Part shown: positions 1-63,470 of the stretch, one piece after another | Layout of the letters: each line of letters opens with the position of its first letter | How positions within the stretch are numbered: the first letter of the stretch is position 1 | DNA from: Candidatus Caldarchaeum sp. | GTDB lineage: Archaea; Thermoproteota; Nitrososphaeria_A; Caldarchaeales; Caldarchaeaceae | NCBI GenBank assembly: GCA_038896555.1 | Contig: JAWACZ010000005.1 | Span: 1 to 63,470, forward strand | Reading direction: 5' to 3' | DNA: 63,470 nucleotides | The notes under the pieces: generated by a model | Told to the model about the DNA's origin: nothing | Databases searched by the model: none | The model's input: the letters and a program-made list of their open reading frames with translations, nothing else | Position numbers and translations under genes: made by a program

Positions 1-577
<577 letters not shown>

Positions 578-852
578 TGCCTGGGTCGTACGGTGCGGAG
601 GAGTTTGCGAGGGCTTGGCCCGTGATTAGACCTGAGCTCATCCATGCTCGAGGTCCTCATCTTATACCCCTGGTTGGAGGCCGTTCCCTCATCCCGTTGG
701 GAGCGTCACTCCCTTGGGTCTGGGTCGGAGCCGCCGTCTTGACCGGGGCAGATAATAATGTGTCACTGCTACTTTTAAACATATCGCCGCTCCTTTTGTA
801 TGCAGGAGTCTTGATCAAACCGTGCTCGGGCCAGAGGATCTGGGAAAGTTTA

Positions 853-1272
853 TGCAGACAAGGGGGATTATAGGTGAGTTCATACGGCTCAGGCCTAACG
901 AGGCTATGACTTCTGCTTCGGCTGCCGCCGCTGTCAAAGTGGAATTGCAAAGAACATCGTGCTTGTCGGCGAGAACAAATACATCCTAATCATCTCAGGC
1001 GATAAAAAAGTCTACCTAGGAAAGTTCTCGAGAGTGGTGAATGACGATGTGAGGCTCGCTAAACCGGAAGAGGTGTTGAGATTTACCGGCTACCCAGTAG
1101 GGAGCGTGCCGCCTATCGGACATGTTGACGGAGTGAAAATCTTCATCGACTCTTCAGTCAAACGTCATGGGCTCGTCTACACTTCGGGAGGAGCGGACAA
1201 TATGTGTTGAGGATAAGGGTTGACGTGCTGCAACCCGCTTCCGCTGCCGAAGTCGTTGATGTTGCAAAATGA
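853..1272 (+). pseudogene. YbaK/ProX-type aminoacyl-tRNA deacylase domain gene, broken into three reading frames
   Basis: Frame 1 from the ATG at 853 gives MQTRGIIGEFIRLRPNEAMTSASAAAAVKV. Frame 2 (track ORF 959..1210) continues IAKNIVLVGENKYILIISGDKK...GYPVGSVPPIGH...TSGGADNM. A third frame gives VLRIRVDVLQPASAAEVVDVAK and stops at 1270-1272. Joined, they give a YbaK-like domain of about 140 aa, which requires two frameshifts (near 935-945 and 1200-1207). Confidence 0.5.
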
Positions 1273-1323
1273 CACGCGTGTTCGAACGAAACAACTTTAT
1301 TCAAGCTGTTCATATAACGTGAC

Positions 1324-1464
1324 ATGGTGAAGCTGTCGAAGACGCGGTTCTGGGACGTGTTCTCGACTTTCGCCTATTTCCTAGTGTTCTTGGCGATGAT
1401 GATTGCGGTTGTTGGCCTGGCGCTGTTTGTGATGATGCAGCCTCAGCTTTTAGGCATCGCGTGA
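1324..1464 (+). CDS. Small single-pass membrane protein (46 aa, below the ORF-track cutoff)
   Basis: ATG at 1324 and TGA at 1462-1464. Translation is MVKLSKTRFWDVFSTFAYFLVFLAMMIAVVGLALFVMMQPQLLGIA, with one clear hydrophobic helix. An AT-rich TTTATT box lies about 25-30 nt upstream. No homology evidence. Confidence 0.3.
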   Translation: MVKLSKTRFWDVFSTFAYFLVFLAMMIAVVGLALFVMMQPQLLGIA

Positions 1465-1468
1465 CATG

Positions 1469-1478
1469 TTTAAATAAA
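1469..1478 (+). promoter_or_regulatory. TATA box of the 5S rRNA gene
   Basis: TTTAAATAAA is centred about 24 nt upstream of the predicted 5S 5' end, which is the canonical archaeal TATA-to-start spacing. Confidence 0.5.
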
Positions 1479-1496
1479 GCTCAGCAGTTGTTGAGG

Positions 1497-1616
1497 TGGC
1501 GCCGGTCATAGGATGGGGGAAACGCCCGGTCTCAGCCGAACCCGGAAGCTAAGCCCCATCCGCACGGCATTAGTGAGGTGGGAGACCCCTCGCGAAAGCC
1601 GTGTGCCGGCGTCCAA
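1497..1616 (+). rRNA. 5S rRNA
   Basis: About 120 nt. The terminal helix GGCGCCGG (about 1498-1505) pairs with CCGGCGTC (about 1607-1614). The conserved internal 5S segment CCCGGTCTCAGCCGAACCCGGAAGCTAAGCC is present. Confidence 0.85.
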
Positions 1617-1617
1617 A

Positions 1618-2133
1618 TTATGGTTTTAGAAGCATGGCCTCAGTAGCTTTTATAATGACGTAGACCCGGTCTCCGCGCTTCACGTTTAAACGTTTCAGGC
1701 TTTCGGTTGTGACTACCGATTTTATTTCCTGTTGGCTGTCCAGACTTACGCGGACCATGCTGATAAGGCCGCTTTCAACAACCTCTTCGACATATCCACT
1801 CAGCATGTTTTTTGCGCTAAGCCTCGACTCTATTAAGGACTTGATAAAGCCTGGCTTTGTGCTTGACATTACAGTGTAGTATGACTCGAGCAGTTTGATC
1901 CCTATTTCAGTCAACTCGGTTTTCCCACCGTGTTTTCCACCCTTGACCGATTTAACCGGCTTACCGCCGCATTCTCTCTCGATTTCCTTAAGCCAGTTTA
2001 ACCCGGTCCTATAGCTTATGCCCGCATGACTGCATGCAGAGCTTATGCTATAGTTTCTCCTAATTTCGTCGAGGAATTCTAGACGAGAGGGCGGAATCCG
2101 GATTTTTCTGCCGTTAAGCTCTATGACAAACAT
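1618..2133 (-). CDS. ModE-like molybdate-responsive transcriptional regulator (N-terminal HTH plus C-terminal TOBE/Mop domain)
   Basis: 171 aa. The N-terminal half resembles the ModE HTH (SISSACSHAGISYRTGLNWLKEIE). The C-terminus SAKNMLSGYVEEV...VRVSL...IKSVVTTESLKRLNVKRGDRVYVIIKATEAML is a typical Mop/TOBE domain. It is divergent from a Mo/W ABC transporter operon. Confidence 0.75.
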   Translation of the reverse strand: MFVIELNGRKIRIPPSRLEFLDEIRRNYSISSACSHAGISYRTGLNWLKEIERECGGKPVKSVKGGKHGGKTELTEIGIKLLESYYTVMSSTKPGFIKSLIESRLSAKNMLSGYVEEVVESGLISMVRVSLDSQQEIKSVVTTESLKRLNVKRGDRVYVIIKATEAMLLKP

Positions 2134-2200
2134 ATCGATATGTATCGTTATGTAAAATCCGACTAATATATTTAAAGCAGCCCATTATAATGGGTTATCC

Positions 2201-3061
2201 ATGGGAAAAATTAGCAGATCGACCGCCTTGGCGGCAACGCTAATCCTGTCTTTAGGGTTGTTCATCGTGATGGCGATTGCTTTGCTTACAGAGCCGCCGG
2301 CCGCTGTTGTCTACTCTGCCCCTACCCTACGCGGTGTTTCGGATGAACTCGTCAAGATAGCTGGAATGCCGCTGGATGTTCAGGTTCATGGCAGCGTTTT
2401 CGCCGCAAACCTCATTAAATCAGGTAAAGTCCCAGACCTATTCCTGTCGGTCGATAGCGAGCTGAAAGAGGGGTTGAACTACAAGACCATTAAGCTGATA
2501 GGCGTCTACCGATTGGTTTTAGTCTGCGCAAAGAACTTTCAGGGACTCGACGCCTTGAAAACTGTAAGAATAGGTATCGCTGACCCAAATCAAGCACCCA
2601 TAGGATACAGGGCCCTCGCCGCGATGTATCTCATCTCAGAAAGAGAAGGCCTTGGGATCCTTCAAGAGTTGGAGTCGAAGCTAAATGTCAAATTTGTTTC
2701 CGACGATAATTCGGTCAGAATAGTTGCTTCAGAAATATCTCCCTCGGGAAGGTTCTTTATGAGGCCTAACTTAGATGTCGTAGGTTCGCTTTTAGAGTCA
2801 GGGGCGGTTGACTGTATTTTCGCCCATATCCCGTTCGTTATAGCACGCAATCTCTTCAAGGACTATAACGTGATAGAGCTACCAGAATACACAAGGTTCG
2901 ACACAAACCCGCCAATAGACATGTCTGTTCAGCTGAAAAGCGGCCTAGTTAAAATAATCAGGTTTGAAGCTGTTGCTCTGTCGTTTTCTGAGAAGGGAGA
3001 TAAATTGATTCAGTTGATCGACAGGATAGACGTTAGCAAATATGGTATCGCGCGAGGTTGA
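2201..3061 (+). CDS. Molybdate/tungstate ABC transporter substrate-binding protein (ModA/WtpA family)
   Basis: 286 aa with an N-terminal membrane anchor or signal, followed by a periplasmic-binding-protein-like sequence (VYSAP...VHGSVFAANLIKSGKVPDLFLSVD). It is first in an operon with a permease and an ATPase and lies next to the ModE-like gene. TATA ATATATTTAAA lies about 25-30 nt upstream. Confidence 0.65.
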   Translation: MGKISRSTALAATLILSLGLFIVMAIALLTEPPAAVVYSAPTLRGVSDELVKIAGMPLDVQVHGSVFAANLIKSGKVPDLFLSVDSELKEGLNYKTIKLIGVYRLVLVCAKNFQGLDALKTVRIGIADPNQAPIGYRALAAMYLISEREGLGILQELESKLNVKFVSDDNSVRIVASEISPSGRFFMRPNLDVVGSLLESGAVDCIFAHIPFVIARNLFKDYNVIELPEYTRFDTNPPIDMSVQLKSGLVKIIRFEAVALSFSEKGDKLIQLIDRIDVSKYGIARG

Positions 3062-3771
3062 GGCTTATGAAGACTTCGGTCCTGAAAACCGCTGTGGTTA
3101 TAGCCGCCTTCTCCTACCCCTTGATATTACTAACACCTGGTTTTCTGTATCCGGGGTTGTATTTAGCCCCAGACCCGATAACCCCCCTCGTTAATACAGT
3201 TGTTTTTTCATCGATCGCGACGGTCATGGCTTTTCCAGCGGCCTTAATTGTTGCTTTTTACGCCAGTAAACGTGGACTGGCCTGGATAACACCCCTCCTC
3301 ACATTCTCGACAGCAATCCCCCACACAGCCCTAGGCCTGCTACTGCTACCCTTGTTCACGCGACTCGGGTTTATCGACACAGCTCCCGCAATAATCATCT
3401 CAATGATTGTAGTATCGCTGCCAATAGGAATAGGTGTTCTAACATCTACCTTCTCATCTGTTCAAAGATCGCTTGACGACTTTTTACAGCCACTCGGTTT
3501 AAGCGATCCGCAAATAATTTGGATGCATTTGCGGGCCATCCCGTCAGGCATCGTGGTATCTAGCTTGCTGATGTGGTTGAGAAACTTTTCCGAGCTGGGT
3601 GTTTTTCTGATAGTGGCGAACAGGCCTCAAACGGTGGGAATTTACTTGTTCTCAATCTTCAACCAAGGTGGGGCTGCTGCATCCATTCTCTACGCCATAC
3701 TGTTTGGATTGATAGGGCTCGCCTTCAGTTTTCTGCTCTATCTGGTGTCGCGTGGGACGCGGGTTGATTAA
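3058..3771 (+). CDS. Molybdate/tungstate ABC transporter permease
   Basis: 237 aa polytopic membrane protein of the ABC permease type. Its start overlaps the upstream stop (ATGA-type coupling). Confidence 0.7.
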   Translation: MRLMKTSVLKTAVVIAAFSYPLILLTPGFLYPGLYLAPDPITPLVNTVVFSSIATVMAFPAALIVAFYASKRGLAWITPLLTFSTAIPHTALGLLLLPLFTRLGFIDTAPAIIISMIVVSLPIGIGVLTSTFSSVQRSLDDFLQPLGLSDPQIIWMHLRAIPSGIVVSSLLMWLRNFSELGVFLIVANRPQTVGIYLFSIFNQGGAAASILYAILFGLIGLAFSFLLYLVSRGTRVD

Positions 3772-3773
3772 CT

Positions 3774-4463
3774 ATGCTTAAGTTAATGGATCTCGAGGTA
3801 AGAAGAAGAAATTTTACGGTGTCGGTTGACCGTCTTGAGTTGGATGGGAGTTCTGTTTTATTGGGCCGAAACGGTTCAGGTAAATCAACTCTGCTTAGAT
3901 GTATTGCGGGGTTCATCAAACCATCCAAAGGCAAGATAATCATAGATGGCGTGGACGTGACCGATACGCCACCAGCCATGAGGGTAATAGGATACATGCC
4001 TCAAGAACAGGTGAAACTGCCTTTAAAACCATCTAAAGCACTGGAGTATTTTGCTAAAAAATTTAACGTAGACCCATCAACTATCTTGAAGGAGTCTGGG
4101 CTGGATTATATTTTAGAAAAAGAAGCGTTGTCTGTTGGAGAGAGTCAGATCATGAACGTGGCGATAATTTTGATGAGACGCCCTAAGTTGCTCCTCCTCG
4201 ACGAGCCTACTTCGAACTTTGACTTCATCAACAAAATTGCTTTCTGCAGATTCCTAAAGAAGCTATCCATTCCGATGGTTTATGTCACTCACGACCCGTT
4301 AGAAGCATCATTGATAGCTGACAGGATCTACCTCATGGAAAACGGGCTTGTAAAAAAGTCATACACAAACCTACTTAAGGAGAAGGCAGAGAAGATGCTG
4401 GAGGAATTTAACCTTTACAGATTGTTAGATTCGGTGGCTGATTTCCCTTTTCAAAGGGTGTAG
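3774..4463 (+). CDS. ABC transporter ATP-binding protein (Mo/W transporter ATPase)
   Basis: Walker A GRNGSGKST, signature-like LSVGESQ and Walker B LLLLDEPTSNFD. It is the third gene of the operon. Confidence 0.75.
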   Translation: MLKLMDLEVRRRNFTVSVDRLELDGSSVLLGRNGSGKSTLLRCIAGFIKPSKGKIIIDGVDVTDTPPAMRVIGYMPQEQVKLPLKPSKALEYFAKKFNVDPSTILKESGLDYILEKEALSVGESQIMNVAIILMRRPKLLLLDEPTSNFDFINKIAFCRFLKKLSIPMVYVTHDPLEASLIADRIYLMENGLVKKSYTNLLKEKAEKMLEEFNLYRLLDSVADFPFQRV

Positions 4464-4500
4464 AAATAGACTTAAGTAGGTTTTTAGCGTATCGTCTCCG

Positions 4501-4602
4501 GGGGGTGTAGCCGAGCAAGGCCAAGGCGTCGGGCTCCAGATCACGTCCAGCTGGTCATGAGGCGCTACCCGAAGACCGTGGGTTCAAGTCCCACCACCCC
4601 CA
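4501..4602 (+). tRNA. tRNA-Trp (CCA) with a canonical-position intron of about 27 nt
   Basis: Acceptor GGGGGTG pairs with CACCCCC, with discriminator A. The T arm is GTGGG-TTCAAGT-CCCAC. The anticodon stem TCGGG pairs with CCCGA only after removing about 4540-4566. The loop is CU-CCA-G(intron)A, so the intron follows position 37. Confidence 0.8.
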
Positions 4603-4625
4603 AGCTCGTTTGAACCTGCTCCGAG

Positions 4626-5411
4626 ATGTTCACCACATATCATACCAAACTTTTAAATCCTCTGGCTACCTTTTCAAAAACTGACATAATCATGGTAGAG
4701 GTTGACGAAGGCATGAAGCGTGCGTTGATGAACACGATAGCCGGCGAGGTCATATTTTCCAGCCGGCCTGGTGACGTGTTGAAAAAATGGAGGCTTTTGT
4801 TTGAGGAAAGTCAGAAAAACCTTGCTGAGGCAATGGGGGTGGCTTCTTCGGTGCTGAGCGACTATGAGAAAAGCAGGCGAAAGTCTCCAGGAACAGAGTT
4901 CATCAAAAAATACGTTACCGCATTGATTTCTTTAGACGAAGCCAAGGGAGGGCAACATATCAAGAAGTTCGCCGGGGCTGTGAAGGATTTATCAGGCGTA
5001 GTGCTGGGGATGGCTGAGTATACCTCGCCCAAAACACTTGCGCAGGTCGCCAAAGCTCTCAAAGGTGTATGGCTTGCTGGGCAGAGCATGATGGATTCTT
5101 TTGTTTACGGATACACTGTCATCGACAGCCTCCAAGCTATTCGAAGGCTTGAATCCCATGATTTCCTCCGGCTTTTCGGAGGCAACTCTGTCAGGGTTGT
5201 TGTTTTCACTAATGTTTCGAGGGGGCGTTCGCCCATAATAGCCGCTAAAATCTTTCCAATAAGACCTAGGATGATAGCGATACATGGGCCTAAATCCGCT
5301 GAGGAAGTAGACAGGTTTGCAGTTGAGCTGGCTGCCGCAGAGGGCATACCTTATGTGCTGTCTCTGCATGAAAACGTGGAAACAATTCTAAACGCTCTTA
5401 ACTCGCTGTAG
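4626..5411 (+). CDS. XRE-family HTH transcriptional regulator with a C-terminal domain (COG1395-like archaeal regulator)
   Basis: HTH_3-like segment SQKNLAEAMGVASSVLSDYEKSRRKSPGTEFIKKYVTAL. The true start may be an internal Met (MVEVDEG... or MKRAL...). Confidence 0.55.
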   Translation: MFTTYHTKLLNPLATFSKTDIIMVEVDEGMKRALMNTIAGEVIFSSRPGDVLKKWRLLFEESQKNLAEAMGVASSVLSDYEKSRRKSPGTEFIKKYVTALISLDEAKGGQHIKKFAGAVKDLSGVVLGMAEYTSPKTLAQVAKALKGVWLAGQSMMDSFVYGYTVIDSLQAIRRLESHDFLRLFGGNSVRVVVFTNVSRGRSPIIAAKIFPIRPRMIAIHGPKSAEEVDRFAVELAAAEGIPYVLSLHENVETILNALNSL

Positions 5412-5835
5412 GCGCGGCCGTTCTTCTCACAAGCTTTGCGTTGAGTATTCCATTGACATACCTTAATTCACGTAAAATCGCTTCAAAAGGGAGTTTCACC
5501 GTCCTTTTGAACCCCATCCCGCCGGTGAGAATAAGCTTTCTCCCCAACAGCTCAACCCTCACCTTGCTCTCTGGCCCCGGAACCTGAGCAGTCAAATCCA
5601 CAACGTCCCCCTCATGCCTTATCTCCAGCAGGAAGTCATCCCATGATGTGGAGCTAAAACTTTGGCGGAGCGCTTTGAACCAGTAGAATGCAAGACCAAC
5701 CGCTATGCCGCCGAGAATTAGGCCGAGAAGACCGGCCTGAAGCCTGAGTAGAAAAGACAGTAAGGAGACCACAACCAATGCAAGTAGGAGGTACCCGAAG
5801 AGACGCTGACCTCCCGCTTGCGCCTTGCTGCTCAA
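5398..5835 (-). CDS. Membrane-anchored Hsp20/alpha-crystallin-like protein
   Basis: The N-terminal about 55 aa form two hydrophobic helices. The C-terminus DDFLLEIRHEGDVVDLTAQVPGPESKVRVELLGRKLILTGG...FKRTVKLPFEA...YVNGILNAKL follows the alpha-crystallin domain (ACD) pattern. Its start overlaps the stop of the UPF0182 gene. Confidence 0.45.
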   Translation of the reverse strand: MSSKAQAGGQRLFGYLLLALVVVSLLSFLLRLQAGLLGLILGGIAVGLAFYWFKALRQSFSSTSWDDFLLEIRHEGDVVDLTAQVPGPESKVRVELLGRKLILTGGMGFKRTVKLPFEAILRELRYVNGILNAKLVRRTAAPTAS

Positions 5836-8684
5836 CTGCCCACCACCACCTGCACGTATCTGAGGACCGTCACGCCTGACTGCGGATATATAGCGCCCAA
5901 ATATAAGCTATCCCCAGAAACCCAGTGTACAATAATCGCGCCGTATGCCCTCCAAGACTCTATAAACTGCTGGAATAGCTGTTTAACTTTTTCGAAATCC
6001 TGTTCGGTTGTGTAGTTTAGGCTGGAATGTCTGTAGACTATGTTTGCATTTATCCGCTCCGCTTCCTCCGCGTCAAGACCCATCTCGGCAAGGAGCGTTT
6101 TCACCTTTTTCATCCTCTCCTCACGTGTGAGGACGGGTGTGGGAGGACGTGCTTGCTCGCCTGCAAGCTTGAGGAGATAGTTTTCGAAAGCCTTCTCAAC
6201 CGTGTTGCCGAGCCCAACATAGTAGAGGCCTGTAAACGCAGCGCCAACCACAGCAATCGTACCTATCTGGGTCACAACACCTTCTCCTTCTCTCGCAGTG
6301 TAGACGGGAATGATGTAGATGGGGTGTTCGCCCACCTCATAAAATATTGTCTCTCCTATACGTGGTGACGCAAGCAGCGTGCTCAGTGTTCTGAAGTCGG
6401 GGTCGCGTTGAAGGGCTTGGAGAGCGGCGGAAGGTCCTAGAAGCTTGGTAGGAGAATCCAAGGGAACCTTGTAAAAGTACATCTCGCCTGTGTGTGGATA
6501 ATCGTTGCGGACAACCGCGTATCCTGCTAGGTTTAACCCTCTTGCCCCCTTAAGCTCGAGCGAGAGAATGCCTATGAACTCGAGGCTGTCGGAGTTCGGA
6601 AGTCTTGCGATCACAAAGTAAACATCCACACCCTGAGGTATCTCATAAAACTCTCTGGCTTGTATGAATGTTGCAGGATCTTGAACATGGTATATAGAGA
6701 ACTGACGCACCTGGTATTCGAAAAGCTCTGCCGGGTATCTTATCTGCTTTGTCAACCACTGTGGAATTTCCCGTGACACATATTGGGAATAAACGTTTTC
6801 AAACAAGTTTGTGAAAAAGTCTTTCCCAAGGATTATCAGTTTGACTGAACCGTCGTAAACATCGACCAGCGTTAAACCTACAAACCTTACGAAGCTGTTT
6901 CCCCTTGACCAGGGGGTTTTATCCGTTGGAAGAGAAACAATCAAAGGCATCATCCAATATGTTTTAACACCGTCTGTTACTGGAAACATGTCAACATACT
7001 CTTGTCTGAAAACATAGCTGAAGTAGGGAAAAAGCAAAGCCACTCTTTCGTGTACATCCCTGTAACGCAGCAAAGTGATTGTCCTGTCGGGATAGCTCAG
7101 GAAGAAAGTTACGTCGTAAAACCAGCTGAACGGAGGACTTACCCTGACCCCACCTTCACCTCTATAGACAGAACCCCCTATCTCATCTGGAATTTCTTTT
7201 CCTTCAACTATTGCTGCCCAAGTTGCTGAGAAAAGACTTCGGGCGCCTCCTTCGCCGTAGTAAATTCTTCTTTCGCTGAAGAACCTGGAGCTGTCGACCA
7301 CCTCGCCTTGATATGCGTCTAGCATTAGAAAGCCCTGGGGTATGTGTGTGTATACAAGATGCTCGTTGTACCATCGGTCCGCCGGCGTTACCGTCGGCGG
7401 TAGAACCGGCTTCATCGAAGCGCTCCAGTATAGGCTTCCGTTAAAACGGAGTATGTCCGAATCCTCGAAATCGATGTAGGGTATCAGACCTATCTCCGGC
7501 CTTAGTTTTGCGAAGGCTGCATCCCAGTCCCACAGCCTTGTACGGCTTAGAATCTCCTTGTTCGAGTTTATGATCGTGCCGACGTCAGAAGCTTTTACAT
7601 CCATCTTGCTGAAGTTGTATTGAAACACCTTGATGTTCAAGTCGACGAGATACCTGTTTACCTGTATCTCCTGTGTAACATAAGGCCCTCTGTACTCTAT
7701 TTTCTGGCCGTCGGCGATGGTGTTCTGCATAGTTACAACTGACGCTGTTGCAAGAGCCAGTATTACCAACAAACCCGTCCTCAGGTAAATGCTGTTGAGA
7801 AACCTTCTCCCGGTTAGGTCAAGGTAACCGTACAAGGCCAGTATGGCTGCTGCTGCGAAACACGCGACGATCAGAACCTTTGAGTTGTAGTCTATGTATG
7901 TGCTGAAGAAGAGGTTGAAGCCGGTCCAGGCCAGGCCTAGGCTTGCGAGAAACTCTAGAGTTGATACCTTCACAGTTATTGTTCCAGTTTCACCGAATGA
8001 AACTAAAGCCTTTGTAAAGACTTTAACGATGTTGGTCAAACCCACTAGGAGCAACAGCCTTACGCCCAAAGCGCTGAAAACAGGTGGGAGTAAAAGTATC
8101 AAAGCAGGCGATGCCTGTATTACCGCAGCGGCGCCGCTTGTATCGCCCGGTCTGAAATTTGTAAACGGCAGCAACAGTATCTTAGGTACTTCGTTGAGGC
8201 CTGATTCCCAGCCGTTTAGTAAAGCTAGGAAAGACATGCCGAACACGCTGTTGGAAAAGATGAAAATTCCCAACAGCAGTTTAGTAACCTGCCAAGCTGT
8301 AAAGGTCTGTACTGACAGCCGAAACCTCTCGAAATCCAGTATCCGAGGTGAAAAACCGCCGCGCAGCATGACTAACATGGTTCGCAAGGCCCAGATTGTT
8401 ACAGACTTTCTTGAGCGAAAGTCAAGCCTGAACAACGCCACGAACGAAAGCACAGTCCCCCCTACTATGGAGAAGTAAAACGGAAGGATGAAAAGATCCC
8501 CAAACTCTAGGACGTTCAAGTATACGTTAAGGAATGAACTGCCGGCTAAGGCAACGAACAAGAAAACGACAATGAGGATTACTGCAGCCGTGGTGGTGCT
8601 CCTACGAGAAACCAATCCCAATTCCTTGTCATAATCCAAACGGGACGTATTATACGTTATCACAAATTGTTTTTTAGAAAGCAT
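5832..8684 (-). CDS. UPF0182 family large membrane protein (COG1615)
   Basis: 950 aa. It has an N-terminal multi-TM region followed by a large soluble part with UPF0182-like stretches (RLWDWD..., WYNEHLVYTHIPQGF). Confidence 0.7.
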   Translation of the reverse strand: MLSKKQFVITYNTSRLDYDKELGLVSRRSTTTAAVILIVVFLFVALAGSSFLNVYLNVLEFGDLFILPFYFSIVGGTVLSFVALFRLDFRSRKSVTIWALRTMLVMLRGGFSPRILDFERFRLSVQTFTAWQVTKLLLGIFIFSNSVFGMSFLALLNGWESGLNEVPKILLLPFTNFRPGDTSGAAAVIQASPALILLLPPVFSALGVRLLLLVGLTNIVKVFTKALVSFGETGTITVKVSTLEFLASLGLAWTGFNLFFSTYIDYNSKVLIVACFAAAAILALYGYLDLTGRRFLNSIYLRTGLLVILALATASVVTMQNTIADGQKIEYRGPYVTQEIQVNRYLVDLNIKVFQYNFSKMDVKASDVGTIINSNKEILSRTRLWDWDAAFAKLRPEIGLIPYIDFEDSDILRFNGSLYWSASMKPVLPPTVTPADRWYNEHLVYTHIPQGFLMLDAYQGEVVDSSRFFSERRIYYGEGGARSLFSATWAAIVEGKEIPDEIGGSVYRGEGGVRVSPPFSWFYDVTFFLSYPDRTITLLRYRDVHERVALLFPYFSYVFRQEYVDMFPVTDGVKTYWMMPLIVSLPTDKTPWSRGNSFVRFVGLTLVDVYDGSVKLIILGKDFFTNLFENVYSQYVSREIPQWLTKQIRYPAELFEYQVRQFSIYHVQDPATFIQAREFYEIPQGVDVYFVIARLPNSDSLEFIGILSLELKGARGLNLAGYAVVRNDYPHTGEMYFYKVPLDSPTKLLGPSAALQALQRDPDFRTLSTLLASPRIGETIFYEVGEHPIYIIPVYTAREGEGVVTQIGTIAVVGAAFTGLYYVGLGNTVEKAFENYLLKLAGEQARPPTPVLTREERMKKVKTLLAEMGLDAEEAERINANIVYRHSSLNYTTEQDFEKVKQLFQQFIESWRAYGAIIVHWVSGDSLYLGAIYPQSGVTVLRYVQVVVGS

Positions 8685-8705
8685 TCACAACAAGGTCGGT
8701 AAGTC

Positions 8706-10400
8706 ATGGAGAAGCATCTATCAGGTGGCGGTCTCCTTCTTCTAGCTCTGAAGAAAGCTGGGGTAGACTATTTCTTTATCAACTCTGGAACAGAGTACGC
8801 TGCTCTTCTCATCGACTATCAACAGATGAAGCGGTCTGACAGGCCGGAAATGGTTGTATCGCTTCATGAGTCAACGGCTGTATCCGCGGCCTGCGGATAT
8901 GGGTTGAAGAGCGACAAGCCATGCGCAGTCCTTGTTCACACCGTTCCAGGTGTGACAAACTCTCTTTCAAACTTGCTGAACGCCTTCTCCGCCAGAATTC
9001 CCCTGATTTTGGTCTCGGGTGTTACTCCTTTCTCGAACCAAGGCTACGCAGGCTCCAAAAACATACGTGTCCACTGGGGCCAAGATGTGAGAAACATCCA
9101 AGAGATCGTCCGACAGTTTGTTAAATGGGATTATTTAATCAAGTCTGTTGATGAGATACCATCAGCAGTAGCCAGAGCCTTGGAAATTTCTATAATGTCG
9201 CCAGAGGGCCCTGTTTACATAGGCATATATAGGGAGTGGCTTATGATGAAGGCTGGCGAGCAATTCAAAGCACCTAAGCCAACTCCAGTTTCCAAACCTG
9301 CACCAGACCCCTCCTCAGTGAAACAGGTTGTGGAGAAACTGCTGGAGGCTGAGTATCCTGTTGTTTTGACGCGGTCGGCTGGACGGTGGGTGGAAAATGT
9401 GGAGTTGTTGGTTAGGCTGGCTGAGCTTGTTGGATGCAGAGTCAGCCTGCCAGTAGGCGATTACGTGAACTTTCCAACCACCAATCCATTCTCTGCCCAG
9501 TTCAAGCTTTCTGATGCTGACTTTATCTTAGCTGTTGAGAACGATGTTCCATGGATTCCGTCGGGAGAATCACCTCGAGATGATGCGTACAAAATCTACG
9601 TGAGCACAGACCCTTTGATGACAAATTACGGCGTATGGGGTTTCAGCTTCGACAAAGCCATACAAAGCCACAGCAAGCTCTTCCTCGAAGCGGTTGTTAA
9701 AGAGCTGGAGAAGTCCAAACAATATCTGAAGAAAGATGTTGTAGAGGAGAGGAGGGCGAAAGCTTTTGAGGACTGGACCAGTGAAAAAAAGGCTAGGGAT
9801 AGGGAGGTTGAATCGGATTTCAGGTACGGTATTTTAACGAAGAGGCTTGCGTCACACATTCTCGGACAAGTGGTTTCAAAGAATACAGTCATAGTTAACG
9901 AGTATTCTTTAAGGCCTGAGTACCTTGTTTTTGAGAGCGCCGGGACTTATTTTGGCGAGCCTCCCGCTGGTGCGTTGGGATGGGGTCTTGGGGCTGCGCT
10001 GGGCATTAAGCTGGCTGAGCCGGACAGGGATGTGGTGGTTGTAGTTGGAGACGGTAGCTACGTCTTCAACAACCCAGTTTCAGCACATTGTATGAGCTTG
10101 TGGTACAGCCTGCCGATTCTCGTTGTTATTTTAAACGATGGACGTTGGGGTGATGTTAAACGGAGCATTCTAGACTCAGGATTATACTCATCTTTCGAGG
10201 ATGTTAACAAGCTAGAGGGTGTGGATTTCCCTATGGCGATAGATTTCTACGGCCTTGCCCAAGGCTTAGGCTTAGAGGGATACAATGTTGATGAAGTATC
10301 CATGTTGAAAGGAGTTCTATCAAAAGCCTTTGCCACCGTGAAATCAGGAAAGCCAGCCGTTGTAGACGTCAAAATATCTAGTAGAGCAAGCCTCGTCTAA
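8706..10400 (+). CDS. Thiamine-diphosphate-dependent enzyme (acetolactate synthase/benzoylformate decarboxylase superfamily)
   Basis: 564 aa with the three-domain TPP-enzyme layout. The C-terminal TPP motif is GDGSYVFNNP...ILNDGRWG. Confidence 0.75.
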   Translation: MEKHLSGGGLLLLALKKAGVDYFFINSGTEYAALLIDYQQMKRSDRPEMVVSLHESTAVSAACGYGLKSDKPCAVLVHTVPGVTNSLSNLLNAFSARIPLILVSGVTPFSNQGYAGSKNIRVHWGQDVRNIQEIVRQFVKWDYLIKSVDEIPSAVARALEISIMSPEGPVYIGIYREWLMMKAGEQFKAPKPTPVSKPAPDPSSVKQVVEKLLEAEYPVVLTRSAGRWVENVELLVRLAELVGCRVSLPVGDYVNFPTTNPFSAQFKLSDADFILAVENDVPWIPSGESPRDDAYKIYVSTDPLMTNYGVWGFSFDKAIQSHSKLFLEAVVKELEKSKQYLKKDVVEERRAKAFEDWTSEKKARDREVESDFRYGILTKRLASHILGQVVSKNTVIVNEYSLRPEYLVFESAGTYFGEPPAGALGWGLGAALGIKLAEPDRDVVVVVGDGSYVFNNPVSAHCMSLWYSLPILVVILNDGRWGDVKRSILDSGLYSSFEDVNKLEGVDFPMAIDFYGLAQGLGLEGYNVDEVSMLKGVLSKAFATVKSGKPAVVDVKISSRASLV

Positions 10401-10472
10401 GACCTAGGTAAACAGCGGACAATAATGAAGGAATTACTGCGCACGCAGAGACAACGTTGGCCAGAGAAATAG

Positions 10473-11880
10473 TTAGACGGGGTTGTTCAGCAACATCACG
10501 CAGGTACTCACGTAATCAGTTAACCATTTTTCCGAAGGGGTTGATTCTCCTGCCAAAGCTTTCCAACCATTGACAAATGTCGGGCTTTCAAAAGTTGGGA
10601 TTAAACCATTGTTCGACGGGAAAACTATGAAGAAAAGTAGAGAAAAAGCTACGGCAGCTCCGGCGTACTTATTACACGCTGCAACCCTGGATATCGTGTA
10701 GGCTGCTAAGACATCGGGGGAACCGCTTGAACCAAAAACCTATACTCCGAGTGAACACAAACACGTATGGGATTGTCACGGCAGCACATACAATCGCAGG
10801 TCTGGCTTGAGTTACTCCGTTTTTTACGGTTAACAGGCAGCCTGCGGCGGACAGTAGAACTAGCGGTAGGGTAAGCAGTTCTACCGAGGCAGAAGACCAC
10901 GCCACGATTCTTTGAACAGTGTTTAAACCCTGTTTGGTGATATCGTCCCGCACCATGATTGAGTGAGACACCGGACGTGACAAAACCCCTTTACCCGCTA
11001 TCTGAAACTCATCACCCAGCCTGACGTTGTCGATGAAGAATGGATAAAGCAAAACAACACAGACAACTATGCCGAGGAATATATCGAGACTCCTTTCCTC
11101 GATGCTGGGCTTTACAGACAGTAAATTCTTCTGTTCAAAGACCTTGTAAACGGCCAGGACAGCGAAAAGAAACGACAAAACTAGGAAAGGTACAAAGGTT
11201 CTATCAAGGATGACGGGGGTGATGATGTCGGAGAGTCTTTGCAAAAAGACTTCTTGAGACATGGAAAGCGCTAAGTACGCTGTAGCCGCAAAAACGGTTA
11301 ATACGAGGAGCTTAACCTACTTCGGGGTCCTAGCCACCCAAACCATGGAAAGCATCAAACAAGGTATTAGCAGCATGTTCTGGTCTCTTGCCACTATGGA
11401 CGCGGCGAGAAGACTGCCAGCAACCCACATGTACGGCCCAAACCTCAGGCCCATGCTGAAACAGAGGATGGTTAGAAAGGCGAGGACGGAGCCGAACGCG
11501 TAGTCAAAATGTATGAAGTTGTGAGGACAAAATAATCGAGGAAAACCATTATCAACGAGGTGAGCAGGCAGGCTGAAACGCTTCTGAATATCTTCGTCGT
11601 CAGCAGATAAATGGCTGCGACACCTAAGCTTGTCATCAACGGTGAAACAAGCCTAGCCCATTCCACAGGCGCTCCTGTCAGGTAAACCGCTGTCAAAAGC
11701 CACCAGAAAAGCGGCGGCCTCTCCTCGGCGAAAGGGCCCCACACCTTCGAGGGCTCTATGCGGCCGCTTGAGACGAGGGCGTTATTTATGTAGGCTTTGT
11801 CATCCCAGAAGGGGGCTTCATTAACCAATGCTGGCGGAAGGTATGTGAGGAGGGCGGCGGCGAAAACAAAAAATATTCAT
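10473..11880 (-). pseudogene. GT39/ArnT-like (PMT_2) membrane glycosyltransferase, disrupted by at least three frameshifts and one in-frame stop
   Basis: The ATG at 11880 (MNIF...) is out of frame by one base across an A6/T6 run (11868-11873) from IFFVFAAALLTYLPPALVNEAPFWDDKAY...RPPLFWWLL... (track ORF 11472..11828). Next comes a frameshift into DYAFGSVLAFLTILCF...VARTPK, then an in-frame TAG, then track ORF 10672..11262. A further frameshift leads into KYAGAAVAFSLLFF...LLNNPV, which stops at 10473-10475. Confidence 0.5.
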
Positions 11881-11924
11881 GACGTTCTTTAGATATCTGA
11901 ATTGCTTTTTTCACCATGATTGCT

Positions 11925-12350
11925 TCATGGATATTTACCGCAGTTGTAGCAGTACCAGCGCTGGTATTGTTCAATCCACGTTAATTCCCTGCCGCATGTC
12001 GGGCACGCCGCCTTTTCCTTCCGGCCGAAAGGCAACCTCGAAGTCACTGACGAGAAAATGCCTGGTCGCGGCTGTTGAGCCGTGGGCTGAGCAGCTGGAG
12101 GAACGTAGGTGGTGGCAGCTGGCGCCTCAGGCTGTTTAAGCTCAATCTTCTCTTTTAGAATAATGATATCGCCTGCAGCGGCAACCATGCTCCAGGGAAT
12201 CCTCTCAGGAACGTTATACCTCGACATGACCTGAAGCGATATTTCACCTCCCCCTATTGCGAGCTCGATGTCTGAGACCGTTCCTACGAGCGAGCCGTCT
12301 GGGTTGTAAACCTGCATGCCGATTAACTTGCCGCGGGGTACTGAAGACAA
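11925..12350 (-). CDS. PRC-barrel domain protein with a C-terminal zinc ribbon
   Basis: The N-terminus LIGMQVYNPDGSLVGTVSDIEL...IPWSMV...GDIIIL is PRC-barrel-like. A Pro/Ala-rich linker follows. The C-terminus CPTCGRELTWIEQYQRWYCYNCGKY is a four-Cys ribbon. Confidence 0.65.
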   Translation of the reverse strand: MSSVPRGKLIGMQVYNPDGSLVGTVSDIELAIGGGEISLQVMSRYNVPERIPWSMVAAAGDIIILKEKIELKQPEAPAATTYVPPAAQPTAQQPRPGIFSSVTSRLPFGRKEKAACPTCGRELTWIEQYQRWYCYNCGKYP

Positions 12351-12431
12351 ACCAGTTCACCATACGTTTTTGTCAGTTGGATATATGCGTTTCTCCGATG
12401 CCGTTAACGTTCAGCGGTAACCGCGGATTGT

Positions 12432-14696
12432 CTACCTTTTGGATGTTGCTTCCTTGATGGCTTTGTAGATTTTTTCAGGCTTCAACGGCGTGACCAGATG
12501 GGTTATTCCAAGATGTTTGAGTGCGTCTATAACTGCGTTGGCCACGGCTGGCGTTGCCGCTATGGTTCCCGTTTCACCTATGCCTTTCACACCCAAGGGA
12601 TTGTGTGGCGATGGAGTGACAGTTGCGTCGGTGCGGATTTGCGGTGACTCGCAGGCTGTTGGAACAAGGTATTCGGTTAGGTCGCCTGTGAGAAGGTTTC
12701 CCCGCTCGTCGTAAACAGCTTCCTCGTACAGTGCTTGTGCCAGTCCCTGAATTATTCCGCCGTGGACTTGGCCCTCCACTATCATCGGGTTTATTCGCCT
12801 GCCGCAGTCGTCTACCGCCGTGTAATCCAGTATCTTGACCGCGCCTGTCTCTGGGTCGACTTCAACGGTGCAGACATGTGTTCCAAATGGGAATGTGAAA
12901 TTGGGCGGGTCGTAGAAGACGGTGGCCTCGAGCCCTGGCTCCAATCCCGCTGGCAGTTCGTTGGAGCCTGCTGCGTAGCTGGCGTAAGCCACTTCCCCGA
13001 GAGCCTTGCTCTTCTCAGGCATACCCTTTACGTAGAACCTTCCACCGCTGTACTCTATGTCTTTCTCACCTGCTTCAAGCAGGTGAGCCGCTATCTTGAA
13101 CGCTTTTTCCAAGATTTTACCGCAGGCGATGGCTATGGATGCGCCTGCGACAGGCGTCGTCCTGCTTCCGTATGTTCCCATACCGAAAGGCGTCATGGCC
13201 GTGTCGCCGTGCAGTATTTCGACGTCGTCTATGGGTATCTGCAGCCGGTCGGCCACGATCTGTGCGAAGGTTGTCTCTTCGCCTTGCCCGTGTGGGTGAC
13301 CTCCTATGTAAACCGAAACCTTGCCGGTGGGATGAACTCTGACGACCGTGCTCTCCCACAGTCCAAGCCCGAAGCCCGTCGCTCGAGCTACCGCTGAAGG
13401 GCCCATTCCACAGATCTCGACGTAAGAGGATATGCCTATGCCAACCAGCCTACCCTCACTCCTTTGGTCTTGCTGGCTCTTCCGCTTGTTCCAATAATCG
13501 GCGAGCTCCAGCGCCCGGTCGAAGGCTTTTTCATAGTCGCCGCTGTCGTAAGTAATTCCAATGGGCTTGGCGCTGTACGGGAACTCGTCTCGGCCTATGA
13601 AGTTTAGCCTCCTGATCTCCGCCGGGTCCTTCCCCACCCTCGACGCAACGATGTCCACGACTCTCTCGAGAAGATATGTTGCCTCAGGCCTTCCCGCACC
13701 CCTGTAGGCGTCGACGGGGGCGGTGTTTGTCAACGCACCCACAACCTCCACTTCTATCGCCGGAATCCTGTATGGCCCGCTGAGCATCGGGTCGAAAAGG
13801 ATTGTCGGGATTCCGGGGGAGGCTGTAGAGAGGTAGGCACCCATGTTGGCGTACACCTTAGCCCTAAGCCCTAACAATCTGCCTTGTCTGTCTGCTGCTA
13901 CGTCAACATACTGAATGTGGACGCGGCCGTGTATGGTTGCCTTGAAGTTTTCGCTCCTAGTCTCCCACCATTTAACAGGCCGTTTCAACGTCTTGGCAAG
14001 ATGAAGTAGCACCGCCTCCGGCCCGTAGCAGTGTATCTTGGAGCCGAATCCTCCTCCCACGTCAAGCGATATAACCCTGAGCTTGTGTTCTGGATGACCA
14101 GTCATCGCGGATAGCAAAAGCCGGTGGACGTGAGGGTTCTGCGACGTGATATATACGGTGGCCTCATCTGTGACAGGGTTATAGTCCGCGAGAACCGCTC
14201 TCGTCTCCATGGGGGTTGGCTGGAGTCTGTTGTTTATGATCCGCTGGCTGACCACGATGTCCGCTTTCGAGAAGGCGTTCTCGACCTCGCCTCCCGAAGC
14301 CTTCCACGTGAAGACCTTGTTGTATGGGATGTCGTCGTAGAGCTGGGGAGCGTTCTGTTTCACAGCCTCTTCAGGGTTTACGACGCAGGGTAAAACATCA
14401 TATTCAACGTTGACAAGATGTGCGGCATCTTGCGCTGCCTCATACGACTCGGCGACAACAACTGCGACAGGGTCTCCCACATATCTAACCTTGTCAACAG
14501 CTAGAGACATGTATCTTGAAATATTAAGGTCAGAGCCTGGAATCTGCCAAGCGCACGGGATTGGTGCGACCCTGTCCTTTATGACAGCTCCGCTGACTAC
14601 GTCCAGCACACCCTCGAGCTGGCGGGCCTTCGACACGTCAACAATCTTTATCTTCGCGTGAGCGTAGGGGCTTCGGATAAAATAGGCGTAAACCAT
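12432..14696 (-). CDS. Xanthine dehydrogenase/CoxL-family molybdopterin-binding large subunit (form-II CoxL-like); the N-terminus probably extends to about 14798
   Basis: Contains DVGGGFGSK and the AYRGAGRPEA loop (the form-II signature, not AYxCSFR). The in-frame upstream sequence IAVAKLFGASINRREDPRFLTGRGRFTANLKLPG is the conserved family N-terminus but has no ATG, GTG or TTG codon. Confidence 0.85.
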   Translation of the reverse strand: MVYAYFIRSPYAHAKIKIVDVSKARQLEGVLDVVSGAVIKDRVAPIPCAWQIPGSDLNISRYMSLAVDKVRYVGDPVAVVVAESYEAAQDAAHLVNVEYDVLPCVVNPEEAVKQNAPQLYDDIPYNKVFTWKASGGEVENAFSKADIVVSQRIINNRLQPTPMETRAVLADYNPVTDEATVYITSQNPHVHRLLLSAMTGHPEHKLRVISLDVGGGFGSKIHCYGPEAVLLHLAKTLKRPVKWWETRSENFKATIHGRVHIQYVDVAADRQGRLLGLRAKVYANMGAYLSTASPGIPTILFDPMLSGPYRIPAIEVEVVGALTNTAPVDAYRGAGRPEATYLLERVVDIVASRVGKDPAEIRRLNFIGRDEFPYSAKPIGITYDSGDYEKAFDRALELADYWNKRKSQQDQRSEGRLVGIGISSYVEICGMGPSAVARATGFGLGLWESTVVRVHPTGKVSVYIGGHPHGQGEETTFAQIVADRLQIPIDDVEILHGDTAMTPFGMGTYGSRTTPVAGASIAIACGKILEKAFKIAAHLLEAGEKDIEYSGGRFYVKGMPEKSKALGEVAYASYAAGSNELPAGLEPGLEATVFYDPPNFTFPFGTHVCTVEVDPETGAVKILDYTAVDDCGRRINPMIVEGQVHGGIIQGLAQALYEEAVYDERGNLLTGDLTEYLVPTACESPQIRTDATVTPSPHNPLGVKGIGETGTIAATPAVANAVIDALKHLGITHLVTPLKPEKIYKAIKEATSKR

Positions 14697-14819
14697 GCCT
14701 GGAAGTTTCAGATTTGCCGTAAACCTTCCCCTGCCAGTTAAAAACCGCGGGTCCTCTCTGCGATTTATACTGGCTCCGAATAACTTGGCTACGGCTATTG
14801 CTGAAGGAGTTTATCAAAA

Positions 14820-14828
14820 TTATATAAA
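14820..14828 (-). promoter_or_regulatory. TATA box upstream of the CoxL-like gene
   Basis: TTTATATAA on the minus strand is centred about 26 nt upstream of the in-frame ATA codon at 14798-14796. Confidence 0.4.
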
Positions 14829-14852
14829 CTTTAAAGACTTAAAACCGAAACC

Positions 14853-15530
14853 TCACAACAGAAGGGAAACCCCGTAAACGGTTGCGAAAGATGTCAGGGG
14901 CACGGTGATGTTGTCGTCAACTTTCCCGAACTCAAACTTTTCCACTACAGATGCAACAGCCCCTGAAACAGCTCCCGCAACATCAAGCATCGCAAAGCCC
15001 GTCGGCACACAGAATAAAGCCATGGCCAAGTTTCCCCACCATGACTTCGTTCTCCTACGATATAGTGCGTTCCTCACCAGACCTGTTACGCCGTCTCCAA
15101 CGCTCATGAAGAGAATCGGAAGGATGGCCAATTTCAGGTTTCCGAGAACAAACCCCAGCGCCATGATAAGCCCCCACATGAATATGAAATGAACCTCGAA
15201 CATGTTCTCCTCGACTTGGTACCAGTAATAGAGTTTACCACGTTTGTGGGGTATGTAGTTGCCCACAGCTAGGACCGAGACCATGACAGCTATAAGCAGG
15301 AGGTTGTTGAGCAGATATGGTATTAAAACCGCCACAAGACCTCCAGCCAGTATATGTATGAGTTTTCTGTTGTAGTAAACAGCTACATGGTGTTCCACAC
15401 CTCTAGCCACCATTTTTTCGTAAATTTTCCTAGCCAGATAAAGGCTCACAAACAAAACCCATGCAAACAACCCAATCGTTGCCACCACCTCGTTGACCGT
15501 AAGCACAGGCTCCAACATTAATGAGGCCAT
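14853..15530 (-). CDS. Polytopic membrane protein of the CTP-dependent polyprenol/dolichol kinase (cytidylyltransferase) family
   Basis: 225 aa with multiple TM helices. The motif GDGVTGLVRN...RRRTKSWWGNLAMAL and a C-terminal DDNITVPL resemble the dolichol/phytol kinase family. Confidence 0.5.
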   Translation of the reverse strand: MASLMLEPVLTVNEVVATIGLFAWVLFVSLYLARKIYEKMVARGVEHHVAVYYNRKLIHILAGGLVAVLIPYLLNNLLLIAVMVSVLAVGNYIPHKRGKLYYWYQVEENMFEVHFIFMWGLIMALGFVLGNLKLAILPILFMSVGDGVTGLVRNALYRRRTKSWWGNLAMALFCVPTGFAMLDVAGAVSGAVASVVEKFEFGKVDDNITVPLTSFATVYGVSLLL

Positions 15531-15597
15531 CTATTTCTCAGATTTAAGAATTTTAAACCACATAAACAAATATTCGACGAATCTCCGTCTAAAAATC

Positions 15598-15891
15598 ATG
15601 GAGATAAGGAGGGCGCAAAAATATCTCGACGAGGTTTACGGTGACAGGGATAGAATGCGAGGCATAGACAAAACCCTTGCATGGCTTTTTTCCGAGGTTG
15701 GAGAGTTGTCGGAGGCGGTTGTGCAGAAACTCGGCCGTGACAGGATGCGGGAGGAAGCGGCCGACGTTCTAGCTTGGCTACTCAGCCTCTGCAACGTGGC
15801 AGCCATAGATTTGGAGGAGGCTTTTCTACGTAAATATGGGGCTGGATGTCCACGCTGCGGCTCAAAGCCATGCGTTTGCCCGTTGGCTTAA
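15598..15891 (+). CDS. MazG-like nucleotide pyrophosphohydrolase with a C-terminal Cys cluster
   Basis: The likely start is the ATG at 15598. The sequence MEIRRAQKYLDEVYG...LAWLFSEVGELSEAV...EEAADVLAWLLSLCN carries the EExxE/D-type MazG motifs. The C-terminus is CPRCGSKPCVC. The track ORF starts earlier, at 15493. Confidence 0.6.
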   Translation: MEIRRAQKYLDEVYGDRDRMRGIDKTLAWLFSEVGELSEAVVQKLGRDRMREEAADVLAWLLSLCNVAAIDLEEAFLRKYGAGCPRCGSKPCVCPLA

Positions 15892-16121
15892 CCCTTCCTC
15901 TGCCGTATCTCGTCCTCGATTTCCTCGAGGGTCTTGCCTGTCACGTCTATTCCAAGCTGACGAGCTCTCTCCAAAACCTCCTCCCGCTTGGAGGCTTTCT
16001 CGAACTCTCTTTTCGCCTCGCCCAAAGACCGCGCCAGCTTCGGAAGCTTGCTCGGAAGAATGTATATGGCTATCAAGATGATGGCCGCGATGATTGCTAC
16101 CTCGGTCAACGAGAGAGCCAT
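15888..16121 (-). CDS. tatA: Sec-independent (Tat) translocase protein TatA/E
   Basis: 77 aa. An N-terminal TM helix is followed by PSKLPKLARSLGEAKREFEKA (amphipathic helix), matching the TatA pattern. Confidence 0.7.
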   Translation of the reverse strand: MALSLTEVAIIAAIILIAIYILPSKLPKLARSLGEAKREFEKASKREEVLERARQLGIDVTGKTLEEIEDEIRQRKG

Positions 16122-16176
16122 GGCGAAATAACTGCAGAGTAAGACTTAAACGTTTAGCTGAACATCTCTTCCAGCA

Positions 16177-16250
16177 GGGCCGGTGGTCTAGCCTGGTAGG
16201 ACGCCGCTCTCACACAGCGGAGGTCGAGAGTTCGAATCTCTCCCGGCCCA
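16177..16250 (+). tRNA. tRNA-Val (CAC)
   Basis: Acceptor GGGCCGG pairs with CCGGCCC. Anticodon arm is CCGCT-CUCACAC-AGCGG. T arm is GAGAG-TTCGAAT-CTCTC. Length 74 nt. Confidence 0.9.
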
Positions 16251-16272
16251 CGATTTGCAGGTAAATGTTTAA

Positions 16273-16377
16273 CGGGCCCGGTGGGACTTGAACCCACGAC
16301 CTACGGCTTAGGAGGCCGCCGAACCAGGAAATACACTTATGGTGTATTTCTCTCTATCCATGCTGAGCCACGGGCCC
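16273..16377 (-). tRNA. tRNA-Arg (CCU) with a non-canonical intron of about 30 nt in the D-arm
   Basis: The reverse complement reads GGGCCCG-TG-GCTC-AGCATGGATA-GAG[AGAAATACACCATAAGTGTATTTCCTGGTT]C-G-GCGGC-CTCCTAA-GCCGT-AGGTC-GTGGG-TTCAAGT-CCCAC-CGGGCCC-G. A 75-nt cloverleaf forms only after removing about 16322-16351. The intron contains a perfect 9-bp hairpin. Confidence 0.8.
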
Positions 16378-16433
16378 ACAGATTCATGACAGCCTGACTA
16401 CATAAACTTAAAGGCACCCGCCGCCCTATAGGA

Positions 16434-16960
16434 CTCTGTTAACTTAAGGCCTTTGGCCTAGGGATGCGGTTGTTTTCTCATGTTGTTGAGGATGAGGACC
16501 CCTTTTCCAGCAGTCCTCTACGGGCTTTACCTCGTAGCCCTAGGCTTGAGCTTTAGATGCGTTTCTAGGGCTGTTAAGCCTTTCGTCGGCAGGAGTCATG
16601 TGGCTAAGTGGGTTCAGAGGCTCCCAGGGTTCAGGAGGGTGTTCAGGGCCAGTGCAGGGTATCCCTATCCCTTGCGGATGAGGCTGCTGCCATGGAAGGC
16701 TTCTTGGCATGGGTCTGGGTTGCCTACGAGCCTTACAGCAAAAGAACCCTAGCATTCTGACTTTCATGGAATAGGAACGGCGTACAGATGCTCAAGTACA
16801 GGACGGAAAGCTTCGACGATTACTTCCCATGCAGGAAGAAAGCACGCATTCTAGAGCATGTCTGGAGATGGCTAAACCCCATACACATCCCCACCCAGCC
16901 AGAGACGCCACATCTGACGAACAGCATAAAACAGGTGATGAAGATGGCTTAAGTTAACAG
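16434..16960 (+). mobile_element. MITE-like deletion derivative of an IS element (near-perfect terminal inverted repeats, only scraps of transposase)
   Basis: The left end CTCTGTTAACTTAAG (16434-16448) is the exact inverted repeat of 16946-16960. Inside are an HTH-like N-terminal scrap (ORF 16480..16752, LYGLYLVALGLSFRCVSRAVKPFVGRSHVAKWVQRL) and a C-terminal scrap (..YRTESFDDYFPCRKK..). Confidence 0.55.
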
Positions 16961-16966
16961 AGCCGA

Positions 16967-16986
16967 TGTTAAGTATTTAAATACTT
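16967..16986. promoter_or_regulatory. Perfect 20-bp palindrome over a TATA-like core, upstream of the wHTH gene (candidate operator/promoter)
   Basis: TTAAGTATTTAAATACTTAA is self-complementary and centred on TTTAAA. The centre lies about 41 nt upstream of the ATG at 17018. A GGAG Shine-Dalgarno-like element lies 8-10 nt before the ATG. Confidence 0.55.
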
Positions 16987-17017
16987 AAAGCCCCTTATTA
17001 TCAAAGGAGTAACACTT

Positions 17018-17242
17018 ATGACTTCGCAAGCCATTCACACAAAGGACCAATCTAAAAAAGTCAAGACACTGTTATCAAAGACTCCCGAACTTAGCGTCAA
17101 AGAGCTAGCAAGGGCTTCTCAGGTAAACAGACAGTTTATGGCTGGATTTTTAACGGCTCTGGAAGAAAGAGGCGATGTATATTCAAGAAAAGTTGGGCCG
17201 GCTAGGATTTATTTTAATAGCGAGGTGAAAAGTGGTGAGTGA
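17018..17242 (+). CDS. Small winged-helix DNA-binding protein (candidate controller of the downstream methyltransferase/nuclease genes)
   Basis: 74 aa. LSVKELARASQVNRQFMAGFLTALEERGDVYSRKVGPARIYF fits an HTH-plus-wing pattern. Its 3' end overlaps the methyltransferase start by 11 nt. Confidence 0.5.
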   Translation: MTSQAIHTKDQSKKVKTLLSKTPELSVKELARASQVNRQFMAGFLTALEERGDVYSRKVGPARIYFNSEVKSGE

Positions 17243-18515
17243 GAAGCCCAGTTTCAGCGAACTTGTAAAAGCTAAGGATACAGAACCTTTAATCCGTGGC
17301 TTCTTTTTTACATGTACAGATAAGAGTGAGGAAGAGTGTTTCAAGAGGCGACTGATGGGCACAACCAAAGTCTATGGTCCAGTAGTAATAAGAATCAGAA
17401 AAGGTGACCTTCTATTTCTAATTAATTTAAGTTCTAATGTATTGTATGGGATTTTTAAAGCAGTTTCGGATGGAGGTTTTAATTTACAGCCAGAAGCATG
17501 GAAAGGGAGATACCCTTACCAAGTAAGATTTGAAATTCTTGGAGAAATTATGAAGATAAATGATGCAAAAAAAATTCAACAAAGATTTGGGATAAAAAGG
17601 AATACTCCTCTTTACGGAAAAAAGTTACTTGATTTTATTGATCTTTTTCTTGCCAAGCCTACATTATTAAATGCTTCTATGGGACTGATGAAAAACGATA
17701 CAATTCGCCTAATCATGGAGGAAAAGAAAAAAATTCAGGAGAGAATTAATGAAGTTGATGTTGAAGATGAGATTCCCCTTGTTGAAGCAACAACATTTTG
17801 GGATTTTCCAAGACAAAGTTATGGTTTAACTCCTAAAGGGGACAATAAATATCCAGGCGTTACTCCTGCTTTAATAATCTATAACATGGTATGGAGATAC
17901 ACCGACCCAGGCGATTTGGTTGTTGACCCGATGGCGGGCAGCGGGACAACTCTCGATGTATGCAGGGAAGAGAAGCGGAGATGTATCTGCTACGATATAG
18001 CGCCCACAAGACCTGACGTGATTCAAAATGACTCCAGAAAAATACCGTTAGAAGATAACTCTGTAGACATGATTTTTATAGACTCGCCTTATGGTGATAA
18101 TGTTAGGTATAATGACCATCCAGACTGTATAGGTAAAATTTCCAGCGAGACTGAAGAATTTTATAACGAGCTTGAGAAAGTGATGAAAGAATGTCATAGG
18201 ATATTGAAAGAAGGAAAGGTATTGGGATGGCTAATTGGTGATCAGTGGGTTAAGAATAAATTCACGCCTGTAGGGTTAAAAGTTTACGAGCGCTTATGTA
18301 AATATTTTGAGCCTGTAGACATTATTTGTGTTGCTCGAAGAGGGCAGATCTCTCATAGAGGTCCTTGGTACAATCGAGCAAGGAGACTTAATTTCTATCT
18401 GCGAGGTTTTAAATATCTACTTATAATGAAAAAGCCCTTTCTTGAAAAACCAAGAATCGAAGAGCCTCGAAAAATTAATTGGACCTACTATGAGAGGAAG
18501 AAATTAAAAGCCTAA
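17232..18515 (+). CDS. SAM-dependent N6-adenine/N4-cytosine-type DNA methyltransferase with an N-terminal DCD/EVE-like (PUA-fold) domain
   Basis: Residues about 22-102 read GFFFTCTDKSEEECFKRRLMG...IRKGDLLFLINLSSNVLYGIFKAVSDGGFNLQPEAWKGRYPYQVRF, which follows the DCD-domain consensus. The methyltransferase part has WDFPRQ...YPGVTP..., motif I VVDPMAGSGTT (17922-17951) and motif IV FIDSPYG (near 18078). Confidence 0.8.
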   Translation: MVSEKPSFSELVKAKDTEPLIRGFFFTCTDKSEEECFKRRLMGTTKVYGPVVIRIRKGDLLFLINLSSNVLYGIFKAVSDGGFNLQPEAWKGRYPYQVRFEILGEIMKINDAKKIQQRFGIKRNTPLYGKKLLDFIDLFLAKPTLLNASMGLMKNDTIRLIMEEKKKIQERINEVDVEDEIPLVEATTFWDFPRQSYGLTPKGDNKYPGVTPALIIYNMVWRYTDPGDLVVDPMAGSGTTLDVCREEKRRCICYDIAPTRPDVIQNDSRKIPLEDNSVDMIFIDSPYGDNVRYNDHPDCIGKISSETEEFYNELEKVMKECHRILKEGKVLGWLIGDQWVKNKFTPVGLKVYERLCKYFEPVDIICVARRGQISHRGPWYNRARRLNFYLRGFKYLLIMKKPFLEKPRIEEPRKINWTYYERKKLKA

Positions 18516-18532
18516 GATGGAGACATGGTGAT

Positions 18533-19249
18533 ATGAATATCGAAGATTTAATAAAATTATATGAAGAAAAGAGAAAGATGTATGGCGTTAATGTTTACAA
18601 ACATATATCCGAGCTTTTCAAAGAGGCAAAAAAATTGCATTACGAAGAATGGTCAAAGCACCGAACGGCGAGAGGCGATCACGAACAGTCATGGAGGGCT
18701 TGGAAAGGGAAAAATCTTGAAAAGTTAATCTTACATATAATTAAGAGGGAAGTTGAAAGTTTAGGATTAAAAATAGTTGATGGGAATAAGCTTGAAAGAA
18801 CAAAAAGTGAGAATCTGTCTCGTGAATTGAGTACAGTGAAAAGGAATGTATTAGTAGATTTTGGCGAATTTGGTTCGCACCTTCCAGATGTTGACCTTAT
18901 AATTTATGATCCTAAAACTTGTAAGGTGATTGCAACAATATCATCCAAGGTTACTTTACGAGAAAGAATTGCTCAAACTGGGTACTGGAAAATTAAGCTC
19001 TCAAGAGACGAAGTTACGAAACATATAAAGGTGTTTTTCGTAACCCCAGATGAGGATGGGACGTTAACCACTAAAAAACCAGCGAAAAAAGGAAGGGCTA
19101 TTGTAGAGGTAGATACGGATGGCTGCTATGTTATGAGCAAGACTGATGTAGAGGAAAGCAACAAGGTAAAGATGTTCGATAAATTCATAAGCGATTTAAA
19201 AGAATTGATAAAAAATCGCTCTGAAAAAAAGAATTATCCTAATTTTTAA
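18533..19249 (+). CDS. Putative type II restriction endonuclease (PD-(D/E)xK fold, S-x-K variant)
   Basis: 238 aa, 17 nt downstream of the methyltransferase, with GGTGA before the ATG. The candidate catalytic core is HLPDVDLIIYD...ATISSKVTLRER (PD...D...SxK...E). The family was not identified. Confidence 0.5.
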   Translation: MNIEDLIKLYEEKRKMYGVNVYKHISELFKEAKKLHYEEWSKHRTARGDHEQSWRAWKGKNLEKLILHIIKREVESLGLKIVDGNKLERTKSENLSRELSTVKRNVLVDFGEFGSHLPDVDLIIYDPKTCKVIATISSKVTLRERIAQTGYWKIKLSRDEVTKHIKVFFVTPDEDGTLTTKKPAKKGRAIVEVDTDGCYVMSKTDVEESNKVKMFDKFISDLKELIKNRSEKKNYPNF

Positions 19250-19276
19250 TAATTAAACCTTTTGATCTCAGTTTCG

Positions 19277-20162
19277 GGACTGTAACTTAAGGTCTATGGC
19301 CTGGGTCTTCCCGTTCGTTGGGGGTGGATAAAGTTGGGGTTGGCCTAGGCCGTCTTATAGGTTTCTTCGGCGATAGGAATGTCTTTCTCTGTCTCAGGAC
19401 AACTCCGTGGGTTAGGGCTGTCGGCGTTAGGCTATACGTCAAAGGGGCTCAGCCTCAGGAGGGTAGCGGGGATGTTATGCGAGCTAGGATTCCAGGTAAG
19501 CCATGAGCCTGTCAGGAGATGGCTCCATGGGGCTGGTGAGGCCTTCTCATCTAGCCGTAGACGAGACAGCAATCCGTAACCTCGTCAGGAGGGCCTATGT
19601 ATGGGCTGGACAGCCGAGCGCATAAGGTTCCTTGAGGTAGTTAGGGGGCGGGTCCATAGGCTGGGGAGGGTCTTCAACCCCATGCGTAAGCCCGGGGAGG
19701 CTTTGAGACGGTTGGGAAGAGGCTGGGCGAGGGGTCTGCGTATGGTCTGCTGTCGACGTCGACGCAGGCGAGATAACAGCCGTATACGCTTCTAGAGATA
19801 GGTCTATGCTTAATGCATCGACTTTCCTTAGGATGGTCCTAAGGGCATGCGAAGGTAGTAGTGGACAGGGGTCCATGGTATCCATGGGCTCTAAACGTCT
19901 AGCCATAGAATACTTCCAGGAAACGTTTGGGGAGGGGAGCGGGATAGAGAGGTGGTTCAGAGAGCTGAAGGAGAGGACAAGGAGGCTCTACAACAACACA
20001 AACTCCAACAAGGTAAAGAGCATAGAAGAGATAGCATCAGCCATAGCCCTAACACAACACACCACCCAACACCCAAACGGAACGAAGTGCAATACTTGGT
20101 TGACAGTACCTTGGCCGCTCTGTCCGTTCTGGGCTACGGGCCCAGTTTAACGTCTGCAGAGC
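19277..20162 (+). mobile_element. IS element remnant with a frameshifted DDE transposase (IS6-like signature)
   Basis: The left terminus GGACTGTAACTTAAGGTCTATGGCCT is related to the left end of the element at 16434. Both right ends finish in CAGAGCC. Transposase pieces lie in different frames: HTH (LGYTSKGLSLRRVAGMLCELGFQVSHEPVRRWL), AVDETAIR, VVVDRGPWYPWAL and IERWFRELKERTRRLYNN (D, D and E with K at E+7). Confidence 0.6.
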
Positions 20163-20163
20163 C

Positions 20164-21792
20164 TTGAAATATATTCTTAGCCTTGGTTGGGGAAGATTGT
20201 CTTTAATAGGGTCCGTTTATAAGGTTTTTGAAGCGGCTTTGAAGAGGATAACGGCTCTGTCGATGTTGTTTCTCTGCCTCGCAGCTATAGCCTCGGCCAG
20301 CTCGCAGGCATCCTTCTCTAGGCATATTCATGTCGCCGACGGTGGGCTGGTTTTTGTAACAGACGTTATCCCTGTTGTTTCGGGTTCTGAACAGCTCCGG
20401 CTGGGTTTTCCAGCCGACATGTCGAAAAACCTTGCAGGCTATATGTTGGCCGGGCAGGATGGGACGATAAATGTCAGAGAAACTGAGAGCGGTATCCTAT
20501 GGCTTGAGGCGAAACCCAGCGGCGGATGGATGGGAAACGAGGTTGCCGTCGTAACCGTTTGGAGAGATGTGCTGGTAGAAATATCCAGCGGCAGATACCA
20601 GCTGGTAATACCCTCAAACCCGGTGCTTGAGAAAAACATTGACATTATCTCTGTAAAGTTAACCATCGACGGAACAGCTTCCATAACCTCCGCCACTGGA
20701 ATAGAGGTCTCAAGCGATAAGAGGGTGGCTTCGGGGGAAGTGACAGACATTTCACCGCGGCAGTTCAAAACGATTACGGTGTTTTTCGAGGCGCCAGACC
20801 TTCTCAGATACGTGGTGGAAAGGGCTGAAGTTGAAGTAGACTTAACCTCAGACACCGTTGCAGCGAGCATACTGGTGAGAAATGTTGGAACGACACCCTT
20901 CAACTCAGCGGAGTTTTACCTTGGGAAAGAAGCTGATGTTATGTCGGTTACAAGCGGTCTTCTAACGCTCAGCCGAAGCTGGGATGCAGGCAAAGGAGTT
21001 TTGACAGTCAACTTTCCAGACTCCCTGGAAGCTGGAGAAAGAATAACGGTTAACATCATATACAAGGATAAAACTATGGTGCAGCATAAAAATGGAGAGT
21101 CGGTAATCAAGCTGCCGCGGCTTCTGAACACAACGGTTGCCGAGTATTTCCTGACGTTGAAGACGCCGCCGGCTGAAAGCCTATCCTATGGCTTAGAGCC
21201 ATGGTCTTTAAAGCTTGTTGAAAACAACAGACGCGAGGTTACGTTCCGGTTTGCAGGAATATACGTCACGGGACGTGAGACTGTTACGTTAAACTTCACA
21301 GCTTTACAGGTGTTTCCAGCTCCTGCTTTGCTTTTGCTGGCCATAGCAGTTGTAGCCAGCGTTCAAATCATAGCCTTCAGAGAGCGTCGAGGTAGGAGGG
21401 AAACCCCCGCCGACCTGACCAACCTGCGAAGGGCTGTGGAAAAGTTTGTGGACACGGCCCTCGAAGAATTGGACAGCTTGAAGGCAGTGGAAAAGCCTGC
21501 GAAGCCTCCCAAACCTGTGGAAGACCAAATCCGCTCGGTCAGGGAAATGATATCACAAGCTAGAAAAGGGATTAAAGCGGGCGAGGTAACAGCAGGTCTG
21601 AACACGTTAGATAAGCTTGTCACAGAGCTATATACAACCGTCCAAGCGGTTTCAAAAACCGTCGAAGACTTTAGAGCAGGCAGACTGCCCAGAAGCGTTT
21701 TCCAACGAGTTTTTGACGAGTACAGAAAGGCATGCGGCAAAAGTGCAGGCGAGATATACAACGTTTTGGACAGAATCAGCCGTCAGACCTAA
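20164..21792 (+). CDS. Type I membrane/surface protein of unknown function with a cytoplasmic coiled-coil tail
   Basis: 542-aa ORF. A signal-like segment LSMLFLCLAAIASASSQA suggests the real start is probably the TTG near 20239 or the ATG near 20263. A TM helix (PAPALLLLAIAVVASVQIIAF) is followed by RERRGRRE and about 140 aa of helical tail. No family was recognised. Confidence 0.4.
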   Translation: MKYILSLGWGRLSLIGSVYKVFEAALKRITALSMLFLCLAAIASASSQASFSRHIHVADGGLVFVTDVIPVVSGSEQLRLGFPADMSKNLAGYMLAGQDGTINVRETESGILWLEAKPSGGWMGNEVAVVTVWRDVLVEISSGRYQLVIPSNPVLEKNIDIISVKLTIDGTASITSATGIEVSSDKRVASGEVTDISPRQFKTITVFFEAPDLLRYVVERAEVEVDLTSDTVAASILVRNVGTTPFNSAEFYLGKEADVMSVTSGLLTLSRSWDAGKGVLTVNFPDSLEAGERITVNIIYKDKTMVQHKNGESVIKLPRLLNTTVAEYFLTLKTPPAESLSYGLEPWSLKLVENNRREVTFRFAGIYVTGRETVTLNFTALQVFPAPALLLLAIAVVASVQIIAFRERRGRRETPADLTNLRRAVEKFVDTALEELDSLKAVEKPAKPPKPVEDQIRSVREMISQARKGIKAGEVTAGLNTLDKLVTELYTTVQAVSKTVEDFRAGRLPRSVFQRVFDEYRKACGKSAGEIYNVLDRISRQT

Positions 21793-22870
21793 CAACACTC
21801 TCAACCACTTTGACGATCTTTTCGACAGGGTTTTCCATAGACATAATAAGCTTGCCGGCTCGACGAGACAGCCGAGACCTTATTCGGTCCGCATCTCTCA
21901 CCATCGACACGGTCATTTCCAGAATCTTTTGAAAGCCGTCTGCGTGGACGATGAGACCCTGGTTTTTTAAGTACTGTATAACTTCGGGCAGACGGGAAGG
22001 GTAGAATGATATTGTCGGAATTCCGAGTAGGGCAGCCTCTTGGGTCATAGTGCCGCCTCCGCCGATGAAAATCTCCGAATAGTAGAGCAGTGCAAGGTCT
22101 TTGACAGGTTTTTCAACAACGACTACGTTGCCGCCTACTTGATTTTCTAGGTAAACGACCTCGTCTGCGTAACGTGGAAGCACGACAAGTTTATATCCTT
22201 TGAGCCGGCCCGCCATCTCCTTCAGCAAGTTTGAGAAAGATTCTAGGCTCCAGCCAACCTTGTTGAAGTATGCCGCCTTGTATTCAGGGGTTCTAACCAA
22301 GACATAGTTTTTCTCGTCCAGACCGTACTCGTCCAAAAGCTGTTTGCTAGGCTTGTAGTTTCTAAGCCACACTACCGGGTCGAGCGCTCTGTACAAGATT
22401 ATGTTATGGTTTTGTACCCCAAGCTCCAGCCACCGCTTTTTACCAACGATCCACGGAGACAGCACGCAAGCCGAAACAGGGGCTACAAGCCTGTTGACAG
22501 GAGAGCCGGGGGTGTCTGAGGTTAGGATGTGAGGCTTGCCTAAGCCGTAGGCTATTCTAGCGGCTTCCGGCGACCCGCCTGAAACAGCACAGTCGAATTC
22601 CCCAATTTTTTCTAGAAGCTGCCAAGTTCTTTCAACACTTTTGAAAAGCTTATCCTTCAGATAAAGCCCCCCATACTCGCCCACCACCATCACTTCGGCG
22701 TGCTTGAACTCGGGGATAAGCGGCAAAACCTGCTCGTAGGCTCTAGAGCTGACAGTTAAACGGAGATTCCGGCGTGTCAGCTCCTCGGCCACATGTCTAA
22801 AAAACCAGAACTGTTTAGGTGTAAGGACGTCAAGCCAGACAGAGCTCATCCTACGAATTAGAACTATCAA
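21776..22870 (-). CDS. DUF354 family protein (predicted glycosyltransferase/epimerase-like, COG1817)
   Basis: VWLDVLTPKQFWFFRHVAEELTRRNLRLTVSSRAYEQV is the typical DUF354 N-terminus. GGGGTMTQEAALLGIPTIS is a GT-B-like C-terminal motif. The likely start is the internal Met at 22849. Confidence 0.6.
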   Translation of the reverse strand: MIVLIRRMSSVWLDVLTPKQFWFFRHVAEELTRRNLRLTVSSRAYEQVLPLIPEFKHAEVMVVGEYGGLYLKDKLFKSVERTWQLLEKIGEFDCAVSGGSPEAARIAYGLGKPHILTSDTPGSPVNRLVAPVSACVLSPWIVGKKRWLELGVQNHNIILYRALDPVVWLRNYKPSKQLLDEYGLDEKNYVLVRTPEYKAAYFNKVGWSLESFSNLLKEMAGRLKGYKLVVLPRYADEVVYLENQVGGNVVVVEKPVKDLALLYYSEIFIGGGGTMTQEAALLGIPTISFYPSRLPEVIQYLKNQGLIVHADGFQKILEMTVSMVRDADRIRSRLSRRAGKLIMSMENPVEKIVKVVESVVRSDG

Positions 22871-22928
22871 CGAGTGTAGTATTTAATCTTCTGGAAGGGA
22901 AAAACTAATACCTTAAACAATTGCCTGT

Positions 22929-23924
22929 TTGCTGATGGTTACGTTTATGGATGTCCTTGCAGCCTCAATCGTGGCGGGGATTGCATCGGCCATATTTCTT
23001 CCGCTGAGCAAGCTTGTTTCGAGAAAAACCGGCTGCATGGGGATGGATGTTCACAAAACACCTGCATACCCCGTTCCTAAGCTGGGAGGTCTTTCAATCA
23101 TGGCGGGAACCTACGCCGGTCTAGGCTTTTTGAGCCTGGCCTTAAACCAAACCACGTTGGTGGCCGCGTTTTATTCCTCAACGCTTGTTGCTGGGTTGAT
23201 CGGGTTGTTTGAAGATTTTAGAGAGCTGAACCCCGTGTTGAAGCCTTTACTGTTGACGGCGGCCGGCATCCCAGTTTTGTTGACCGGCGTTTACACACCA
23301 AACCCTGTCTTACCTTTTGTAGGCACCACCCGTCTCACAATAATATATCCTCTGCTGGTTTTTGCGGGCTTCGCTGTAGTCTGCAACGCCGTAAACAGCA
23401 TAGACGTATTAAACGGCTCCATGGGCTACACCAGCTTAGCCGTACTCATACCATTGTCTTTGGTATCGTTTTTGGAGGGGAGGTTGGAGATTCTCGCGAT
23501 ATGCATTATATTGGCCGTTTCGCTGGCGGTCTTCTTGACACAGAACAGCTTCCCAGCCAAGGTTTTCGCAGGGAACGTAGGGAGCCTTTACGTTGGCGCT
23601 GCTTTAACGTTTATTGCCATCACGGGTAGGATTGAGGTTGTCACGATAGTAGCTCTCATGCCGCAAATAATGAATGAGTTTCACATCATCTACTCTCTCA
23701 GAGGGTTTAAAAGTGCAAAAACATCTTCTGCGAGGCCTGTGGTTATTTACTCTGGCATGATAAAAGCTAGCGTTGAAGCAAACGCTCCCATCACCTTGCT
23801 TAGAATGCTTGCGGCAGATAGAGGCGTTACTGAGAGGCAGGCTGTGGCTAGGCTAACTCTACTCTCCCTGTACTCGGCTCTTCTCTCCGTCATCACGTAT
23901 TTCCTATTCATCGGAGGTGTGTGA
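22929..23924 (+). CDS. Glycosyltransferase family 4 (MraY/WecA/AglH-like polyprenyl-phosphate HexNAc-1-phosphate transferase)
   Basis: Polytopic membrane protein with DVHKTPAYPVPKLGGLSI and NAVNSIDVLNG motifs. Confidence 0.7.
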   Translation: MLMVTFMDVLAASIVAGIASAIFLPLSKLVSRKTGCMGMDVHKTPAYPVPKLGGLSIMAGTYAGLGFLSLALNQTTLVAAFYSSTLVAGLIGLFEDFRELNPVLKPLLLTAAGIPVLLTGVYTPNPVLPFVGTTRLTIIYPLLVFAGFAVVCNAVNSIDVLNGSMGYTSLAVLIPLSLVSFLEGRLEILAICIILAVSLAVFLTQNSFPAKVFAGNVGSLYVGAALTFIAITGRIEVVTIVALMPQIMNEFHIIYSLRGFKSAKTSSARPVVIYSGMIKASVEANAPITLLRMLAADRGVTERQAVARLTLLSLYSALLSVITYFLFIGGV

Positions 23925-24169
23925 AAATGGACAGGGCCTTCAAAAATCTCATCGTTCTTTTAACGGTTGTCTGGCTGTTGTTTCTCCTCGCCACGTCTTC
24001 AATAGCATTGCTGGTTAGGCCTGTGCTGGATATGCAGACACCCTCCACTCTGTTATCGGTTGCTAGAACTTTGGCGGGGTTGGCGGTATTCGGGCTGTGG
24101 GTCTTCTCATGGCATAAAATAGCCGAATACTGGCTGTGCAAAATAATGCTAAGGAGAGGTAAACCATGA
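23921..24169 (+). CDS. Small two-TM membrane protein
   Basis: 82 aa with two hydrophobic helices. Its start and stop overlap both neighbours (operon coupling). No family was recognised. Confidence 0.35.
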   Translation: MKMDRAFKNLIVLLTVVWLLFLLATSSIALLVRPVLDMQTPSTLLSVARTLAGLAVFGLWVFSWHKIAEYWLCKIMLRRGKP

Positions 24170-25227
24170 GCCTGCTGTTTATAACCAACTATGAGATGGA
24201 CATAACCCTCGCCCTACATCTTGCAAAAATGGGTTCCGGAATAGTTTTTTACTCTCCGAACCCATATATACTGAGTCAAGCGCTCCAACACTCGATAAGA
24301 ACACATTACACAGTCAGCAAACCAGAGTTTATAAAGCTGTGCGCTGAAGGAAGGTTCAAAACCACCCAGCAGCTGCCAAAAAACGTCGACGAGGTTTGGA
24401 TAAGCGTTAACACGATGAAAGGTGGCGTGGACACATATGCTGATTCTGAAAACCTCCTCAGGAGAGCTGCCCAGGAAATTAATGAGGCTAAAACTTTGAC
24501 GGTAGCCGGGCTGACCAAACCAGGCGAAGCCCCTAAACTCATCGAACTTTTCCACAGCACGTCGAGAGCGCTTGAATGTCCTGTTTTTTTCATGGGCTCG
24601 CCCCAGACAATCTGGAATAAGATACCCGCCTGGTCAAGCGGTGGAAAAGCTACTGCAGCAATCAATTTTTTCAACCCCTGTTTTTTCAACAATATAGAGT
24701 CAGCCGAATGTGCCACAGTGTCGCTGCTTGCCATGGAGGCGGTTAAAAGAATAACTCTTCTGCATCTATCTCGACATTTTAAAAATCAAGAAATCATCCA
24801 CAACTGTCTGCATGACAACGTTTTTCTAAGGGCTGAACACTTAGATGTGTTGAAATACCTGAAAACAAAGGCTGGGATTAATGGAGTATATTCAAGCTTT
24901 TTTACAAATTCTTACAAGAGTTTGGTTAAAGAGCTTGCTAGAATAGAGTCTGAGATAGCGATGGATGTTTTGAAGCTGGCGCGAAAAAGCGGAAAAACAG
25001 TACGGGTGTTGGTTGTGTGCTTTGAAGACGCTGTTATGGAGCGCTTACAGACATATTTCGCTAAAAAGAATGTTAAAGCCGTCCGTGTGGATGAAAGCAG
25101 TTTAGAGAGCAAGGGTGTTGAGATGTGTAAGGGTTTTGACGGCGTTATACTTGCATCACAGCATTTGAAGTTGTGGAGAGAATTTGAAAAAGCCTGTAAG
25201 CAAGTTTGGTTTCTTCCAATAACATAG
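24166..25227 (+). CDS. Nucleotide-sugar dehydrogenase-like protein that appears catalytically degenerate
   Basis: 353 aa with a UDP-glucose/GDP-mannose dehydrogenase-like layout: a central AECATVSLLAMEAVKRITLLHL helix and a C-terminal VRVLVVCFEDAV...KAVRVDE. It has FITNYEMDITLAL where GxGxxG is expected and SSFFTNS where the GGxCxxKD Cys motif is expected. Confidence 0.35.
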   Translation: MSLLFITNYEMDITLALHLAKMGSGIVFYSPNPYILSQALQHSIRTHYTVSKPEFIKLCAEGRFKTTQQLPKNVDEVWISVNTMKGGVDTYADSENLLRRAAQEINEAKTLTVAGLTKPGEAPKLIELFHSTSRALECPVFFMGSPQTIWNKIPAWSSGGKATAAINFFNPCFFNNIESAECATVSLLAMEAVKRITLLHLSRHFKNQEIIHNCLHDNVFLRAEHLDVLKYLKTKAGINGVYSSFFTNSYKSLVKELARIESEIAMDVLKLARKSGKTVRVLVVCFEDAVMERLQTYFAKKNVKAVRVDESSLESKGVEMCKGFDGVILASQHLKLWREFEKACKQVWFLPIT

Positions 25228-25228
25228 C

Positions 25229-26230
25229 GTGATGTCCATGGTTAGGGTTGCTGTGGCTGGAGCGGGTTTCTGGGGGGTTAATCACCTAAGGGTCTTGAAG
25301 GATATCCCAGGATGTGAGATTGTAGGCGTATGCGACATAGATGTTGAAAGAGCTGAGAAAGCTGCAAAACGCTTTGGCATGAACGCATTCTTCAAAGACG
25401 TGGGTGAAATGGTGGAAAAGGTGAAGCCGGAGGCTGTGACAGTCTGCACACCTTCGACAACCCACGCCGGGCTTGCTCTGAAACTTCTTGATGTTGGATG
25501 CGATGTTTTAATCGAAAAACCTATGGCTTCAACCGTCGAGGAAGCGCTGCGGATAATAGAGAAGATGAACAAGAGCGGAAGAAGAGTCATGGTCGGGTTC
25601 ATCGAAAGGTTTAACCCAGCGGTACAGTTTGCCTACAACATCATCGACACAGGTGGGATAGGGGAGGTTCTGCTGTTGTACAGCCGGAGGATAGGCTGGT
25701 GGCCTGAGAGAATAGGCGACACAGGTGTTGTGAAAGACACAGCAATACACGACATAGACCTTGTAACATGGATTTTCAAAGACATCCCGCAGACTGTTTA
25801 CGCCATGTGTGGAAGGCTTAGACACAGCTATGAAGACCATGCTCAAATATTCCTTTCGTACGGGAGGGGGAAAAGCGCCCTTATGGAAGCCAACTGGCTC
25901 ACCCCGCGGAAGAAGAGGGAAATGCACGTCACAGGTGAAAACGGTGTTGTGACGGTGAGGTTTATAGAGCAGGAGGTAGTTGTTGAGAAAGCCGAGCAGC
26001 TCGTAATACCCAACATTCGGTACTCAGAGCCTTTGAAAAACGAGCTTGAACACTTCATCCAATGCGTGAAGACGGGACGTCAGCCTTTTGTTGACGCTTA
26101 CGCTGGGCTTAAAGCAACCTTTATAGCAGACTGCATCCTCGAGTCCGCCCATCTGAACAAGCCGATAAACCTGCTCGAGGTTGCTGAGAAAATGGGTCTT
26201 ACGGCCCTGTTGGGTAAAGGCGGCAGCTAG
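25229..26230 (+). CDS. Gfo/Idh/MocA family NAD(P)-dependent oxidoreductase (sugar-nucleotide dehydrogenase type)
   Basis: N-terminal Rossmann segment VAVAGAGFWGVNHLRVL. The EKP motif (LIEKPMAS) and the family-typical length are present. Confidence 0.8.
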   Translation: MMSMVRVAVAGAGFWGVNHLRVLKDIPGCEIVGVCDIDVERAEKAAKRFGMNAFFKDVGEMVEKVKPEAVTVCTPSTTHAGLALKLLDVGCDVLIEKPMASTVEEALRIIEKMNKSGRRVMVGFIERFNPAVQFAYNIIDTGGIGEVLLLYSRRIGWWPERIGDTGVVKDTAIHDIDLVTWIFKDIPQTVYAMCGRLRHSYEDHAQIFLSYGRGKSALMEANWLTPRKKREMHVTGENGVVTVRFIEQEVVVEKAEQLVIPNIRYSEPLKNELEHFIQCVKTGRQPFVDAYAGLKATFIADCILESAHLNKPINLLEVAEKMGLTALLGKGGS

Positions 26231-26235
26231 GGGCG

Positions 26236-26311
26236 TGGGGCCGCCCGGATTTGAACCGGGGACCTCGCGGGCCCAAGCCGCGCATCTTAGACCATGCTGG
26301 ACCACGGCCCC
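26236..26311 (-). tRNA. tRNA-Pro (UGG)
   Basis: The reverse complement reads GGGGCCG...CGCGG-CTTGGGC-CCGCG...CCCGG-TTCAAAT-CCGGG-CGGCCCC-A. Length 76 nt, no intron. Confidence 0.85.
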
Positions 26312-26528
26312 CACGTCCGTGTAGTAGGCTGGAGTTAAAAAACTTAAAAGCGAAAGAAAAAGAGAAAGGGGCGGTTAGAATGTCAGCAGAAAACCTAGCG
26401 CCCTTTGGCGAGTTTGGCCACTGTATCTTGGGAAAGCTTCATAGATATGAACGGCTCTGTTCTCCACAACGCATGCATCATGGCTTGGCAGGGTCTGGTG
26501 AACGCTCCTAGGCTGGTAAAAGTGGGGC

Positions 26529-27212
26529 TCAGTAGGTGAGGAGCTCTATTCCTTTAAGCCCTATTTGAAACTCGTTCCACTCGGTCGGATGCCGCACACC
26601 TCTGAGAAACCTTATCCTCATGAACCGCCGCAGGTTTCCACCCATTTCTTCCAAAGCCATCTCCACAACTCCGTCCGACAGAGAGTAAAGAAGGTTTGTA
26701 AGCTTTTGCTCAAGAACATCTGGAACAAGCACCGAAATACCTGTAGCACGGTTCCTCCTCATATCCGATGCGATACCTTGGTAGAATTTGAAGGCAGGCT
26801 CTGAAGGGACGTAGGCAAGCAAAGTGCTAAGGTCGTCTACCACTAAAACATAGTTCTCAGCACCCTCAGCCGCCTCTAGGAATGTTTCCCTTATTTGAAG
26901 CAGGCTTGACTCTGGGCTGAGGCTGTAACGGGCAAGTTTTGAAGGTTCACCACGGGTATGACAGTCCACGATGACAAGCATGCCGTCCTCAACGTCGTCG
27001 GCGAAGTCAACAGAGATGGACTTTGCCAGGTCCAAAAAGGTTTGGGGAGCCATCGTGGTTAACGCGTAGACACATTTCCAGCCTTCCCTCAACGCTTTCT
27101 CCACAACTTGGATTGCGAGTAGGGTCTTTCCGACTCCGTTGGGCCCTGTGAATATTATTGAGCCGCGTTTCCTAATTATGGTTTCTATTATCCAGTCTGT
27201 GCTAATTTGCAT
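26529..27212 (-). CDS. KaiC/RecA-superfamily ATPase (FlaH/ArlH-like single domain)
   Basis: Walker A GPNGVGKT and Walker B YVLVVDDLS. At 227 aa it matches KaiC-like single-domain proteins. Confidence 0.65.
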   Translation of the reverse strand: MQISTDWIIETIIRKRGSIIFTGPNGVGKTLLAIQVVEKALREGWKCVYALTTMAPQTFLDLAKSISVDFADDVEDGMLVIVDCHTRGEPSKLARYSLSPESSLLQIRETFLEAAEGAENYVLVVDDLSTLLAYVPSEPAFKFYQGIASDMRRNRATGISVLVPDVLEQKLTNLLYSLSDGVVEMALEEMGGNLRRFMRIRFLRGVRHPTEWNEFQIGLKGIELLTY

Positions 27213-27534
27213 TTTTCCCGCCCCGCTTCACAGGCCTATCTAGCGAAACTTTTCTCCAATCACGCAGGAGCTGCCAAAAAGCGGCTGTTAAAAGAATGAA
27301 GAAGACAACGCCTGAGGCTACGTCTACACCCACCGGTAAGCCTCTTAACCTGTCGCCCAGCTGCAGCAGTACTAACCCCCTCCCAGCAATGGACACTATT
27401 GCCGCGGCTATTAAGATTTTAAAGAATTTCCGAAATATCCCAAGGTCAAACTCTCTAGACATACCGTAAACTAGGTAAGCGAAGACAACAGTTAAAACAA
27501 GGCTCAGAAACACCAGCAGGTATTCAATGTTCAC
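27202..27534 (-). CDS. Small three-TM membrane protein
   Basis: 110 aa and hydrophobic. It overlaps the downstream ATPase start by 11 nt and lies 14 nt after the surface-protein gene. Confidence 0.4.
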   Translation of the reverse strand: MNIEYLLVFLSLVLTVVFAYLVYGMSREFDLGIFRKFFKILIAAAIVSIAGRGLVLLQLGDRLRGLPVGVDVASGVVFFILLTAAFWQLLRDWRKVSLDRPVKRGGKNAN

Positions 27535-27548
27535 TCAACTCACCGCCG

Positions 27549-30065
27549 TTAGACCATTCCTTTTGCTCTTTTAGCTTTTCTTCTAACAGCTTTGCTCAAG
27601 AAAAACGTCGAAACCATCGCCACTAAGACTGCGGCTAACGGTGTGATTATCGTTATCAAATCCGACGAAGACATCAAAACGCTTCCGAACCCCAGCACGA
27701 TGGGCATAGTTATTCTTACCGCCTGTCCGTCAGAGGTGAGCAAGACCTGTTGTTCAACCTGTTTCGGCTCTACTGTGGCTCTGACTAGGTAAGAGCCTTG
27801 GGGAAGACCTGTGAAGTAGGCTTCCGCCCCGCTTTTTCTCTCCAGCAACACCCCCTCTCTAATTATCTCTATGACCGCCTCCAAAGGGTTGTTCAACTCG
27901 TTTACAACTTCAGTCCGTAAAGTGTAGAGGGGTAGAGTAAGGTTAACGGCTAGGCCTGGTTTCACCACACCGCTGAAAAGGTTAAATCCCTTATAACGTG
28001 CTTGGTATCTGTACTCTCCTGCAGGCATTTGGCCGAGGCTTACGACACCGTCTGAGCCGGCCCTGCTCTTTCCTACGCCTGGGATTTCAACCTCAACACC
28101 TGCCACAGGACTGCCTCGCTGGTCTTTGACAACAAACCTGACAAGCCCAGCGTCCACAACCACGGTTTTATACCCGTCCGCCTCCACCACCCCCTCGAAA
28201 ACCTTCACATCGTTCATGGAGACTGTTAGAGAGTGGCTGCCGGCGGGCACCAAATCAAACGTTACACTTCCGTTTACCACTTCCTTAGTTTTATTTACGC
28301 GGCCGATTTTGATTGTGGCAACGGCTTTTTCGACTGTTGAGCCGTCGAAACCCTTGACGGCAAGATTCATCGCATATATTTTAGCGGTTATGAATGGCTG
28401 TGTTTGGGGAGTTATTGTGACTGTTTCGCTTAAGACCGTGAAACCGAGCCATTGTGCTTCTATCAAATACTTGCTTGCTGTGATGTCTTGGAGCTCTATT
28501 CGCCCGTTCACCACGCTTACCTCTCTCCCCTCCACTGTGGCTGTGTTCATAGGAGCTGGCCTACCATCCACGTCGACGATGTTGACCACCGTGTCAAAAA
28601 CCTCAAGCCTGACAACGTGCTCGCCATGGTTTTCAGGAATGCTAAACCGGAAAGTTGCAGCTAATGACTCTGTGTCCTTGAACCTATTGTAGACGAATGC
28701 CTTGACTGTGTATTCGCCTTTCGGCAGCCTTGAAAAGGCAACGGTTTCATCATCTACCTGAGAGCTGTCGAAAGGAGTTATCTCAAGCTTTGCCGGGCTT
28801 CGGAGCTTCTGTCCGTCGAACCTGCGAAGCTGTAAGACGATGTCTCCAACAACAGCCTTTGCCTCAAGCTTTCCACCCGGGCTGTTCCTGGCCAGAGGCT
28901 CGTCAACCCTGATGCGTCCGTTATAAACCTCTATCCCTCGCCACCAAACCCTAACATCATAGCTGCCGCGCGGCACGTTCCGAAGCTGTGCAAACCCATC
29001 GACCGTAACGGATTTCACGTTACCCAGCGCGAACTCCGTATCTAAAGGCCTTCCCGCAAGGTCGACTACGGTTAAATGAGCCTCGTAGAGGGAGACGTTT
29101 ACCACTTTAGATCTGGCTAGGTCAACGAGTATTGGAAAAGACTGCCTGACCATATATACCTGGCCGTCATACGGTGATGGGTAAAATATTCTCATTCTGT
29201 AGGCTCCGTCAGGCATGCGGGTTATGGTTGTGTAACCGTCCTCGTCTGTTTTCAAAGTGTAGGTTGTTTCAATCCCTGTCAGCGTTGGCTCCAGCACAAC
29301 TGTTGCGTCGGAAACCGGGTTGTTCCCCCAAAAATCGAGAACTCTGAGCTTGAAGGTTCTGTATGGTAGTATTGTTATGTAGTCTAAATCTGTGCTGGCT
29401 GTCAAAGGCCCCTCAACCCTGCCGTCTGCAGATGTGAAAGTGGTTTTCAGCCTCAGCTCCGCTTTAAGTCTTCCAACAGGGACGTCAGGCCTAGGGTTGA
29501 CCGTTATGTTTACATCTTTTTCAACGAGCCTGCCCAGCTGAACTCCGCTGGGCACGACGTGGGCAATGGCCGGGCCGTCGTATCCAGAAACCCATATCTC
29601 AAACGCTGTTATGTTGAAAACGCCTGGTTCAAGGTTTTTCAGCCTGATGATGGCCCAACCCAAGCCGCCTGCATGGATGTCGCCCTGCCACGTCTGAACC
29701 GAGGCAACTATTCTCCAGAATCCCGCAGACTCGGGGAACAAGCATGTCTGGAAAACCTCGCCTATTGAGAACCTTCTCTCCCCAGCCTCTATCCTGTAGC
29801 CGGAGGCTGTGACATAGTAGCTGTAAAACCATGCGAATACGGCAACTGTTGCGTATCCTGTTGAGTTCGTTATCCCGCTGGCTCTGTGGGTTGGGTTGTC
29901 AAGGTAGACCGAAGCCCCTACAACCGGCCGTCCAGTAGAGCAGTCTGCTACACGGACGTAGACTGTTCCAAACTGAGTTCCTGGTGGAATGGGTTCCGCC
30001 GCAAATATTGCAGGGATAAAAACAAACGCCAACAGCAAAACTGTACTCCGCAGCATCCCTTTCAA
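27549..30065 (-). CDS. Large secreted, C-terminally membrane-anchored surface protein with repeated carboxypeptidase-regulatory-like (prealbumin-fold) domains
   Basis: Signal peptide MKGMLRSTVLLLAFVFIPAIFAAEP. Repeated beta-sandwich modules of about 80-90 aa follow (..V.V.D..G.P...A.V......G.Y...). The C-terminal TM helix is followed by KAVRRKAKRAKG. Confidence 0.6.
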   Translation of the reverse strand: MKGMLRSTVLLLAFVFIPAIFAAEPIPPGTQFGTVYVRVADCSTGRPVVGASVYLDNPTHRASGITNSTGYATVAVFAWFYSYYVTASGYRIEAGERRFSIGEVFQTCLFPESAGFWRIVASVQTWQGDIHAGGLGWAIIRLKNLEPGVFNITAFEIWVSGYDGPAIAHVVPSGVQLGRLVEKDVNITVNPRPDVPVGRLKAELRLKTTFTSADGRVEGPLTASTDLDYITILPYRTFKLRVLDFWGNNPVSDATVVLEPTLTGIETTYTLKTDEDGYTTITRMPDGAYRMRIFYPSPYDGQVYMVRQSFPILVDLARSKVVNVSLYEAHLTVVDLAGRPLDTEFALGNVKSVTVDGFAQLRNVPRGSYDVRVWWRGIEVYNGRIRVDEPLARNSPGGKLEAKAVVGDIVLQLRRFDGQKLRSPAKLEITPFDSSQVDDETVAFSRLPKGEYTVKAFVYNRFKDTESLAATFRFSIPENHGEHVVRLEVFDTVVNIVDVDGRPAPMNTATVEGREVSVVNGRIELQDITASKYLIEAQWLGFTVLSETVTITPQTQPFITAKIYAMNLAVKGFDGSTVEKAVATIKIGRVNKTKEVVNGSVTFDLVPAGSHSLTVSMNDVKVFEGVVEADGYKTVVVDAGLVRFVVKDQRGSPVAGVEVEIPGVGKSRAGSDGVVSLGQMPAGEYRYQARYKGFNLFSGVVKPGLAVNLTLPLYTLRTEVVNELNNPLEAVIEIIREGVLLERKSGAEAYFTGLPQGSYLVRATVEPKQVEQQVLLTSDGQAVRITMPIVLGFGSVLMSSSDLITIITPLAAVLVAMVSTFFLSKAVRRKAKRAKGMV

Positions 30066-30142
30066 CAGCAGCGTCTCTGTTTATATCTTTTGAACATGAA
30101 TAACGCTTATAAACCCCGCGCCCAATGCTAACATAACCACGT

Positions 30143-31201
30143 ATGTTTCAAGCCATCTCGCCGGAGGGTGTGGAAGTTTCTGAAATAAAGATCGGTCGTT
30201 CCCTCCTTCTTTCGATGTACAGGGACATGGTTATGGCTAGGATTTTGGATGCGTGGCTGATGCGTCTGCAGCGGATGGGTTTGGTTGGGCTTTACGCACC
30301 CTCGGAAGGCCAGGAGGCGGCATACGTTGGCACAGCCTACGCACTTGAAGATGAGGACTGGGTTTTCCCGCTGTACCGCGAGCTCCCAACATACATAGCC
30401 AGAAAAGTACCCATCCAAGAAATCCTAAACAGACATCTCCAAAACTCCGGAGACCGTTTGAAAGGACGTGACATCGCTATCTACGGAGACGTTAGATACA
30501 ACATTGTGCCAGCCCCGGTCCCAGTTTCCCTTCACACATCCTCAGCGGTCGGGTTTGCGCTGGCGTTTAGAATGAAGGGAGAGAGACGTGTTGTGATGAA
30601 TTATTTCGGTGAAGGAGCCACATCCAAGGGAGATTTGCATGAGGCGTTGAACTTCGCAGGCGTCTTCAAAGCTCCTATCGTGTTTGTATGCGTCAACAAC
30701 CAGTACGCGCTTTCTCTGCCCGTAACCTGCCAGACAGCCGCCCCCACCATCGCAGACAAAGCTGTTGCCTACGGGTTTGAGGGTGTCAGAGTTGACGGCA
30801 ATGATGTTGTTGCATGCTATTTAGCTGCTGAGAAGGCGGTGGAGAAGGCGAGGAAAGGCTTGGGTCCAGCGTTGTTGGAAACGGTGACATACAGGCTTGG
30901 GCCGCACACCACAGCCGACGACCCGAGCCGCTACAGGAACGAGGAGGAGGTGGAGAAATGGCGTGCAAAAGACCCGATAAAACGTCTGAAAAAGTTCCTC
31001 ATAGACCATGGTATGTGGAGCGGGTCGGATGACCGCTCGCTCTGGGCCGAATACGAGGAAACTGTTCGGAAAACGGCCGACGAATGCGTAAATGTTCCTA
31101 AATTACCATACACAGTTATTTTCGAAGATGTCTACGCCTCCGAACTTTGGCATTTGGCTGAGGAAAGAAACGAGCTTTTAGAAGACCTCAAAACAATCTA
31201 G
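30143..31201 (+). CDS. 2-oxoacid (pyruvate/branched-chain) dehydrogenase E1 component alpha subunit
   Basis: The TPP-binding region GEGATSKGDLHEALNFAGVFKAPIVFVCVNNQYA and YRLGPHTTADDPSRYR are both typical of E1-alpha. No E1-beta, E2 or E3 gene is nearby. Confidence 0.8.
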   Translation: MFQAISPEGVEVSEIKIGRSLLLSMYRDMVMARILDAWLMRLQRMGLVGLYAPSEGQEAAYVGTAYALEDEDWVFPLYRELPTYIARKVPIQEILNRHLQNSGDRLKGRDIAIYGDVRYNIVPAPVPVSLHTSSAVGFALAFRMKGERRVVMNYFGEGATSKGDLHEALNFAGVFKAPIVFVCVNNQYALSLPVTCQTAAPTIADKAVAYGFEGVRVDGNDVVACYLAAEKAVEKARKGLGPALLETVTYRLGPHTTADDPSRYRNEEEVEKWRAKDPIKRLKKFLIDHGMWSGSDDRSLWAEYEETVRKTADECVNVPKLPYTVIFEDVYASELWHLAEERNELLEDLKTI

Positions 31202-31311
31202 ACATCTTCAGCGGAAATCAAAGAGGCATGGCTTACGATGTCTTGCAGCACTGAAGGATGAAAACCGTCAACGATGGCTTTTGCCTAAGAATAGTTGGCC
31301 GCGTAGCCGTT

Positions 31312-31722
31312 CTACTCAGCAGCTGTGAACCATTTGATGTCAAGTATGCTGCCGATTCGTTGCTCGTTGAAGACTGGATTCACTCTCAATCCCGCCGAAG
31401 GCTTGACAACCGGGTCGAGCCTGTGCATCAGCCCGCCTTGAACATCCCTGAACTTCACGTAGACCCATGTAGTCGGCTGAACGGTGGAGCCGTCAGATAA
31501 GGTTACGTGGGAGATGGTGTATGTGACAACTTCGCCGACGGGTTCAACCTCGTAGTATTCTACGACGGGTTTGAGACAGCTTGTGCAGTAGGCTCTCGGC
31601 GGTATGATGGATTTTTTGCATTCGCCGCAACGGCTGGCGATAAGCTTTCCCTGTCTTAGGCCGTTGAGAAACTTCGAGAGAGCAACACCGGCAGGATATT
31701 CGTAAAAGCTTTCGATGCTCAT
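31312..31722 (-). CDS. DUF35 protein (rubredoxin-like zinc ribbon plus OB fold)
   Basis: CGECKKSIIPPRAYCTSC is followed by an OB-fold segment (GEVVTYTISHV...VYVKF...GLRVNPVF). Confidence 0.75.
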   Translation of the reverse strand: MSIESFYEYPAGVALSKFLNGLRQGKLIASRCGECKKSIIPPRAYCTSCLKPVVEYYEVEPVGEVVTYTISHVTLSDGSTVQPTTWVYVKFRDVQGGLMHRLDPVVKPSAGLRVNPVFNEQRIGSILDIKWFTAAE

Positions 31723-32381
31723 ATCCTACCAGCCTCGACAGGCGTGAAGTATTCTATGTCGAGTATGCTGCCAACCCTTTTCTCAGGCTCCTTCCAAACC
31801 GGTCGCACACGCATCCCCACATAGACTTTGTCAGGCTCTACGCCGTCCAGCTTGTGCAGAATGCCTGCCGCATGTAAAACCGTTTTCGACGAACCGCATG
31901 TTCTAAGAGTGTTTTCAAACCATATCACAGCAACTATCACAGGTTTTTCAAGCCTTACGCCAGGGTCTGTACCGATGTACGATAGAGAGTATGTGGAGAC
32001 TTTTCCGACGCCGTTATGTTCAACCCATTCGCTGGCGTCTCTGAAACACCATTCGCAGAAAACTCGGGGCGGTATCATCACACGGCCGCAGCCTGTACAT
32101 TTTGTTCCAAGGATTTTACCCTCTTTAAGACCTTTTAGAAAACGTGAGATAGCGTGGCCAGCTGTGTGTTCATACCTGAACATCATACGCCAACGTGTGA
32201 GGATTAGGTTGTCGATATCCCATCCCTCCACTTCTGTGTATTTTTTGGCGAGCGAAGACTCCCAGCTTTCAAGCCTGCCGAAATCCCTCATCAAGTCATA
32301 CGTTGTGAATAGCTTTCTGACATCTTCTGGTAGTTGCTGAAGGTAGGTTTGGGTGTATTTAGCTGAGGTTGCTTTAGTCAT
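31719..32381 (-). CDS. DUF35 protein with an N-terminal extension of about 85 aa
   Basis: The likely start is the ATG at 32381-32379, which overlaps the stop of the upstream thiolase-like gene (ATGA). CTGCGRVMIPPRVFCEWC plus an OB fold (GKVSTYSLSYI...VAVIWFE...GMRVRPVW) are present. The track ORF runs on to 32567. Confidence 0.7.
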   Translation of the reverse strand: MTKATSAKYTQTYLQQLPEDVRKLFTTYDLMRDFGRLESWESSLAKKYTEVEGWDIDNLILTRWRMMFRYEHTAGHAISRFLKGLKEGKILGTKCTGCGRVMIPPRVFCEWCFRDASEWVEHNGVGKVSTYSLSYIGTDPGVRLEKPVIVAVIWFENTLRTCGSSKTVLHAAGILHKLDGVEPDKVYVGMRVRPVWKEPEKRVGSILDIEYFTPVEAGRI

Positions 32382-33535
32382 GCCTTGCACACCACCACCT
32401 GTCCCACCTGCATTAAATCCCCCCAGGCCTGCGCAACTCCGACGTAGGCGTTTGGAACCTGTCTCTTCCCAGCTCTGCCGGAAAGCTGCCAGTAAAGCTC
32501 GGCCACTTTCATCAGCCCCGCTGCGGCTATCGGGTTGCCCACTCCAAGCAACCCGCCCGAAGGACATGTCGGATAGTCTCCATCCCTTTCCAGCTGACCT
32601 TCAGCCAGCAGCTTCGGAGCCAGGCCAGGCTTGCCCAGCAGAGCATCTAGATGATGGAGCTCCTTGTATGTGAACGGGTCGTAGGGCTCGAAAACATCTA
32701 TCTGCTTGAGCGGGTTCGTTATCCCCGCCATCTTGTACGCCTGCTGAGCCGCTAGGTAAACGTAGTAGGGATAGCCTAGGTCGCGGTTTGTCCAGAACTG
32801 GCTGTCAAGGCATGCGCCCACGCCGTCCAGCCACACAGGCGAGTCTGTGACCTTTCGGGCCTCATGCTCTGAGGTGAAAAGCAGCGCCACCGCCCCGTCC
32901 GAAGTCGGGCTTATGTCAAGCCTGTTCACAGGCCAGACCAGCACAGGAGATTTCAAAACGTCTTCGACTGTTATCTTCGCGGCAAGCTGGGCGTAGGGAT
33001 GGTCTAGTGCGTTAGACTTGTTCTTTACAGCCACTCTCGCTATCAGCTCTTTGGAGAGATGGTGCATCTCCATGTAACGCCGCATCTCAAGGGCGAATAT
33101 CCAGATAAGGTTGGGGCCTAAGGGTTGCTCAAGCACCGGGTCGAAGATTGTTCTGAAAAGAGCTTGGGCATGGGGGTATGGATGGCTCATCTTCTCCCAA
33201 GCGACTACAAGCACTTTGTCGAAAACCCCTGAAGCCACATGCCACCAGCCAGCCACTGCAACCCCAACACCTGTACCGCCTCCGACGAAAACCCTTGAAA
33301 ACATTTTTCCAACGCAGTCAACGGAATCGGCTGCGAGAAGACCCTTGTGATGGTAGCCGTCGAACGCGTCGGGGGCAGACCCCGCGACAACCGCGTCAAC
33401 GTCTTTGAAGGAAAGGCCGCAGTCGTCTAAACATTTTCTGACAGCTTCGAAGACCAGCTCTTGCGGAGTCAGAGGCTGCATCGAACGGAAGTAAGTCATG
33501 CCAGCCCCCACAATAGCAACCCGACGGTTCAACAA
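32378..33535 (-). CDS. Thiolase-fold (SCP-x/nsLTP-type) protein lacking the nucleophilic Cys and the GHP His
   Basis: RVAIVGAGMT, SDGAVALLF and PSGGLLGVGNPIAAAG...QLSGRAGKRQV are thiolase-like. SRVFVGGGTGV occupies the position of xxACASG, and GNP replaces GHP. The likely TTG start at 33535 is 2 nt after the upstream stop (track start 33577). Confidence 0.75.
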   Translation of the reverse strand: MLNRRVAIVGAGMTYFRSMQPLTPQELVFEAVRKCLDDCGLSFKDVDAVVAGSAPDAFDGYHHKGLLAADSVDCVGKMFSRVFVGGGTGVGVAVAGWWHVASGVFDKVLVVAWEKMSHPYPHAQALFRTIFDPVLEQPLGPNLIWIFALEMRRYMEMHHLSKELIARVAVKNKSNALDHPYAQLAAKITVEDVLKSPVLVWPVNRLDISPTSDGAVALLFTSEHEARKVTDSPVWLDGVGACLDSQFWTNRDLGYPYYVYLAAQQAYKMAGITNPLKQIDVFEPYDPFTYKELHHLDALLGKPGLAPKLLAEGQLERDGDYPTCPSGGLLGVGNPIAAAGLMKVAELYWQLSGRAGKRQVPNAYVGVAQAWGDLMQVGQVVVCKA

Positions 33536-33536
33536 G

Positions 33537-34637
33537 TCACACCTCCACGCTGAGAAAGACCGCCGAACCTGCGTCAACGACCTCGCCGTCCGGGGATGCC
33601 GTTAAACAGGTCCTCCACTTTCCCGTCGTCAACAGCTTGACAGACTGGGCCAAACGTTGTTGGCCGGCGGCGTTGAGCGGATAGCCCATGCCGATACATC
33701 CTCCTGAAGGGTTGACAGGCATTTGGCCGTCTGTGTTGAAGCTGCCTTTTCTAAGCATTTTGTGCGGAGCTTCCTCCAGCTCCAGCGATTCCAGGAACAT
33801 CAGCTCCGTGTGGGCGAAAGGCTCAGCAACCTCGACAAAATCTACCTTCTTGCTTCCGGCTTGCTTGAACGCTTTCGCCACCGCATACTTGGCCCATAAC
33901 GCAGTACCCCAATCTCTCAAAGCAAGGTCAGATGAGTGGCTGCCGAACGCATGCCCAACACCCTTCACAACAACCTTCCCAAACCTCCTGTCCGATGTGA
34001 TTATTACTGCTGCGGCGTAGTCTGCGAGCTGGGCTACGTGGCCTTTCTTCAAAGGCTCCGAAACACTCTCGGACCCCTCAACGTCCTCCAACGAGACTTC
34101 TCCAGCATAGGCTGATGAAGGATTCTTTAAAGCGTTCTTCTTGTTCTTGACCGAGACCAGCGACATGTCTGTGGCTTCAGCGTTGTTTTTTTGCAGATAA
34201 GCTTTGGCGTCGAGCCCGGCTATGACGAAGTGATGAGGGCATAAAGGCCTGACGATGTGTGGGTCGAAAGTGTTAAGGACAATCTCTGGATAGTTAACGA
34301 TGTTCGAGGGTCTTGCGTAAGCTGTTACCATTACTGTCTTGAAGTGACCGGTTTTGACAAGCATGTAGGCGTGGAAGAATGCGTTCAAGCCATCGTTGGA
34401 GACGAGCGTGTTGAACTTCAGCCTAGCGCCAACCTGGTCGGGAGTGTATGAATCCGGTATGCTTATCCCCTCATAGTAATCCATCCCACTTGAAACTATC
34501 CCATCAACATCTGCTGGTGTCATCCCTGCATCTTGATAGGCTTTCTTGGCGGCATCGAACAACATCTCTCTGAAATCCATCTCTGGATAACGTGTTTTGC
34601 AGGGTATTTCTCCCACGCCAGCTATCCAGACATCCAA
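33537..34637 (-). CDS. Thiolase-fold (SCP-x/nsLTP-type) protein lacking the nucleophilic Cys (GYP instead of GHP)
   Basis: MDVWIAGVGEIP and NPSGGCIGMGYPLNAAG are thiolase-like. LVSNDGLNAF occupies the position of the CxS nucleophile motif. Confidence 0.75.
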   Translation of the reverse strand: MDVWIAGVGEIPCKTRYPEMDFREMLFDAAKKAYQDAGMTPADVDGIVSSGMDYYEGISIPDSYTPDQVGARLKFNTLVSNDGLNAFFHAYMLVKTGHFKTVMVTAYARPSNIVNYPEIVLNTFDPHIVRPLCPHHFVIAGLDAKAYLQKNNAEATDMSLVSVKNKKNALKNPSSAYAGEVSLEDVEGSESVSEPLKKGHVAQLADYAAAVIITSDRRFGKVVVKGVGHAFGSHSSDLALRDWGTALWAKYAVAKAFKQAGSKKVDFVEVAEPFAHTELMFLESLELEEAPHKMLRKGSFNTDGQMPVNPSGGCIGMGYPLNAAGQQRLAQSVKLLTTGKWRTCLTASPDGEVVDAGSAVFLSVEV

Positions 34638-34977
34638 TCACAAAACCCCATTTTCGTAGAGCTGCTTGTAAGGTCGTTTATAAGGAGTATTGTCACAGCC
34701 CCCTGCAACCATCTGCTCTCAATAGTAGCTAGGCAGATAATGCATCCAGAGCTGTTATACTGCAACCACATTCGAAGGCGTAAAAAGCCAGCCTCCGCAC
34801 ATTCCTCCTTCACAAATACATACTGTTTCGGCAGGGAAAGTGAGACAATCGATTTTCTATTTCTATCAGCCTTGAGGTTGATTAAGGACGTTGCTTATTA
34901 GTCGTGGACACTTTCGATGTCTGTCAGCCAAACAACGTATATATATCATTTCTTGTTCAATAAATGCAGTGAACGGA

Positions 34978-36072
34978 ATGCTGACCGTTGAAAACTTGGT
35001 CAAAAAGTTCGGACACGTTAACGCGGTCAACGGAGTATCTCTTAATGTTGAAAAAGGTGAGTGCTTGGCTCTGCTTGGGCCAAGTGGATGTGGAAAGACC
35101 ACAACGCTGCGCTGTGTTGCGGGGTTGGAGAAACCCGACGAGGGTGAGATTAAGATAGACGACCATGTTGTTTTCTCTAAGAATGTGTTTCTACCACCTG
35201 AGAAAAGAAGCGTTGGCATGGTCTTCCAGAGTTACGCCCTCTGGCCTCACATGACCGTGTTCGACAACATAGCTTACCCTTTAAAAATAAGGAAATATCC
35301 CAAGCATATGATTCGGTCTGAAGTAAATCACGTACTAGAACTTGTGGGCTTGTCTGGGCTTGAAAAAAGATATCCAAGTCAACTTAGCGGCGGGCAACAA
35401 CAGCGTGTCGCGCTGGCTAGGGCAATAGTCTACAAGCCGATTCTTCTTCTTTTTGACGAGCCGTTAAGCAACCTTGACGCCAACCTCAGAGAAAAGATGA
35501 GGGTTGAGCTGAAACGGTTGCTAAAAAAGATCGGGCTTACCTCTCTTTACGTGACGCATGACCAGGAAGAAGCTTTCGTTATAGCCGACAAGGTTGCTGT
35601 GATGAACGCTGGAAAAGTGATTCAGACCGGTATGCCTATAGAGATATACGAAAGACCTTCCAGCAGATTTGTTGCAGAGTTCATAGGGCGTTCAAACCTG
35701 ATTGAAGTAAGGGTGGTTGAGAGAGGCAGCGGTGACTCCGATGGGTTGATTTCGTTTAAGAAGCTAGAAGACGTTCTGCTAAGATGTAAAGTTCCTGACT
35801 ATGTTCGCATGGACGGCATGGCAGTCATAAGGTCTAACGAAATATTGATATACGAGACCAAACCTGCAGCGCAGTATAACGTACTTTCCGGAACGATATC
35901 CTTCATCGAGTTTCGTGGTCAGCATGTTGATCTCAGGGTAGATGTCGGCCAAGGATTGGAACTTCTGGTCAGTACCCATCGATATTGTGGATTAGATTCT
36001 TTGAGCAGCCTGGAAGTGGGCAAAAAGGTTTATCTTCAAGTGAAGCCGCAAGCCATAACACTCATCAGATAA
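34978..36072 (+). CDS. ABC transporter ATP-binding protein (PotA/FbpC/MalK type with a C-terminal TOBE-like domain)
   Basis: GPSGCGKTT, LSGGQQQRVALARA and LLLFDEPLSNLD are present. The likely start is the ATG at 34978 (MLTVENLVKKFG), with TATATATA about 35 nt upstream. The track ORF starts at 34891. Confidence 0.85.
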   Translation: MLTVENLVKKFGHVNAVNGVSLNVEKGECLALLGPSGCGKTTTLRCVAGLEKPDEGEIKIDDHVVFSKNVFLPPEKRSVGMVFQSYALWPHMTVFDNIAYPLKIRKYPKHMIRSEVNHVLELVGLSGLEKRYPSQLSGGQQQRVALARAIVYKPILLLFDEPLSNLDANLREKMRVELKRLLKKIGLTSLYVTHDQEEAFVIADKVAVMNAGKVIQTGMPIEIYERPSSRFVAEFIGRSNLIEVRVVERGSGDSDGLISFKKLEDVLLRCKVPDYVRMDGMAVIRSNEILIYETKPAAQYNVLSGTISFIEFRGQHVDLRVDVGQGLELLVSTHRYCGLDSLSSLEVGKKVYLQVKPQAITLIR

Positions 36073-36532
36073 ACATCAACATGTTTGCCGATAACACAAA
36101 CGCAATTTTATAGGAATTTTCCCCCAGCGAAGCTCGGCATGCCGTTGAAAAAAGTTGACCGTCGTGCAAAAGGGCTTGAACGTTTCAGACAATGATAAAG
36201 CTGGGACGGAGAAAACAGCGGCCCATGTTACTGCCAGATGAAGCGCCACGATGTTTTGCACTGTTTCTGCAATCCTAGATTTAACAGACGATGTTAGATT
36301 AGTCCCCTTCCATAGTTGACCTCGTGAACATCACAAGGATTTAAAGAGATGTTCAGTGCATCGATGCTCTACCAATCGACCTTTTACCCCTACTGTGAGG
36401 GGTGCCGTGTCAAAACACAGACATATAGATACCCCGCATGTAACTGGGGGTCTGGGATTAATAGCCCTGTAAAACCGACTGAGGCTCTGCGATCGGCCTC
36501 ACAAAAACGTAAAACAGGATGGGGGTAGGTTT

Positions 36533-37678
36533 TCAGTAGGATTTCGGCAGACCTAAAACATGTCTTCCGATGTAGCTTAAGATAAGCTCGTTGGTTACCG
36601 GCACGGTTATAAAGACTCTTGTCGCTGGGTAGAAAGTGATCATGTCTGTGTCGAGGTCGTATGCGTTGCCGCCCAACGTCTGCATCGCTATCTCAAACGC
36701 CTCCAACCCCGCCTCAGAAGCCAAATACTTCGCCATGTTGGCCTCAGCACCGACTTGTTTTCCGGCGTCATAAAGCCGCGCTGCCTCATAGTTCATAAGA
36801 CGGGCCGCCTCAAGATGGGCTTTAGCTCTCGCCATCCGGAACTGCAGTCCTTGGTACGCCCCTATGGGTTTGTCGAAGACAACCCTCTGCTTCGCATACT
36901 CTACACCCCTAGTCAGCACGTGATCGCCTAAGCCTATGCTGCAGGCCGCTATCAAAATCCTCTCGACGTTTAGGCCGTCAAACAAATAGTCAACCCCTCT
37001 TCCCTCACGTCCGATAAGGTTTTCAGCACCCAGCTCAACTTCGTCAAAATAAACGGTGTACTGTGTTTCTGGAGAGTATAACTCTATGTTGAGCGGCTCA
37101 AATGATATCCCGCTTGACTTGGTTTCGAAGACAAACAAGGATATGCCTTCGCGCTTGTCGCTCACTTCCTCGTATTTTTTCGTCCTAGCCACTACGAGCA
37201 TGTAGTCAGACTCACGTGCTCCTGTGATGAAAGTTTTCTGGCCGGTGAGTATGTAGCTTCCGTTCTTTTTCTTAGCGAAAGTTTTTATCCGCCACGTGTT
37301 GGAGCCAGCCTCGGTCTCGGTAACGGCGAAACTTATTTTTCTCGCCTCGTTGCATGTGGGGATTACAAACCTTTCAACCTGAGACCTTGTACCATGTTTT
37401 ACGATAATAGACCTTGAGAGATGCGTTGTCAGAAACTGTAGAAGCGGAAGCCCAGCACGTGCTAGGCCTTCTTGTACGAGGACGGCCTCCAAAAGCCCGT
37501 AACCAGCCACGCCATCAACCCCCATGCCCACTCCCGTGAGCCCGGCTTTCAGCAACCCGTCCCAGACAAGCTCAGGCTGTTTTTTCTCGCGCGCACACTG
37601 CAGCCAATACCGGCGGCCAACTTTCTCGCCGATCTTCTGGGCTGTTTGAAGAATCAAAACCTGCTCATCTGACAGCAT
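36533..37678 (-). CDS. Acyl-CoA dehydrogenase
   Basis: 381 aa. It contains FAVTETEAGSN and KTFITGA, and a C-terminal helical domain with AKYLASEA. Confidence 0.85.
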   Translation of the reverse strand: MLSDEQVLILQTAQKIGEKVGRRYWLQCAREKKQPELVWDGLLKAGLTGVGMGVDGVAGYGLLEAVLVQEGLARAGLPLLQFLTTHLSRSIIVKHGTRSQVERFVIPTCNEARKISFAVTETEAGSNTWRIKTFAKKKNGSYILTGQKTFITGARESDYMLVVARTKKYEEVSDKREGISLFVFETKSSGISFEPLNIELYSPETQYTVYFDEVELGAENLIGREGRGVDYLFDGLNVERILIAACSIGLGDHVLTRGVEYAKQRVVFDKPIGAYQGLQFRMARAKAHLEAARLMNYEAARLYDAGKQVGAEANMAKYLASEAGLEAFEIAMQTLGGNAYDLDTDMITFYPATRVFITVPVTNELILSYIGRHVLGLPKSY

Positions 37679-37906
37679 GGAATATCAACCGCCTCTGGAT
37701 AAATAAAACTTATCGAGTTTTCAACAACACGTTAGCCGCGTCTAAACACCGCTCCTTTCTATGTCTAGTCCAGCACTCTGGAGCTATCTAAATGGTGTTT
37801 GGTCTTGCTGATGTTCTTCCGGAGCACGTGCGTCAACAACCTTTATAGGGTGTTTGTGTTTTCAACGGAAATTTATAAATAGGGTGTTTAAGACCGTTTT
37901 AACGGC

Positions 37907-38095
37907 TTGGTTTCAGCACGGGCAGTAGTTAGGTATGGGCTGAAGGCTGTCGGGGCCTGTCTTTTGGCGGGCTCAGGCTACATCGCTTACCAGATGTCCC
38001 TCACGTCTTTTTCCACAACACCCGTCATAGGTGTGCTGACGGCTTTCTTCACGGCTCTGATGGTTGCAGGCTCTATGCTGCTTCTTTTTGCATAA
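37907..38095 (+). CDS. Small two-TM membrane protein upstream of thrC
   Basis: 62 aa with a TTG start. TATA AAATTTATAAATA lies about 25-30 nt upstream. Hydrophobic. No family was recognised. Confidence 0.3.
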   Translation: MVSARAVVRYGLKAVGACLLAGSGYIAYQMSLTSFSTTPVIGVLTAFFTALMVAGSMLLLFA

Positions 38096-38107
38096 GCAGG
38101 GTTTGAC

Positions 38108-39319
38108 GTGAAGCTCTCAGCTGTTCAAGCATGTATCTTGTGCAAAGCCGAATACCCAGCTGACGAAGTGGTATACCGATGCAGCTCATGCGGCTCACTG
38201 CTTGAGGTCAGGATGAATCTCGACGACGTGAACGGCCGCAGCATGGTTGAGGGATGGGTGGGCCGTGAAAAAACCATCTGGCGTTACCGTGAGCTGATCC
38301 CCGTTAAGGCTGCTGCTGTTACGTTGAAAGAAGGTGGGACGCCATTGTATGAGGCTGAAAAAGCGGCGAGGTGGGCGGGGGTAAAGAGAATTCTAGTAAA
38401 GTTTGAGGGGTTGAACCCGACGGGAAGCTTCAAAGACCGGGGGATGAGCGTTGGTGTTTCTAAAGCCGTTGAGCTCAAGAAATCCATCGTTGTCTGCGCG
38501 TCGACGGGAAACACGGCCTCCTCGATGGCGGCTTACGCAGCGGCGGCTGGCCTCAAGCCTGTCGTGGTCATCCCCAAGTCTGGGGTGGCCGCCGGAAAGC
38601 TTTTCCAAACAATTCTTCATGGCGCCAAAACCTTACAGGTCAGCGAAAGCTTCGACAAAGCCCTAGGCATGGTATTGGGTTCACGGCTTTCGGCAGAATC
38701 ATACATACTTAACTCTGTCAACCCATGGCGTATCGAAGGGCAGAAAACCCTCGCATTAGAGCTATGGGAAAAGCTCAAAACCACCGACTATCTTGTAAGC
38801 ATACCCGTGGGAAACTGCGGCAACATCTCAGCCCTTTGGAAAGGGTTTAAAGAACTACATACGCTGGACTTGATAAGAAGGTTTCCACGCTTGATCGCCG
38901 TCCAGGCCGAGGGTGCGTCACCGTTCGTTGACATGGTCAACCGAGGCGACGACAAGCTGATACCTGTTGAAAACCCTTCGACGATAGCCTCGGCGATAAG
39001 GATTGGCAAGCCCGTGAACTGGATGAAGGCTTTAAAAGCCGTAAGAGAATCTGAAGGCTTGGCTGTGAAAGTCAGCGACCAGCTTATCCTTGAGGCGCAG
39101 AGGGTCTTGGCCTCTGAGGTCGGCATAGGCGTTGAACCAGCTTCAGCCGCTTCGCTTGCAGGAGTTAAAAAGCTTGTGGGGGAAGGCCTCGTCGACAGAT
39201 GCTCAACCGTCGTCTGCGTGGCAACGGGACACGCTCTCAAAGACCCTAACATCGAAATTATCTCAAAGTATATTCACCAAGAGATATCTTCAGATGATGA
39301 GACGCTAAAGAGTCTTTAA
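38108..39319 (+). CDS. thrC: Threonine synthase
   Basis: PLP-lysine motif FEGLNPTGSFKDRG. An N-terminal Cys4 ribbon (CILC...CSSC) is typical of archaeal ThrC. Confidence 0.9.
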   Translation: MKLSAVQACILCKAEYPADEVVYRCSSCGSLLEVRMNLDDVNGRSMVEGWVGREKTIWRYRELIPVKAAAVTLKEGGTPLYEAEKAARWAGVKRILVKFEGLNPTGSFKDRGMSVGVSKAVELKKSIVVCASTGNTASSMAAYAAAAGLKPVVVIPKSGVAAGKLFQTILHGAKTLQVSESFDKALGMVLGSRLSAESYILNSVNPWRIEGQKTLALELWEKLKTTDYLVSIPVGNCGNISALWKGFKELHTLDLIRRFPRLIAVQAEGASPFVDMVNRGDDKLIPVENPSTIASAIRIGKPVNWMKALKAVRESEGLAVKVSDQLILEAQRVLASEVGIGVEPASAASLAGVKKLVGEGLVDRCSTVVCVATGHALKDPNIEIISKYIHQEISSDDETLKSL

Positions 39320-39348
39320 ATGGCGCCCTGCCAAAAAGAGTTAGGTGT

Positions 39349-40833
39349 GTGCAGATGGCTCCGCAACTAGAGAAAACAGCCCCAAACATCTGGCGGATAC
39401 CTGAGACCTACCGCAGAGACATGAAGGCTCCGGTCATAGTCTATGCTTCTGAAAGACTTTTGGAGAAGATGAAGACAGACCGAACTCTTGAGCAGGCGGT
39501 CAACGTCGCAAGCCTTCCAGGCATAGTGAAACAAGCAATCGTCCTGCCAGACGCTCATGAAGGATACGGCTTCCCCATAGGCGGCGTAGCGGCCATGGAC
39601 GCCACCGAAGGAGTCATATCACCTGGTGGTGTCGGCTACGACATCAACTGCGGCGTGCGGTTAATGGTTACGAACCTTACACTCAACGAGGTGAAACCCA
39701 AGATAGTGGAGCTTGTCAACACTGTTTTTAGGAATGTTCCAGCAGGGCTTGGTTCCAGGCGGAAAGACTTCGTCGTAACACATTCCGACCTCGACAGAGT
39801 GGCTCTTGAGGGTGCCCGTTACGTCATTGAAAAATATGGTCTGGGCTGGAGCGAAGATTTCAGGAAGATGGAGGAAGAGGGTCGGTATCCCAGCTACAAG
39901 GCTGGAAACATCCCGGACCCAGACCCGGGGGTTGTGTCGAGAGAGGCAAAAGCACGTGGGGAATCACAGATAGGGACGCTTGGAAGCGGGAACCATTTTC
40001 TCGAAATACAGCGCGTGGACAAAATCTATGACCATAAGGCTGCGAAGGCCATGGGCATCTTCCAAGAAGGCCAGATAACTGTTTTAATCCACTGTGGAAG
40101 CCGTGGCTACGGCCATCAGATTTGCAGCGACTATCTAAGGGTGATGGAGAGAGCCGTGGCCAAGTATGGTCTCAGGCTTCCCGACAGAGAGCTTGCCTGT
40201 ACTCCCGCAAACAGCCCCGAGGCCAACCAATACCTCAAAGCCTTTGGATGCGCTGTAAACTTTGCCTTCGCCAACAGACAGGCCATAAGCCACTGGGTTA
40301 GACAAAGCTTCGAACAGGTCTTCAAGAGGAAGGCTGACGACATGGGGATGCAGATAGTTTACGACGTCTGCCACAACATAGTAAAGCTTGAGAAGCATAA
40401 AGTCGACGGCAGCGACCGCGATGTTTTCGTCCACCGGAAAGGTGCTACGAGAAGCTTTCCAGCAGGACATCCGTTAATACCGGAGGTTTACAGGGAGGTT
40501 GGCCAGCCTGTCCTTATCCCAGGCTCTATGGGTACGGCGAGCTGGGTTTTGCTGGGAAGCGAGAAGGCGATGAGCCTCAGCTTCGGCAGCACCGCCCACG
40601 GAGCAGGCAGAGAGATGAGCAGAAGCGGCGCCAAGCGACGTTACAGGGGAGACCAGGTTTTGAGGGAGCTTGAGAGCAGGGGCATATACGTCAAGGGCGA
40701 CAGCATGGAGACGGTCGTCGAAGAGGTTGACGCCGCATACAAGTCTGTCGACGAGGTTGTCGAGGTAAGCCATCAGGTCGGGATAGGGACTAAAGTGGCC
40801 CGCCTCGTGCCGATAGGCGTTGTCAAAGGCTAA
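39349..40833 (+). CDS. rtcB: RNA-splicing ligase RtcB
   Basis: PDAHEGYGFPIGGV, GGVGYDINCG, GSGNHFLE, HCGSRGYGHQ and HRKGATR are the canonical RtcB motifs. The start may be the ATG at 39355. Confidence 0.95.
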   Translation: MQMAPQLEKTAPNIWRIPETYRRDMKAPVIVYASERLLEKMKTDRTLEQAVNVASLPGIVKQAIVLPDAHEGYGFPIGGVAAMDATEGVISPGGVGYDINCGVRLMVTNLTLNEVKPKIVELVNTVFRNVPAGLGSRRKDFVVTHSDLDRVALEGARYVIEKYGLGWSEDFRKMEEEGRYPSYKAGNIPDPDPGVVSREAKARGESQIGTLGSGNHFLEIQRVDKIYDHKAAKAMGIFQEGQITVLIHCGSRGYGHQICSDYLRVMERAVAKYGLRLPDRELACTPANSPEANQYLKAFGCAVNFAFANRQAISHWVRQSFEQVFKRKADDMGMQIVYDVCHNIVKLEKHKVDGSDRDVFVHRKGATRSFPAGHPLIPEVYREVGQPVLIPGSMGTASWVLLGSEKAMSLSFGSTAHGAGREMSRSGAKRRYRGDQVLRELESRGIYVKGDSMETVVEEVDAAYKSVDEVVEVSHQVGIGTKVARLVPIGVVKG

Positions 40834-41110
40834 ACCTTTTGTCAACCTTCATCGAACCCTTCAACATCTTCTCAAGAAACGCCAGTCTCTCTTCATGCGA
40901 TAGGAGGGATGACATCAGAAAAACGTCAAAAGCGTCACGGGCCGGATACATGCTGCCGGCGTGGACGTACCGGTAAGAATGGTCTACCAGGCGGTCAAAA
41001 GACTCCCTCTCATCCTTGAGCAACGCCCTCCTAAAAGAAGCCCATTTAGCTATCTCCGCTTCAAGCCTCTGCCTGTAAGTCATGGCTGTCCTTCCCAAAC
41101 CATATAACAC
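40823..41110 (-). CDS. Hypothetical small protein
   Basis: 95-aa ORF, convergent with rtcB and overlapping it by 11 nt. Predicted helical. No family was recognised. Confidence 0.3.
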   Translation of the reverse strand: MLYGLGRTAMTYRQRLEAEIAKWASFRRALLKDERESFDRLVDHSYRYVHAGSMYPARDAFDVFLMSSLLSHEERLAFLEKMLKGSMKVDKRFSL

Positions 41111-41282
41111 AATGCTGACGTCGTTGATAAAAGTAATTCTTCCACAGCATTACACAAAGCATACATGTTTCACCAATGGTCTAGCCAATTATTTTTTCCT
41201 TGTTAACCGATCGAAGGCGACGAAGCTGAAGTGCTATGCATCTCGGTAAAAGTATATAAGCGGCTCTGAAGCCATTGTCAGC

Positions 41283-42446
41283 ATGAAATCATCTGGTCGA
41301 GGTGGCGTCAGTAAAACTGTGTCAGGCATCCTGATGATCATCTTCCTCGTCGTGGGGATAGGCGCCGGATATTTTGCGGGGCAGTCTGGTGCAACTACCC
41401 AAATTGTCACCGTGAGGGCGACTGCGACGCTCATGTCTACCGTGACGGTGACCGCCACGGTGACGCAGACCGCCACGCCGACGCCGAAGGTTTTCTACCC
41501 TGCCGAGCTTGTGGAGGCCGCTAGGAGGGAGGGTAAACTGGTAATCTACCATACCCTGCCGCCTGCCCAGATGGACAAGTTAGTGGCGGAGTTTAAGCAG
41601 CGCTTCCCAGGAATCGAGGTTGAAACATGGAGGGGTGGGACGGCGGAACTACTGTCTAAAGTGCTTGGCGAATACAGGGGCGGCGTCTACGCCGTGGATG
41701 TCCTCTTCGGGAGCGACGCGCCGTTCGTGGTGCTCCACAGAGAAGGAGTCCTAGCACGTAGACCTCCAGAAGTGGTCCTGCCTGATGGCTTCCCGAGTGA
41801 GCTCATACTCGACATTGGATACGCCATAAGGCGCATATTCTTCGTGCTAATGTATAACACGAAGCTTGTCTCAGCGGAGATGGCGCCTAAGACGATCGAG
41901 GACCTTGCAAAGCCAGAGTGGAGAGGCAAGATATCCGCAGCAGATTTCACCACACATACACCCACCATCTACTTCCTCATGCAGCTGAAAGAGATGTGGG
42001 GTGAGGAGAAGTTCTGGAACTGGATGAAGGGCTTGCTGGCTAACAAGCCGATCTGGAAGCCCGAAACCCTGCCTGCCGCCGTTGCCGTGGAGTCTGGAGA
42101 AGCTGCAGTAGCGCTTACCGTTCACACAAACGTTGTAGTGGCGCTGGATAGAAAAGCTCCAGTAGGGTGGACATGGTTGAATCCTCTTATGGGATGGTCA
42201 ACGCCGCTGACCATGGCTGCCAGACCACCGCACCCGAACACCGCTAAGCTCTTCATCCAATTCATGCTTGTGGATGGGGTTAAGACGATGCAGGAAATCG
42301 GTGAGATGCCGCCATTATTAAACAAAGACCTGCCGATCCACCCGGTTCTTCAGTCGATACCGCCCAATCTCAGGTGGCTGCCAAACAAGATTTACACAGA
42401 CCAAGAGAGAGAAGCCTTCGTTGCGGAAGTCAAAAAGCTACTCTAA
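41283..42446 (+). CDS. ABC transporter extracellular solute-binding protein (family 1; Fe(III)/thiamine/polyamine-like type)
   Basis: N-terminal TM anchor followed by a Thr/Val-rich linker (TVTVTATVTQTATPTP). The binding-protein body contains LVIYHTL...AVDVLFGSD. TATA AAGTATATAAG lies about 25 nt upstream. Confidence 0.7.
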   Translation: MKSSGRGGVSKTVSGILMIIFLVVGIGAGYFAGQSGATTQIVTVRATATLMSTVTVTATVTQTATPTPKVFYPAELVEAARREGKLVIYHTLPPAQMDKLVAEFKQRFPGIEVETWRGGTAELLSKVLGEYRGGVYAVDVLFGSDAPFVVLHREGVLARRPPEVVLPDGFPSELILDIGYAIRRIFFVLMYNTKLVSAEMAPKTIEDLAKPEWRGKISAADFTTHTPTIYFLMQLKEMWGEEKFWNWMKGLLANKPIWKPETLPAAVAVESGEAAVALTVHTNVVVALDRKAPVGWTWLNPLMGWSTPLTMAARPPHPNTAKLFIQFMLVDGVKTMQEIGEMPPLLNKDLPIHPVLQSIPPNLRWLPNKIYTDQEREAFVAEVKKLL

Positions 42447-42449
42447 ACT

Positions 42450-44174
42450 GTGACGCAATCGGCACGGCGTCCCCACATGCCACTGTCGAGCCTAACCGCC
42501 AGAAATATAATACTGGTAGCGGCTATCGCTATAACCGGATATCTGTCTCTGAACCCGATGGCCTGGCTCCTCTTCGGGAGCTTCTGGAGTGCGGACCCAG
42601 GGAAGCCAGGTCATTTCACACTAGAAAACTACATGAGGGTCTTCAGTTCAAGCGACCTTATCGTTTCCCTACTTAACTCGGCTTACTACGCCTTAGGTGC
42701 CGCGTTGATCTCGACGCTGATAGGCTTCGCGCTTGCATGGATAGTGACTAGGACTAACACACCCTTCAGGAGCATCATAGAGGTCATGGCTGTCATGCCC
42801 TACATGATTCCGATGCTACTTCTCTCGATAAGCTATGTCTTCCTTCTCAGCCCTAGGATGGGGATTATCAACAGTCTCTTAAAGGGGCTGTTCAACCTGA
42901 GCGAGGCCCCGTTCAACATCTACTCTCTAGAGGGGATGATATGGGTGATGGCGATCTTCGAAGCCCCATTCTCTTATCTGATAATCTCTGCAGCACTTAA
43001 GAACATGGACCCAACACTGGAGGAGGCCGGCAAAGTCGCAGGCTCATCTACCCTCTCGGTGGTTAGGAGAATTGTCATCCCGATACTGATGCCGGCTCTC
43101 CTCGCCTCTTTCATGATAAACGTGATAAGGTCACTGGAGATACTTGACATACCAGCTATCCTTGGGCTGCCAGCCCGTGTAATGGTTTTGCCGACGATGA
43201 TCTACACCACACTTTGGTCGGGGTTAGCTCCCGACCTGCGCGGGGCGACCAGCATCTCGGTCATATTGTTCGCCCTGACTGCGGGCCTGATATATTTATA
43301 CAGGTACTTTACTCAGCAGACATACAGGTACGCAACCATCGGAGGCCGTGGGCATACTCAAACTTTTAACGACATAGGAAAATGGAGATATGTCACGTTC
43401 GCATTCGCCTTGTTCTATTTTATGCTTTCAAGTGTCCTCCCCCTCTTAGTCATCCTATTCTTCTCCTTCATGCCGAGGCTCAAGGCTCCTGAGCTAGAAG
43501 ACCTTTGGAACCTAACGCTCAAGAACTACGTCGAAATCTTCAACTATCCCGTAGCATTCAGAGCGTTCTTCAATAGCCTCTTCCTCTCAACAGCCGGAGC
43601 GTCGTTAGCAATCCTCCTATGCTTCTTGGTATCTTACATCTCGGTGAGGATGCGCGGGAGGGGGAGCGGGATCCTCGAGACTGTAGCCTCGCTGCCCTTC
43701 GCCACGCCCAGCCTAGTCATGGCGGTAGGGTTGATGTGGGCATATCTTTTCATACCCATAGGCATATACGGGACCATCTGGATCCTCATGGTCGGGTACA
43801 TAACAAGGTTCCTGCCCTTCGGCATCCGCTCGGTTTCAGTGAGTCTTTTACAGATACATAAGGACCTCGAGGACTCCTCTAAAGTCTGTGGTGCATCATG
43901 GCTCAGGACTCTTTACAACATCCTCCTCCCCCTAGCAAGACCAGGAATAATAGCGGGATGGATCGTCCTAGCAGTTATCTTCCTGAGGGAGTTCAGCATC
44001 TCTATCCTTCTTTACAGGGCAGGCTCAGAAGTTCTTCCGGTAGTCATCTTTGACATGTACATCAACGGCTTCTGGCCCACTCTCAGCGCTATCGGCTCTT
44101 TAATGGTGGTCATTAGCTTGGCACTCACGTTCATCGCTCTCCGCCTAGGAAGGATCTCCAGCATAGCTGGCTAG
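42450..44174 (+). CDS. ABC transporter permease, fused double-domain (FbpB/ThiP-like)
   Basis: 574 aa with two tandem permease modules, each carrying an EAA-like loop (LEEAGKVAGSS..., LEDSSKVCGAS...). Confidence 0.8.
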   Translation: MTQSARRPHMPLSSLTARNIILVAAIAITGYLSLNPMAWLLFGSFWSADPGKPGHFTLENYMRVFSSSDLIVSLLNSAYYALGAALISTLIGFALAWIVTRTNTPFRSIIEVMAVMPYMIPMLLLSISYVFLLSPRMGIINSLLKGLFNLSEAPFNIYSLEGMIWVMAIFEAPFSYLIISAALKNMDPTLEEAGKVAGSSTLSVVRRIVIPILMPALLASFMINVIRSLEILDIPAILGLPARVMVLPTMIYTTLWSGLAPDLRGATSISVILFALTAGLIYLYRYFTQQTYRYATIGGRGHTQTFNDIGKWRYVTFAFALFYFMLSSVLPLLVILFFSFMPRLKAPELEDLWNLTLKNYVEIFNYPVAFRAFFNSLFLSTAGASLAILLCFLVSYISVRMRGRGSGILETVASLPFATPSLVMAVGLMWAYLFIPIGIYGTIWILMVGYITRFLPFGIRSVSVSLLQIHKDLEDSSKVCGASWLRTLYNILLPLARPGIIAGWIVLAVIFLREFSISILLYRAGSEVLPVVIFDMYINGFWPTLSAIGSLMVVISLALTFIALRLGRISSIAG

Positions 44175-44243
44175 CCAACGGCCCGCATCGAACGGCTTGC
44201 CCCATGGGTAAGGTATTTATACTTCTTAGACATAGCTCAACGC

Positions 44244-45866
44244 ATGCCGTCACTTCAACAGGTTGCTCAACGCTACTATAAAGATCTCAGAGAATGGCTG
44301 GATATATTAGAGAAGAATGATATACTTGTTCGCGTGAAAGTTCCAGTACGGAAGGAGACAGAGCTCACACCTCTTGTCCGTCTCCAGTTCAGGGGCCTCC
44401 CCGAGGACCAGAGGAAGGGCTTCCTCTTCGAAAGGGTCACCGACGCCAAAGGCAGGATGTACGAAATGAAAGTCGCCACGGGAGTGTATGCCTCAAGCAT
44501 GAAGATGTATGCGATGGGGCTGATGTGCAAGCCGACCAACGAAGCGATCGCTGAGAAGTGGGCAAAGGCGCAGCTCGAGCCCATCGAGCCTAAGATCGTC
44601 GGTTCAGCACCGGTTCAAGAGATCGTTTACACCGGTAAGGACCTCCTAGAGGATGGGAAGGGCATTGAGGCGTTGCCAGTGCCTGTCGAGGTCCCTGGTT
44701 TCAGCGGCCAGATAAGGACAACCACTCAGTTCATAACAAAGACGCCCGACGGTACGTGGAGAAACATGGGCGAGTATTCTGGTCACATCTTCGGGAAGAC
44801 GAAACTCCTCTGGGAGATTAGCAGGGCGAACCACGGCTACGTACACTGGAAGGCTTGGAAGGAGCTCGGGAAGCCCATGCCTGCGGCGATAGTGATAGGC
44901 GGTCCACCGGTCTTCTTTTACGTCGCTGCTGCTAAGCTTCCCCACGGTGTCGACGAGCTGGCCGTCGCCGGCGGTTTCGCAGGCGAGCCAATAGAGCTGG
45001 TTAGGTGTAAGACCATAGACTTGGAGGTTCCAGCCCACGCCGAGATAATTGTGGAAGGGCTCGTGTCGACGGAATACGTGGAGCCAGGTAACTCTTTCGG
45101 TGAGTATAACGGCTACATGGCGACCGAGGTCATGCTTAGGCCACTATTCCAAGTAACTGCAGTGACGCATAGGCTGGACCCGATATTCGTCCACGTAATG
45201 AGCCAGTTCCCACCCAGCGAGAGCAGCAAGGTCAGATTGATCTCGTCTGAGAACGTATACCTCAAGTACCTGAAGCATGACTGCCGCCTGCCTGGAATAC
45301 TCGACGTAGCTTGGCACGAGATGAGCCAGGCTCAATGGTGCGTGATAAGGATCAAGAAGCAGGATAACGCTCATGCTTGGAGGGTCCTCCACTCGGCAGC
45401 TGCGTACGACGCTAGGTGGGGAAAGTTCTTCATAGTAGTTGACGAGGACATCGACCCCAGAGACCTAGATTCGGTTATCTGGGCCATGGGATGGCGCGTC
45501 CAGCCAGCGACCGATATGCAGGTCATCCATGGCAGGATTCCTGGCCTCGATATATCGGCGTACAGACCGGACGCTGACCCGAGGGAGAAAGAGTACCCGG
45601 GTAGGATAGGGAGCTCGGCAATCCTGATAGACGCCACGATCAAGTACCCATATCCGCCGACCTCGCTCCCGAGGAAGGAGTACATGGAGCGGGCCATTGA
45701 GCTCTGGAAGAGCCTCGGTCTCCCTGAGCTTAATCTTAAAAAACCATGGTATGGATACCAGCTAGGGTACTGGCCGAAAGAGTTCGAGAAGGACGCTGAG
45801 CTGGTGCTTAAAGGGGAGCACTACAAGGTAGGTGAGAGGCTAGAGAAGGGGAGGGTGCGAGTCTAG
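44244..45866 (+). CDS. UbiD-family (prFMN-dependent) decarboxylase/carboxylase, paralog 1
   Basis: 540 aa. The N-terminus DLREWLDILEKNDILVRVKVPV...ELTPL...FLFERV and the C-terminus FIVVDEDIDPRDLDSVIWAMGWRVQP are UbiD hallmarks. Confidence 0.85.
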   Translation: MPSLQQVAQRYYKDLREWLDILEKNDILVRVKVPVRKETELTPLVRLQFRGLPEDQRKGFLFERVTDAKGRMYEMKVATGVYASSMKMYAMGLMCKPTNEAIAEKWAKAQLEPIEPKIVGSAPVQEIVYTGKDLLEDGKGIEALPVPVEVPGFSGQIRTTTQFITKTPDGTWRNMGEYSGHIFGKTKLLWEISRANHGYVHWKAWKELGKPMPAAIVIGGPPVFFYVAAAKLPHGVDELAVAGGFAGEPIELVRCKTIDLEVPAHAEIIVEGLVSTEYVEPGNSFGEYNGYMATEVMLRPLFQVTAVTHRLDPIFVHVMSQFPPSESSKVRLISSENVYLKYLKHDCRLPGILDVAWHEMSQAQWCVIRIKKQDNAHAWRVLHSAAAYDARWGKFFIVVDEDIDPRDLDSVIWAMGWRVQPATDMQVIHGRIPGLDISAYRPDADPREKEYPGRIGSSAILIDATIKYPYPPTSLPRKEYMERAIELWKSLGLPELNLKKPWYGYQLGYWPKEFEKDAELVLKGEHYKVGERLEKGRVRV

Positions 45867-45926
45867 TCTAGAACAAGAGAGCTGTGGCTAAACTCATGTC
45901 CCCTGAATCGGGGATGGGGTCCATTC

Positions 45927-47375
45927 ATGTACAGGTTTGATGACCTAAGGAGCTTCATCGAGACTTGTGTCAAAATAGACTCAGTTAAGATGATTGAAGG
46001 CTGCGACTGGAACCTCGAGATAGGGGCCATAACCGAGATCTCCGCTAGAAAAGAAGAGAACCCTGTCCTACTTTTCGACAGGATAAAAGGTTACCCGCCT
46101 GGCTATAGGGTTGTGACCAATCTATACTCGACAGAGCGGAGACAAGCACTCGCCCTCGGTCTTCCCCTTGAAGAGAGGAGGCTAGGCCTCGTGAAGGCAT
46201 GGAGGGCGAAGGCCCGTCAATTAAAACCCGTCGAGCCTAAGGAGGTTAGCGACGGCCCCGTCCTCGAGAATCGGATGAAGGGGGATGCTGTCAACGTGCT
46301 CCGGATCCCCGCACCCCTCTGGCATGAGGATGATGGTGGGAGATACATAGGAACAGGTTGTGTTGTTGTCACAAAGGACCCGGATCAAGGATGGGTCAAC
46401 CTAGGAGTGTATAGGGTCCAGGTTCATGGAAAGGACAGAGTAGGCTTCTTCCCAGCGCCAGGGCATCACGCGCATATAATGGCCCAGAAGTACTGGCAGA
46501 AGGGTAGAAACTGTCCTGTTGCAGTTATCTGCGGACAAGACCCCTACGTGTACGCTGCGGCCTGCACAGCCCTCCAATGGGGCGAGTCTGAGTACATGTA
46601 CGCAGGAGCGATTAAAGGGGAGCCAGTCGAGGTCCTGATCGATGACCTATACGGCCTCCCCATCCCGAAGTCCGCTGAGATCGTGCTGTTAGGCGAGGTT
46701 CCACCTCCGAGCGAGGAGACAGCTCCTGAAGGGCCGTTCGGAGAGTTTACCGGATACTACACCGACTGCAGCCCCAAACCCGTCATGAAAGTCATGACTA
46801 TCCTGCATAGAAACGATCCTATACTCCAAGGTAACCCACCACTCAAGCCGCCGGCAATAGGACACTCCTTAGGCTCCCACATCACCACCTCCGCCGAAAT
46901 ATGGAACGCGCTGGACAAGGAGATCCCGGGGGTGGTTGGAGTCTGGTCCATGCCCGAAGCCTCAGCCTCTAGGGCCGTGATAACAGTTGTCGCGATCAAT
47001 CAACAATACCCGGGACACGCCCAGCAGGCGGGGATGCTCGCCGCGAGCTGCAGGGCCGGTGGGCTCATCAACCGATTCACTATAGTAGTCGACGAAGATA
47101 TAGATCCATCGGACACCAGCGAGGTGCTCTGGGCGTTGGCGTATAGGTGTGACCCAGCCACATCGATCAGCACGCTTACCAACTGTTGGACCTATCCTAT
47201 CGATCCCATCCTTGACCCTGAAAAGAAGGAGAGGGGCGACTACACAAACTCGAGAGCAATAATATTGGCTGTCAAGCCTTTTTACCGGAGGGATAAGTTC
47301 CCGAAAACCAACAAGGTGAGCTGTGCTCTGAAGAGTTCGATACTGGAGAAATGGGGCTGGCTGCTTGAGTCTTAG
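45927..47375 (+). CDS. UbiD-family (prFMN-dependent) decarboxylase/carboxylase, paralog 2
   Basis: 482 aa. DLRSFIETC...LEIGAITEI...PVLLFDRIKGYP and TIVVDEDIDPSDTSEVLWALAYRCDP are present. Confidence 0.85.
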   Translation: MYRFDDLRSFIETCVKIDSVKMIEGCDWNLEIGAITEISARKEENPVLLFDRIKGYPPGYRVVTNLYSTERRQALALGLPLEERRLGLVKAWRAKARQLKPVEPKEVSDGPVLENRMKGDAVNVLRIPAPLWHEDDGGRYIGTGCVVVTKDPDQGWVNLGVYRVQVHGKDRVGFFPAPGHHAHIMAQKYWQKGRNCPVAVICGQDPYVYAAACTALQWGESEYMYAGAIKGEPVEVLIDDLYGLPIPKSAEIVLLGEVPPPSEETAPEGPFGEFTGYYTDCSPKPVMKVMTILHRNDPILQGNPPLKPPAIGHSLGSHITTSAEIWNALDKEIPGVVGVWSMPEASASRAVITVVAINQQYPGHAQQAGMLAASCRAGGLINRFTIVVDEDIDPSDTSEVLWALAYRCDPATSISTLTNCWTYPIDPILDPEKKERGDYTNSRAIILAVKPFYRRDKFPKTNKVSCALKSSILEKWGWLLES

Positions 47376-47450
47376 CGGCGAGCATCCGCATCTTTTCCAA
47401 AGCGCAACGACATCACTAGGTGGCGTCCTTTCCGTAGACGATGGGAAGAT

Positions 47451-48416
47451 TCAGCCTATCCCGATCATTTTCCTGTACTCGTCCGATGTGGCTGGGCGCC
47501 TACCGAGGGCTCTAGCGATGGTCACAGCCTCCTCCACAAGCTCCGCGTTGCTCTTGACCATCACCTTCTTGTGGGGCCATTTATACAACACATCCTCCAT
47601 CCCCACCCTGACATGGAGCCCTAGAAGCATCGCAAAGCATGTCAGGTAAGTAGCTGCTCGCCCCCCCTCGCTGACCATTATGAAAGAGTCTTCCGAGATG
47701 TCCTTAATTACCTCAACGAGGTAAAGGAGACCTTTGACCATATGCTTGACATTATCATAGTAGAATGTGCCAGGTAGCCCTGGGAGAAGATGCCACATGT
47801 AGGGCTTATCCACCAGACCAGTATCGATGAGATAGCGCTTCGCGTTACCGATGCTTGAGGCGTCGTGGACGTCGATCATAGCTTTGACGCCGTGCTCCCG
47901 GTAGAACTCCGCCTGTGCCATAATCGTGCGGGGGAGCATCGCTCTAACCGTGTCCCCAAGCAAGCCTGTAGTGGGATTGACTATCGCAATATCGTAGATG
48001 CCCTCAATTATGGGAGTCATAGTTTCCATGAACGTATTACCGGTCATACATCCGCCATCTATAACTACTTGGTTCCCGTACAGCTCACGTATGGGGTCTA
48101 CAATCATGTGGAAGTACTTTGCCTCGGCTGTAGGCCTGCCCGCCTCATCCCTGGCATGGACGTGGAGGGCAACGGCGCCACGTTCCACAGACTCCTTGAA
48201 GGCCTCGACTATCTCATTCGGCGTGGTAGGATGGTTCGGGTTCTGGTCTTTGCCGATGAACGCGCCCACCGGGGCTACGCCGATGACTACCGTCTCCGGG
48301 ATGTCCCAATCAGCCATCATCCTGAAATCTACGCGCAGCGCCCGCTCGAGTTTCCCGCCGAGCTCGGTGAACTTGAGCGGTGGCTGCACATCTTTATACT
48401 TTTCTTCAAGCGTCAT
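47451..48416 (-). CDS. BKACE family enzyme (3-keto-5-aminohexanoate cleavage enzyme-like, DUF849)
   Basis: VIGVAPVG...NPNHPTTPNEIVEAF...GAVALHVHARDEAGRPT and VRVGMEDVLY match BKACE TIM-barrel motifs. Confidence 0.75.
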   Translation of the reverse strand: MTLEEKYKDVQPPLKFTELGGKLERALRVDFRMMADWDIPETVVIGVAPVGAFIGKDQNPNHPTTPNEIVEAFKESVERGAVALHVHARDEAGRPTAEAKYFHMIVDPIRELYGNQVVIDGGCMTGNTFMETMTPIIEGIYDIAIVNPTTGLLGDTVRAMLPRTIMAQAEFYREHGVKAMIDVHDASSIGNAKRYLIDTGLVDKPYMWHLLPGLPGTFYYDNVKHMVKGLLYLVEVIKDISEDSFIMVSEGGRAATYLTCFAMLLGLHVRVGMEDVLYKWPHKKVMVKSNAELVEEAVTIARALGRRPATSDEYRKMIGIG

Positions 48417-48530
48417 GTCGATTAGTTCGGCCGCTAGGATTTAACTTTTTTACAACCAGTCTTTATCATCAGACAGGGAGCGTCCCGTCCTAACAACCTC
48501 TGTTATCCAGCCTGTCGGCAGGTCTTTACA

Positions 48531-50207
48531 CTATCCCTTCTTAACCCCTATGATTCCCCAGCTTACCGGCGGGTACTCGTAGGGGTCGATTACCACATCG
48601 AGGACGGCTGCGCGGGAGCTTTTCACCGCTCTACGCAGAGATGGGCCGATCTCTTCAGACTCCTTGACCCTGTAACCGTCGGCGCCGAAAATCTCAGCCA
48701 TCCCTGCGAAGTCTGTCTCCCTATAGTCCACGCCTATGAACCTCTTGCCGTAGAAGTCTGCCTGGAAACGCTTGATGGAGCTGAAGCAGGAGTCGTTAAA
48801 GACCACCGCCACCACAGGGATATCTTCCCTCACAGCGGTCTCCACGTCCTGCATGGTCATGGCGAAGTCCCCGTCGCCGACTAACGAGATGACTGTTTTA
48901 TCGGGGCGGGCGAGCTTGGCCCCTAAAGCTGCCGGATAAGCCCAGCCCATTGACCCGAACCCCACGGACTTCAGGTAACTCCTAGGCTCCTTGACCAGCA
49001 CCTTATTGGCGTACTCGGCGTGCTTCCCAGCCCCAACCGTCACTATGTAGTTCCCATTCAACACTTGGTTTATCTCCTTTATGATTCTCTGGGGCTTTAT
49101 CGGTTTACCGTCTGACCGTTCATGGAAAAACCTGTCCAACTCCACGGACATCTGATCCCTTATCATCTTGACACGCTGAGCCCTATCCGCTGCACCCTTA
49201 ATGGAGAGCTTCCCAACAGCTTCGAGCAGATCCCTGCAGAACATTTTTGCATCCGAAACTATTCCCACTTCTATGGGATACTGCCTCCCCAACTCGTTCG
49301 GGTCGATATCGGCTTGGATTATCTTGGCATCGCTACTTATCACGGACCACCTCATGGTGTTGATGTCGGCGAGTCTGCAGCCAATGGCTAGGATGAGGTC
49401 TGAGCTTTTACAGGCATCTATCGCTGCTACGTGTCCCCAGCGACCCAATATACCGATGAAGAGGGGGTGAGTGTCGGGTATAACTCCGCGCCCAGTGTGC
49501 GTAACCGCGACGGGGATGTATAGAGCCTCTGCCAACCTAATCAACTCCTCAGACGCGTTGGACCAAATAGTTCCCCCGCCAGCCAGTATAAGCGGTCTTT
49601 CGGCCTCTAGGAGCATGTTGGACACCACTTTAAGTAGCTCAGGGTCTGGTCTCACTCTGGATGAATAAAGGTCGTAGCGCGGCGTCTTTTCGATATGCCG
49701 CTCATTAACCTCAAGAGACATCACGTCCAGCGGGAGGTCGACTTGGACTGGCCCTGGTCTTCCAAGGACACATCTCAGCATGGCCATCCTCATTATCCTG
49801 CTGGCCTCGGCCGGGTGTCTTATCTGAGCGCTCCACTTCGTTATGGGTTTGAACACGCTTAACTGGTCCCACTCTTGGAAGACATCCCGTCCCAGATTCT
49901 CAAAGTCCTCGTTACAAGTCAGAGCCAAAACGGGCGACGAGTCTCTCAGGGCCGTGGCTATCCCTATCACCATATTAGCGTTTCCTGGACCTACATGTGC
50001 TAGACAAACACCGTGTCTCCCGCTGGCCCTGGCGTAACCATCGGCAGCGCAAGCAGCTACCTGTTCATGCCTGACAGAGACGAACCTGCACCTCTTTTCA
50101 TTATAGATTGCATCAAGTAACTCCAGCGTGGTGTGTCCGCTTAACCCGAAAATGTGCTTAACCCCACACTCTACTAGACAGTTCACCACTAGCTCCGCAA
50201 CTTTCAT
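48531..50207 (-). CDS. Thiamine-diphosphate-dependent enzyme (acetolactate synthase large-subunit-like)
   Basis: N-terminal Pyr domain (HIFGLSGHTTLELLDA...HEQVAACAADGYAR) and C-terminal TPP motif GDGDFAMTMQDVETAV...VVFNDSCF. Confidence 0.85.
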   Translation of the reverse strand: MKVAELVVNCLVECGVKHIFGLSGHTTLELLDAIYNEKRCRFVSVRHEQVAACAADGYARASGRHGVCLAHVGPGNANMVIGIATALRDSSPVLALTCNEDFENLGRDVFQEWDQLSVFKPITKWSAQIRHPAEASRIMRMAMLRCVLGRPGPVQVDLPLDVMSLEVNERHIEKTPRYDLYSSRVRPDPELLKVVSNMLLEAERPLILAGGGTIWSNASEELIRLAEALYIPVAVTHTGRGVIPDTHPLFIGILGRWGHVAAIDACKSSDLILAIGCRLADINTMRWSVISSDAKIIQADIDPNELGRQYPIEVGIVSDAKMFCRDLLEAVGKLSIKGAADRAQRVKMIRDQMSVELDRFFHERSDGKPIKPQRIIKEINQVLNGNYIVTVGAGKHAEYANKVLVKEPRSYLKSVGFGSMGWAYPAALGAKLARPDKTVISLVGDGDFAMTMQDVETAVREDIPVVAVVFNDSCFSSIKRFQADFYGKRFIGVDYRETDFAGMAEIFGADGYRVKESEEIGPSLRRAVKSSRAAVLDVVIDPYEYPPVSWGIIGVKKG

Positions 50208-50325
50208 GGCTCGCTGCGTCTATTTCTGTTGTCTATATAAACGTGAACCTAGCACTTAGCAGAGATTTGCCGCGCATCACCGCTCAAAACTTATTTATCA
50301 ATTCTTGAAATACAAGTAATGAAAA

Positions 50326-52578
50326 TTGAGGTTCGTCGGTAAAGCTATCCCTTCGCTTGAGGGTTTACAATTGGTGAAGGGTGCAGGGAGGTATGTAGGC
50401 GACGAGAATCCGCACGATGTTCTGTGCCTACGCGTGGTAAGGAGCCCATATGCACATGCACGGCTCAAGAAGATAGACTACTTTGACGCTTTGAAGAAAG
50501 CGCTGCTGATCATACTGCCAAGGGACATGGAGACGCTGCTGAAAGTCAGGCACATCCCCGCAGTCGGGTACGAGGGTGCTAGGATGGCCTACATGCCTGT
50601 CTTGGCATACGGGAAGGTGAAGTTCGTCGGGCAGCCAGTGCTAGGTGTTGTTGCTAGGAACGAGTACGAGGCAGAGGACGTAGCGGAGCTCGTCTCGATA
50701 GAGTATGACCCTCTCGAACCAGTCCTAGACCCGAGACAAGCTCTGAGTAGAGAAGCACCCATCATTCATGAAGAGCTAGGCACCAACATCTGCCTCGACA
50801 CGGTCGTTAAGGGCGGAGACGTCGAAGGTGCTTTCAGATCGGCAGAGGTCGTTGTTGAGGACGAGCTGCACGTCCATGAAGTAATTCCCAGCCCCTTGGA
50901 GACCCGTAGGGTCGTTGTGAACTATGACGGTGACAGAATAGTCATCCACATCGCGTCGCAGGGTGTGCAGAGGTTCAGGAAGATGATCAGCGAGGCCCTC
51001 GGGCTGCCATTCGAGAACATCCGCGTCGTTCAGCAGGACGTTGGGGGAGCCTTCGGGTCCAAAGGCGCCGTTTACCCCGAGTACATCCTGACTATCTATG
51101 CCTCATTAGTCCTCAAGCGTCCTGTCAAGTGGGTCGAGAAGAGGGCTGAGAACCTCATTGCGACGCATCACGGTAGAGGTGTGTCGGCAAAGCTATCGCT
51201 CGCTGCGACGCGCAAAGGGATTGTTCTAGGCATCAAAGGTGAAATCCTCTCGGACTTAGGCGCGTTCAACCATTTCATCAACATATCCATTGCACCATTC
51301 ATAGCACAGCAGATAACTGGTCCATACAGCGTGGGTGCGGCGAGCATCAGAGTAACCTCGGTCTTTACCAATAAGACTCCCAAGGGACCTTACAGGGGGG
51401 CGGGCAGGCCGGAGGCCGCTTTCTTCCATGAGAGAATGATGGACCTGTTGGCGGACGAGCTAGGCATGGACCCCCTAGAGCTCAGGAAGAGGAACCTAGT
51501 CAAAAAGAGCCAGATGCCCTATAAAACCCCCCTAGGAATCATGCTCGACCCGGCCGATTATCTGAACGTCCTACACGAGGCAAGTAGATCGTCAAGGTAC
51601 GAGGAGGTCAAGAGGTGGGCGGTTGAGGAGAGGAGGAAAGGTAGGAGGGTCGGCGTTGGTGCAGCTGCCTTCATAGACATCTGCAGGAGCAGCCACGGGG
51701 AGGGAGCTTTCCTCAGTCTTAGGAATGGTGGCAGGCTTATCATAACCACTGGGTCGGGTCCCCAGGGCCAGGGACTGAGAACAATCTATGCACAGCTCGC
51801 AGCTGACGAGCTTGGACTCCGAATCGAGGATGTGGAGACAACACATCCCGACTCGGACTTGCTCCCGGAGGGGATAGGAACGTTCGGAAGCAGGAGCGTG
51901 GTCATAGGCGGTGCCGCTGTCATCCAAGCCGCTAGGGAGCTGAAGAGAAAGCTTAAGAAGGCAGCCGCAGCTGAGCTCAGGGCTGATGAAGAGGACCTCA
52001 TCTATGAGGATGGTTCGATAAGACACGCCAAGATGAAGGATTTGAGGATCAGCATAAGGGAGCTCGTTGAGAGGCGGGCCGACTCGTTCGACGCTTATGT
52101 CTTCTACAAAGGAGATGATATAGTGTCATTCGGCGTCCACATCGTGGTCGTGGAGGTCGACGAGGAGGTCGGAGCGGTAAAGGTACTTAAGTATTTCTCA
52201 TTCGACGACGTAGGGCGAGTCATAAACCCGCTACTGGCAGACGCCCAGGTTGTGGGCGGCGTGTTGCAGGGAGTCGCCCAAGTCCTGTACGAGGAGGCGG
52301 CCTACGACATGGATGGGCAGTTGATGCTTGGGGGTATAGGGGATGCCGGCCTCCCGTCAGCCGTCGAGTCGATAGATGTGATGTCTAAGTTGCTGGAGAA
52401 CCCTTCGAGCTACCCACACGGTGCTAGAGGTGTTGGCGAGGCTGGGACGATAGGAGCGCTCCCGGCGCTCGTGAAAGCAGTCGAGGATGCGGTAGGCGTC
52501 AGAATAAGATCCACGAGGCTTAAACAACAGTGCGTATGGATGCTACAACGTCACCGCGGGGAGCGTCCTACGGCTTGA
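50326..52578 (+). CDS. Xanthine dehydrogenase/CoxL-family molybdopterin-binding large subunit (second copy, form-II-like)
   Basis: TTG start. VGKAIPSLEGLQLVKGAGRYVGD, RSPYAHARL, DVGGAFGSK and PYRGAGRPEAAF are present. Confidence 0.85.
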   Translation: MRFVGKAIPSLEGLQLVKGAGRYVGDENPHDVLCLRVVRSPYAHARLKKIDYFDALKKALLIILPRDMETLLKVRHIPAVGYEGARMAYMPVLAYGKVKFVGQPVLGVVARNEYEAEDVAELVSIEYDPLEPVLDPRQALSREAPIIHEELGTNICLDTVVKGGDVEGAFRSAEVVVEDELHVHEVIPSPLETRRVVVNYDGDRIVIHIASQGVQRFRKMISEALGLPFENIRVVQQDVGGAFGSKGAVYPEYILTIYASLVLKRPVKWVEKRAENLIATHHGRGVSAKLSLAATRKGIVLGIKGEILSDLGAFNHFINISIAPFIAQQITGPYSVGAASIRVTSVFTNKTPKGPYRGAGRPEAAFFHERMMDLLADELGMDPLELRKRNLVKKSQMPYKTPLGIMLDPADYLNVLHEASRSSRYEEVKRWAVEERRKGRRVGVGAAAFIDICRSSHGEGAFLSLRNGGRLIITTGSGPQGQGLRTIYAQLAADELGLRIEDVETTHPDSDLLPEGIGTFGSRSVVIGGAAVIQAARELKRKLKKAAAAELRADEEDLIYEDGSIRHAKMKDLRISIRELVERRADSFDAYVFYKGDDIVSFGVHIVVVEVDEEVGAVKVLKYFSFDDVGRVINPLLADAQVVGGVLQGVAQVLYEEAAYDMDGQLMLGGIGDAGLPSAVESIDVMSKLLENPSSYPHGARGVGEAGTIGALPALVKAVEDAVGVRIRSTRLKQQCVWMLQRHRGERPTA

Positions 52579-52796
52579 GGATGTCCTGCTCAACAAACAC
52601 TTTTCACAACCTTTTCGGCTAAGTGAACTGAGAGTTTGTGGCAGAGCAGCTATGATAGCCCGGAGAGGTGGAGGACGAATCCGAGGACTTCCATATCCGT
52701 CTATGGAGTTTGATGTTGTTGGTTGTGACACATTTACAGACGAACCCTCCCTTTATTCTTCTCGCCTATAAGCTGAGTGACTAGCCGGATTATGCG

Positions 52797-54089
52797 TTAA
52801 ACCCTGTTGACGACGTAAAACGTGTAGACAGTTTCACCTTCGGACGAAACGGCCACACGTATAGACGAGTATCCGCTGAGCACGTTTTCACCCACGCCGC
52901 CTGCTTCAACGGTCATGGACCCAGCCCTACCCCATGCCGGCGCGTCCGACGTGTCTGCAACAGGGCTTAGGGTTGCGTAGAAATCAATCTTCAGCCTGTT
53001 GGGACCATGGTTAACGGCTTGGAAAGCCGTCTCCCGCCATTCATCCGACTCAACAGGCGGGTCCAAAAACTCCGGCAAGCTAGAAGATCTCCTCTGCCAA
53101 GCCAGAACCCAGTAAAGCGATGTTTTAGCCGGAGGCTCATATAACTCGTAGACCGTCGAGTAGTCGGGCCCGTCCCAGTCTATTATTCCCAGAAAGCCGT
53201 GGGGTGTGTGGAAGACGTGAGTAGTCTCATAAAGACCAAGCGAGGAAGGTCTGTACATCTCTTTCTCTCCTACTATGGCGAAAGGTTTCATCACACCCCA
53301 TCTCGGCCTACAGTCCTTGTCAACGGCGACAAAGCCTCCGCCAGCCTCGTGGTTGAACACGGTGAGGCTGCCACCTAACTCAGCCAGACCAAGACGAATG
53401 GCAGAGTGTGGCTTCAGCGTGAAAAAACAGTTTTTCGAACCTTTAGGCGGCGGGCATGACCAGACGACTGCTCCCCTTTCCTCAGAGATTTCGTAAACAC
53501 CTCTTGTCCTCTGGTTGACCACTGCCAGTATGTCGCCTCCATAGCTGTTGCCGTGTATGCCGCTGGGAACATTTCCGGGAATCCTTGACAGCTTGGCGAG
53601 GCCTTTTCCCAAGCTAATACTCCAGACAGCCTTCCCCTCATGGTTTATTCTTCTCAGATAGCCGTTTCCATAATCTGTCGTCAGCATGTCTTGAAAATCT
53701 TTTGTTGGCATGAAGTCGTGGGACCAAACAGCGTCAGCAGGCCTGTAGCTCCAGCGTACATTTTTCCTAGCCCTGTCAACCACGATGAACCTGTTGTCAC
53801 GGTCGGCGCATAGAACATCGCCGGGCCTCGCTTTGAACCCTGAGATTCTTTCAACAACTATGCGTGCTATATGTGGGTTTGCAGAGATGCTGCTGCCCGG
53901 AACCTTAAACTCCCACAAGATTTTCTTTTTTCGCGGGCTGTAGATGAACGCCGACCTGCGGCTGTGTGGGTCAGCCATGACAACAACCTCGTCGCCTGTA
54001 ACTGGGTCTTCAACGTATTCAGCGTAGTGTGGCGTGTAACCGTGTTTCCTAAAAAGTATGCCTGCCTCAGCACCAGCTATCGAAACCAT
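52797..54089 (-). CDS. Hypothetical beta-propeller-like protein (weak resemblance to the arylsulfotransferase/ASST-like family)
   Basis: 430 aa and soluble, with repeated W/G-rich beta-strand segments (VRWSYRP..., AVWSISLG..., VVWSCPPP..., PRWGVMKP...). The family assignment is tentative. Confidence 0.3.
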   Translation of the reverse strand: MVSIAGAEAGILFRKHGYTPHYAEYVEDPVTGDEVVVMADPHSRRSAFIYSPRKKKILWEFKVPGSSISANPHIARIVVERISGFKARPGDVLCADRDNRFIVVDRARKNVRWSYRPADAVWSHDFMPTKDFQDMLTTDYGNGYLRRINHEGKAVWSISLGKGLAKLSRIPGNVPSGIHGNSYGGDILAVVNQRTRGVYEISEERGAVVWSCPPPKGSKNCFFTLKPHSAIRLGLAELGGSLTVFNHEAGGGFVAVDKDCRPRWGVMKPFAIVGEKEMYRPSSLGLYETTHVFHTPHGFLGIIDWDGPDYSTVYELYEPPAKTSLYWVLAWQRRSSSLPEFLDPPVESDEWRETAFQAVNHGPNRLKIDFYATLSPVADTSDAPAWGRAGSMTVEAGGVGENVLSGYSSIRVAVSSEGETVYTFYVVNRV

Positions 54090-54171
54090 GGCTTCTCTAT
54101 TAACAGTTCCTGTTCAAAAATCTGTCGGCGCCTGCTACGGATTTATTCCAGTATGCTGAATAGTTTTTGGG

Positions 54172-55662
54172 TTGCTGGGCAGGGGACGTCAGCTATACCG
54201 AGAGCTCATATCAATAGCTTTGAGCGAGGGATATCAAATAACTGAGAGGGCCTTAAAAATCTTTGAGGAAAGTGAAACACCTGTAGAAGACCTTATGAGG
54301 ACAATCGAATACATAAAAAAACACGACCCAGAGCTATCCATAATAGACGCCGAACATATAGTGAAAACCCAGCCAGTCCTAGAAAAAACACAAAACAACA
54401 GTAGACAAGTTGTTGAGGAAACAACCACGGTTTACACTCCAAACATCGTGATACAAAACTCAGTTGACGAGAACCAGAGAATAGAGGGGAGCATCGAAGA
54501 GTTCCGCCGCTACTTTCAGAACAGGTATTACTCGTTACGACGGGTTCTTGAAAGGAGAAGATTAAACTTCGTTCCCATCTCGGAAGCCTTCTCTGTCAAA
54601 GATGGTGAAGAGGTTTATTTGACGGTTATGGTGCAGGGTAAGCAGGAGCGTAAAAACTCTGTAGCGCTTGAGGTTGATGACCCGTCAGGCGTTCTCACAG
54701 CGGTTGTGCCAAGAAAAAACCAACAGCTTTACCAGCAGACAGCTGAGCTGTTGAACGACGTTGTCGTAGGGTTGAAGGTTAGGAGAGCCGGCAACCTCTA
54801 TGTTTTAAGAGAAATCATATACCCTGACGTCGAGGAGATGAATTATAAAAACCTTCCATTAACGCCTGAAGCATATGCTTGCCTGATTTCAGACGTCCAC
54901 GTTGGAAGCAAGAATTTCAGAAAAGACCTGTTCGAGAAATTCCTCGACTGGCTCAGCCGTGGAAGAGACGGTGTTGTGAAACGCATCTCACACATAGTTG
55001 TAGACGGCGACTTGGTGGAGGGGGTTGGGGTCTATCCTGGACAGGAGAACGACTTGCTTGTAAAGAACGTTGAAGACCAGCTGAAACAGGCCGCCGCTCT
55101 GTTAGCCGAGATACCGGAGAGAATTGAGATAGTTTTCAGCCCAGGGAACCATGAGCCGGTAAGAAAAGCTATACCGCAACCCCCCCTCCAGGCACGTTAT
55201 CGTGAATTAATCAATGCAAAGAGAAAGGTTCACTTCGTTTCTAACCCTGCGACTATGGTCTTTGACGGCAGGAGGATTTTAGTCTACCATGGTCAAGGCC
55301 TCGATGAACTGGTTCAATCTCTGCCAGATGTCTCCTACAGCAACCTCAGGGAAACAGCTCCTAAAGTGATTGCCTCAATGCTAAGGTTCAGGCATCTCAC
55401 ACCGGTGTACGGAGAAAACACACAGCTAATGCCAACTGAAGAGGATAGGCTTGTAATTTCTGAACAGCCTCATCTGCTGCAGACGGGCCATATTCACGTA
55501 ACCGTAAACACTAGCTATCGAGGGGTCTTGCTCGTGAACGCCGGTGCTTGGCAGGATCAAACCGACTACCAGAAATCAATGGGTCTTGAGCCGATGGTCG
55601 GTTACGTGGCATTGTTAAACACAGCTAGGATGACGGTGCAGCTAAAATACTTTGGATCTTAA
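54172..55662 (+). CDS. DNA polymerase D (Pol II) small subunit DP1
   Basis: The calcineurin-like phosphoesterase motifs appear in DP1 order: ISDVHVGS, VDGDLVEG, SPGNHE, YHG and TGHIH. They are preceded by an OB-fold region and an N-terminal helical domain. TTG start. Confidence 0.85.
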   Translation: MLGRGRQLYRELISIALSEGYQITERALKIFEESETPVEDLMRTIEYIKKHDPELSIIDAEHIVKTQPVLEKTQNNSRQVVEETTTVYTPNIVIQNSVDENQRIEGSIEEFRRYFQNRYYSLRRVLERRRLNFVPISEAFSVKDGEEVYLTVMVQGKQERKNSVALEVDDPSGVLTAVVPRKNQQLYQQTAELLNDVVVGLKVRRAGNLYVLREIIYPDVEEMNYKNLPLTPEAYACLISDVHVGSKNFRKDLFEKFLDWLSRGRDGVVKRISHIVVDGDLVEGVGVYPGQENDLLVKNVEDQLKQAAALLAEIPERIEIVFSPGNHEPVRKAIPQPPLQARYRELINAKRKVHFVSNPATMVFDGRRILVYHGQGLDELVQSLPDVSYSNLRETAPKVIASMLRFRHLTPVYGENTQLMPTEEDRLVISEQPHLLQTGHIHVTVNTSYRGVLLVNAGAWQDQTDYQKSMGLEPMVGYVALLNTARMTVQLKYFGS

Positions 55663-56207
55663 ACAGGACGTGCTATCGCCCGCCAGAACAAAACCCTTTC
55701 GTTGAAAAACACCTGCGTAAAACCCGTTTGCTTTAGAAGGGCCAAAACCTCTGAGGGGTCTGTTCCATGTCCAAACAGACGCGACGCTATAGGCTCGAAC
55801 ACCATCATCAAACCGTCTTCCTTCAGCTTTCTCCTGACTTGGAGAAAAGCCATGTTTCTGTCGGCTACGTGGTGAAGGCTTAGCATGAAGATGGCCCTGT
55901 CGACCGAGTGTTCAGGAACCCCATCCAAGTTCTCTGCCTGTGTTTTAACGGTAACGATGTTTCTCAAGCCAAGCCTTTCAGCCCTACGTTCAACCTCCTG
56001 CAAGTAGTCTTCTTCAACGTCAACCGCGTAGACAACTCCATCTGCTCCAACAATGGATGCCGCCGGTAAGGAAAGAAACCCAGTCCCACACCCGACATCT
56101 AAGAAGACATGACCGCGGGACAGGCCGATGCCGGACAATATTCTGTAAGGGTTTTGAAAAAGGCTTCGAACACGCAAACCTATCGCAAAACGTTCAAACC
56201 TTGACAT
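55659..56207 (-). CDS. Class I SAM-dependent methyltransferase
   Basis: Motif I is VFLDVGCGTGFLS and post-I is VYAVDVE. 182 aa. Confidence 0.8.
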   Translation of the reverse strand: MSRFERFAIGLRVRSLFQNPYRILSGIGLSRGHVFLDVGCGTGFLSLPAASIVGADGVVYAVDVEEDYLQEVERRAERLGLRNIVTVKTQAENLDGVPEHSVDRAIFMLSLHHVADRNMAFLQVRRKLKEDGLMMVFEPIASRLFGHGTDPSEVLALLKQTGFTQVFFNERVLFWRAIARPV

Positions 56208-56210
56208 AAT

Positions 56211-58181
56211 CTACTCCTGTTGGAGAAATGGTAGTATTTTCTCAAAGAAGTCTAGGCTTTCAGGGTTTACCAACGCGTCTCTGTTGACTACCTTCCTACC
56301 GTTGATAATGTTCGACACAGCTATCTCCACTTTCTTCATATTGTATGTGTAGGGGATGTCAGGCGCTTCGATGATCATGGCTGGAACATGTCTTGGCGAG
56401 GCTCTCTCCCTAAGCTCTTTCTTCAATTTTTCCTTCAACTCTTCGGTCAGCTCATAACCTTTGGCCATTTTAACGAAAAGAATAATCCTCTGGTCTCCCT
56501 TCCAGTTCTGGCCCACGGCGATGCTGTCCGCAACCTCTTTAAAGCTCTCGACTATTCTGTAGATTTCAGCCGTTCCTATCCTGACACCCGACGGCTTCAG
56601 AACGGCGTCAGACCTCCCTAAAAAAGTGATGCCTCCGGTGTCGCTGTGGAATATTACGAAGTCGCCGTGCCTCCACACGCGTTTATGGGTATAGAACCTG
56701 AAGTAAGAGTCTAGGTATCTTTCATTCTCTGGGTCGTTCAGGAAGTAAAGCGGCATCGAAGGCGCCGGCGCCTCGCAAACAAGCTCACCCGTCTTATCGT
56801 ACACCGGCTCACCATCCTCGTCGTAGCATTTTATCTTCATTCCAAGAGCAGGCGACTGCAGCTGGCCAGCGTACACGGGAAGAGTTGGACTGCCGATGGC
56901 AAAACATCCGTTGATGTCTGTTCCTCCAGATATGGAGTTAAAGTGATGGTCTTTCTTTATTTCCCGGTATACCCATTCGAAACCGTCGGCCGACAGCGGG
57001 GAACCTGTCTGAGATATTTCACGAAGCGATGAGAGGTCGAAACTGTTCCGAGGCGAGGCGTTGACGCTTCTCAGATAGTTGATGTAGCTCGCGCTGCAGC
57101 CGAAGAACGTGACCTGATGCTCGTCAACAAGCCTCCACATAGTTTTCCAGTTGGGATAATTTGGGTCGCCGTCATAAAGGAGTATGGTTGACCCGACTGC
57201 AAGAGAAGTCATCATCCAGTTCCACATCATCCAGCTCGGTGAGGTTATGTATGTTATCACGTCGTCAGGCTTTAGGTCGCTGTGAATTACGAGTTCTTTT
57301 AGATGGTTGACAAGTATTCCAGCTACTGACTGAACCATGCACTTCGGCTTACCCGTCGTCCCCGAAGAAAACATTATGTAAACTGGCGTCGATGAGTCAA
57401 CCTGCTCGAAGATGAAATCATTCCCTCTGCTCATAAAATCCTCGTAGGATACGGCTTTGTCGATAAAATCTATTTTGGATCTGTCGCGGAGATAGGGGAC
57501 GACGATTACACTCTTTATTGACGGGATTCTCTTCACTATTTTCGCCACCCTCTCCAGGACGTTGAAGCTTTTCCCCCTGTAGTGGTAGCCGTCGACGGTG
57601 AACATCACTTTCGGGCTGACTTGCTCAAACCTGTCAACGGCTGCGTCGACTCCAATCTCGGTGCCGGCGGAAGACCATGCCGCTCCAAGGGAGGTAGCGG
57701 CAAGCATGGCTATGCATGTTTCGGCGGTGTTTGGCATGTAGCCTACGACCCTGTCACCCACGCCGACACCAACCTCCCTCAAACCTACTGCGATGCCAGC
57801 AGCCTTACGATAGACCTCCAGATACGACAGCTTCCTGAGAGAGCCGTCTTCTCTGACAGCGATTAAGGCAGTTTTGTCATCTCTTCTCCTGAGAAGGTTT
57901 TCGGCAAAGTTGAGTCTTGCGCCAGCGAACCATGAGGCTCCTGGAAACTTGTTGAGGTCATCAACAACTTGGTTGTATCGTTTTGATGCTTTAACTTCCA
58001 CAAAATTCCAGACAGTATCCCAAAAGGCAGGGATGTTTTCAACGGACCAGTCGTAGAGCTGGAAATATGCTTTGTCCTTGTACGGGTCTATGTCAAGCCC
58101 GTTTCTCCTGTCGGCGTACTCAATGAAACGGGTCATGTCGGCTTTTTCGACAACATCGTCGGAAGGCTTCCAGAGGAGCAA
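56211..58181 (-). CDS. Acetoacetyl-CoA synthetase (AMP-forming acyl-CoA synthetase family)
   Basis: The N-terminus LWKPSDDVVEKADMTRF...LYDWSVENIPAFWDTVW is typical of acetoacetate-CoA ligases. The AMP-binding motif is MFSSGTTGKPK. 656 aa. Confidence 0.8.
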   Translation of the reverse strand: MLLWKPSDDVVEKADMTRFIEYADRRNGLDIDPYKDKAYFQLYDWSVENIPAFWDTVWNFVEVKASKRYNQVVDDLNKFPGASWFAGARLNFAENLLRRRDDKTALIAVREDGSLRKLSYLEVYRKAAGIAVGLREVGVGVGDRVVGYMPNTAETCIAMLAATSLGAAWSSAGTEIGVDAAVDRFEQVSPKVMFTVDGYHYRGKSFNVLERVAKIVKRIPSIKSVIVVPYLRDRSKIDFIDKAVSYEDFMSRGNDFIFEQVDSSTPVYIMFSSGTTGKPKCMVQSVAGILVNHLKELVIHSDLKPDDVITYITSPSWMMWNWMMTSLAVGSTILLYDGDPNYPNWKTMWRLVDEHQVTFFGCSASYINYLRSVNASPRNSFDLSSLREISQTGSPLSADGFEWVYREIKKDHHFNSISGGTDINGCFAIGSPTLPVYAGQLQSPALGMKIKCYDEDGEPVYDKTGELVCEAPAPSMPLYFLNDPENERYLDSYFRFYTHKRVWRHGDFVIFHSDTGGITFLGRSDAVLKPSGVRIGTAEIYRIVESFKEVADSIAVGQNWKGDQRIILFVKMAKGYELTEELKEKLKKELRERASPRHVPAMIIEAPDIPYTYNMKKVEIAVSNIINGRKVVNRDALVNPESLDFFEKILPFLQQE

Positions 58182-58264
58182 CTCAGAGAAAATCCTGAGA
58201 ACGCCAGGTAATATATTATAGCGCTGTACTGTTTAAAAGGCATGCTAAACCATCTAACACAGAC

Positions 58265-58873
58265 ATGTTGGAGCTGGACTCCACGCTCTCAATAATGCTA
58301 ATCGCCATAGTCTTCCTCTTTTTCTATATTACGGGGACGGTAGCCAGCAGAAGACGTGTCGCACATCTTTTCAAGGCAGTTATGGAAGCTGTTTCAGCAG
58401 CAGGTGGAAAAGTTGTCGACGGGAGAAGGGGCACCACGACCGCGGTCCTCTCATGCAGACATATGGGTGAGCTGTCCGAGTTCTCAGTAGTTATCGGAGT
58501 CCAGTCTTGGTCAAACCCTCTGTCATACGTTGTCTCAAAGCTGATGGGGAGAAGCGACCTAGCTATCTTAAGGGCTAAAACAAGAAAAACCCCTACGGCG
58601 TCGCTGACATTCATAAAGAAGGGCACGCAAGCCGAACGCTATGCGTCTATATGGGGTAATAAGATAAACGGGGTCGACGATTATTTGATAGTCTCAGACA
58701 TGGAAGAGGTCCCGCAGGAAAAAGTCTCCTCGTTAATTGAAAGGATAAGGGGGTTGCAAAACGTTTTACTGCTTTCGATTGGTAAGAGGCTGCCTAACCT
58801 TCAGGTTTACTTTACGCCAGGGGATGCTGATGGGATAAAAGAATTGCTGTGCGTTCTAGAAAAGCTTATATAA
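58265..58873 (+). CDS. Hypothetical membrane-anchored protein
   Basis: 202 aa with one N-terminal TM helix. No family was recognised. Its 3' end overlaps the start region of the CstA ORF. Confidence 0.35.
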   Translation: MLELDSTLSIMLIAIVFLFFYITGTVASRRRVAHLFKAVMEAVSAAGGKVVDGRRGTTTAVLSCRHMGELSEFSVVIGVQSWSNPLSYVVSKLMGRSDLAILRAKTRKTPTASLTFIKKGTQAERYASIWGNKINGVDDYLIVSDMEEVPQEKVSSLIERIRGLQNVLLLSIGKRLPNLQVYFTPGDADGIKELLCVLEKLI

Positions 58874-60669
58874 GTTATATGTTCTATTTTTCTCGAAAAA
58901 TGGTTCTAGACACCCCTCTAGGTTTTACGGCGATAGGTCTTGTGGTATTTCTTGCCGCATACTCTGTGTACAGCAAAATTGTCGACCGCAGAATCTGGAG
59001 CCCTGACCGAGCTAGGCCTACCCCGGCTCACATGTACGCAGATGGCGTCGAGTTCTTCCCAGTTGGACGGTTTGTCCTATACGGCTTTCAATGGAACAGC
59101 ATCGCGGCGTTGGGTCCTATAATAGGCCCTGGTACCGCTGCGCTTGCCTTTGGATGGCTTCCGGCGTTCCTTTGGATAGTGTTCGCCGCTCTGTTCATCG
59201 GATGGGTTCAAGATTATAGTGCGATGTTCCTTTCTGTAAGGAAGGAGGGAAGGTCGTTTGGACCTATGGCCTATGAGCTGTTGGGCCCGACCGCCCGTAA
59301 GCTTCTCCTTGGCTTCTTGCTCTTCTACCTTTTGCTGATAAACGCCGCCTTCCTGTTTGTGGTCGCGACCGTTATGAACGCTTTCCCAGGCTCGTTCTGG
59401 TCGCTTCTGGTGCTGGTGATAGCTGCTGTCATAACAGGCCATCTGCTGTTCAGAGTGAAGATGAGCGTAGCCCCTGTCACTGTCCTTGCCGTTATTCTAC
59501 AAGCTATCGGAATAGCTTTGGGTGCGACGGTTCTCGCCAACGTTCCACCTCCAGGAACTTTCGTCTTCACACCGCCGCCGCCTGGTGTCGCACCCGCCGC
59601 CAACCCATACACCTACTGGCTGGTTCCATTGGTGGCCATACTGATTCTCGGCTCCCTCCTGCCTATGCCCAAGCTCATAACACCCATGAACTACATAGCT
59701 TACTACTCGCTGATACCTGCTGTCCTGCTTCTGACTTTGGGGGCGTTGGTTTCTCCGGCGACGGGAGTCAAGATTCAAGTGCCTGTGTTTAGGGGATGGG
59801 CTGAGGTTTTCACCGTCGGGCCTCTCTGGCCGGCGCTTTTCGTCACCATAGCCTGCGGCGCTATCTCGGGCTGGCACAGCCTTGTCAGCACAGGACTAAC
59901 ATCCAAGCAGATAGATGTGGAGACAGACATAAGGCCAGTCGGCGCAGGAGCCATGATCACCGAGAACCTAGTAGGGATGACCTCCTTAGCTGCGTGGGTA
60001 TCGATTCCCCTGCTGACCGTTGCTGGCGGAGCTGCTCCAGGTAACTTCGTGTTAGGGGCCACAACCCTCACATCGTCCTTGCTTGGAGGAGATGCGGTCA
60101 AACCCTTCCTGAGCATATTCTTCGCCAACTATATGGTAGGCATGGCGGTTACAATTCTAACGATACTGGGAAGGTTTTGGAGGGTGACGATGGCAGAGGT
60201 CTTCGGCGGCACACCCCTTTCGATCTTGGGCAACAAAATCATCGCCTCAATCCTGGGCTTTGTGTTCCCAATAGCTTTTGTGCTCACAGGAAGCTGGACA
60301 AACATATGGCTCTACTTCGGTGGAACAAACCAGCTGCTCGCCGGGTTCGCGCTCCTGATCGTTGGACTTTTCCTCTACGCGCAGAAACGCTTCCACTGGT
60401 ACTCCACTATACCGGGCATTTTCATGATGTTTACAACGCTTGCAGCCATATTGTACCAGACATATGTTTTCGCCGACGCAACCATTGGGGCGAAGCTTCT
60501 CCATGCAACTCAAAACATTCTCAAAAACGTTGGCGGCAACGCTGCTGTCCAAGGCATTAACGGTTTCTCAACAGCTGTCGGGGTTATAATGTTCCTCATA
60601 GGCTTGGCGATGGCTGTCTATTTCGTCAGAGGCTTCCGAAAGGCTGTGAAAGTAGAGGTAAAAGCCTAA
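58849..60669 (+). CDS. cstA: Carbon starvation protein CstA-family transporter
   Basis: Polytopic. FQWNSIAALGPIIGPGTAALAFGWLPAFLWIVFAALFIGWVQDYSAMFLSVRKEGRS matches the conserved CstA N-terminal block. The start is probably an internal Met (58879 or 58900). Confidence 0.75.
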   Translation: MRSRKAYISYMFYFSRKMVLDTPLGFTAIGLVVFLAAYSVYSKIVDRRIWSPDRARPTPAHMYADGVEFFPVGRFVLYGFQWNSIAALGPIIGPGTAALAFGWLPAFLWIVFAALFIGWVQDYSAMFLSVRKEGRSFGPMAYELLGPTARKLLLGFLLFYLLLINAAFLFVVATVMNAFPGSFWSLLVLVIAAVITGHLLFRVKMSVAPVTVLAVILQAIGIALGATVLANVPPPGTFVFTPPPPGVAPAANPYTYWLVPLVAILILGSLLPMPKLITPMNYIAYYSLIPAVLLLTLGALVSPATGVKIQVPVFRGWAEVFTVGPLWPALFVTIACGAISGWHSLVSTGLTSKQIDVETDIRPVGAGAMITENLVGMTSLAAWVSIPLLTVAGGAAPGNFVLGATTLTSSLLGGDAVKPFLSIFFANYMVGMAVTILTILGRFWRVTMAEVFGGTPLSILGNKIIASILGFVFPIAFVLTGSWTNIWLYFGGTNQLLAGFALLIVGLFLYAQKRFHWYSTIPGIFMMFTTLAAILYQTYVFADATIGAKLLHATQNILKNVGGNAAVQGINGFSTAVGVIMFLIGLAMAVYFVRGFRKAVKVEVKA

Positions 60670-60741
60670 ATCCCACATCCTTTTTTGAAGCTCCAAGGCT
60701 TTAGGGAAACATTTTTTAAATAAGTGATTGTATAGACTGGC

Positions 60742-61023
60742 GTGGCTGGGGGAAAGAAGGGAGGCATCCTCAGCAACTTCAAAAAAGCCGTGGGCGACAT
60801 GTTCTACGGCGTTGCATTACACCAGCAAGTAACATCCATACTCAAGACAAGGATGTACATGGAGCACATGTTCATCCTGATGATAATGGGTGACATGCTT
60901 GGCTTCCCCATACTGCCTCCATACTACTCGCTCCGTCTCCTGCCCTACGCCATACCCAACGTCAAAGCATGGAAACACCGGTTCTACAGGGAGAGAGACT
61001 TCACGGACGTGATTTACGGTTGA
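60742..61023 (+). CDS. Small conserved-looking protein, paralog of the 62980..63285 product (unknown family)
   Basis: 93 aa with a GTG start. TATA TTTTTTAAATAA lies about 25-30 nt upstream. It shares the block F.G....L......F..IMG..LG.P.L..Y..LR..PY..P with the other small protein. Its stop overlaps a TTG start of the following ArsA-like gene (TTGA). Confidence 0.55.
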   Translation: MAGGKKGGILSNFKKAVGDMFYGVALHQQVTSILKTRMYMEHMFILMIMGDMLGFPILPPYYSLRLLPYAIPNVKAWKHRFYRERDFTDVIYG

Positions 61024-62003
61024 AAGGGTTCAACGAGTTCCTGAGCTCAAAGCCAGACCTTAAGATGGTTATCTTCGCGGGAAAGGGTGGGTTGGGCAAG
61101 ACAACCTGTAGCGCCGCCCTCTCCTACGCCGTATGCAGCTCGAAGAAAGTCCTCTGCTTCAGCACAGACCCCCAGGCTTCGCTGAGCGACATTTTTGAGC
61201 GAAACATTTTCGGAAAGGGCGAGGTGGAGATAATCCCGAACCTTTTCGTCGTCGAAATAGACGCAGACTCGAAAATATCAGCCTACATCAACGAGATAAA
61301 ACAAAAAATAAGAAACATGTACAAAACAGAGATCCCTGCTGAGATAGAGTCATACATAGACAGCTCTGTTGCAGAGCCTGCGATGTATGAGTCAGCCACA
61401 TACGACGCCATGGCCAGCTATCTCGCCGAGGGACGTTACGGTCTTTACGTGTTTGACATGCCACCCTTCGGACATGGGATAAGAATGGTTACCATGGCGG
61501 ACATTCTCAGCGCTTGGGTTGAAAAGCTCACCGAAGCCCGTGAGAAAGCCAGGGAGTATGATGAAATAGCCCGCAGGCTCAAAGGGGAGAAACTTGTTAA
61601 GGAGGACGAGGTGTTGAACGAGCTGTACGATATCAAGAACAGGTTGACCACATTCACCGATGTCATGAAAGACAGGAATAAGGCTGCTTTCTTCATGGTC
61701 ATAACTCCGGAGCGGATGTCGATTATCGACACGGAGAAGGCTTTGGACATGTTCAAGTCTGTTGGGCTAGAGCTTGCGGGAATAGTTGTTAACAAGGTTC
61801 TTCCACCCGAGATGGCTTCAAACCCCTCCCCCTTCATAGCAAACAGGCTGAAACAGCAGAGGGAGTGCATGACCGAGATCATGGACAAGTTTGGAAAGCT
61901 TGTGATATCTATCATCCCTATGTTTCCGAAAGAGCCTAGGGGCATTGAAGGGATAGCGGCGGTTTCCCAGCCTCTTATGAGCGGAGGTGTGGTATGGACG
62001 TGA
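61020..62003 (+). CDS. ArsA/Get3-family P-loop ATPase, divergent (paralog 1)
   Basis: P-loop GKGGLGKTT, FSTDPQASLSD, and VFDMPPFGHGIRM in place of DTAPTGHTLRLL. The start could be the TTG at 61020, the ATG at 61065, or the track start at 60969. Confidence 0.75.
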   Translation: MKGFNEFLSSKPDLKMVIFAGKGGLGKTTCSAALSYAVCSSKKVLCFSTDPQASLSDIFERNIFGKGEVEIIPNLFVVEIDADSKISAYINEIKQKIRNMYKTEIPAEIESYIDSSVAEPAMYESATYDAMASYLAEGRYGLYVFDMPPFGHGIRMVTMADILSAWVEKLTEAREKAREYDEIARRLKGEKLVKEDEVLNELYDIKNRLTTFTDVMKDRNKAAFFMVITPERMSIIDTEKALDMFKSVGLELAGIVVNKVLPPEMASNPSPFIANRLKQQRECMTEIMDKFGKLVISIIPMFPKEPRGIEGIAAVSQPLMSGGVVWT

Positions 62004-62983
62004 AAGAACTAGCCAAAGCAAAGTACATCTTCGTAGGCGGTAAAGGGGGTGTGGGAAAAACTGTGTCAGCCGGCGCCATGGCCGCTGAGATAGCCCGTCA
62101 AGAGAAGAAGGTGCTTCTGGCAAGCCTGAACCCAGTACACTCGTTGAGCAGCCTTTTTATGCAAGACCTTTCGGGAGGCACTTTCAAAAACGTGCAAGGG
62201 GTTGAAGGGCTAACAGCGATAGAGGTGGAGATAAACGATCTCATCGAAAGATACAGGTCTAACATGGCTGCTAGACTGAAAGAGTTCTTCAAATGGGCTG
62301 AGATACCTATAAACCCCGACCCCTTCATACAGATAGCTACAACAAACCCAGCTTTCCAAGAGTCTGCGATGTTTGACAAAGTGATGGACATCATAGTTGG
62401 CGAGGCGGAGAAATATGATGTGGTTGTGTTCGACACGGCAGCGGTTGCCAACGCAGTCAGGTTAATCGGGTTGAGCAAGCTGTACGGGCTGTGGCTTGCG
62501 AGAATGATGCAGTCACGCAGGGAGGCTCAAGAATACAGGCTAAGGCTTTCCGTCAGAAAGGAGAAGGTTATGGAGGAGATCAAAAAAGACCCTGTAGTGG
62601 CAGACCTTTTATCACTTTACGAAAAATTCACAAAAAGCCGTGAGGCTTTGACAGACCCTTCAAAGACACTTTTCTACTTCGTTACGACACCCGAGTCTCT
62701 TCCAATATCTGTCGTGAAGAGGTTCATAAACATGGTGCAGGCTTTCAACATTCCGGTAGGGGGGATATTTGTAAACATGGTTTTGGACCGGGCGGATGTA
62801 TCTTCCGACCCGACGGGATATTTACGGTCAAAGTGGGAGGAACAGCATCACTACCTTGACATAATAAACAGAGACCTTGGAGAGCATGTCAAAGGCTATA
62901 TCCGAATGTATCCTACCGAGATAAGAGGCTTAGAGGCTTTAAACAACGTAATTAAAGATGTTTATGAGTTTACTCCAAGCTAG
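61994..62983 (+). CDS. ArsA/Get3-family P-loop ATPase, divergent (paralog 2)
   Basis: P-loop GGKGGVGKT, ASLNPVHSLSS, and VFDTAAVANAVRL (the switch-II His is lost). Its start overlaps the upstream gene by 10 nt. Confidence 0.75.
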   Translation: MDVKELAKAKYIFVGGKGGVGKTVSAGAMAAEIARQEKKVLLASLNPVHSLSSLFMQDLSGGTFKNVQGVEGLTAIEVEINDLIERYRSNMAARLKEFFKWAEIPINPDPFIQIATTNPAFQESAMFDKVMDIIVGEAEKYDVVVFDTAAVANAVRLIGLSKLYGLWLARMMQSRREAQEYRLRLSVRKEKVMEEIKKDPVVADLLSLYEKFTKSREALTDPSKTLFYFVTTPESLPISVVKRFINMVQAFNIPVGGIFVNMVLDRADVSSDPTGYLRSKWEEQHHYLDIINRDLGEHVKGYIRMYPTEIRGLEALNNVIKDVYEFTPS

Positions 62984-63285
62984 TGAACTGCAGGCCCTTC
63001 GCGCAGAAGCTCCAGCAGGTCGACGTCTCTCAAAAGCCTCATCCTCGCTCTCTCGAGGTCGGGCATCAGGTAGGGAATTATCCTGAGCGTGAAGTAGTTT
63101 CCGAGAAGCGGTATGCCTAGGAACTCGCCCATGATAAGGGAGAAAAATATGTCGTCGTACTTCAGCTTGAGACGGAGAACGTTCTGGTAAAGACCTAGGA
63201 TTAGTGCTCCGAAGAAAAAGTCGCGTAGAGCCTGTTTGAGCCCCGCCGTCTTCGAGCCTAAACGGTATTTCTCCGACTCAGCCAC
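62980..63285 (-). CDS. Small protein, paralog of the 60742..61023 product (unknown family)
   Basis: 101 aa. It shares FFFGALILGLYQNVL...IFFSLIMGEFLGIPLLGNYFTLRIIPYLMP with the other small protein. Its stop codon overlaps the stop of the convergent ArsA-like gene at a CTAG. Confidence 0.55.
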   Translation of the reverse strand: MAESEKYRLGSKTAGLKQALRDFFFGALILGLYQNVLRLKLKYDDIFFSLIMGEFLGIPLLGNYFTLRIIPYLMPDLERARMRLLRDVDLLELLREGPAVH

Positions 63286-63470
63286 GCCTCCTCCACCGCC
63301 AGCTTCAACCCATCCCAGTCGATGAAGCCGTCGGAAACCTTTTTTCCATCTACCACCACGGCAGGCCTTCTCCAGATACGGTGGCGGAGACTTTTTAGGA
63401 AACCCATGGGCGATATCAGGTTGACCATCTCCACCTCAACGTTCATCCGACGGCCTTTGAACGACTGTTT
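63258..63470 (-). CDS. Small thioredoxin-fold-like protein, probably 5'-truncated by the window edge
   Basis: RRPAVVVDGKKVSDGFIDWDGLKLAVEEA resembles the C-terminal half of small redox-active disulfide (glutaredoxin-like) proteins. The frame stays open to the window end, so the N-terminus, including any CxxC, is not visible. Confidence 0.35.
   Translation of the reverse strand, partial: KQSFKGRRMNVEVEMVNLISPMGFLKSLRHRIWRRPAVVVDGKKVSDGFIDWDGLKLAVEEAWLSRRNTV

What the first reader, a model, noticed from the sequence alone, without database searches (positions are those of the whole stretch)
16434..20162. AT-rich cargo island bracketed by two related IS remnants next to a tRNA pair
The core at about 16960-19270 is clearly more AT-rich than its flanks. 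Hand counts on two lines gave 25% and 42% G+C, against roughly half or more in neighbouring genes; this was not computed window-wide.

Two same-orientation IS-like elements bracket the core. Their left termini are related: GGACTCTGTTAACTTAAGGCCTTTGGCCT at 16431 and GGACTGTAACTTAAGGTCTATGGCCT at 19277. Both right ends finish in CAGAGCC.

- Element A (527 bp) keeps near-perfect inverted repeats but only scraps of transposase, so it looks MITE-like.
- Element B (about 885 bp) carries HTH, VDET, VVVDRGPWY and ERWFRELKERT pieces in different frames, so its DDE transposase is dead.

The cargo is exactly three genes: a wHTH, a methyltransferase and a nuclease. The layout resembles a decayed composite transposon that delivered a defence module beside tRNA-Arg and tRNA-Val.
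Basis: partly seen in the sequence, partly recalled or inferred. Interest (0 to 1): 0.65.

Follow-up and report, generated by a model that had tools for sequence, protein, structure and literature searches.

The report
IS6-flanked restriction-modification island in Caldarchaeum
A foreign, AT-rich three-gene restriction-modification operon sits between two dead IS6-family insertion sequences in a hot-spring archaeon, where sister strains carry a different defence nuclease; this is a well-documented but ordinary kind of mobile defence island.

Summary
The core 16965-19275 is 36.8% G+C against 50.8±2.6% for the rest of the window (z = -5.5). It holds one operon:
- a small wHTH;
- a DCD-domain/N6_N4 DNA methyltransferase;
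- a BsaWI-family (CCGG-family) restriction endonuclease.

Two IS6-family elements flank it in direct orientation. IS-A (16431-16964, 534 bp) is an internal-deletion derivative. IS-B (19276-20110, 835 bp) is frameshifted.

CAGAGCC at 20156-20162 is chromosomal and lies beyond a relic 5' half of tRNA-Arg at 20114-20143.

The host is a Candidatus Caldarchaeum. Nearly identical sister strains (99.8-99.98% in the flanks) carry a PDC-S11-type NucS-like nuclease gene at exactly this place. A more distant Caldarchaeum does too, so the island displaced a resident defence gene rather than filling an empty site.

A, B and the whole unit all lack a target-site duplication, and A and B are different IS6 species. 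Both were already defective on arrival.

A second MAG has the same flank/IS-A junction and an identical IS-A, but a cassette only 95% identical. The cargo has therefore been exchanged by homologous recombination.

The 'decayed composite transposon' reading is only partly supported. This is a new member of known kinds, of moderate interest.

The parts
16177..16251 (+). tRNA-Val(CAC), left context
   Evidence: ARAGORN and Rfam.
16273..16377 (-). tRNA-Arg(CCT) with a non-canonical intron of about 27-33 nt in the D-arm region
   Evidence: Default ARAGORN and Rfam gathering thresholds miss it. It is called tRNA-Arg(cct) after removal of a 27-33 nt segment. The intron-less orthologue in L081 is called tRNA-Arg(cct) directly.
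16378..16428 (.). Conserved spacer up to the left breakpoint. 16429-16430 (TA) is assigned neither to the flank nor to the IS.
   Evidence: Identical in sister strain L077 up to 16428, after which L077 continues GCATCCGG....
16431..16964 (+). IS-A: a non-autonomous IS6-family element, an internal-deletion derivative. IRs are GG(A)CTCTGTTAACTTAAG and CTTAAGTTAACAGAGCC.
   Evidence: Perfect 15-nt IR. Peptide remnants match intact PF13610 transposases P0121 and P0123 (E = 8.7e-49 and 1.1e-38). About 56 aa are missing, including the second D and the E. The right end at 16964 is confirmed by 5 alternative flanks in run X6. Terminal words have depth 1269-2655, against chromosome depth 9-25.
16969..16988 (.). 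20-nt perfect palindrome TTAAGTATTTAAATACTTAA overlapping a TATA-like TTTAAATA. Putative promoter and possible operator of the operon.
   Evidence: Read from the sequence. TTAAATACT and ATGTTAA are conserved upstream of the wHTH in L003 and L008, but the full palindrome is not.
17018..17242 (+). 74-aa winged-helix protein (weak MarR/TrmB matches). Candidate controller of the R-M operon.
   Evidence: Pfam MarR E = 8.7e-5, TrmB E = 1.2e-3, both below cut-off. It is conserved directly upstream of, and overlapping, the methyltransferase gene in L003 and L008 (85-86% aa) and more distantly in L010, L011 and L027.
17232..18515 (+). DNA methyltransferase: an N-terminal DCD (PUA/EVE-like) domain fused to an N6_N4 methyltransferase, with motif I (DPMAGSGTT) before motif IV (DSPYG)
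   Evidence: Pfam PF10539 E = 6.6e-22, PF01555 E = 1.8e-24. PADLOC MTase_II. 2456 homologues, mainly archaeal.
18533..19249 (+). Type II restriction endonuclease of the BsaWI / CCGG family
   Evidence: Pfam RE_BsaWI E = 2.9e-36, full profile. The family profile hits BsaWI PDB 4ZSF at E = 5.8e-4, aligning PD, SxK and RER to BsaWI D145, K165 and R169-D170-R171 (residue roles from PMC4652773).
19276..20110 (+). IS-B: an IS6-family element with a transposase broken by several frameshifts. IRs are GGGACTGTAACTTAAGG and the reverse complement of GGTACTGTCAACCAAG.
   Evidence: The read-through matches NF033587 transpos_IS6 (E = 6.8e-24, profile positions 18-196 of 202) and PF13610. The left 333 nt are 83% identical to a 685-bp IS at another site in relatives L002 and L074. 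The right end is fixed at 20110 by comparison with L077. Contigs of runs X1, X5 and X6 span the B/flank junction.
20114..20143 (-). Relic 5' half (about positions 1-31) of an intron-less tRNA-Arg(CCT). It forms the right border of the variable slot and is older than the island.
   Evidence: 81% identical to the 5' part of the tRNA-Arg gene (D4). It is present in L002, L074, L077 and L081. The contig joint 16317->20114 in runs X1, X2 and X5 at depth 200-330 is a complete intron-less tRNA-Arg of other organisms.

Best explanation
The block 16429-20110 is a recently acquired defence island in a Candidatus Caldarchaeum chromosome.

Its payload is a self-contained type II restriction-modification operon. 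The BsaWI-family enzyme would cut an unmethylated CCGG-containing site. The DCD-fused methyltransferase would protect the host. The small wHTH probably controls the timing of expression.

The operon lies between two non-autonomous IS6-family elements in direct orientation. It occupies a variable slot between tRNA-Arg and a relic tRNA-Arg half, where the ancestral occupant was a PDC-S11-type NucS-like nuclease gene.

Most likely history:
1. The IS-A/cassette/IS-B block entered next to the resident nuclease gene.
2. The nuclease gene was then deleted up to the outer end of IS-A.
3. The cassette was later exchanged between strains by homologous recombination.

The IS copies can no longer move on their own. 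They act as ends for transposase supplied in trans by abundant intact relatives, and as portable homology for recombination.

Shown: the composition, gene content, IS family and defects, the alleles in relatives, the absence of TSDs, and the recombinant cargo allele.

Inferred: the order of events, the enzyme that moved the block, the recognition site, and the regulatory role of the wHTH.
For: - Foreign composition.
- Operon identity.
- The same wHTH-M-R cassette is 85% identical in nucleotides in a contig binned as Jordarchaeaceae (L003). The M-R pair occurs in more than 50 metagenome loci without any IS6 transposase.
- IS6 membership of A and B. The IR features given for the family, GG tips and cTGTt, are in PMC7986276.
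- IS regions have 10-100x chromosome depth in the hot-spring runs. The cargo has chromosome depth in X2, 25.3 against 24.8-25.4.
- Sister strains L077-L080 carry the PDC-S11-type gene between window 16428 and 20111. The more distant L081/L082 carry it collinearly.
- An independent MAG contig, L083, matches window 7235-18420 without gaps. It has the same flank/IS-A junction and 0 mismatches in IS-A, but 62 mismatches in 17088-18420.
- In run X6 the left flank continues into the nuclease segment. IS-A is preceded by sequence that starts with the nuclease gene's start region. The right flank is joined only to IS-B. All three are at about 8x depth, which suggests an allele holding both the nuclease gene and the island.
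- L003 keeps the last 9 nt of the IS-A right end (AACAGAGCC) at the identical junction with the cassette, whereas L008 does not. In run X5 a diverged IS-A right part is joined to an identical cassette start. The IS-A/cassette junction is therefore older than this insertion.
Against: - There is no target-site duplication anywhere, so no transposase-made junction is demonstrated at this site.
- A and B are different IS6 species, unlike known pseudo-compound transposons.
- The left junction lies 2 nt (TA) outside the GG tip of IS-A. That does not fit a clean transposase-mediated adjacent deletion.
- The proposed intermediate allele rests on short Logan contigs and only 30 visible bases of one contig. 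It differs from L077 in the last 21-23 nt before IS-A.
- The breakpoints nearly coincide with those of the independent deletion in the L002/L074 lineage, at the short repeats GCCGCCCTA and GCCGCTCTG. I cannot explain this.
- The window-type left junction was not seen in Logan contigs of runs X1-X6. It is supported only by the independent MAG contig L083.
Confidence: 0.6

Rival explanations
1. Classical one-step transposition. The A-cargo-B unit moved as a composite or pseudo-compound transposon using its outer ends, landed at this site, and then decayed in place.
For: - Direct orientation of two IS6-family elements around a cargo.
- This is the invariable arrangement of IS6 pseudo-compound transposons (PMC7986276).
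- The whole block is absent from relatives as one indel.
Against: - No TSD flanks the unit. The short repeats GCCGCCCTA and GCCGCTCTG are also present around the nuclease segment of L077, so they predate the island.
- A and B are different species of IS.
- The block replaces 1315 bp rather than being added.
- The flanks are near-identical to an island-free sister strain and IS-A is identical in two alleles, so there was no time for in-place decay.
Confidence: 0.1
2. Pure recombinational import. The block, with some donor flank, entered by homologous or illegitimate recombination from another strain or replicon. The IS elements played no enzymatic part and are passengers or mere homology patches.
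For: - No TSDs.
- Both IS are defective.
- There is clear homologous-recombination mosaicism inside the island. L083 has an identical IS-A plus the first ~120 nt of the core, then 95% identity.
- The X6-type allele has 21 nt of unrelated sequence left of IS-A in place of 23 nt of L077.
- The TA at 16429-16430 lies outside the IS tip.
Against: - It does not explain why both breakpoints in the window fall at, or 2 nt from, the outer tips of the two IS.
- It does not explain why the IS-A end/cassette junction is conserved in other lineages, including a 9-nt scar in L003.
- Intact IS6 relatives are very abundant in the community.
Confidence: 0.25
3. tRNA-targeted integrative element. The island was placed by a site-specific integrase that used the tRNA-Arg sequence as its attachment site, with the relic tRNA half as the second att copy.
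For: - A 30-nt copy of the tRNA-Arg 5' half lies at the right border.
- In Nitrososphaerota MAGs the homologous M-R pair lies beside tRNA-Arg(TCT) and a terminase-bearing region.
Against: - There is no integrase in or beside the block.
- The relic half is present in every relative, including those with the nuclease gene or with nothing in the slot. It marks an older event that created the slot, not the arrival of this island.
Confidence: 0.04
4. Assembly artefact. The metagenome assembler threaded the chromosome through high-copy IS repeats into an RM cassette that belongs to another genome.
For: - The IS are 10-100x more abundant than the chromosome.
- Logan contigs break inside both IS. L001 equals window 16936-19323.
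- The window-type left junction is not seen in runs X1-X6.
Against: - An independent MAG contig (L083) reproduces flank/IS-A/cassette without gaps.
- Contigs span the IS-B/right-flank junction in three runs.
- Cargo depth equals chromosome depth in X2.
Confidence: 0.03

Closest known systems
IS6-family pseudo-compound transposons (such as Tn4003, Tn610, Tn6023, flanked by IS257, IS6100, IS26; review PMC7986276)
   Same: - Cargo lies between two IS6-family elements in direct orientation.
- The IRs have GG tips and a CTGT(T) motif.
- Element size fits: 835 bp for B, and about 700 bp for the undeleted parent of A.
- The IS family is abundant in archaea.
   Different: - The two flanking elements are different IS6 species.
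- Both are defective.
- No 8-bp (or 9-bp) duplication is present.
- The cargo is a restriction-modification operon in a Caldarchaeum chromosome rather than a resistance gene.
- The block replaces resident DNA.
BsaWI and the CCGG family of type II restriction endonucleases (PDB 4ZSF; PMC4652773)
   Same: - Pfam RE_BsaWI matches over the full profile.
- Invariant residues align to BsaWI: PD to D145, SxK to K165, and R-E-R to the R169-D170-R171 CCGG-recognition motif.
   Different: - Sequence similarity to BsaWI itself is only profile-level (E = 5.8e-4).
- BsaWI's second acidic residue D175 has no obvious counterpart.
- The outer bases of the site, and even the CCGG core, are inferred and not tested.
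Prokaryotic DCD-domain/Rossmann methyltransferase fusions (Bell, Wolf and Koonin 2020, PMC7641849)
   Same: An N-terminal DCD (EVE-like) domain is fused to a methyltransferase, mostly in archaea and thermophiles, in a restriction context.
   Different: - Here the partner is identified as a BsaWI-family enzyme, with a wHTH upstream, and the set is shown to travel as a conserved cassette.
- That paper does not mention BsaWI (0 occurrences).
- The role of the DCD domain remains unknown.
Controller (C) protein-regulated R-M systems such as PvuII and AhdI (from my own knowledge)
   Same: A small DNA-binding protein is encoded first in the operon and overlaps the next gene, with a palindrome in the promoter region.
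   Different: - The protein is a winged helix of MarR/TrmB type, not an Xre-type HTH.
- The palindrome is not conserved in the nearest homologous cassettes.
- The gene order is C-M-R.
The IS-flanked 16-kb maltose-transport region shared by Pyrococcus furiosus and Thermococcus litoralis (from my own knowledge, not checked here)
   Same: An archaeal example of cargo bracketed by IS elements and moved between hyperthermophiles.
   Different: It has metabolic cargo and much larger size. Its IS copies were reported as alike.

Membership tests
IS6 family (IS-B, 19276-20110) | DDE transposase homologous to the IS6/IS240 family | tested here: met
   The read-through of the broken frames matches NF033587 at E = 6.8e-24 over profile positions 18-196 of 202 (84.7 bits, below the curated 125, as expected for a pseudogene). 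PF13610 matches at E = 3.6e-5.
IS6 family (IS-B, 19276-20110) | Length 700-890 bp and 15-20 bp terminal IRs with GG tips and a cTGTt motif (PMC7986276) | tested here: met
   Length is 835 bp. The left end is GGGACTGTAACTTAAGG and the right end is the reverse complement of GGTACTGTCAACCAAG. The right IR is imperfect.
IS6 family (IS-B and IS-A) | 8-bp direct target repeats | tested here: not met
   No matching flanks exist for A, B or the unit. The related 685-bp IS in L002 has a 9-bp repeat, AATCCTGTT. Absence of repeats is common after IS6-type rearrangements, so this does not exclude membership.
IS6 family (IS-A, 16431-16964) | Transposase remnants and IRs of IS6 type | tested here: met
   Remnants match PF13610 proteins P0121 (214 aa, E = 8.7e-49), P0123, and P0130, which a source names 'IS6 family transposase'. 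The alignment shows loss of about 56 aa of the catalytic core. The IR is GGCTCTGTTAACTTAAG, with a GG tip and CTGTT.
MITE | Both IS ends, no intervening ORF, usually a few hundred bp (IS6 examples are 227 and 336 bp; PMC7986276) | tested here: not met
   A is 534 bp and keeps about three quarters of its parent, including an 88-90 aa N-terminal ORF. It is better called a non-autonomous deletion derivative.
IS6 pseudo-compound transposon | Flanking IS in direct orientation | tested here: met
   The transposase remnants of both A and B read on the + strand.
IS6 pseudo-compound transposon | The two flanking IS are copies of the same element | tested here: not met
   Only about 23-30 nt of the left termini align (87%). 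The transposases are about 23-26% identical.
IS6 pseudo-compound transposon | The unit is bounded by a target duplication, or found as a unit at more than one site | tested here: not met
   No duplication was made by this insertion. The unit was seen only at this locus. Short-read contigs cannot show other sites.
Type II restriction-modification system | Adjacent methyltransferase and restriction endonuclease genes with intact motifs | tested here: met
   PF01555 with motifs DPMAGSGTT and DSPYG. PF18643 with invariant PD, D, SxK and RER in 19 homologues. The pair is conserved in more than 50 loci.
Type II restriction-modification system | Site-specific cleavage blocked by cognate methylation | not testable with these tools
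   This needs expression and methylome data. CCGG-containing hexamers are not avoided in the host window, which fits recent arrival but is not a test.
C-protein-controlled R-M system | A small regulator that binds a conserved palindromic C-box upstream of its own gene | tested here: inconclusive
   The wHTH is conserved in the nearest cassettes. The 20-nt palindrome is perfect only in the window. The fold class differs from known C proteins.
tRNA-integrating genomic island | An integrase gene, and att repeats created by the insertion | tested here: not met
   There is no integrase. The tRNA-half repeat exists in relatives without the island.

The most novel reading that the evidence does not exclude
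IS-A plus the cassette may behave like an archaeal counterpart of an IS26 translocatable unit. In that reading, an IS6 element and the adjacent R-M operon move together between distant archaeal phyla (Caldarchaeales and a contig binned as Asgard Jordarchaeaceae). They would dock next to another IS6-family element whose end is similar enough to be recognised, which would explain a direct-repeat pair of unlike IS without a duplication. In doing so they would overwrite resident defence genes in a tRNA-linked slot.
Probability: 0.12. Interest if true: 0.55.

Novelty: new member of a known kind. Interest (0 to 1): 0.35.

Why it matters
The locus is a clean natural example, in an uncultured thermophilic archaeon, of defence-gene turnover at strain level. 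Five states of one slot were found in one hot-spring lineage and its close relatives:
- nuclease gene only;
- nuclease gene plus the R-M island;
- the R-M island alone;
- the R-M island with a swapped cassette allele;
- nothing.

This shows that IS6-family elements, known mainly from antibiotic-resistance spread in bacteria, also frame mobile defence cargo in archaea. It also shows that defective IS copies can still matter as recombination handles.

The work gives a concrete partner (a BsaWI-family enzyme) and a testable context for the poorly understood DCD-methyltransferase fusions. None of this changes current concepts.

Tried and rejected
- **L002 as the empty site.** I first took the 94% relative L002 as the pre-insertion state and read GCCGCCCTAT / GCCGCTCTGT as an imperfect 10-bp target duplication of the whole unit. 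I rejected this when the 99.9% sister strain L077 showed the same two short repeats around a different 1315-bp insert. L002 is an independent deletion.\n- **CAGAGCC at 20156-20162 as B's right end.** Rejected.\n- **Other copies of the IS ends.** None in the 63-kb window or in 66 cassette-bearing metagenome loci, except in Caldarchaeum contigs and the 9-nt scar in L003.\n- **Viral contigs.** No relative of the nuclease was found.\n- **phmmer of the nuclease against PDB.** Nothing relevant.

Full report
**Host and setting.** The window begins with an archaeal 16S fragment and a 5S rRNA. The only species-level relative in the genome collection is a Candidatus Caldarchaeum MAG, L002, about 92-94% identical. 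Further MAG contigs of the same lineage were recovered through the neighbouring 542-aa protein. All related runs are hot-spring metagenomes.

- The core 16965-19275 has 36.8% G+C. Equal-length windows elsewhere average 50.8% (sd 2.6, minimum 45.8), so z = -5.5.
- Its tetranucleotide deviation exceeds all 276 comparison windows.
- GC3 of its genes is 0.33-0.39, against 0.53-0.62 in the neighbours.
- The two flanking elements have host-like G+C, 52% and 54%.

**The quoted termini.** A has a perfect 15-nt inverted repeat and ends in AACAGAGCC at 16964. Five contigs in run X6 leave the window sequence exactly there.

Everything from 20111 onward, including CAGAGCC at 20156-20162, is chromosomal. 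It is 99.98% identical in sister strains that lack B. B ends at 20110 in TTGACAGTACC, the mate of its left end GGGACTGTAAC. Revised sizes are 534 bp for A (16431-16964) and 835 bp for B (19276-20110).

**What the flanking elements are.** Both belong to the IS6 family.
- Joining B's broken frames gives a protein that matches NCBIfam IS6 transposase over essentially the whole profile (E = 6.8e-24), and Pfam DDE_Tnp_IS240.
- A B-like 685-bp element sits at a different site in relatives L002 and L074. It has perfect 18-bp IRs, a 9-bp duplication and a single frameshift, and it matches the same profile at E = 1.3e-32.
- A's remnants match intact 196-214 aa PF13610 transposases from Nitrososphaerota and Caldarchaeum MAGs (E down to 8.7e-49). 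The alignment shows that A has lost about 56 residues, including the second D and the E of the catalytic triad.
- The IRs show the family hallmarks listed by Varani et al. (PMC7986276): GG tips and a CTGT(T) motif.
- A and B are nevertheless different species. Their transposases are about a quarter identical, and only about 30 nt at the left tips align.
- Both families are highly repeated in the community. Depth over the IS is 150-800, and over the shared terminal words 1269-2655, against 9-25 for the chromosome.

**What the cargo is.** It is one operon of three genes.
1. A 74-aa winged-helix protein, with weak MarR/TrmB matches, overlaps the start of the next gene by 11 nt.
2. A 427-aa protein has an N-terminal DCD domain (PF10539, E = 6.6e-22) and an N6_N4 DNA methyltransferase domain (E = 1.8e-24). 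Motif I precedes motif IV.
3. A 238-aa protein matches the full RE_BsaWI profile (E = 2.9e-36).

A profile built from 19 homologues hits the BsaWI structure 4ZSF. It aligns the invariant PD, SxK and R-E-R to BsaWI's D145, K165 and R169-D170-R171. In the BsaWI paper those are active-site residues and the CCGG-recognition motif (PMC4652773). A CCGG-containing target is therefore inferred, not shown.

The DCD/methyltransferase fusion was already described as frequent among the rare prokaryotic DCD domains (PMC7641849). The database holds 2456 homologues, mostly archaeal.

**The cassette elsewhere.**
- The M-R pair is conserved in more than 50 metagenome loci.
- The wHTH is present in the nearest of them.
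- None of these loci has an IS6 transposase.
- The nearest cassette, in a 4.4-kb contig binned as Jordarchaeaceae (L003), is 85% identical in nucleotides over window 16956-19249.

**Where the island sits.** The 94% relatives L002, L074 and L075 join window ~16426 directly to 20114, which looked like an empty site. It is not the ancestral state.
- The sister strains L077, L078, L079 and L080 match the window at 99.8-99.98% over several kb of flank, 5.6 kb to the left (L077) and 6.2-8.7 kb to the right. Between window positions 16428 and 20111 they carry a different 1315-bp segment.
- That segment encodes a 339-aa NucS_C-like nuclease, which matches the PADLOC candidate defence family PDC-S11 at E = 4.4e-69.
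- The more distant Caldarchaeum contigs L081 and L082 (78% nt) have the same gene in the same place, collinear. They also have an intron-less tRNA-Arg(CCT) and the relic tRNA half.
- The nuclease gene is therefore the ancestral occupant. The L002 lineage lost it, and in the window it is replaced by IS-A/cassette/IS-B.

**The slot is older than the island.** It is bounded on the left by tRNA-Arg and on the right by a 30-nt copy of the 5' half of an intron-less tRNA-Arg (20114-20143). This is the usual footprint of an old integration into the tRNA gene. It is present in all relatives, so it predates this island.

**How the island got there.** No target duplication flanks A, B or the unit. The short repeats GCCGCCCTA and GCCGCTCTG that I first took for one also surround the nuclease segment in L077. 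Three further observations constrain the history.

1. The island is recent and its IS were already dead on arrival. The flanks are near-identical to island-free strains. IS-A has no mismatch between the window and an independent MAG contig, L083.
2. L083 matches window 7235-18420 without a gap and has the same flank/IS-A junction. From 17088 onward it differs at 62 of 1333 positions. This variant is also seen in runs X1 and X6. The cargo has therefore been exchanged by homologous recombination inside a constant frame.
3. Run X6 suggests an allele that holds both the nuclease gene and the island, that is, insertion first and deletion later.
   - The left flank continues into the nuclease segment.
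   - IS-A is preceded by sequence whose first 9 visible bases equal the start region of the nuclease gene.
   - The right flank is joined only to IS-B.
   - All three are at about 8x depth.
   - This rests on short contigs and is not proven.

**The IS-A/cassette junction is older than this insertion.**
- L003 retains the last 9 nt of the IS-A right end at the same junction, although it has no IS.
- The next-nearest cassette, L008, lacks those 9 nt.
- In run X5 a diverged IS-A right part is joined to an identical cassette start at depth 90.

**Interpretation.** The architecture is that of an IS6 pseudo-compound transposon, but two defining features fail: the flanking elements are not identical copies, and there is no bounding duplication. 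The block cannot move by itself.

The best reading has three steps:
1. A pre-assembled IS-A/cassette/IS-B block entered next to the resident nuclease gene.
2. That gene was lost up to the IS-A end.
3. The cassette allele was later swapped.

The enzyme responsible for entry is unresolved. The choices are an IS6 transposase supplied in trans, or host recombination. Against a clean transposase event, the left junction lies 2 nt outside the IS tip.

I cannot explain why the breakpoints almost coincide with those of the independent L002 deletion. An assembly artefact is unlikely, given L083, the contigs spanning the right junction, and the equal depth of cargo and chromosome in X2.

**Comparison and novelty.** Each component is known:
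- IS6 elements and their direct-repeat transposons (PMC7986276);
- CCGG-family endonucleases (PMC4652773);
- DCD-methyltransferase fusions (PMC7641849);
- R-M systems as mobile, compositionally foreign cargo (for example PMC4176335, listed but not read).

What is new is the particular combination and host, and the strain-level series of alleles. I rate it a new member of known kinds, with interest 0.35.

The most novel reading not excluded is an IS26-like translocatable unit of IS-A plus cassette that docks beside an unlike IS6 element and crosses archaeal phyla. I give it about 12%.

Noticed in passing
window 16273-16377 (minus strand): tRNA-Arg(CCT) carries a non-canonical intron of about 27-33 nt in the D-arm region. 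Default ARAGORN and Rfam gathering thresholds miss it, and ARAGORN with intron search miscalls it tRNA-Glu. The orthologue in the more distant Caldarchaeum contig L081 is intron-less.
   Followed up: partly
window 20114-20143 (minus strand): Relic 5' half of an intron-less tRNA-Arg(CCT). It is present in all relatives and probably marks an old integration that created the variable slot. In L078 it shows 7 clustered mismatches (20119-20132), which suggests gene conversion or assembly bleed-through from other tRNAs.
   Followed up: partly
L077 5863-6882 (the same slot in sister strains; also L078, L079, L080, L081, L082): A 339-aa NucS_C-like PD-(D/E)XK protein that matches the PADLOC candidate defence family PDC-S11 (E = 4.4e-69). 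It occupies the slot in strains without the island.
   Followed up: partly
L002 10917-11601 and L074 about 5318-5676 (equivalent to window ~15503-15623): A 685-bp IS6 element related to IS-B lies upstream of the MazG gene in the 94% relatives only. It has perfect 18-bp IRs, a 9-bp duplication (AATCCTGTT) and one frameshift. A 9-bp rather than 8-bp duplication is unusual for IS6.
   Followed up: partly
window 16969-16988: A 20-nt perfect palindrome, TTAAGTATTTAAATACTTAA, overlaps a TATA-like box upstream of the wHTH gene. It is only partly conserved in the nearest homologous cassettes.
   Followed up: partly
whole window outside 16431-20110: GATC is strongly under-represented (observed/expected 0.42). 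GTGCAC and ACTAGT are absent, and GCTAGC and GCGCGC are at 0.22-0.25 of expectation. This hints at other, older restriction pressures. CCGG-type hexamers are not avoided.
   Followed up: no
L004, L005, L006 (Nitrososphaerota MAGs): A homologous DCD-methyltransferase and a distant BsaWI-family nuclease lie directly beside tRNA-Arg(TCT) and a region with a large terminase gene. There the cassette seems to ride on, or sit next to, a provirus-like element.
   Followed up: no
L007 (Archaeoglobales MAG) and L009, L029: The same DCD-methyltransferase occurs without any recognisable nuclease partner, so orphan copies of this methyltransferase exist.
   Followed up: no
window 1498-1614 and 4501-4602: A 5S rRNA lies about 0.9 kb from the 16S end. 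A tRNA hit 102 nt long (4501-4602) is found by Rfam but not by ARAGORN, so it is probably another intron-bearing tRNA.
   Followed up: no

What the first reader, a model, noticed from the sequence alone, without database searches (positions are those of the whole stretch)
17232..19249. Methyltransferase fused to a DCD/EVE-like modified-base reader domain, paired with a PD-(D/E)xK nuclease
The first about 100 aa of the methyltransferase read GFFFTC..EECF.R.LMG....V..I.KGDLLFL.N.....LYGIFKA.SDGG.N..P.AW.G.YP.QVRF. This follows the consensus of the DCD (development and cell death) domain, a PUA-fold relative of the EVE and YTH domains that bind modified bases.

After a linker comes a methyltransferase core with motif I (DPMAGSGTT) about 50 aa before motif IV (DSPYG, an unusual D-S-P-Y variant). 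A 238-aa protein follows with a PD..D...SxK..E signature.

Prokaryotic EVE/DCD domains have been linked by comparative genomics to restriction-type systems. A reader domain fused directly to the modifying enzyme is a distinctive architecture. It could act as a read-write or maintenance methylase, or couple the modification state to restriction.

The target could be DNA or RNA, and the specificity is unknown.
Basis: partly seen in the sequence, partly recalled or inferred. Interest (0 to 1): 0.75.

Follow-up and report, generated by a model that had tools for sequence, protein, structure and literature searches.

The report
Restriction-modification cassette with DCD-fused methylase
This is a horizontally acquired restriction-modification gene cassette whose DNA methylase carries an extra "DCD" domain of the modified-base-reader type; the arrangement is real and widespread, but it was already described from comparative genomics in 2020 and what the extra domain does remains untested.

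Summary
ORF 17232-18515 (427 aa) has an N-terminal DCD domain (Pfam PF10539, 78 bits, cutoff 27.8). Its model has an EVE/YTH-like PUA fold. The rest is a circularly permuted N6_N4 DNA methyltransferase core, with motif I 52 aa before an invariant D-S-P-Y-G motif IV.

ORF 18533-19249 (238 aa) is a BsaWI-family (CCGG-family) PD-(D/E)xK Type II endonuclease. It keeps the catalytic D119 and K139 and a continuous R143-E144-R145 motif, which reads CCGG in this family.

The cassette, with a small upstream wHTH gene, is a 37% GC island in a 51% GC archaeal genome, next to two tRNA genes.

The fusion family is large. At least 120 clusters share 67-86% identity across many archaeal and bacterial phyla. 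The nuclease lies directly downstream in 18 of 26 loci.

DCD is an accessory module. Sister methylases lack it or carry ParB instead, and one DCD-less sister still pairs with a BsaWI-type nuclease. Orphan methylases keep DCD, and DCD is under purifying selection.

Bell, Wolf and Koonin (2020) already described DCD-methyltransferase fusions followed by PD-(D/E)xK nucleases. This locus is therefore a new member of a known kind. Whether DCD reads the enzyme's own methyl mark is plausible but unproven.

The parts
16969..16988 (.). Perfect 20-bp palindrome TTAAGTATTTAAATACTTAA over a TATA-like box, 30 nt upstream of the wHTH start. Candidate operator and promoter of the cassette.
   Evidence: palindrome scan; sequence. 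Not conserved in other loci, so it is tentative.
17018..17242 (+). 74-aa winged-helix (MarR/TrmB-like) protein. Its stop codon overlaps the methylase start. Candidate controller or regulator of the cassette.
   Evidence: MarR E=8.7e-5 and TrmB E=1.2e-3, both below the gathering scores. A 48%-identical homolog sits in the same position in L005 only. A copy in the same 90% cluster lies next to the methylase in a Ca. Caldarchaeum MAG.
17232..18515 (+). DCD-methyltransferase fusion protein, 427 aa, GTG start. An SD-like GAGGTGA lies just upstream.
17298..17561 (+). DCD domain (residues 23-110), PUA/EVE/YTH-like beta-barrel. Invariant residues include G23, F24, F26, E35, R54, R56, F62, L63, G73, P95, Y96 and V98. 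Position 90 is always W, F or H.
   Evidence: Pfam 78 bits. AF2 pLDDT 90-95 over the core. Foldseek hits PH1033, MJECL36, YTH and VcaM4I. Profile against PDB. Column composition. Median dN/dS about 0.12.
17562..17771 (+). Variable, mostly helical linker (residues 111-180).
   Evidence: Secondary structure. Mean pairwise identity 0.56 and relaxed dN/dS. This is where the natural frame split occurs in L031-L033.
17772..18446 (+). Circularly permuted N6/N4 DNA methyltransferase core (residues 181-405). It contains a conserved pre-motif-I loop (185-212), motif I LVVDPMAGSGTT (17916-17951), motif IV IFIDSPYGDN (18072-18101) and a conserved basic loop (368-392).
   Evidence: Pfam and PDB alignments show the C-terminal part of the beta-class profile matching before the N-terminal part. 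Invariant columns. Mean pairwise identity 0.84. Coordinates.
18533..19249 (+). BsaWI-family (CCGG-family) Type II PD-(D/E)xK restriction endonuclease, 238 aa. E63, D119 and K139 align with BsaWI E92, D145 and K165. R143-E144-R145 (18959-18967) aligns with BsaWI R169-D170-R171.
   Evidence: Pfam PF18643 E=2.9e-36. The family profile hits only BsaWI 4zsf, E=0.0028. Residue roles come from PMC4652773. Invariant columns.
16177..16251 (+). tRNA-Val(CAC), left neighbourhood of the island.
16272..16378 (-). Intron-containing tRNA-Glu(TTC), left neighbourhood of the island.
   Evidence: aragorn -i.
16434..16962 (.). 529-bp non-coding element bounded by perfect 15-nt terminal inverted repeats (CTCTGTTAACTTAAG), lying between the tRNAs and the cassette. 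MITE-like. A link to cassette mobility is possible but not shown.
   Evidence: expected by chance 0.16 matches, 2 found. No Pfam hit for its ORFs.

Best explanation
This is a mobile Type II restriction-modification cassette in an archaeal genome, probably Caldarchaeum-like.

The nuclease. The 238-aa enzyme is a BsaWI/CCGG-family PD-(D/E)xK endonuclease. It most likely cuts unmodified double-stranded DNA at a palindromic site with a CCGG core. The flanking bases are unknown, because the residue BsaWI uses for the outer W pair is not conserved.

The methylase. The 427-aa protein is the cognate DNA amino-methyltransferase, making m6A or m4C. The D-(S/P)-P-Y motif IV and the best family hits lean slightly towards m6A on a flanking A. 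Its catalytic core is a circularly permuted beta-class N6/N4 methylase, and it carries its own conserved DNA-contact loops.

The DCD domain. The N-terminal DCD domain is an accessory PUA/EVE/YTH-type module, not the target-recognition domain. My preferred mechanism is inferred, not shown. DCD binds a flipped methylated base in DNA, most simply the enzyme's own product on the parental strand of a hemimethylated site. That would tether the methylase to resident DNA, favour maintenance methylation after replication, and limit accidental protection of incoming unmethylated DNA.

The regulator. The upstream wHTH protein and the palindromic TATA region probably control expression in this locus.

Sub-probabilities:
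- Functional Type II R-M pair acting on DNA: about 0.9.
- CCGG-core specificity: about 0.7.
- DCD binds a modified or flipped base in DNA: about 0.6.
- That base is the enzyme's own product: about 0.35.
For: Shown here:
- Domain assignments are strong for all three parts.
- The REase family profile hits only BsaWI. Catalytic K139 and D119 and a continuous R-E-R motif are in register with BsaWI K165, D145 and R169-D170-R171. That motif reads CCGG in this family.
- The methylase and nuclease genes are 17 nt apart on the same strand.
- A BsaWI-like gene lies directly downstream of the DCD-methylase in 18 of 26 distinct loci from many phyla.
- The cassette is 0.37 GC against 0.51 in the host. It stays at 0.32-0.39 GC in hosts of up to 0.535 GC.
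- DCD has a PUA/EVE/YTH fold.

Evidence that DCD is accessory rather than the target-recognition domain:
- The nearest core relatives (42-64% identity) lack DCD, or carry ParB_N+HTH_ParB at the same N-terminal position.
- A DCD-less methylase with 62% core identity pairs with a BsaWI-family nuclease in L034.
- DCD-less relatives keep the same conserved core loops.
- In one lineage DCD is a separate ORF in front of an intact methylase and nuclease.

Evidence that DCD serves the methylase rather than the nuclease:
- Orphan methylases in Nitrososphaera, Archaeoglobales and Marinimicrobia retain DCD. This includes copies whose GC has drifted to the host value.

Evidence that DCD is functional:
- Median dN/dS is about 0.12, with many invariant aromatic and basic residues.

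From established knowledge: EVE and YTH domains bind flipped 5mC/5hmC or m6A (VcaM4I, PMC7897488; YTH-McrB, as summarised in PMC7641849).
Against: - No experiment or methylome links this family to any site or base.
- CCGG and NCCGGN are not specifically depleted in the host DNA. CCGG O/E is 0.78, similar to other GC-rich palindromes. This gives no support, although recent acquisition would explain it.
- The second catalytic acidic residue of BsaWI (D175) has no acidic counterpart here (T149).
- BsaWI's outer-base contact K85 aligns with A56.
- The link to BsaWI itself is remote (E=0.0028).
- Nothing here shows which ligand DCD binds. In the sister clade the same position holds ParB, a plain DNA-binding module. 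DCD could therefore be only a DNA clamp.
- A methylase that strongly prefers hemimethylated DNA would make establishment in a new host harder. Yet this cassette clearly spreads across phyla.
- The split-gene case is a single lineage (three contigs, 100% identical DNA) and could be a recent inactivating frameshift.
Confidence: 0.55

Rival explanations
1. Supplementary-methylation model (Bell, Wolf and Koonin 2020). DCD recognises a different, pre-existing DNA modification. It directs the methylase to add a further methyl group to already modified DNA, which the neighbouring nuclease would otherwise restrict.
For: This is the published interpretation of the architecture. DCD elsewhere is fused to McrB-like and PD-(D/E)xK modules of modification-dependent systems. 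DCD evolves faster than the core, with 0.66 against 0.84 mean pairwise identity, as expected for a ligand-tracking module.
Against: The nuclease is an orthodox BsaWI/CCGG-family Type IIP enzyme, a kind that cuts unmodified sites. No second modification is therefore required. The cassette works in hosts from more than 15 phyla, which are unlikely to share one extra modification. DCD-less sisters pair with the same nuclease family.
Confidence: 0.12
2. DCD here is a modification-blind accessory. It would be a general DNA (or single-strand) clamp, processivity or oligomerisation module, equivalent to the ParB domain of sister methylases, with no reader function.
For: [quoted passage not shown] The core is viable alone. 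No direct evidence for a modified-base ligand exists. The third YTH cage position appears aliphatic here, from a by-eye comparison with recalled YTH sequences and the column counts.
Against: Every characterised close structural relative (EVE, YTH) is a modified-base reader. Aromatic positions 24, 26, 42, 90, 94 and 96 are conserved. Purifying selection on the domain is strong.
Confidence: 0.25
3. The protein is an RNA (tRNA or rRNA) methyltransferase with an N-terminal RNA-binding PUA-like domain, analogous to THUMP-Trm11 or Trm14. The neighbouring nuclease would be unrelated.
For: The best Foldseek hit of the full-length model is A. fulgidus Trm11. There are weak sub-threshold hits to UPF0020, TIGR01177 and Trm14 around motif IV. 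YTH and many PUA domains bind RNA.
Against: The Trm11 hit has a TM of only about 0.3. It reflects the linear I-to-IV order shared by all ordinary Rossmann methylases. N6_N4_Mtase scores 87 bits, and the match includes the beta-class-specific segment before motif I. The RNA families are all below their cutoffs. The gene travels with a Type II nuclease as a low-GC cassette across phyla rather than in conserved housekeeping synteny.
Confidence: 0.03
4. The cassette is a recently landed selfish element that is silent or decaying in this host, so no current function should be assigned.
For: Related loci show frameshifted or lost nucleases (L012, L019, L025, L028) and orphan methylases. The GC is foreign. 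The host shows no CCGG avoidance.
Against: In the window all three ORFs are full length, all invariant family residues are intact, and the spacing is operon-like.
Confidence: 0.1

Closest known systems
DCD-methyltransferase + PD-(D/E)xK nuclease gene pairs of archaea and thermophilic bacteria (Bell, Wolf and Koonin, BMC Biol 2020, PMC7641849)
   Same: The architecture is the same: an N-terminal DCD fused to a Rossmann-fold methylase, with a PD-(D/E)xK nuclease gene immediately downstream. The taxonomic setting, archaea and thermophilic or anaerobic bacteria, is also the same.
   Different: Nothing structural differs. This work adds the following:
- The nuclease is BsaWI/CCGG-family and carries the R-E-R motif.
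- The methylase core is a permuted beta-class enzyme.
- DCD-less and ParB-bearing sister methylases exist, as does one split DCD variant.
- An orthodox Type II reading fits better than the 'supplementary methylation' proposal.
BsaWI (W^CCGGW) and the CCGG-family Type II endonucleases (NgoMIV, Cfr10I, Bse634I, SgrAI, AgeI, Ecl18kI; PMC4652773)
   Same: The Pfam RE_BsaWI domain is shared. The PD...K catalytic core is in register with BsaWI D145 and K165. A continuous R-(D/E)-R motif lies four residues after the catalytic lysine, and a glutamate is equivalent to BsaWI E92.
   Different: Similarity to BsaWI itself is only profile-level (E=0.0028). BsaWI D175 and K85 have no equivalents, so the second acidic residue and the outer-base specificity may differ. 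The N-terminal helical region is unrelated in sequence.
Beta-class N6/N4 DNA methyltransferases (M.RsrI, M.PvuII, CcrM, TTHA0409; Pfam PF01555)
   Same: The AdoMet motif I, the conserved pre-motif-I segment and a (D/S)-P-P-Y-type motif IV are shared. The sequence hits are significant.
   Different: The motif order is permuted, with X-I-II-III before IV-VIII. The first proline of motif IV is replaced (D-S-P-Y). There is an N-terminal DCD domain in place of an internal target-recognition domain.
PUA-superfamily readers in modification-dependent nucleases (EVE-HNH VcaM4I, YTH-McrB of Thermococcus gammatolerans) and the eukaryotic reader-writer pair UHRF1 (SRA)-DNMT1
   Same: The same fold class, which binds a flipped modified base, is joined to an enzyme acting on DNA. 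The UHRF1-DNMT1 logic of reading a hemimethylated site to write the other strand is the analogy for the preferred mechanism.
   Different: No ligand is known. UHRF1's SRA domain is a different PUA-like branch and acts in trans.
ParB-methyltransferase fusions of phages and plasmids
   Same: The methylase core is homologous and permuted (31-49% identity), with an accessory nucleic-acid-binding module at the same N-terminal position.
   Different: The accessory module is ParB_N/HTH rather than DCD. The gene neighbourhoods of these fusions were not examined here. From general knowledge, not tested here, they are usually orphan methylases rather than R-M partners.

Membership tests
DCD domain (Pfam PF10539), PUA-like superfamily | Profile HMM match above the curated gathering score | tested here: met
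   78.1 bits for the full protein and 81.4 bits for the domain alone, against a cutoff of 27.8.
DCD domain (Pfam PF10539), PUA-like superfamily | PUA/EVE/YTH-type beta-barrel fold | tested here: met
   AF2 mean pLDDT 83. Foldseek top hits are PH1033, MJECL36, YTH and VcaM4I EVE, with probability about 1.0 and TM 0.5-0.6. The profile hits MJECL36 and PH1033 by sequence.
DCD domain (Pfam PF10539), PUA-like superfamily | Binding of a modified base | not testable with these tools
   Only conservation of aromatic and basic residues is available.
DCD-methyltransferase / PD-(D/E)xK pairs of Bell et al. 2020 | DCD fused N-terminally to a Rossmann-fold methyltransferase | tested here: met
   All 120 listed relatives carry PF10539 plus PF01555.
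DCD-methyltransferase / PD-(D/E)xK pairs of Bell et al. 2020 | PD-(D/E)xK nuclease gene immediately downstream | tested here: met
   Present in 18 of 26 related loci.
Type II R-M system with a CCGG-family (BsaWI-like) endonuclease | RE_BsaWI domain and PD...K catalytic residues in register with BsaWI | tested here: met
   PF18643 E=2.9e-36. D119 and K139 align with BsaWI D145 and K165, and E63 with E92.
Type II R-M system with a CCGG-family (BsaWI-like) endonuclease | R-(D/E)-R CCGG-recognition motif | tested here: met
   R143-E144-R145 is invariant in 29 family members, including both sub-families. It aligns with BsaWI R169-D170-R171.
Type II R-M system with a CCGG-family (BsaWI-like) endonuclease | Second catalytic acidic residue (BsaWI D175, or E in NgoMIV K-X12-13-E) | tested here: not met
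   The equivalent positions are T149 and Y151/W152. Another invariant acidic residue (D121, D173, D175 or E192) may substitute. This lowers certainty about the details of catalytic geometry, not about the fold.
Type II R-M system with a CCGG-family (BsaWI-like) endonuclease | Cleavage at a CCGG-containing site that is blocked by the cognate methylation | not testable with these tools
   The site-avoidance test was uninformative: CCGG O/E 0.78, and NCCGGN is not depleted.
Beta-class N6/N4 DNA methyltransferase (PF01555) | Profile match above cutoff, with AdoMet motif I and a (D/N/S)PP(Y/F) motif IV | tested here: met
   87.4 bits against a cutoff of 26.7. Motif I is DPMAGSGTT. Motif IV is DSPY, invariant in the family and DPPY in more distant relatives.
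Beta-class N6/N4 DNA methyltransferase (PF01555) | Beta-class motif order IV-VIII, then TRD, then X-I-III | tested here: not met
   Residues 156-260 match profile positions 116-215, whereas residues 273-341 match the N-terminal part of beta-class enzymes (NCBIfam PRK11524 positions 29-78; TTHA0409 residues 37-103). It is therefore a circular permutant of the beta class, not a canonical member.
RNA methyltransferases of the UPF0020/Trm11/Trm14 type | Profile match above the curated cutoff | tested here: not met
   UPF0020 scores 21.6 against 22.3. TIGR01177 scores 21.4 against 316. Trm14_Arch scores 15.2 against 280.
R-M controller (C) protein | Small HTH protein upstream of the R-M genes with a palindromic operator in its own promoter | tested here: inconclusive
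   The wHTH hits are below the Pfam cutoffs. A 20-bp perfect palindrome lies over a TATA-like box. The wHTH is found in only 1 of 26 related loci (L005), plus a Ca. Caldarchaeum MAG copy in the same 90% protein cluster. Classical C proteins are Xre-type HTH, not wHTH (general knowledge).

The most novel reading that the evidence does not exclude
The DCD domain would be a reader of the methylase's own product (m6A or m4C in a CCGG-type site). The fusion would then be a prokaryotic single-chain 'read-write' maintenance methylase, preferring hemimethylated resident DNA over unmethylated invader DNA. This is functionally analogous to UHRF1-DNMT1. It would also reveal the long-unknown ligand class of the DCD domain of plants.
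Probability: 0.3. Interest if true: 0.7.

Novelty: new member of a known kind. Interest (0 to 1): 0.35.

Why it matters
The locus is ordinary in the sense that it is a Type II R-M cassette whose unusual fusion was already catalogued in 2020. Public annotation already names the pair "DNA methyltransferase" and "BsaWI family type II restriction enzyme".

Its value is as an experimental handle.
- The biochemical ligand of the DCD domain has, as far as I could find, not been determined. That domain was first defined in plant development and cell-death proteins.
- This family offers a small, very conserved and abundant bacterial and archaeal version. It is attached to an enzyme whose product, and probable CCGG-core site, can be predicted and measured.
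- Natural controls exist: DCD-less sisters with the same nuclease family, a split DCD variant, and orphan methylases that keep DCD.

The family also shows how far an R-M cassette can spread. Proteins 67-86% identical occur in Asgard, Bathyarchaeia, Thermoplasmata, Archaeoglobales, Nitrososphaerota, Thermodesulfobacteria, Chloroflexota and other lineages.

Tried and rejected
1. Site-avoidance test for the specificity. CCGG (O/E 0.78) and the four NCCGGN palindromes are not specifically depleted in the 61 kb of host DNA. GATC (0.42) and GCTAGC are the outliers. The test was uninformative.
2. Composite-transposon idea. A 23-nt, 87% copy of the left end of the upstream TIR element lies just after the nuclease gene. 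However, global alignment and BLAST show no real similarity of the bodies. Rejected.
3. tRNA-fragment att site. A 27-nt, 81% copy of the tRNA-Glu 5' end lies at 20118-20144. It is not significant by BLAST. Left as a weak lead.
4. Transposase remnants at 19.3-20.2 kb. The only hit is DDE_Tnp_ISAZ013 at E=0.042. Not supported.
5. Direct phmmer of the nuclease against the PDB found nothing relevant. A family profile was needed to reach BsaWI.
6. Full-length Foldseek gave only generic Rossmann methylases, with Trm11 on top at TM about 0.3. This is not discriminating, because the core is permuted relative to solved beta-class DNA methylases.
7. Viral contigs hold no relatives. PADLOC and PHROGs have no model matching DCD.
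8. Conserved operator search upstream of the methylase in 27 loci found none shared.
9. The 237-aa and 235-aa neighbours of the DCD-less methylases P0249 (L030) and P0244 (L035) are not BsaWI-like.
10. A literature search for methylomes with WCCGGW, TCCGGA or ACCGGT motifs linked to this family gave nothing usable.


Full report
**1. What is at the locus**

Three co-directional ORFs lie close together or overlap.
- A 74-aa protein at 17018-17242.
- A 427-aa protein at 17232-18515, with a GTG start that overlaps the previous stop.
- A 238-aa protein at 18533-19249, 17 nt after the previous stop.

The segment from 17.0 to 19.25 kb has 0.36-0.385 GC, against about 0.51 for the rest of the window.

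Several features lie immediately to the left.
- tRNA-Val (16177-16251).
- An intron-containing tRNA-Glu on the other strand (16272-16378).
- A 529-bp element with perfect 15-nt terminal inverted repeats (16434-16962).

Intron-containing tRNAs indicate an archaeon. A protein at least 90% identical to the methylase, with the same small upstream gene, is annotated from a Candidatus Caldarchaeum MAG.

**2.

Pfam gives the following for the 427-aa protein.
- DCD (PF10539): E=6.6e-22, 78 bits against a cutoff of 27.8, residues 23-110.
- N6_N4_Mtase (PF01555): E=1.8e-24.

For the 238-aa protein Pfam gives RE_BsaWI (PF18643) at E=2.9e-36. PADLOC calls the methylase MTase_II.

The quoted motifs are present: DPMAGSGTT at 232-240 and DSPYG at 284-288.

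An AlphaFold2 model of residues 1-130 is confident, with mean pLDDT 83 and 90-95 in the core. Its best PDB matches are the archaeal EVE proteins PH1033 and MJECL36. YTH domains and the EVE domain of the 5mC-dependent nuclease VcaM4I follow.

A sequence profile of the domain independently finds MJECL36 (E=0.017) and PH1033 (E=0.47). They share a (K/T)-(F/Y)-P-Y-(R/Q)-V-K strand with the DCD domain.

**3. The nuclease**

Direct sequence search of the PDB finds nothing. A profile of 29 family members hits one structure only, BsaWI (4zsf, E=0.0028).

In that alignment four features match BsaWI.
- K139 matches the catalytic K165.
- D119 (in P-D) matches D145.
- E63 matches E92.
- The invariant R143-E144-R145 matches R169-D170-R171.

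The last motif is the continuous R-(D/E)-R with which CCGG-family enzymes read the CCGG tetranucleotide (PMC4652773).

Two features are not conserved.
- BsaWI's second acidic residue D175 corresponds to T149 here.
- K85, which reads the outer W base pair, corresponds to A56 here.

I therefore predict a CCGG core but leave the flanking bases open. Two nuclease sub-families, about 60-91% and 32-39% identical to the window protein, both keep S-x-K-x3-R-E-R.

**4. The methylase core**

Residues 156-260 match the C-terminal part of the beta-class profile, which covers the pre-motif-I segment and motif I. Residues 273-341 match the N-terminal part, which covers motif IV.

The core is therefore a circular permutant of the beta class, with order X-I-II-III-IV-VIII.

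Motif IV (D284-S-P-Y-G-D-N) is invariant in the family. In more distant relatives it is the canonical D-P-P-Y.

By the classical rule, D-P-P-Y suggests N6-adenine. This rests on general knowledge and has known exceptions. The best NCBIfam hits are also adenine methylases. N4-cytosine methylases are equally good PDB hits, so the base remains open between m6A on a flanking A and m4C.

RNA-methyltransferase models are all below their cutoffs. The Trm11 top hit of the full-length model (TM about 0.3) reflects the ordinary linear motif order rather than a specific relationship.

**5. Distribution and synteny**

The full-length fusion has 2456 database relatives at E<=1e-5. The best 120 clusters are 67-86% identical over 94-100% of the length, and all carry PF10539 plus PF01555. 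The named sources are Jordarchaeaceae, Nitrososphaerota, Bathyarchaeia, Archaeoglobales, Thermoplasmata and Marinimicrobia.

The species-representative genome collection gives 25 loci. Their sources are:
- Aenigmatarchaeota
- Micrarchaeota
- Promethearchaeota
- Alkanophaga
- Methanosarcinales
- Thermodesulfobacterium
- Thermodesulfovibrionales
- WOR-3
- Chloroflexota and Dehalococcoidia
- Brevinematia
- Nitrososphaera
- several others

No relatives were found in viral contigs.

Across 26 distinct loci the picture is as follows.
- A BsaWI-like gene lies immediately downstream in 18 loci. It is visibly frameshifted or truncated in four of them.
- It is absent in five loci, which are orphan methylases.
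- In three loci the contig ends too early to tell.

The cassette stays at 0.32-0.39 GC in hosts of up to 0.535 GC. The more diverged Nitrososphaera orphans have drifted to the host GC. This is the pattern of a frequently transferred selfish R-M cassette.

**6. What the DCD domain is for**

I searched the 50%-clustered library with the core alone, then classified the hits with my own DCD, linker and core HMMs and with Pfam.

The DCD-bearing family collapses into three clusters. All other close relatives of the core fall into two kinds.
- Stand-alone enzymes of 238-282 aa (42-45% identity).
- Enzymes carrying ParB_N+HTH_ParB at the same N-terminal position (31-49% identity).

Three natural variants are informative.
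- **L034.** A DCD-less methylase with 62% core identity is paired, in R-then-M order, with a BsaWI-family nuclease 45% identical to the window enzyme.
- **L031-L033.** DCD is a separate 112-aa ORF overlapping the start of a DCD-less methylase (64% core identity), followed by an intact BsaWI-like gene. The three contigs are identical in DNA, so this is one lineage. The split is a 1-nt frame change in an A4G4 run within the linker.
- **Orphan methylases.** They keep DCD.

DCD-less relatives retain the conserved core loops TTxWDFPxQSYG...KGDNKYxGVTP and RRxNFYLRGFK. These are invariant in the family. They are modelled with low confidence, as expected for DNA-contact loops.

Constraint differs by region.

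| Region | Mean pairwise identity | Median dN/dS |
|---|---|---|
| DCD | 0.66 | about 0.12 |
| Linker | 0.56 | about 0.75 |
| Core | 0.84 | about 0.04 |

The dN/dS values are rough because synonymous sites are near saturation.

Together these results support four statements.
- DCD is not the sequence-recognition domain.
- DCD is not needed for basic protective methylation.
- DCD serves the methylase rather than the nuclease.
- DCD is nevertheless maintained by selection.

**7. Mechanism**

Shown: the locus is a Type II R-M gene pair with a CCGG-family nuclease and a DNA amino-methylase that carries a PUA-type accessory domain.

Inferred: DCD binds a flipped modified base in DNA. The basis is its fold relatives and its conserved aromatic residues (F24, F26, F/M42, W/F90, Y94, Y96).

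The simplest candidate ligand is the enzyme's own product on the parental strand of a hemimethylated site. That would bias the enzyme towards resident DNA and away from unmethylated invaders. I put this at about 0.35.

The main rivals are these.
- A modification-blind DNA clamp, analogous to ParB (about 0.25).
- The published idea that DCD reads another modification and the methylase adds a supplementary mark (about 0.12). This fits less well, because the nuclease is an orthodox type that cuts unmodified sites and the cassette works in very different hosts.

An RNA-methylase reading is very unlikely (about 0.03).

**8. The upstream wHTH**

It hits MarR and TrmB models below their cutoffs. It is found in the same position in only one other locus (L005, 48% identity), plus the Caldarchaeum near-identical copy.

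A perfect 20-bp palindrome over a TATA-like box lies 30 nt upstream of its start. A controller-protein role is plausible for this locus. It is not a general feature of the family.

**9. Comparison with what is known, and novelty**

Bell, Wolf and Koonin (2020) state three things about prokaryotic DCD.
- It is rare and occurs mostly in archaea and hyperthermophilic bacteria.
[quoted passage not shown] NCBI already names the partner 'BsaWI family type II restriction enzyme'. I found no later paper that tests the DCD-methylase experimentally.

The locus is therefore a new member of a known kind. This analysis adds the following.
- The CCGG-family assignment with the R-E-R motif.
- The permuted-core description.
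- The ParB, DCD and no-domain alternation.
- The DCD-less and split natural controls.
- The evidence against a role for DCD as recognition domain or nuclease regulator.

**10. Verdict**

The substrate is DNA. The novelty was overstated.

Interest is moderate to low (0.35). The system is ordinary as an R-M cassette. It is still a good, unexploited model for finding out what a DCD domain binds.

Noticed in passing
window 16434-16962: A 529-bp non-coding element bounded by perfect 15-nt terminal inverted repeats (CTCTGTTAACTTAAG), MITE-like and single copy in the window. It sits between the tRNA genes and the R-M cassette. A 23-nt, 87% copy of its left end lies at 19283-19305, just after the nuclease stop. 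The bodies show no BLAST-level similarity.
   Followed up: partly
window 16272-16378 (-), 4501-4602 (+), 20118-20144: Intron-containing tRNA-Glu(TTC) and tRNA-Trp(CCA) are found only when ARAGORN is run with intron detection. A 27-nt, 81% copy of the tRNA-Glu 5' end lies 3.8 kb away, on the far side of the island. It could be an old integration scar, but it is not significant by BLAST.
   Followed up: partly
window, whole (host DNA outside 16900-19300): GATC is strongly under-represented (90 observed against 216 expected, O/E 0.42). GCTAGC is also depleted (2 against 9.9). This hints at other restriction pressures on this genome, unrelated to the cassette.
   Followed up: no
window 16969-16988: A perfect 20-bp palindrome, TTAAGTATTTAAATACTTAA, is centred on a TATA-like box 30 nt upstream of the wHTH gene. 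It is a candidate operator and is not seen in related loci.
   Followed up: partly
window 19300-20160: The GC-normal stretch after the cassette holds only short ORF fragments. One has a very weak transposase hit (DDE_Tnp_ISAZ013, E=0.042). It may be a degraded mobile element.
   Followed up: partly
window 15493-15891 (+): A small MazG-type nucleotide pyrophosphohydrolase ORF (PF03819, E=1.3e-10) lies just left of the tRNA genes.
   Followed up: no
L031:1683-3509 (identical in L032, L033): A natural split of the fusion. DCD is a separate 112-aa ORF that overlaps a DCD-less methylase ORF by 31 nt, through a 1-nt frame change in an A4G4 run, and an intact BsaWI-like gene follows. The same DNA occurs in three assemblies from different samples.
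   Followed up: yes
L035:374-3611: Two methylase systems lie back to back. A DCD-less permuted methylase (245 aa) plus an unknown 235-aa ORF (weak HhH-GPD hit, E=0.097) is convergent with a complete DCD-methylase and RE_BsaWI pair.
   Followed up: partly
L001:4413-4985 and L008:1245-1808: In Archaeoglobales the orphan DCD-methylase is preceded by a conserved 187-190-aa ORF (81% identical between the two MAGs). It has no Pfam match. It may be an unrecognised partner protein.
   Followed up: partly
L006:3559-3927: In a Thermodesulfobacterium MAG a tyrosine-integrase fragment (PF00589, E=8.8e-11) lies immediately upstream of the cassette, consistent with carriage on an integrative element.
   Followed up: no
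window 17763-17861 and 18333-18407 (methylase residues 178-210 and 368-392): Two of the most invariant segments of the methylase are modelled with pLDDT below 50. They are probably DNA- or base-contact loops that order only on substrate binding.
   Followed up: no

Follow-up and report, generated by a model that had tools for sequence, protein, structure and literature searches.

The window analyzed here, 63,470 nucleotides from the genome of the hot-spring archaeon Candidatus Caldarchaeum sp., contains four tightly packed, co-directional genes (A, B, C and D) on the minus strand, at positions 31312-34637. Gene A (33537..34637, minus strand; 366 aa) encodes a protein with the SCP2-type thiolase fold that is best described as a divergent, PRK06066-like partner subunit; gene B (32378..33532, minus strand; 384 aa) encodes a protein of the same fold that belongs to the PRK06065 family and is the candidate catalytic subunit (Gly85, Tyr284-Asp-Pro-Phe and Asn333). 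The other two products are DUF35 proteins, C (31719..32381, minus strand; 220 aa), which combines a Cys4 zinc ribbon and an OB fold with a conserved N-terminal extension of some 65-80 aa, and D (31312..31722, minus strand; 136 aa), a minimal DUF35 protein of the SSO2064 (PDB 3irb) ortholog type. Gene A starts with TTG, with an in-frame TGA immediately 5' of it; farther upstream, TTATAAA (34683-34677) and GGGGT (34649-34645), read from the sequence, form a putative archaeal promoter and ribosome-binding region of the operon (34645..34683, minus strand). The TTG start of B agrees with the homologs that begin with MTRRVAIVG, compared to which the longest, 399-aa reading frame is over-extended; the 282-aa longest frame of C is over-extended as well, and its start was set to yield 220 aa. 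A Shine-Dalgarno-like site, GGAGGTG (33540..33546, minus strand; also read from the sequence), is located within the 3' end of A, 7 nt 5' of the TTG of B. The coordinates, the shared strand and the tight junctions bear out the four-gene operon proposed in the initial annotation, including the tight coupling of the DUF35 genes, the translation of both being coupled to that of the thiolase-like genes; ATGA overlaps, a kind of junction that had been noted, join C to the stop codon of B and D to that of C, but the 2-nt gap also reported is in fact one of 4 nt, between A and B.

The order A-B-C-D on one strand is found in 79 of the 85 loci compared, which come from Caldarchaeales, Bathyarchaeia, Sulfolobales, Thermoproteales, Asgard archaea and a few bacteria, and relatives of B are present in at least 593 species genomes. 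The cassette is a widespread unit, present in hundreds of archaeal species, that is not peculiar to the Candidatus Caldarchaeum genome. That the gene order stays strict across archaeal phyla and in some bacteria while the flanking genes change speaks for the four products forming a single stoichiometric assembly. Literature searches found no study of the A-B-C-D cassette, although the structure of SSO2064 is already known.

Among the Pfam domains, A matches Thiolase_C_1 and Thiolase_C, and B matches Thiolase_C_1 and Thiolase_N. B is a member of NCBIfam NF004721 (PRK06065; 596.6 bits, over the cutoff of 455), a family that carries no name beyond 'thiolase domain-containing protein', whereas the best match of A, NF004722 (278 bits), is under the cutoff of 516; no characterized subfamily absorbs either protein. 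Archaeal acetoacetyl-CoA thiolases are defined by the motifs CxS, HDxF and GHx (PMC12960953), all three of which are gone from both A and B. In HMMER alignments to solved thiolases (7yvy, 6esq and 4yzo), VGGGTGV of B aligns with AACASGG, which puts Gly85 at the nucleophile position, and the HDCF and GHP motifs are represented by YDPF and GNP, respectively. In A, the nucleophile loop has a 3-residue deletion (LVS---NDGLNAF) and Ser80, the HDCF motif corresponds to AEPF, and GHP to GYP. The alignments place no Cys at the nucleophile position of either protein, so that the loss of the acyl-accepting Cys and the replacement of the GHP histidine, both pointed out in the initial annotation, are borne out; the SDGA motif, ascribed there to both proteins, is present only in B (TSDGA), the counterpart in A being ADYA. 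The missing Cys is not an alignment accident because no column of A or B contains Cys in more than 53% of 78 cassettes. As a control, the canonical thiolases that adjoin the cassette in 15 Bathyarchaeia loci retain HDCF and GHP in all 15 cases, and a strict Cys-motif pattern matches 10 of them. As judged from their sequences, A and B cannot perform thiolase chemistry, given the loss of the three motifs and the lack of an alternative conserved Cys.

The thiolase-like subunits A and B are not equivalent. Across the 78 cassettes, 143 of the 385 alignment columns of B are at least 95% conserved, compared to 10 columns among the 78 orthologs of A; pairwise identities average 70% among the B proteins and 47% among the A proteins. 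In B, YDPF, VGGGTGV and GVGNPIAAAG are essentially invariant, and all 78 sequences have Gly at the nucleophile position; this subunit is extremely conserved and keeps a Tyr that resembles the base of thiolase-fold aldolases. By contrast, A shows S/G/A/T/C at the first would-be catalytic position, DDxF, HDxF or AEPF at the second and Y/H/W/N at the third; because these positions drift freely and few columns are conserved, A is probably a non-catalytic partner subunit. B is at least 57% identical across domains, an unusually high level for a peripheral catabolic enzyme that counts against the assignment of the cassette to C-C bond cleavage that is discussed below.

The AlphaFold2 model of B (pLDDT 75.8, pTM 0.84) matches SCP2-type thiolases, Sal and Ltp2 in Foldseek with query-normalized TM scores of 0.80-0.88 (0.81-0.82 for Sal, 9myr, and Ltp2, 6ok1); the active-site loops are modeled with low confidence (residues 55-68, 117-141 and 324-334, pLDDT below 50).

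C and D both match Pfam zf-ChsH2 and OB_ChsH2_C, which together make up DUF35, and the best PDB match of each is 3irb (E = 6.5e-16 for D); the model of C also matches this structure, along with ChsH2-DUF35 and Shy-DUF35. The 3irb fragment itself is most similar to the D gene product of a Sulfolobaceae cassette (49.5% identity, both 144 aa). Thus, SSO2064, a structural-genomics DUF35 protein to which no function had been assigned, is the D-type subunit of the cassette in Sulfolobales and the only cassette member with a solved structure; it was determined alone, without the partners, and the 2010 paper on SSO2064 describes neither the four-gene operon nor the Cys-less partners. The N-terminal extension of C, put at about 85 aa in the initial annotation, is present, but amounts to approximately 82 aa when counted up to the start of the Pfam zinc ribbon and to approximately 63 aa beyond D; it is conserved in Caldarchaeales and some Asgard archaea, consists mainly of short helices predicted with pLDDT 72-88 (mean for C, 85.8) and has no match in the PDB.

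These features bring up the possibility that the complex is not an enzyme but an acyl-CoA- or lipid-binding scaffold that organizes or regulates other enzymes, such as acyl-CoA dehydrogenases (ACADs) or hydratases, in an extension of the DUF35 role as a staple. DUF35 mediates the assembly of the archaeal FAS complex (10.1101/2024.07.05.601840) and of Ltp2-ChsH, both multi-enzyme complexes; A and B both lack every canonical catalytic residue, and C bears the conserved, docking-like arm. Nevertheless, a purely organizing role seems unlikely: conservation in B peaks in precisely the loops that line the thiolase active site (VGGGTGV, YDPF and PSGGLLGVGNPIAAAG), scaffolding alone hardly explains the near-invariance of so many columns of B across two domains of life, and it is A rather than B that evolves in a scaffold-like manner.

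The cassette was initially placed next to an ACAD gene; such a gene, with all ACAD domains detected by Pfam, does lie upstream (36533..37678, minus strand), but an opposite-strand ABC ATPase gene stands between it and A. In five Caldarchaeales relatives (L006-L010), the ACAD ortholog (71-78% identity) shares the strand of A and precedes it by 3-32 nt (11 nt in L006), and the ACAD is the ancestral upstream partner in the operon that was displaced here by the ABC ATPase gene. An acetoacetate-CoA ligase (56211..58181, minus strand; TIGR01217, 776 bits, cutoff 520.9; NF002937, 836 bits, cutoff 639) is encoded 22 kb from the cassette in the window; in L008, L009 and L010, its ortholog (70-77% identity) immediately precedes the ACAD gene, in the operon order acetoacetate-CoA ligase, ACAD, A-B-C-D. 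In the cultured Metallosphaera tengchongensis, two ACAD genes precede A-B-C-D and an ACS-family ligase gene follows, and the context is similar in one Sulfolobaceae locus (L039) and one Thermoproteales locus (L075), so that ACADs and acyl-CoA ligases are co-operonic with the cassette in three archaeal orders. Overall, 17 of about 80 loci (a raw count) have an ACAD gene at a distance of no more than 6 kb, and 5 Asgard loci have a crotonase gene nearby. These neighborhoods point to a role in acyl-CoA metabolism. Neither the 3-hydroxyacyl-CoA dehydrogenase family nor HMG-CoA synthase was recognized among the recurrent neighbor gene clusters.

The canonical thiolase/DUF35 pairs that divergently adjoin the cassette in the 15 Bathyarchaeia loci suggest a link to acetoacetyl-CoA metabolism; together with the co-operonic acetoacetate-CoA ligase in Caldarchaeales, they would fit a thiolase-like retro-Claisen enzyme, in which water or another non-Cys nucleophile would cleave a 3-ketoacyl-CoA, such as acetoacetyl-CoA. 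We consider this very unlikely because the invariant Gly of B leaves no conserved Ser, Cys or His at the nucleophile position, the reaction would waste one thioester's worth of energy, and we know of no precedent for hydrolytic C-C cleavage in the thiolase superfamily. A different neighborhood, with methylmalonyl-CoA mutase beside the cassette in 10 loci (9 of the Bathyarchaeia type and one deltaproteobacterium; MeaB in 8 and adenosyltransferase in 7 of these), would fit a (methyl)malonyl-CoA-type decarboxylase, with B producing the acyl-CoA enolate via loss of CO2 instead of retro-aldol cleavage, as in KS-CLF/KSQ domains or in the weak activity of the trypanosomal SCP2-thiolase-like protein. 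In KAS III-type enzymes, His and Asn of the Cys-His-Asn triad stabilize the enolate in decarboxylation, and B has the set Gly/Tyr/Asn at the three triad positions. The trypanosomal precedent, TbSLP, with the motif YDCF, slowly decarboxylates malonyl-CoA, but Sal showed no such activity (PMC12329534); furthermore, the mutase neighborhood amounts to essentially one lineage and one probable transfer, and the operons of Caldarchaeales and Sulfolobales hold ACADs and ligases rather than carboxylases or mutases, which makes decarboxylation an improbable function of the cassette.

The interpretation that we favor, tentatively and somewhat short of calling it probable, is that A-B-C-D form a heteromeric, cysteine-independent acyl-CoA C-C lyase that follows an aldolase-like route. 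The core of the complex would be an A/B thiolase-fold heterodimer, with one DUF35 zinc-ribbon/OB protein, C or D, clamping each paralog; A would be the structural partner that lost the catalytic positions, and C and D would staple the assembly, with the N-terminal arm of C possibly docking another enzyme. B would bind an acyl-CoA, probably a 3-hydroxyacyl-CoA, and break or make the C2-C3 bond with no covalent acyl-enzyme intermediate, by the same retro-aldol logic as Ltp2 and Sal: the invariant Tyr284 of YDPF may act as the base on the 3-hydroxyl, whereas the backbone of Gly85 and Asn333 may stabilize the thioester enolate. Such a complex could act downstream of the acyl-CoA ligase and the ACAD in the degradation of a short or branched carboxylic acid and replace the usual dehydrogenase-plus-thiolase steps; the lack of a 3-hydroxyacyl-CoA dehydrogenase neighbor is expected if an aldolase substitutes for oxidation and thiolysis. 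It also counts against the lyase function that many cassettes are isolated amid unrelated genes and that the archaeal operons, in contrast to the ChsH and Shy systems, lack a hydratase gene.

Several known systems share parts of this architecture. The archaeal acyl-Cys thiolases with an adjacent DUF35 gene have the same thiolase subfamily fold as A and B, but they retain CxS, HDxF and GHx, all three missing from A and B, as well as the acyl-Cys intermediate, and combine one thiolase with one DUF35 protein rather than two with two. In the multicomponent acyltransferases PhlACB and MucABC, a DUF35 protein accompanies one active and one inactive subunit of the thiolase superfamily, as proposed for the cassette, but the active subunit (PhlC/MucB) uses Cys88/Cys87, the inactive partner is HMGS-like rather than SCP2-thiolase-like, and there is a single DUF35.

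The steroid side-chain retro-aldolases Ltp2-ChsH2(DUF35) and Sal-Shy(DUF35) share with B the SCP2-thiolase fold, Gly in place of the nucleophilic Cys and a Tyr that opens the HDxF-equivalent motif. Sal has Gly at the nucleophile position, and the Tyr base of Ltp2 (YDHF) and Sal (YDCY), like that of SLP (YDCF), occupies the first HDxF position (PMC12329534), where B has Tyr284; the equivalence of Tyr284 with Ltp2 Tyr294 is one of motifs, derived via SCP2-thiolase alignments and not from a direct residue alignment of B and Ltp2. The aldolase general acid is absent in B, with Asn333 at the position of Ltp2 Tyr344 and Pro286 at that of Sal Cys304, so that the Ltp2/Sal mechanism cannot simply be copied to B. 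Ltp2 and Sal depend on a DUF35 partner, as the cassette, judging from its genes, likewise would, but they are homodimeric, in contrast to the heteromeric A and B pair, and their DUF35 is fused to a MaoC hydratase, whereas the cassette DUF35 proteins are free-standing. Besides, B is less similar to Ltp2/Sal than to true thiolases (76 vs 164 bits).

Outside the archaeal families of A and B themselves, the best-scoring family for B is PRK08313 (261 bits), and A matches PRK07937 (128 bits); these are the Ltp3/Ltp4-type proteins of actinobacteria (Rv3521-Rv3523 region), which, as in the cassette, are two adjacent Cys-less thiolase-fold paralogs accompanied by two DUF35 modules. Like B, the B-like partner of this pair combines Gly at the site of the nucleophile with Y-x-P-F and x-N-P, although the middle motif is YVPF or YAPF rather than YDPF. 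In Tsukamurella, the order is tandem DUF35, PRK07937 'lipid-transfer protein', PRK08313, and family name, gene order and sizes lead us to infer that these are true ltp4/ltp3 orthologs; a Rhodococcus locus encodes two ACADs, two MaoC proteins, a thiolase-like remnant, a B-like protein and DUF35. The identity to the actinobacterial pair is only 33-37% for B and 25% for A, with both far under the family cutoffs, and the DUF35 modules are fused in one upstream protein rather than encoded by two downstream genes. In actinobacteria, the setting is sterol catabolism and, to our knowledge, archaea have no sterols. In PMC6593523 (citing Wilbrink 2012), ltp3 and ltp4 are described, on the basis of genetics, as aldol lyases acting on C24-branched sterol side chains. 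Ltp2-type retro-aldolases, named in the initial annotation as the closest Cys-less precedent, are, together with Sal, the nearest Cys-less relatives that are functionally understood, but the actinobacterial ltp4/ltp3-type pair with its tandem DUF35 is closer to the cassette.

Genes A and B, which encode SCP2-type thiolase-fold proteins, and C and D, which encode DUF35 proteins, form a head-to-tail series on the minus strand from 34637 to 31312, with the starts of C and D overlapping the TGA of the preceding gene; the four-gene operon proposed in the initial annotation is thereby borne out. A (33537-34637) encodes 366 aa from a TTG start with an in-frame TGA directly upstream, and its full-coverage homologs span 366-368 aa; a TTATAAA box (34683-34677) and a GGGGT element (34649-34645) are found 5' of it. 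Judging by the sequence, B most likely starts with the TTG at 33532, 7 nt past a GGAGGTG site, which yields a 384-aa protein; its homologs begin MTRRVAIVG, and the longest, 399-aa ORF is over-extended. The 282-aa ORF of C is over-extended as well: C starts with the ATG at 32381 (220 aa) and is followed by D, with a start at 31722 (136 aa). A shares 29% identity with B, and C 36% with D. The source of the window is an Aigarchaeota/Caldarchaeum-like archaeon, and the closest homologs of all four proteins come from Candidatus Caldarchaeum, archaeon HR01 and Nitrososphaerota MAGs. Pfam detects the SCP2-type thiolase C-terminal domain in A and B, with Thiolase_N additionally in B, and the ChsH2 zinc ribbon and OB fold (together, DUF35) in C and D. 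No thiolase-like genes besides A and B were detected within the window.

In HMMER alignments to solved thiolases, RVFVGGGTGV of B falls opposite KIEAACASGG, which puts Gly85 at the nucleophile position, and the nucleophile loop of A contains a 3-residue deletion (LVS---NDGLNAF) adjoining Ser80. The HDCF position is occupied by YDPF in B (identical in 78 of 78 sequences) and by AEPF in A (variable elsewhere); the GHP position reads GNP in B, where it is invariant, and GYP in A (Y/H/W/N elsewhere). Thus, the loss of the acyl-accepting Cys from both proteins and the replacement of the GHP histidine, as noticed at first reading, hold up; a Cys at the nucleophile position was specifically sought in these alignments and found in neither A nor B. 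The fold hallmarks ascribed to both proteins are otherwise right, but SDGA is present in B only, with ADYA in A. There is no conserved Cys anywhere in family A or family B across 78 cassettes. A canonical thiolase with a misaligned Cys is ruled out, Cys accounting for no more than 53% of the sequences in every column among the 78 A and 78 B orthologs. As a control, canonical thiolases divergent from the cassette in 15 Bathyarchaeia loci retain HDCF and GHP in all 15 cases, and a strict Cys-motif pattern matched 10 of the 15. The hallmarks of archaeal acetoacetyl-CoA thiolases are CxS, HDxF and GHx (PMC12960953). A and B lack all three, and they show the additional feature of these enzymes, a thiolase fold (Pfam, Foldseek) with an adjacent DUF35 gene, C and D being directly downstream. 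Another solved archaeal thiolase-fold protein with an altered nucleophile, ST0096 of Sulfolobus tokodaii (PDB 4yzo), has Ser at this position (RVDNTSGSGG), keeps HDMA and GHP, has no function assigned to it, and is distinct from families A and B.

The subunits of the cassette are unequally conserved. The mean pairwise identity across 78 cassettes is 47% for A, 70% for B, 47% for C and 39% for D; columns conserved at 95% or more, counted for A and B, number 10 in A and 143 of 385 in B, the latter including VGGGTGV, (E)xYDPFxYKELHH, PSGGLLGVGNPIAAAG and AQAWGDLMQ. The would-be catalytic positions of A drift: the nucleophile position holds S, G, A, T or C, the second motif reads DDxF, HDxF or AEPF, and the third has Y, H, W or N. 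Because B is strongly conserved and these positions of A drift, we infer from the sequences that B holds the working pocket, with A as a structural partner. The alternative that the entire complex is a non-enzymatic scaffold is improbable. The Cys4 zinc ribbon is retained in C as well as in D, and the two proteins have a C-terminal R-x-G-S-I-x-D-I-x-Y-F motif in common. C has an N-terminal extension that is conserved among Caldarchaeales and in some of the Asgard archaea; AF2 models it as short helices (pLDDT 72-88), and a search of the PDB yielded no structural match.

B belongs to NCBIfam NF004721 (PRK06065; 596.6 bits, cutoff 455). A scores below the cutoff of NF004722 (PRK06066; 278 bits, cutoff 516), which is passed by the A partners in Metallosphaera (594 bits) and in another cassette locus, L003 (525 bits), so that A of the window is a divergent ortholog of this family. 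Both families are named merely 'thiolase domain-containing protein', with no function assigned, and no characterized subfamily takes in A or B. A pattern scan across GTDB, with one genome for each species, detected a B relative in at least 593 species. The best 80 of these loci come from Caldarchaeales, Bathyarchaeia, Sulfolobales, Desulfurococcales/Acidilobaceae, Thermoproteales, Geoarchaeota, Geothermarchaeota, and Thor-, Hermod-, Hod- and Promethearchaeota, as well as from a few bacterial MAGs (Chloroflexota, Actinomycetota, WOR-3 and a deltaproteobacterium; 61-65% identity). Conservation of the cassette amounts to about 63-70% identity in many archaeal phyla, Asgard archaea among them. The neighborhood survey called for at the outset shows that the A-B-C-D unit recurs: all four genes are in this order on one strand in 79 of the 85 loci examined, with flanks that vary by lineage. 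Among cultured organisms, Metallosphaera tengchongensis carries the cassette on a complete chromosome (A, 594 bits against NF004722; B, 793 bits against NF004721). In the Sulfolobales cassette, the D-type subunit is SSO2064 (PDB 3irb), which is 49.5% identical to, and of the same length as, a Sulfolobaceae D; the 2010 paper on this protein does not discuss its own operon. A literature search found no published study of the A-B-C-D cassette. Nevertheless, the family is not categorically new because it is visible in databases and one of its subunits is in the PDB.

The genomic context of the cassette differs between lineages. An acyl-CoA dehydrogenase (ACAD) gene, placed next to the cassette in the initial annotation, is indeed present in the window (36533-37678, minus strand), but a gene for an ABC transporter ATPase with TOBE domains (34891-36072, plus strand; true start probably near 34978, MLTVENLVKKFG...) intervenes between it and A. 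In five Caldarchaeales relatives, A is preceded on its own strand, at a distance of 3-32 nt, by an ACAD ortholog (71-78% identity), so the ATPase gene looks like a local rearrangement or insertion that broke this synteny. A genuine acetoacetate-CoA ligase precedes ACAD in three of the five relatives; in the window, the ligase is 22 kb off (56211-58181, minus strand). A gene for the 2-oxoacid dehydrogenase E1 alpha subunit (30143-31201, plus strand; PF00676; TIGR03181, 398 bits, cutoff 411) is convergent to D and lacks an E1 beta neighbor; in three of the five relatives (L006, L007 and L010), the same lone gene follows D in convergent orientation. The Metallosphaera operon consists of two ACAD genes, A-B-C-D and an ACS-family ligase, and similar ACAD/ligase operons are found in one Sulfolobaceae MAG and one Thermoproteales MAG. 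By raw counts among the approximately 80 best loci, 17 have an ACAD gene and 8 a ligase gene within 6 kb; methylmalonyl-CoA mutase is encoded nearby in 10, of which 8 also have MeaB and 7 adenosyltransferase, and crotonase in 5, all Asgard. No MaoC gene was found in the window operon or among the recurrent neighbors of the cassette. Each of ACAD, ligase, mutase and crotonase is confined to some lineages and is therefore an ambiguous clue to the substrate; taken together, these neighbors place the cassette in acyl-CoA metabolism, where a ligase-dehydrogenase-(hydratase)-lyase sequence fits. That B is a (methyl)malonyl-CoA decarboxylase is quite unlikely.

In loci of the Bathyarchaeia type (L003, L012, L013, L015, L016, L020, L021, L023-L026, L029, L036, L041 and L051), a canonical thiolase and DUF35 pair lies upstream of the cassette on the opposite strand, in divergent orientation. 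The ten mutase-bearing loci are mostly from this set, with the addition of L017 and L064, the latter from a deltaproteobacterial MAG. In L064, ACAD, mutase and the cassette are located together, which suggests that they moved by transfer as a block.

Elsewhere in the window, a cluster at 44244-50207 comprises genes for two paralogous decarboxylases of the UbiD family (44244-45866 and 45927-47375) and, on the minus strand, for the beta-keto acid cleavage enzyme BKACE (47451-48416) and an acetolactate-synthase-type TPP enzyme (48531-50207). It is preceded by genes for a solute-binding protein and a permease of the ABC type (41283-44174). Two large subunits of the molybdopterin-binding aldehyde oxidase/xanthine dehydrogenase family are encoded at 12432-14696 (minus strand) and 50326-52578 (plus strand). 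A restriction-modification pair (17232-19249, plus strand) consists of an N6_N4_Mtase DNA methylase, which has a 'Development and cell death' (DCD) domain fused to its N-terminus, and, after it, a BsaWI-type restriction endonuclease. Around this pair, between the 16-kb and 20-kb positions of the window, the GC content drops to 0.43-0.45, which suggests that this region is horizontally acquired DNA.

The reading that we tentatively favor, at a level just short of probable, is a heteromeric, Cys-independent acyl-CoA C-C lyase, in which B would be catalytic, A a pseudo-subunit, and C and D dedicated DUF35 clamps. A bolder version, which we consider rather unlikely, is an unrecognized core enzyme of TACK and Asgard archaea, namely, a heterotetrameric Cys-independent C-C lyase or synthase whose substrate is a small central CoA ester. 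This would not be a niche catabolic aldolase; examples include a non-homologous HMG-CoA lyase or a 3-hydroxy-3-methylacyl-CoA lyase feeding acetoacetate or acetyl-CoA. If true, the pseudo-subunit and the two specialized DUF35 proteins would represent a new kind of asymmetric active-site assembly. What makes the cassette interesting is how widely it occurs, that it is misannotated as thiolase and that tractable Sulfolobales carry it. Genome annotation labels these genes 'acetyl-CoA acetyltransferase', an impossible role, and therefore too many thiolases are counted, and a step is missed, when the metabolism of Bathyarchaeia, Aigarchaeota, Sulfolobales and Asgard archaea is reconstructed. The SSO2064 crystal structure has been without context since 2009. 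Given that the cassette occurs in cultured, genetically tractable Sulfolobales, its function is directly testable. To our knowledge, Cys-less thiolase-fold aldolases have so far been known only from bacterial steroid catabolism; the cassette would be related to these but set apart by its heteromeric core, its pair of dedicated DUF35 subunits and its Gly/Tyr/Asn pocket.

The AF2 model of B (pLDDT 75.8, pTM 0.84), which, like that of C, is informative at the fold level only, matches in Foldseek the SCP2-type thiolases 7yvy, 6esq, ST0096/4yzo and zebrafish SCP2-thiolase (query-normalized TM 0.82-0.88) and the steroid side-chain retro-aldolases Sal (9myr) and Ltp2 (6ok1; 0.81-0.82); solved structures share at most 32% identity with B. 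The low-confidence loops of the model (55-68, 117-141 and 324-334) plausibly become ordered only within the complex. The motif that reads HDCF in SCP2-thiolases is YDCF in SLP, YDHF in Ltp2 and YDCY in Sal, its Tyr serving as the base that takes the proton from the 3-hydroxyl during the retro-aldol reaction, and Sal has Gly at the position of the nucleophilic Cys of thiolases (PMC12329534). As in Ltp2 and Sal, Gly85 replaces Cys within the SCP2-thiolase fold of B, and Tyr284 falls opposite the HDCF/HDAF His in the alignments to 6esq and 7yvy, its equivalence to the aldolase Tyr being drawn through the PMC12329534 motif rather than 6ok1 residues. Both residues of B are invariant, whereas A has Ala271 at the Tyr position. 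In contrast, the general acid of the aldolases, which is Tyr344 at the GHP position in Ltp2 and Cys304 within the Tyr motif in Sal, is not retained: Ltp2 Tyr344 and Sal Gln352 correspond to the invariant Asn333 of B (49-50 residues from the Tyr in all three proteins), and Sal Cys304 and Ltp2 His296 to the invariant Pro286. Furthermore, the DUF35 proteins of the cassette are free-standing, with no MaoC hydratase fused or co-encoded. Because the Gly and Tyr are shared and the acid positions differ, B is aldolase-like but not a copy; by analogy, an enolate-stabilizing pocket without covalent catalysis would be the common ground with the known aldolases. Hydrolytic retro-Claisen activity of B is highly improbable.

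Among other known systems, PhlACB/MucABC differ from the cassette: their PhlC-like subunit uses a Cys nucleophile, and its inactive partner is HMGS-like. A PhlACB-like acyltransferase is ruled out, given that the Cys88 equivalent is absent and A is SCP2-thiolase-like rather than HMGS-like, and so is the ordinary KT/DUF35 pair of archaeal fatty-acid synthase, in which the thiolases are active enzymes. After their own archaeal families, B scores best on NF006180 (PRK08313; 260.9 bits, cutoff 514), and A gives a score on NF005924 (PRK07937; 127.6 bits, cutoff 419), both below cutoff. A plasmid search found no B ortholog, all matches being less than 37% identical, and returned two actinobacterial loci. 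The Tsukamurella locus (L086) encodes a 309-aa tandem DUF35 protein, a 359-aa PRK07937 'lipid-transfer protein' (593 bits) and a 390-aa PRK08313 protein (734 bits); its gene order and sizes match those of the Rv3521-ltp4-ltp3 region, and we infer that these are the same genes. PMC6593523, which cites Wilbrink 2012, describes ltp3 and ltp4 as aldol lyases for C24-branched sterol side chains. The Rhodococcus locus (L087, Rhodococcus qingshengii plasmid pLP1) encodes two ACADs, two MaoC proteins, a thiolase-like remnant, a B-like protein (36.8% identity to B) and DUF35. The remnant, a 304-aa 'hypothetical protein' (4093-5007 of L087) directly upstream of the B-like protein, is truncated and degenerate, with weak similarity to A and B, and may be a still more reduced form of the non-catalytic partner. 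In the B-like proteins of the two actinobacterial loci, the nucleophile position is Gly and the other two motifs read Y-V/A-P-F and S/A-N-P. Thus, like the cassette, the Ltp3/Ltp4-type pair combines two adjacent Cys-less thiolase-like paralogs with two DUF35 modules (L086, L087) and carries the Gly/Y-x-P-F/x-N-P signature in the larger paralog. The original suggestion of a possible C-C bond cleaving or forming complex is supported with refinements: A and B are not equivalent, the unit is widespread among archaea, and the actinobacterial Ltp3/Ltp4-type pair is a closer analogue of the cassette than Ltp2.
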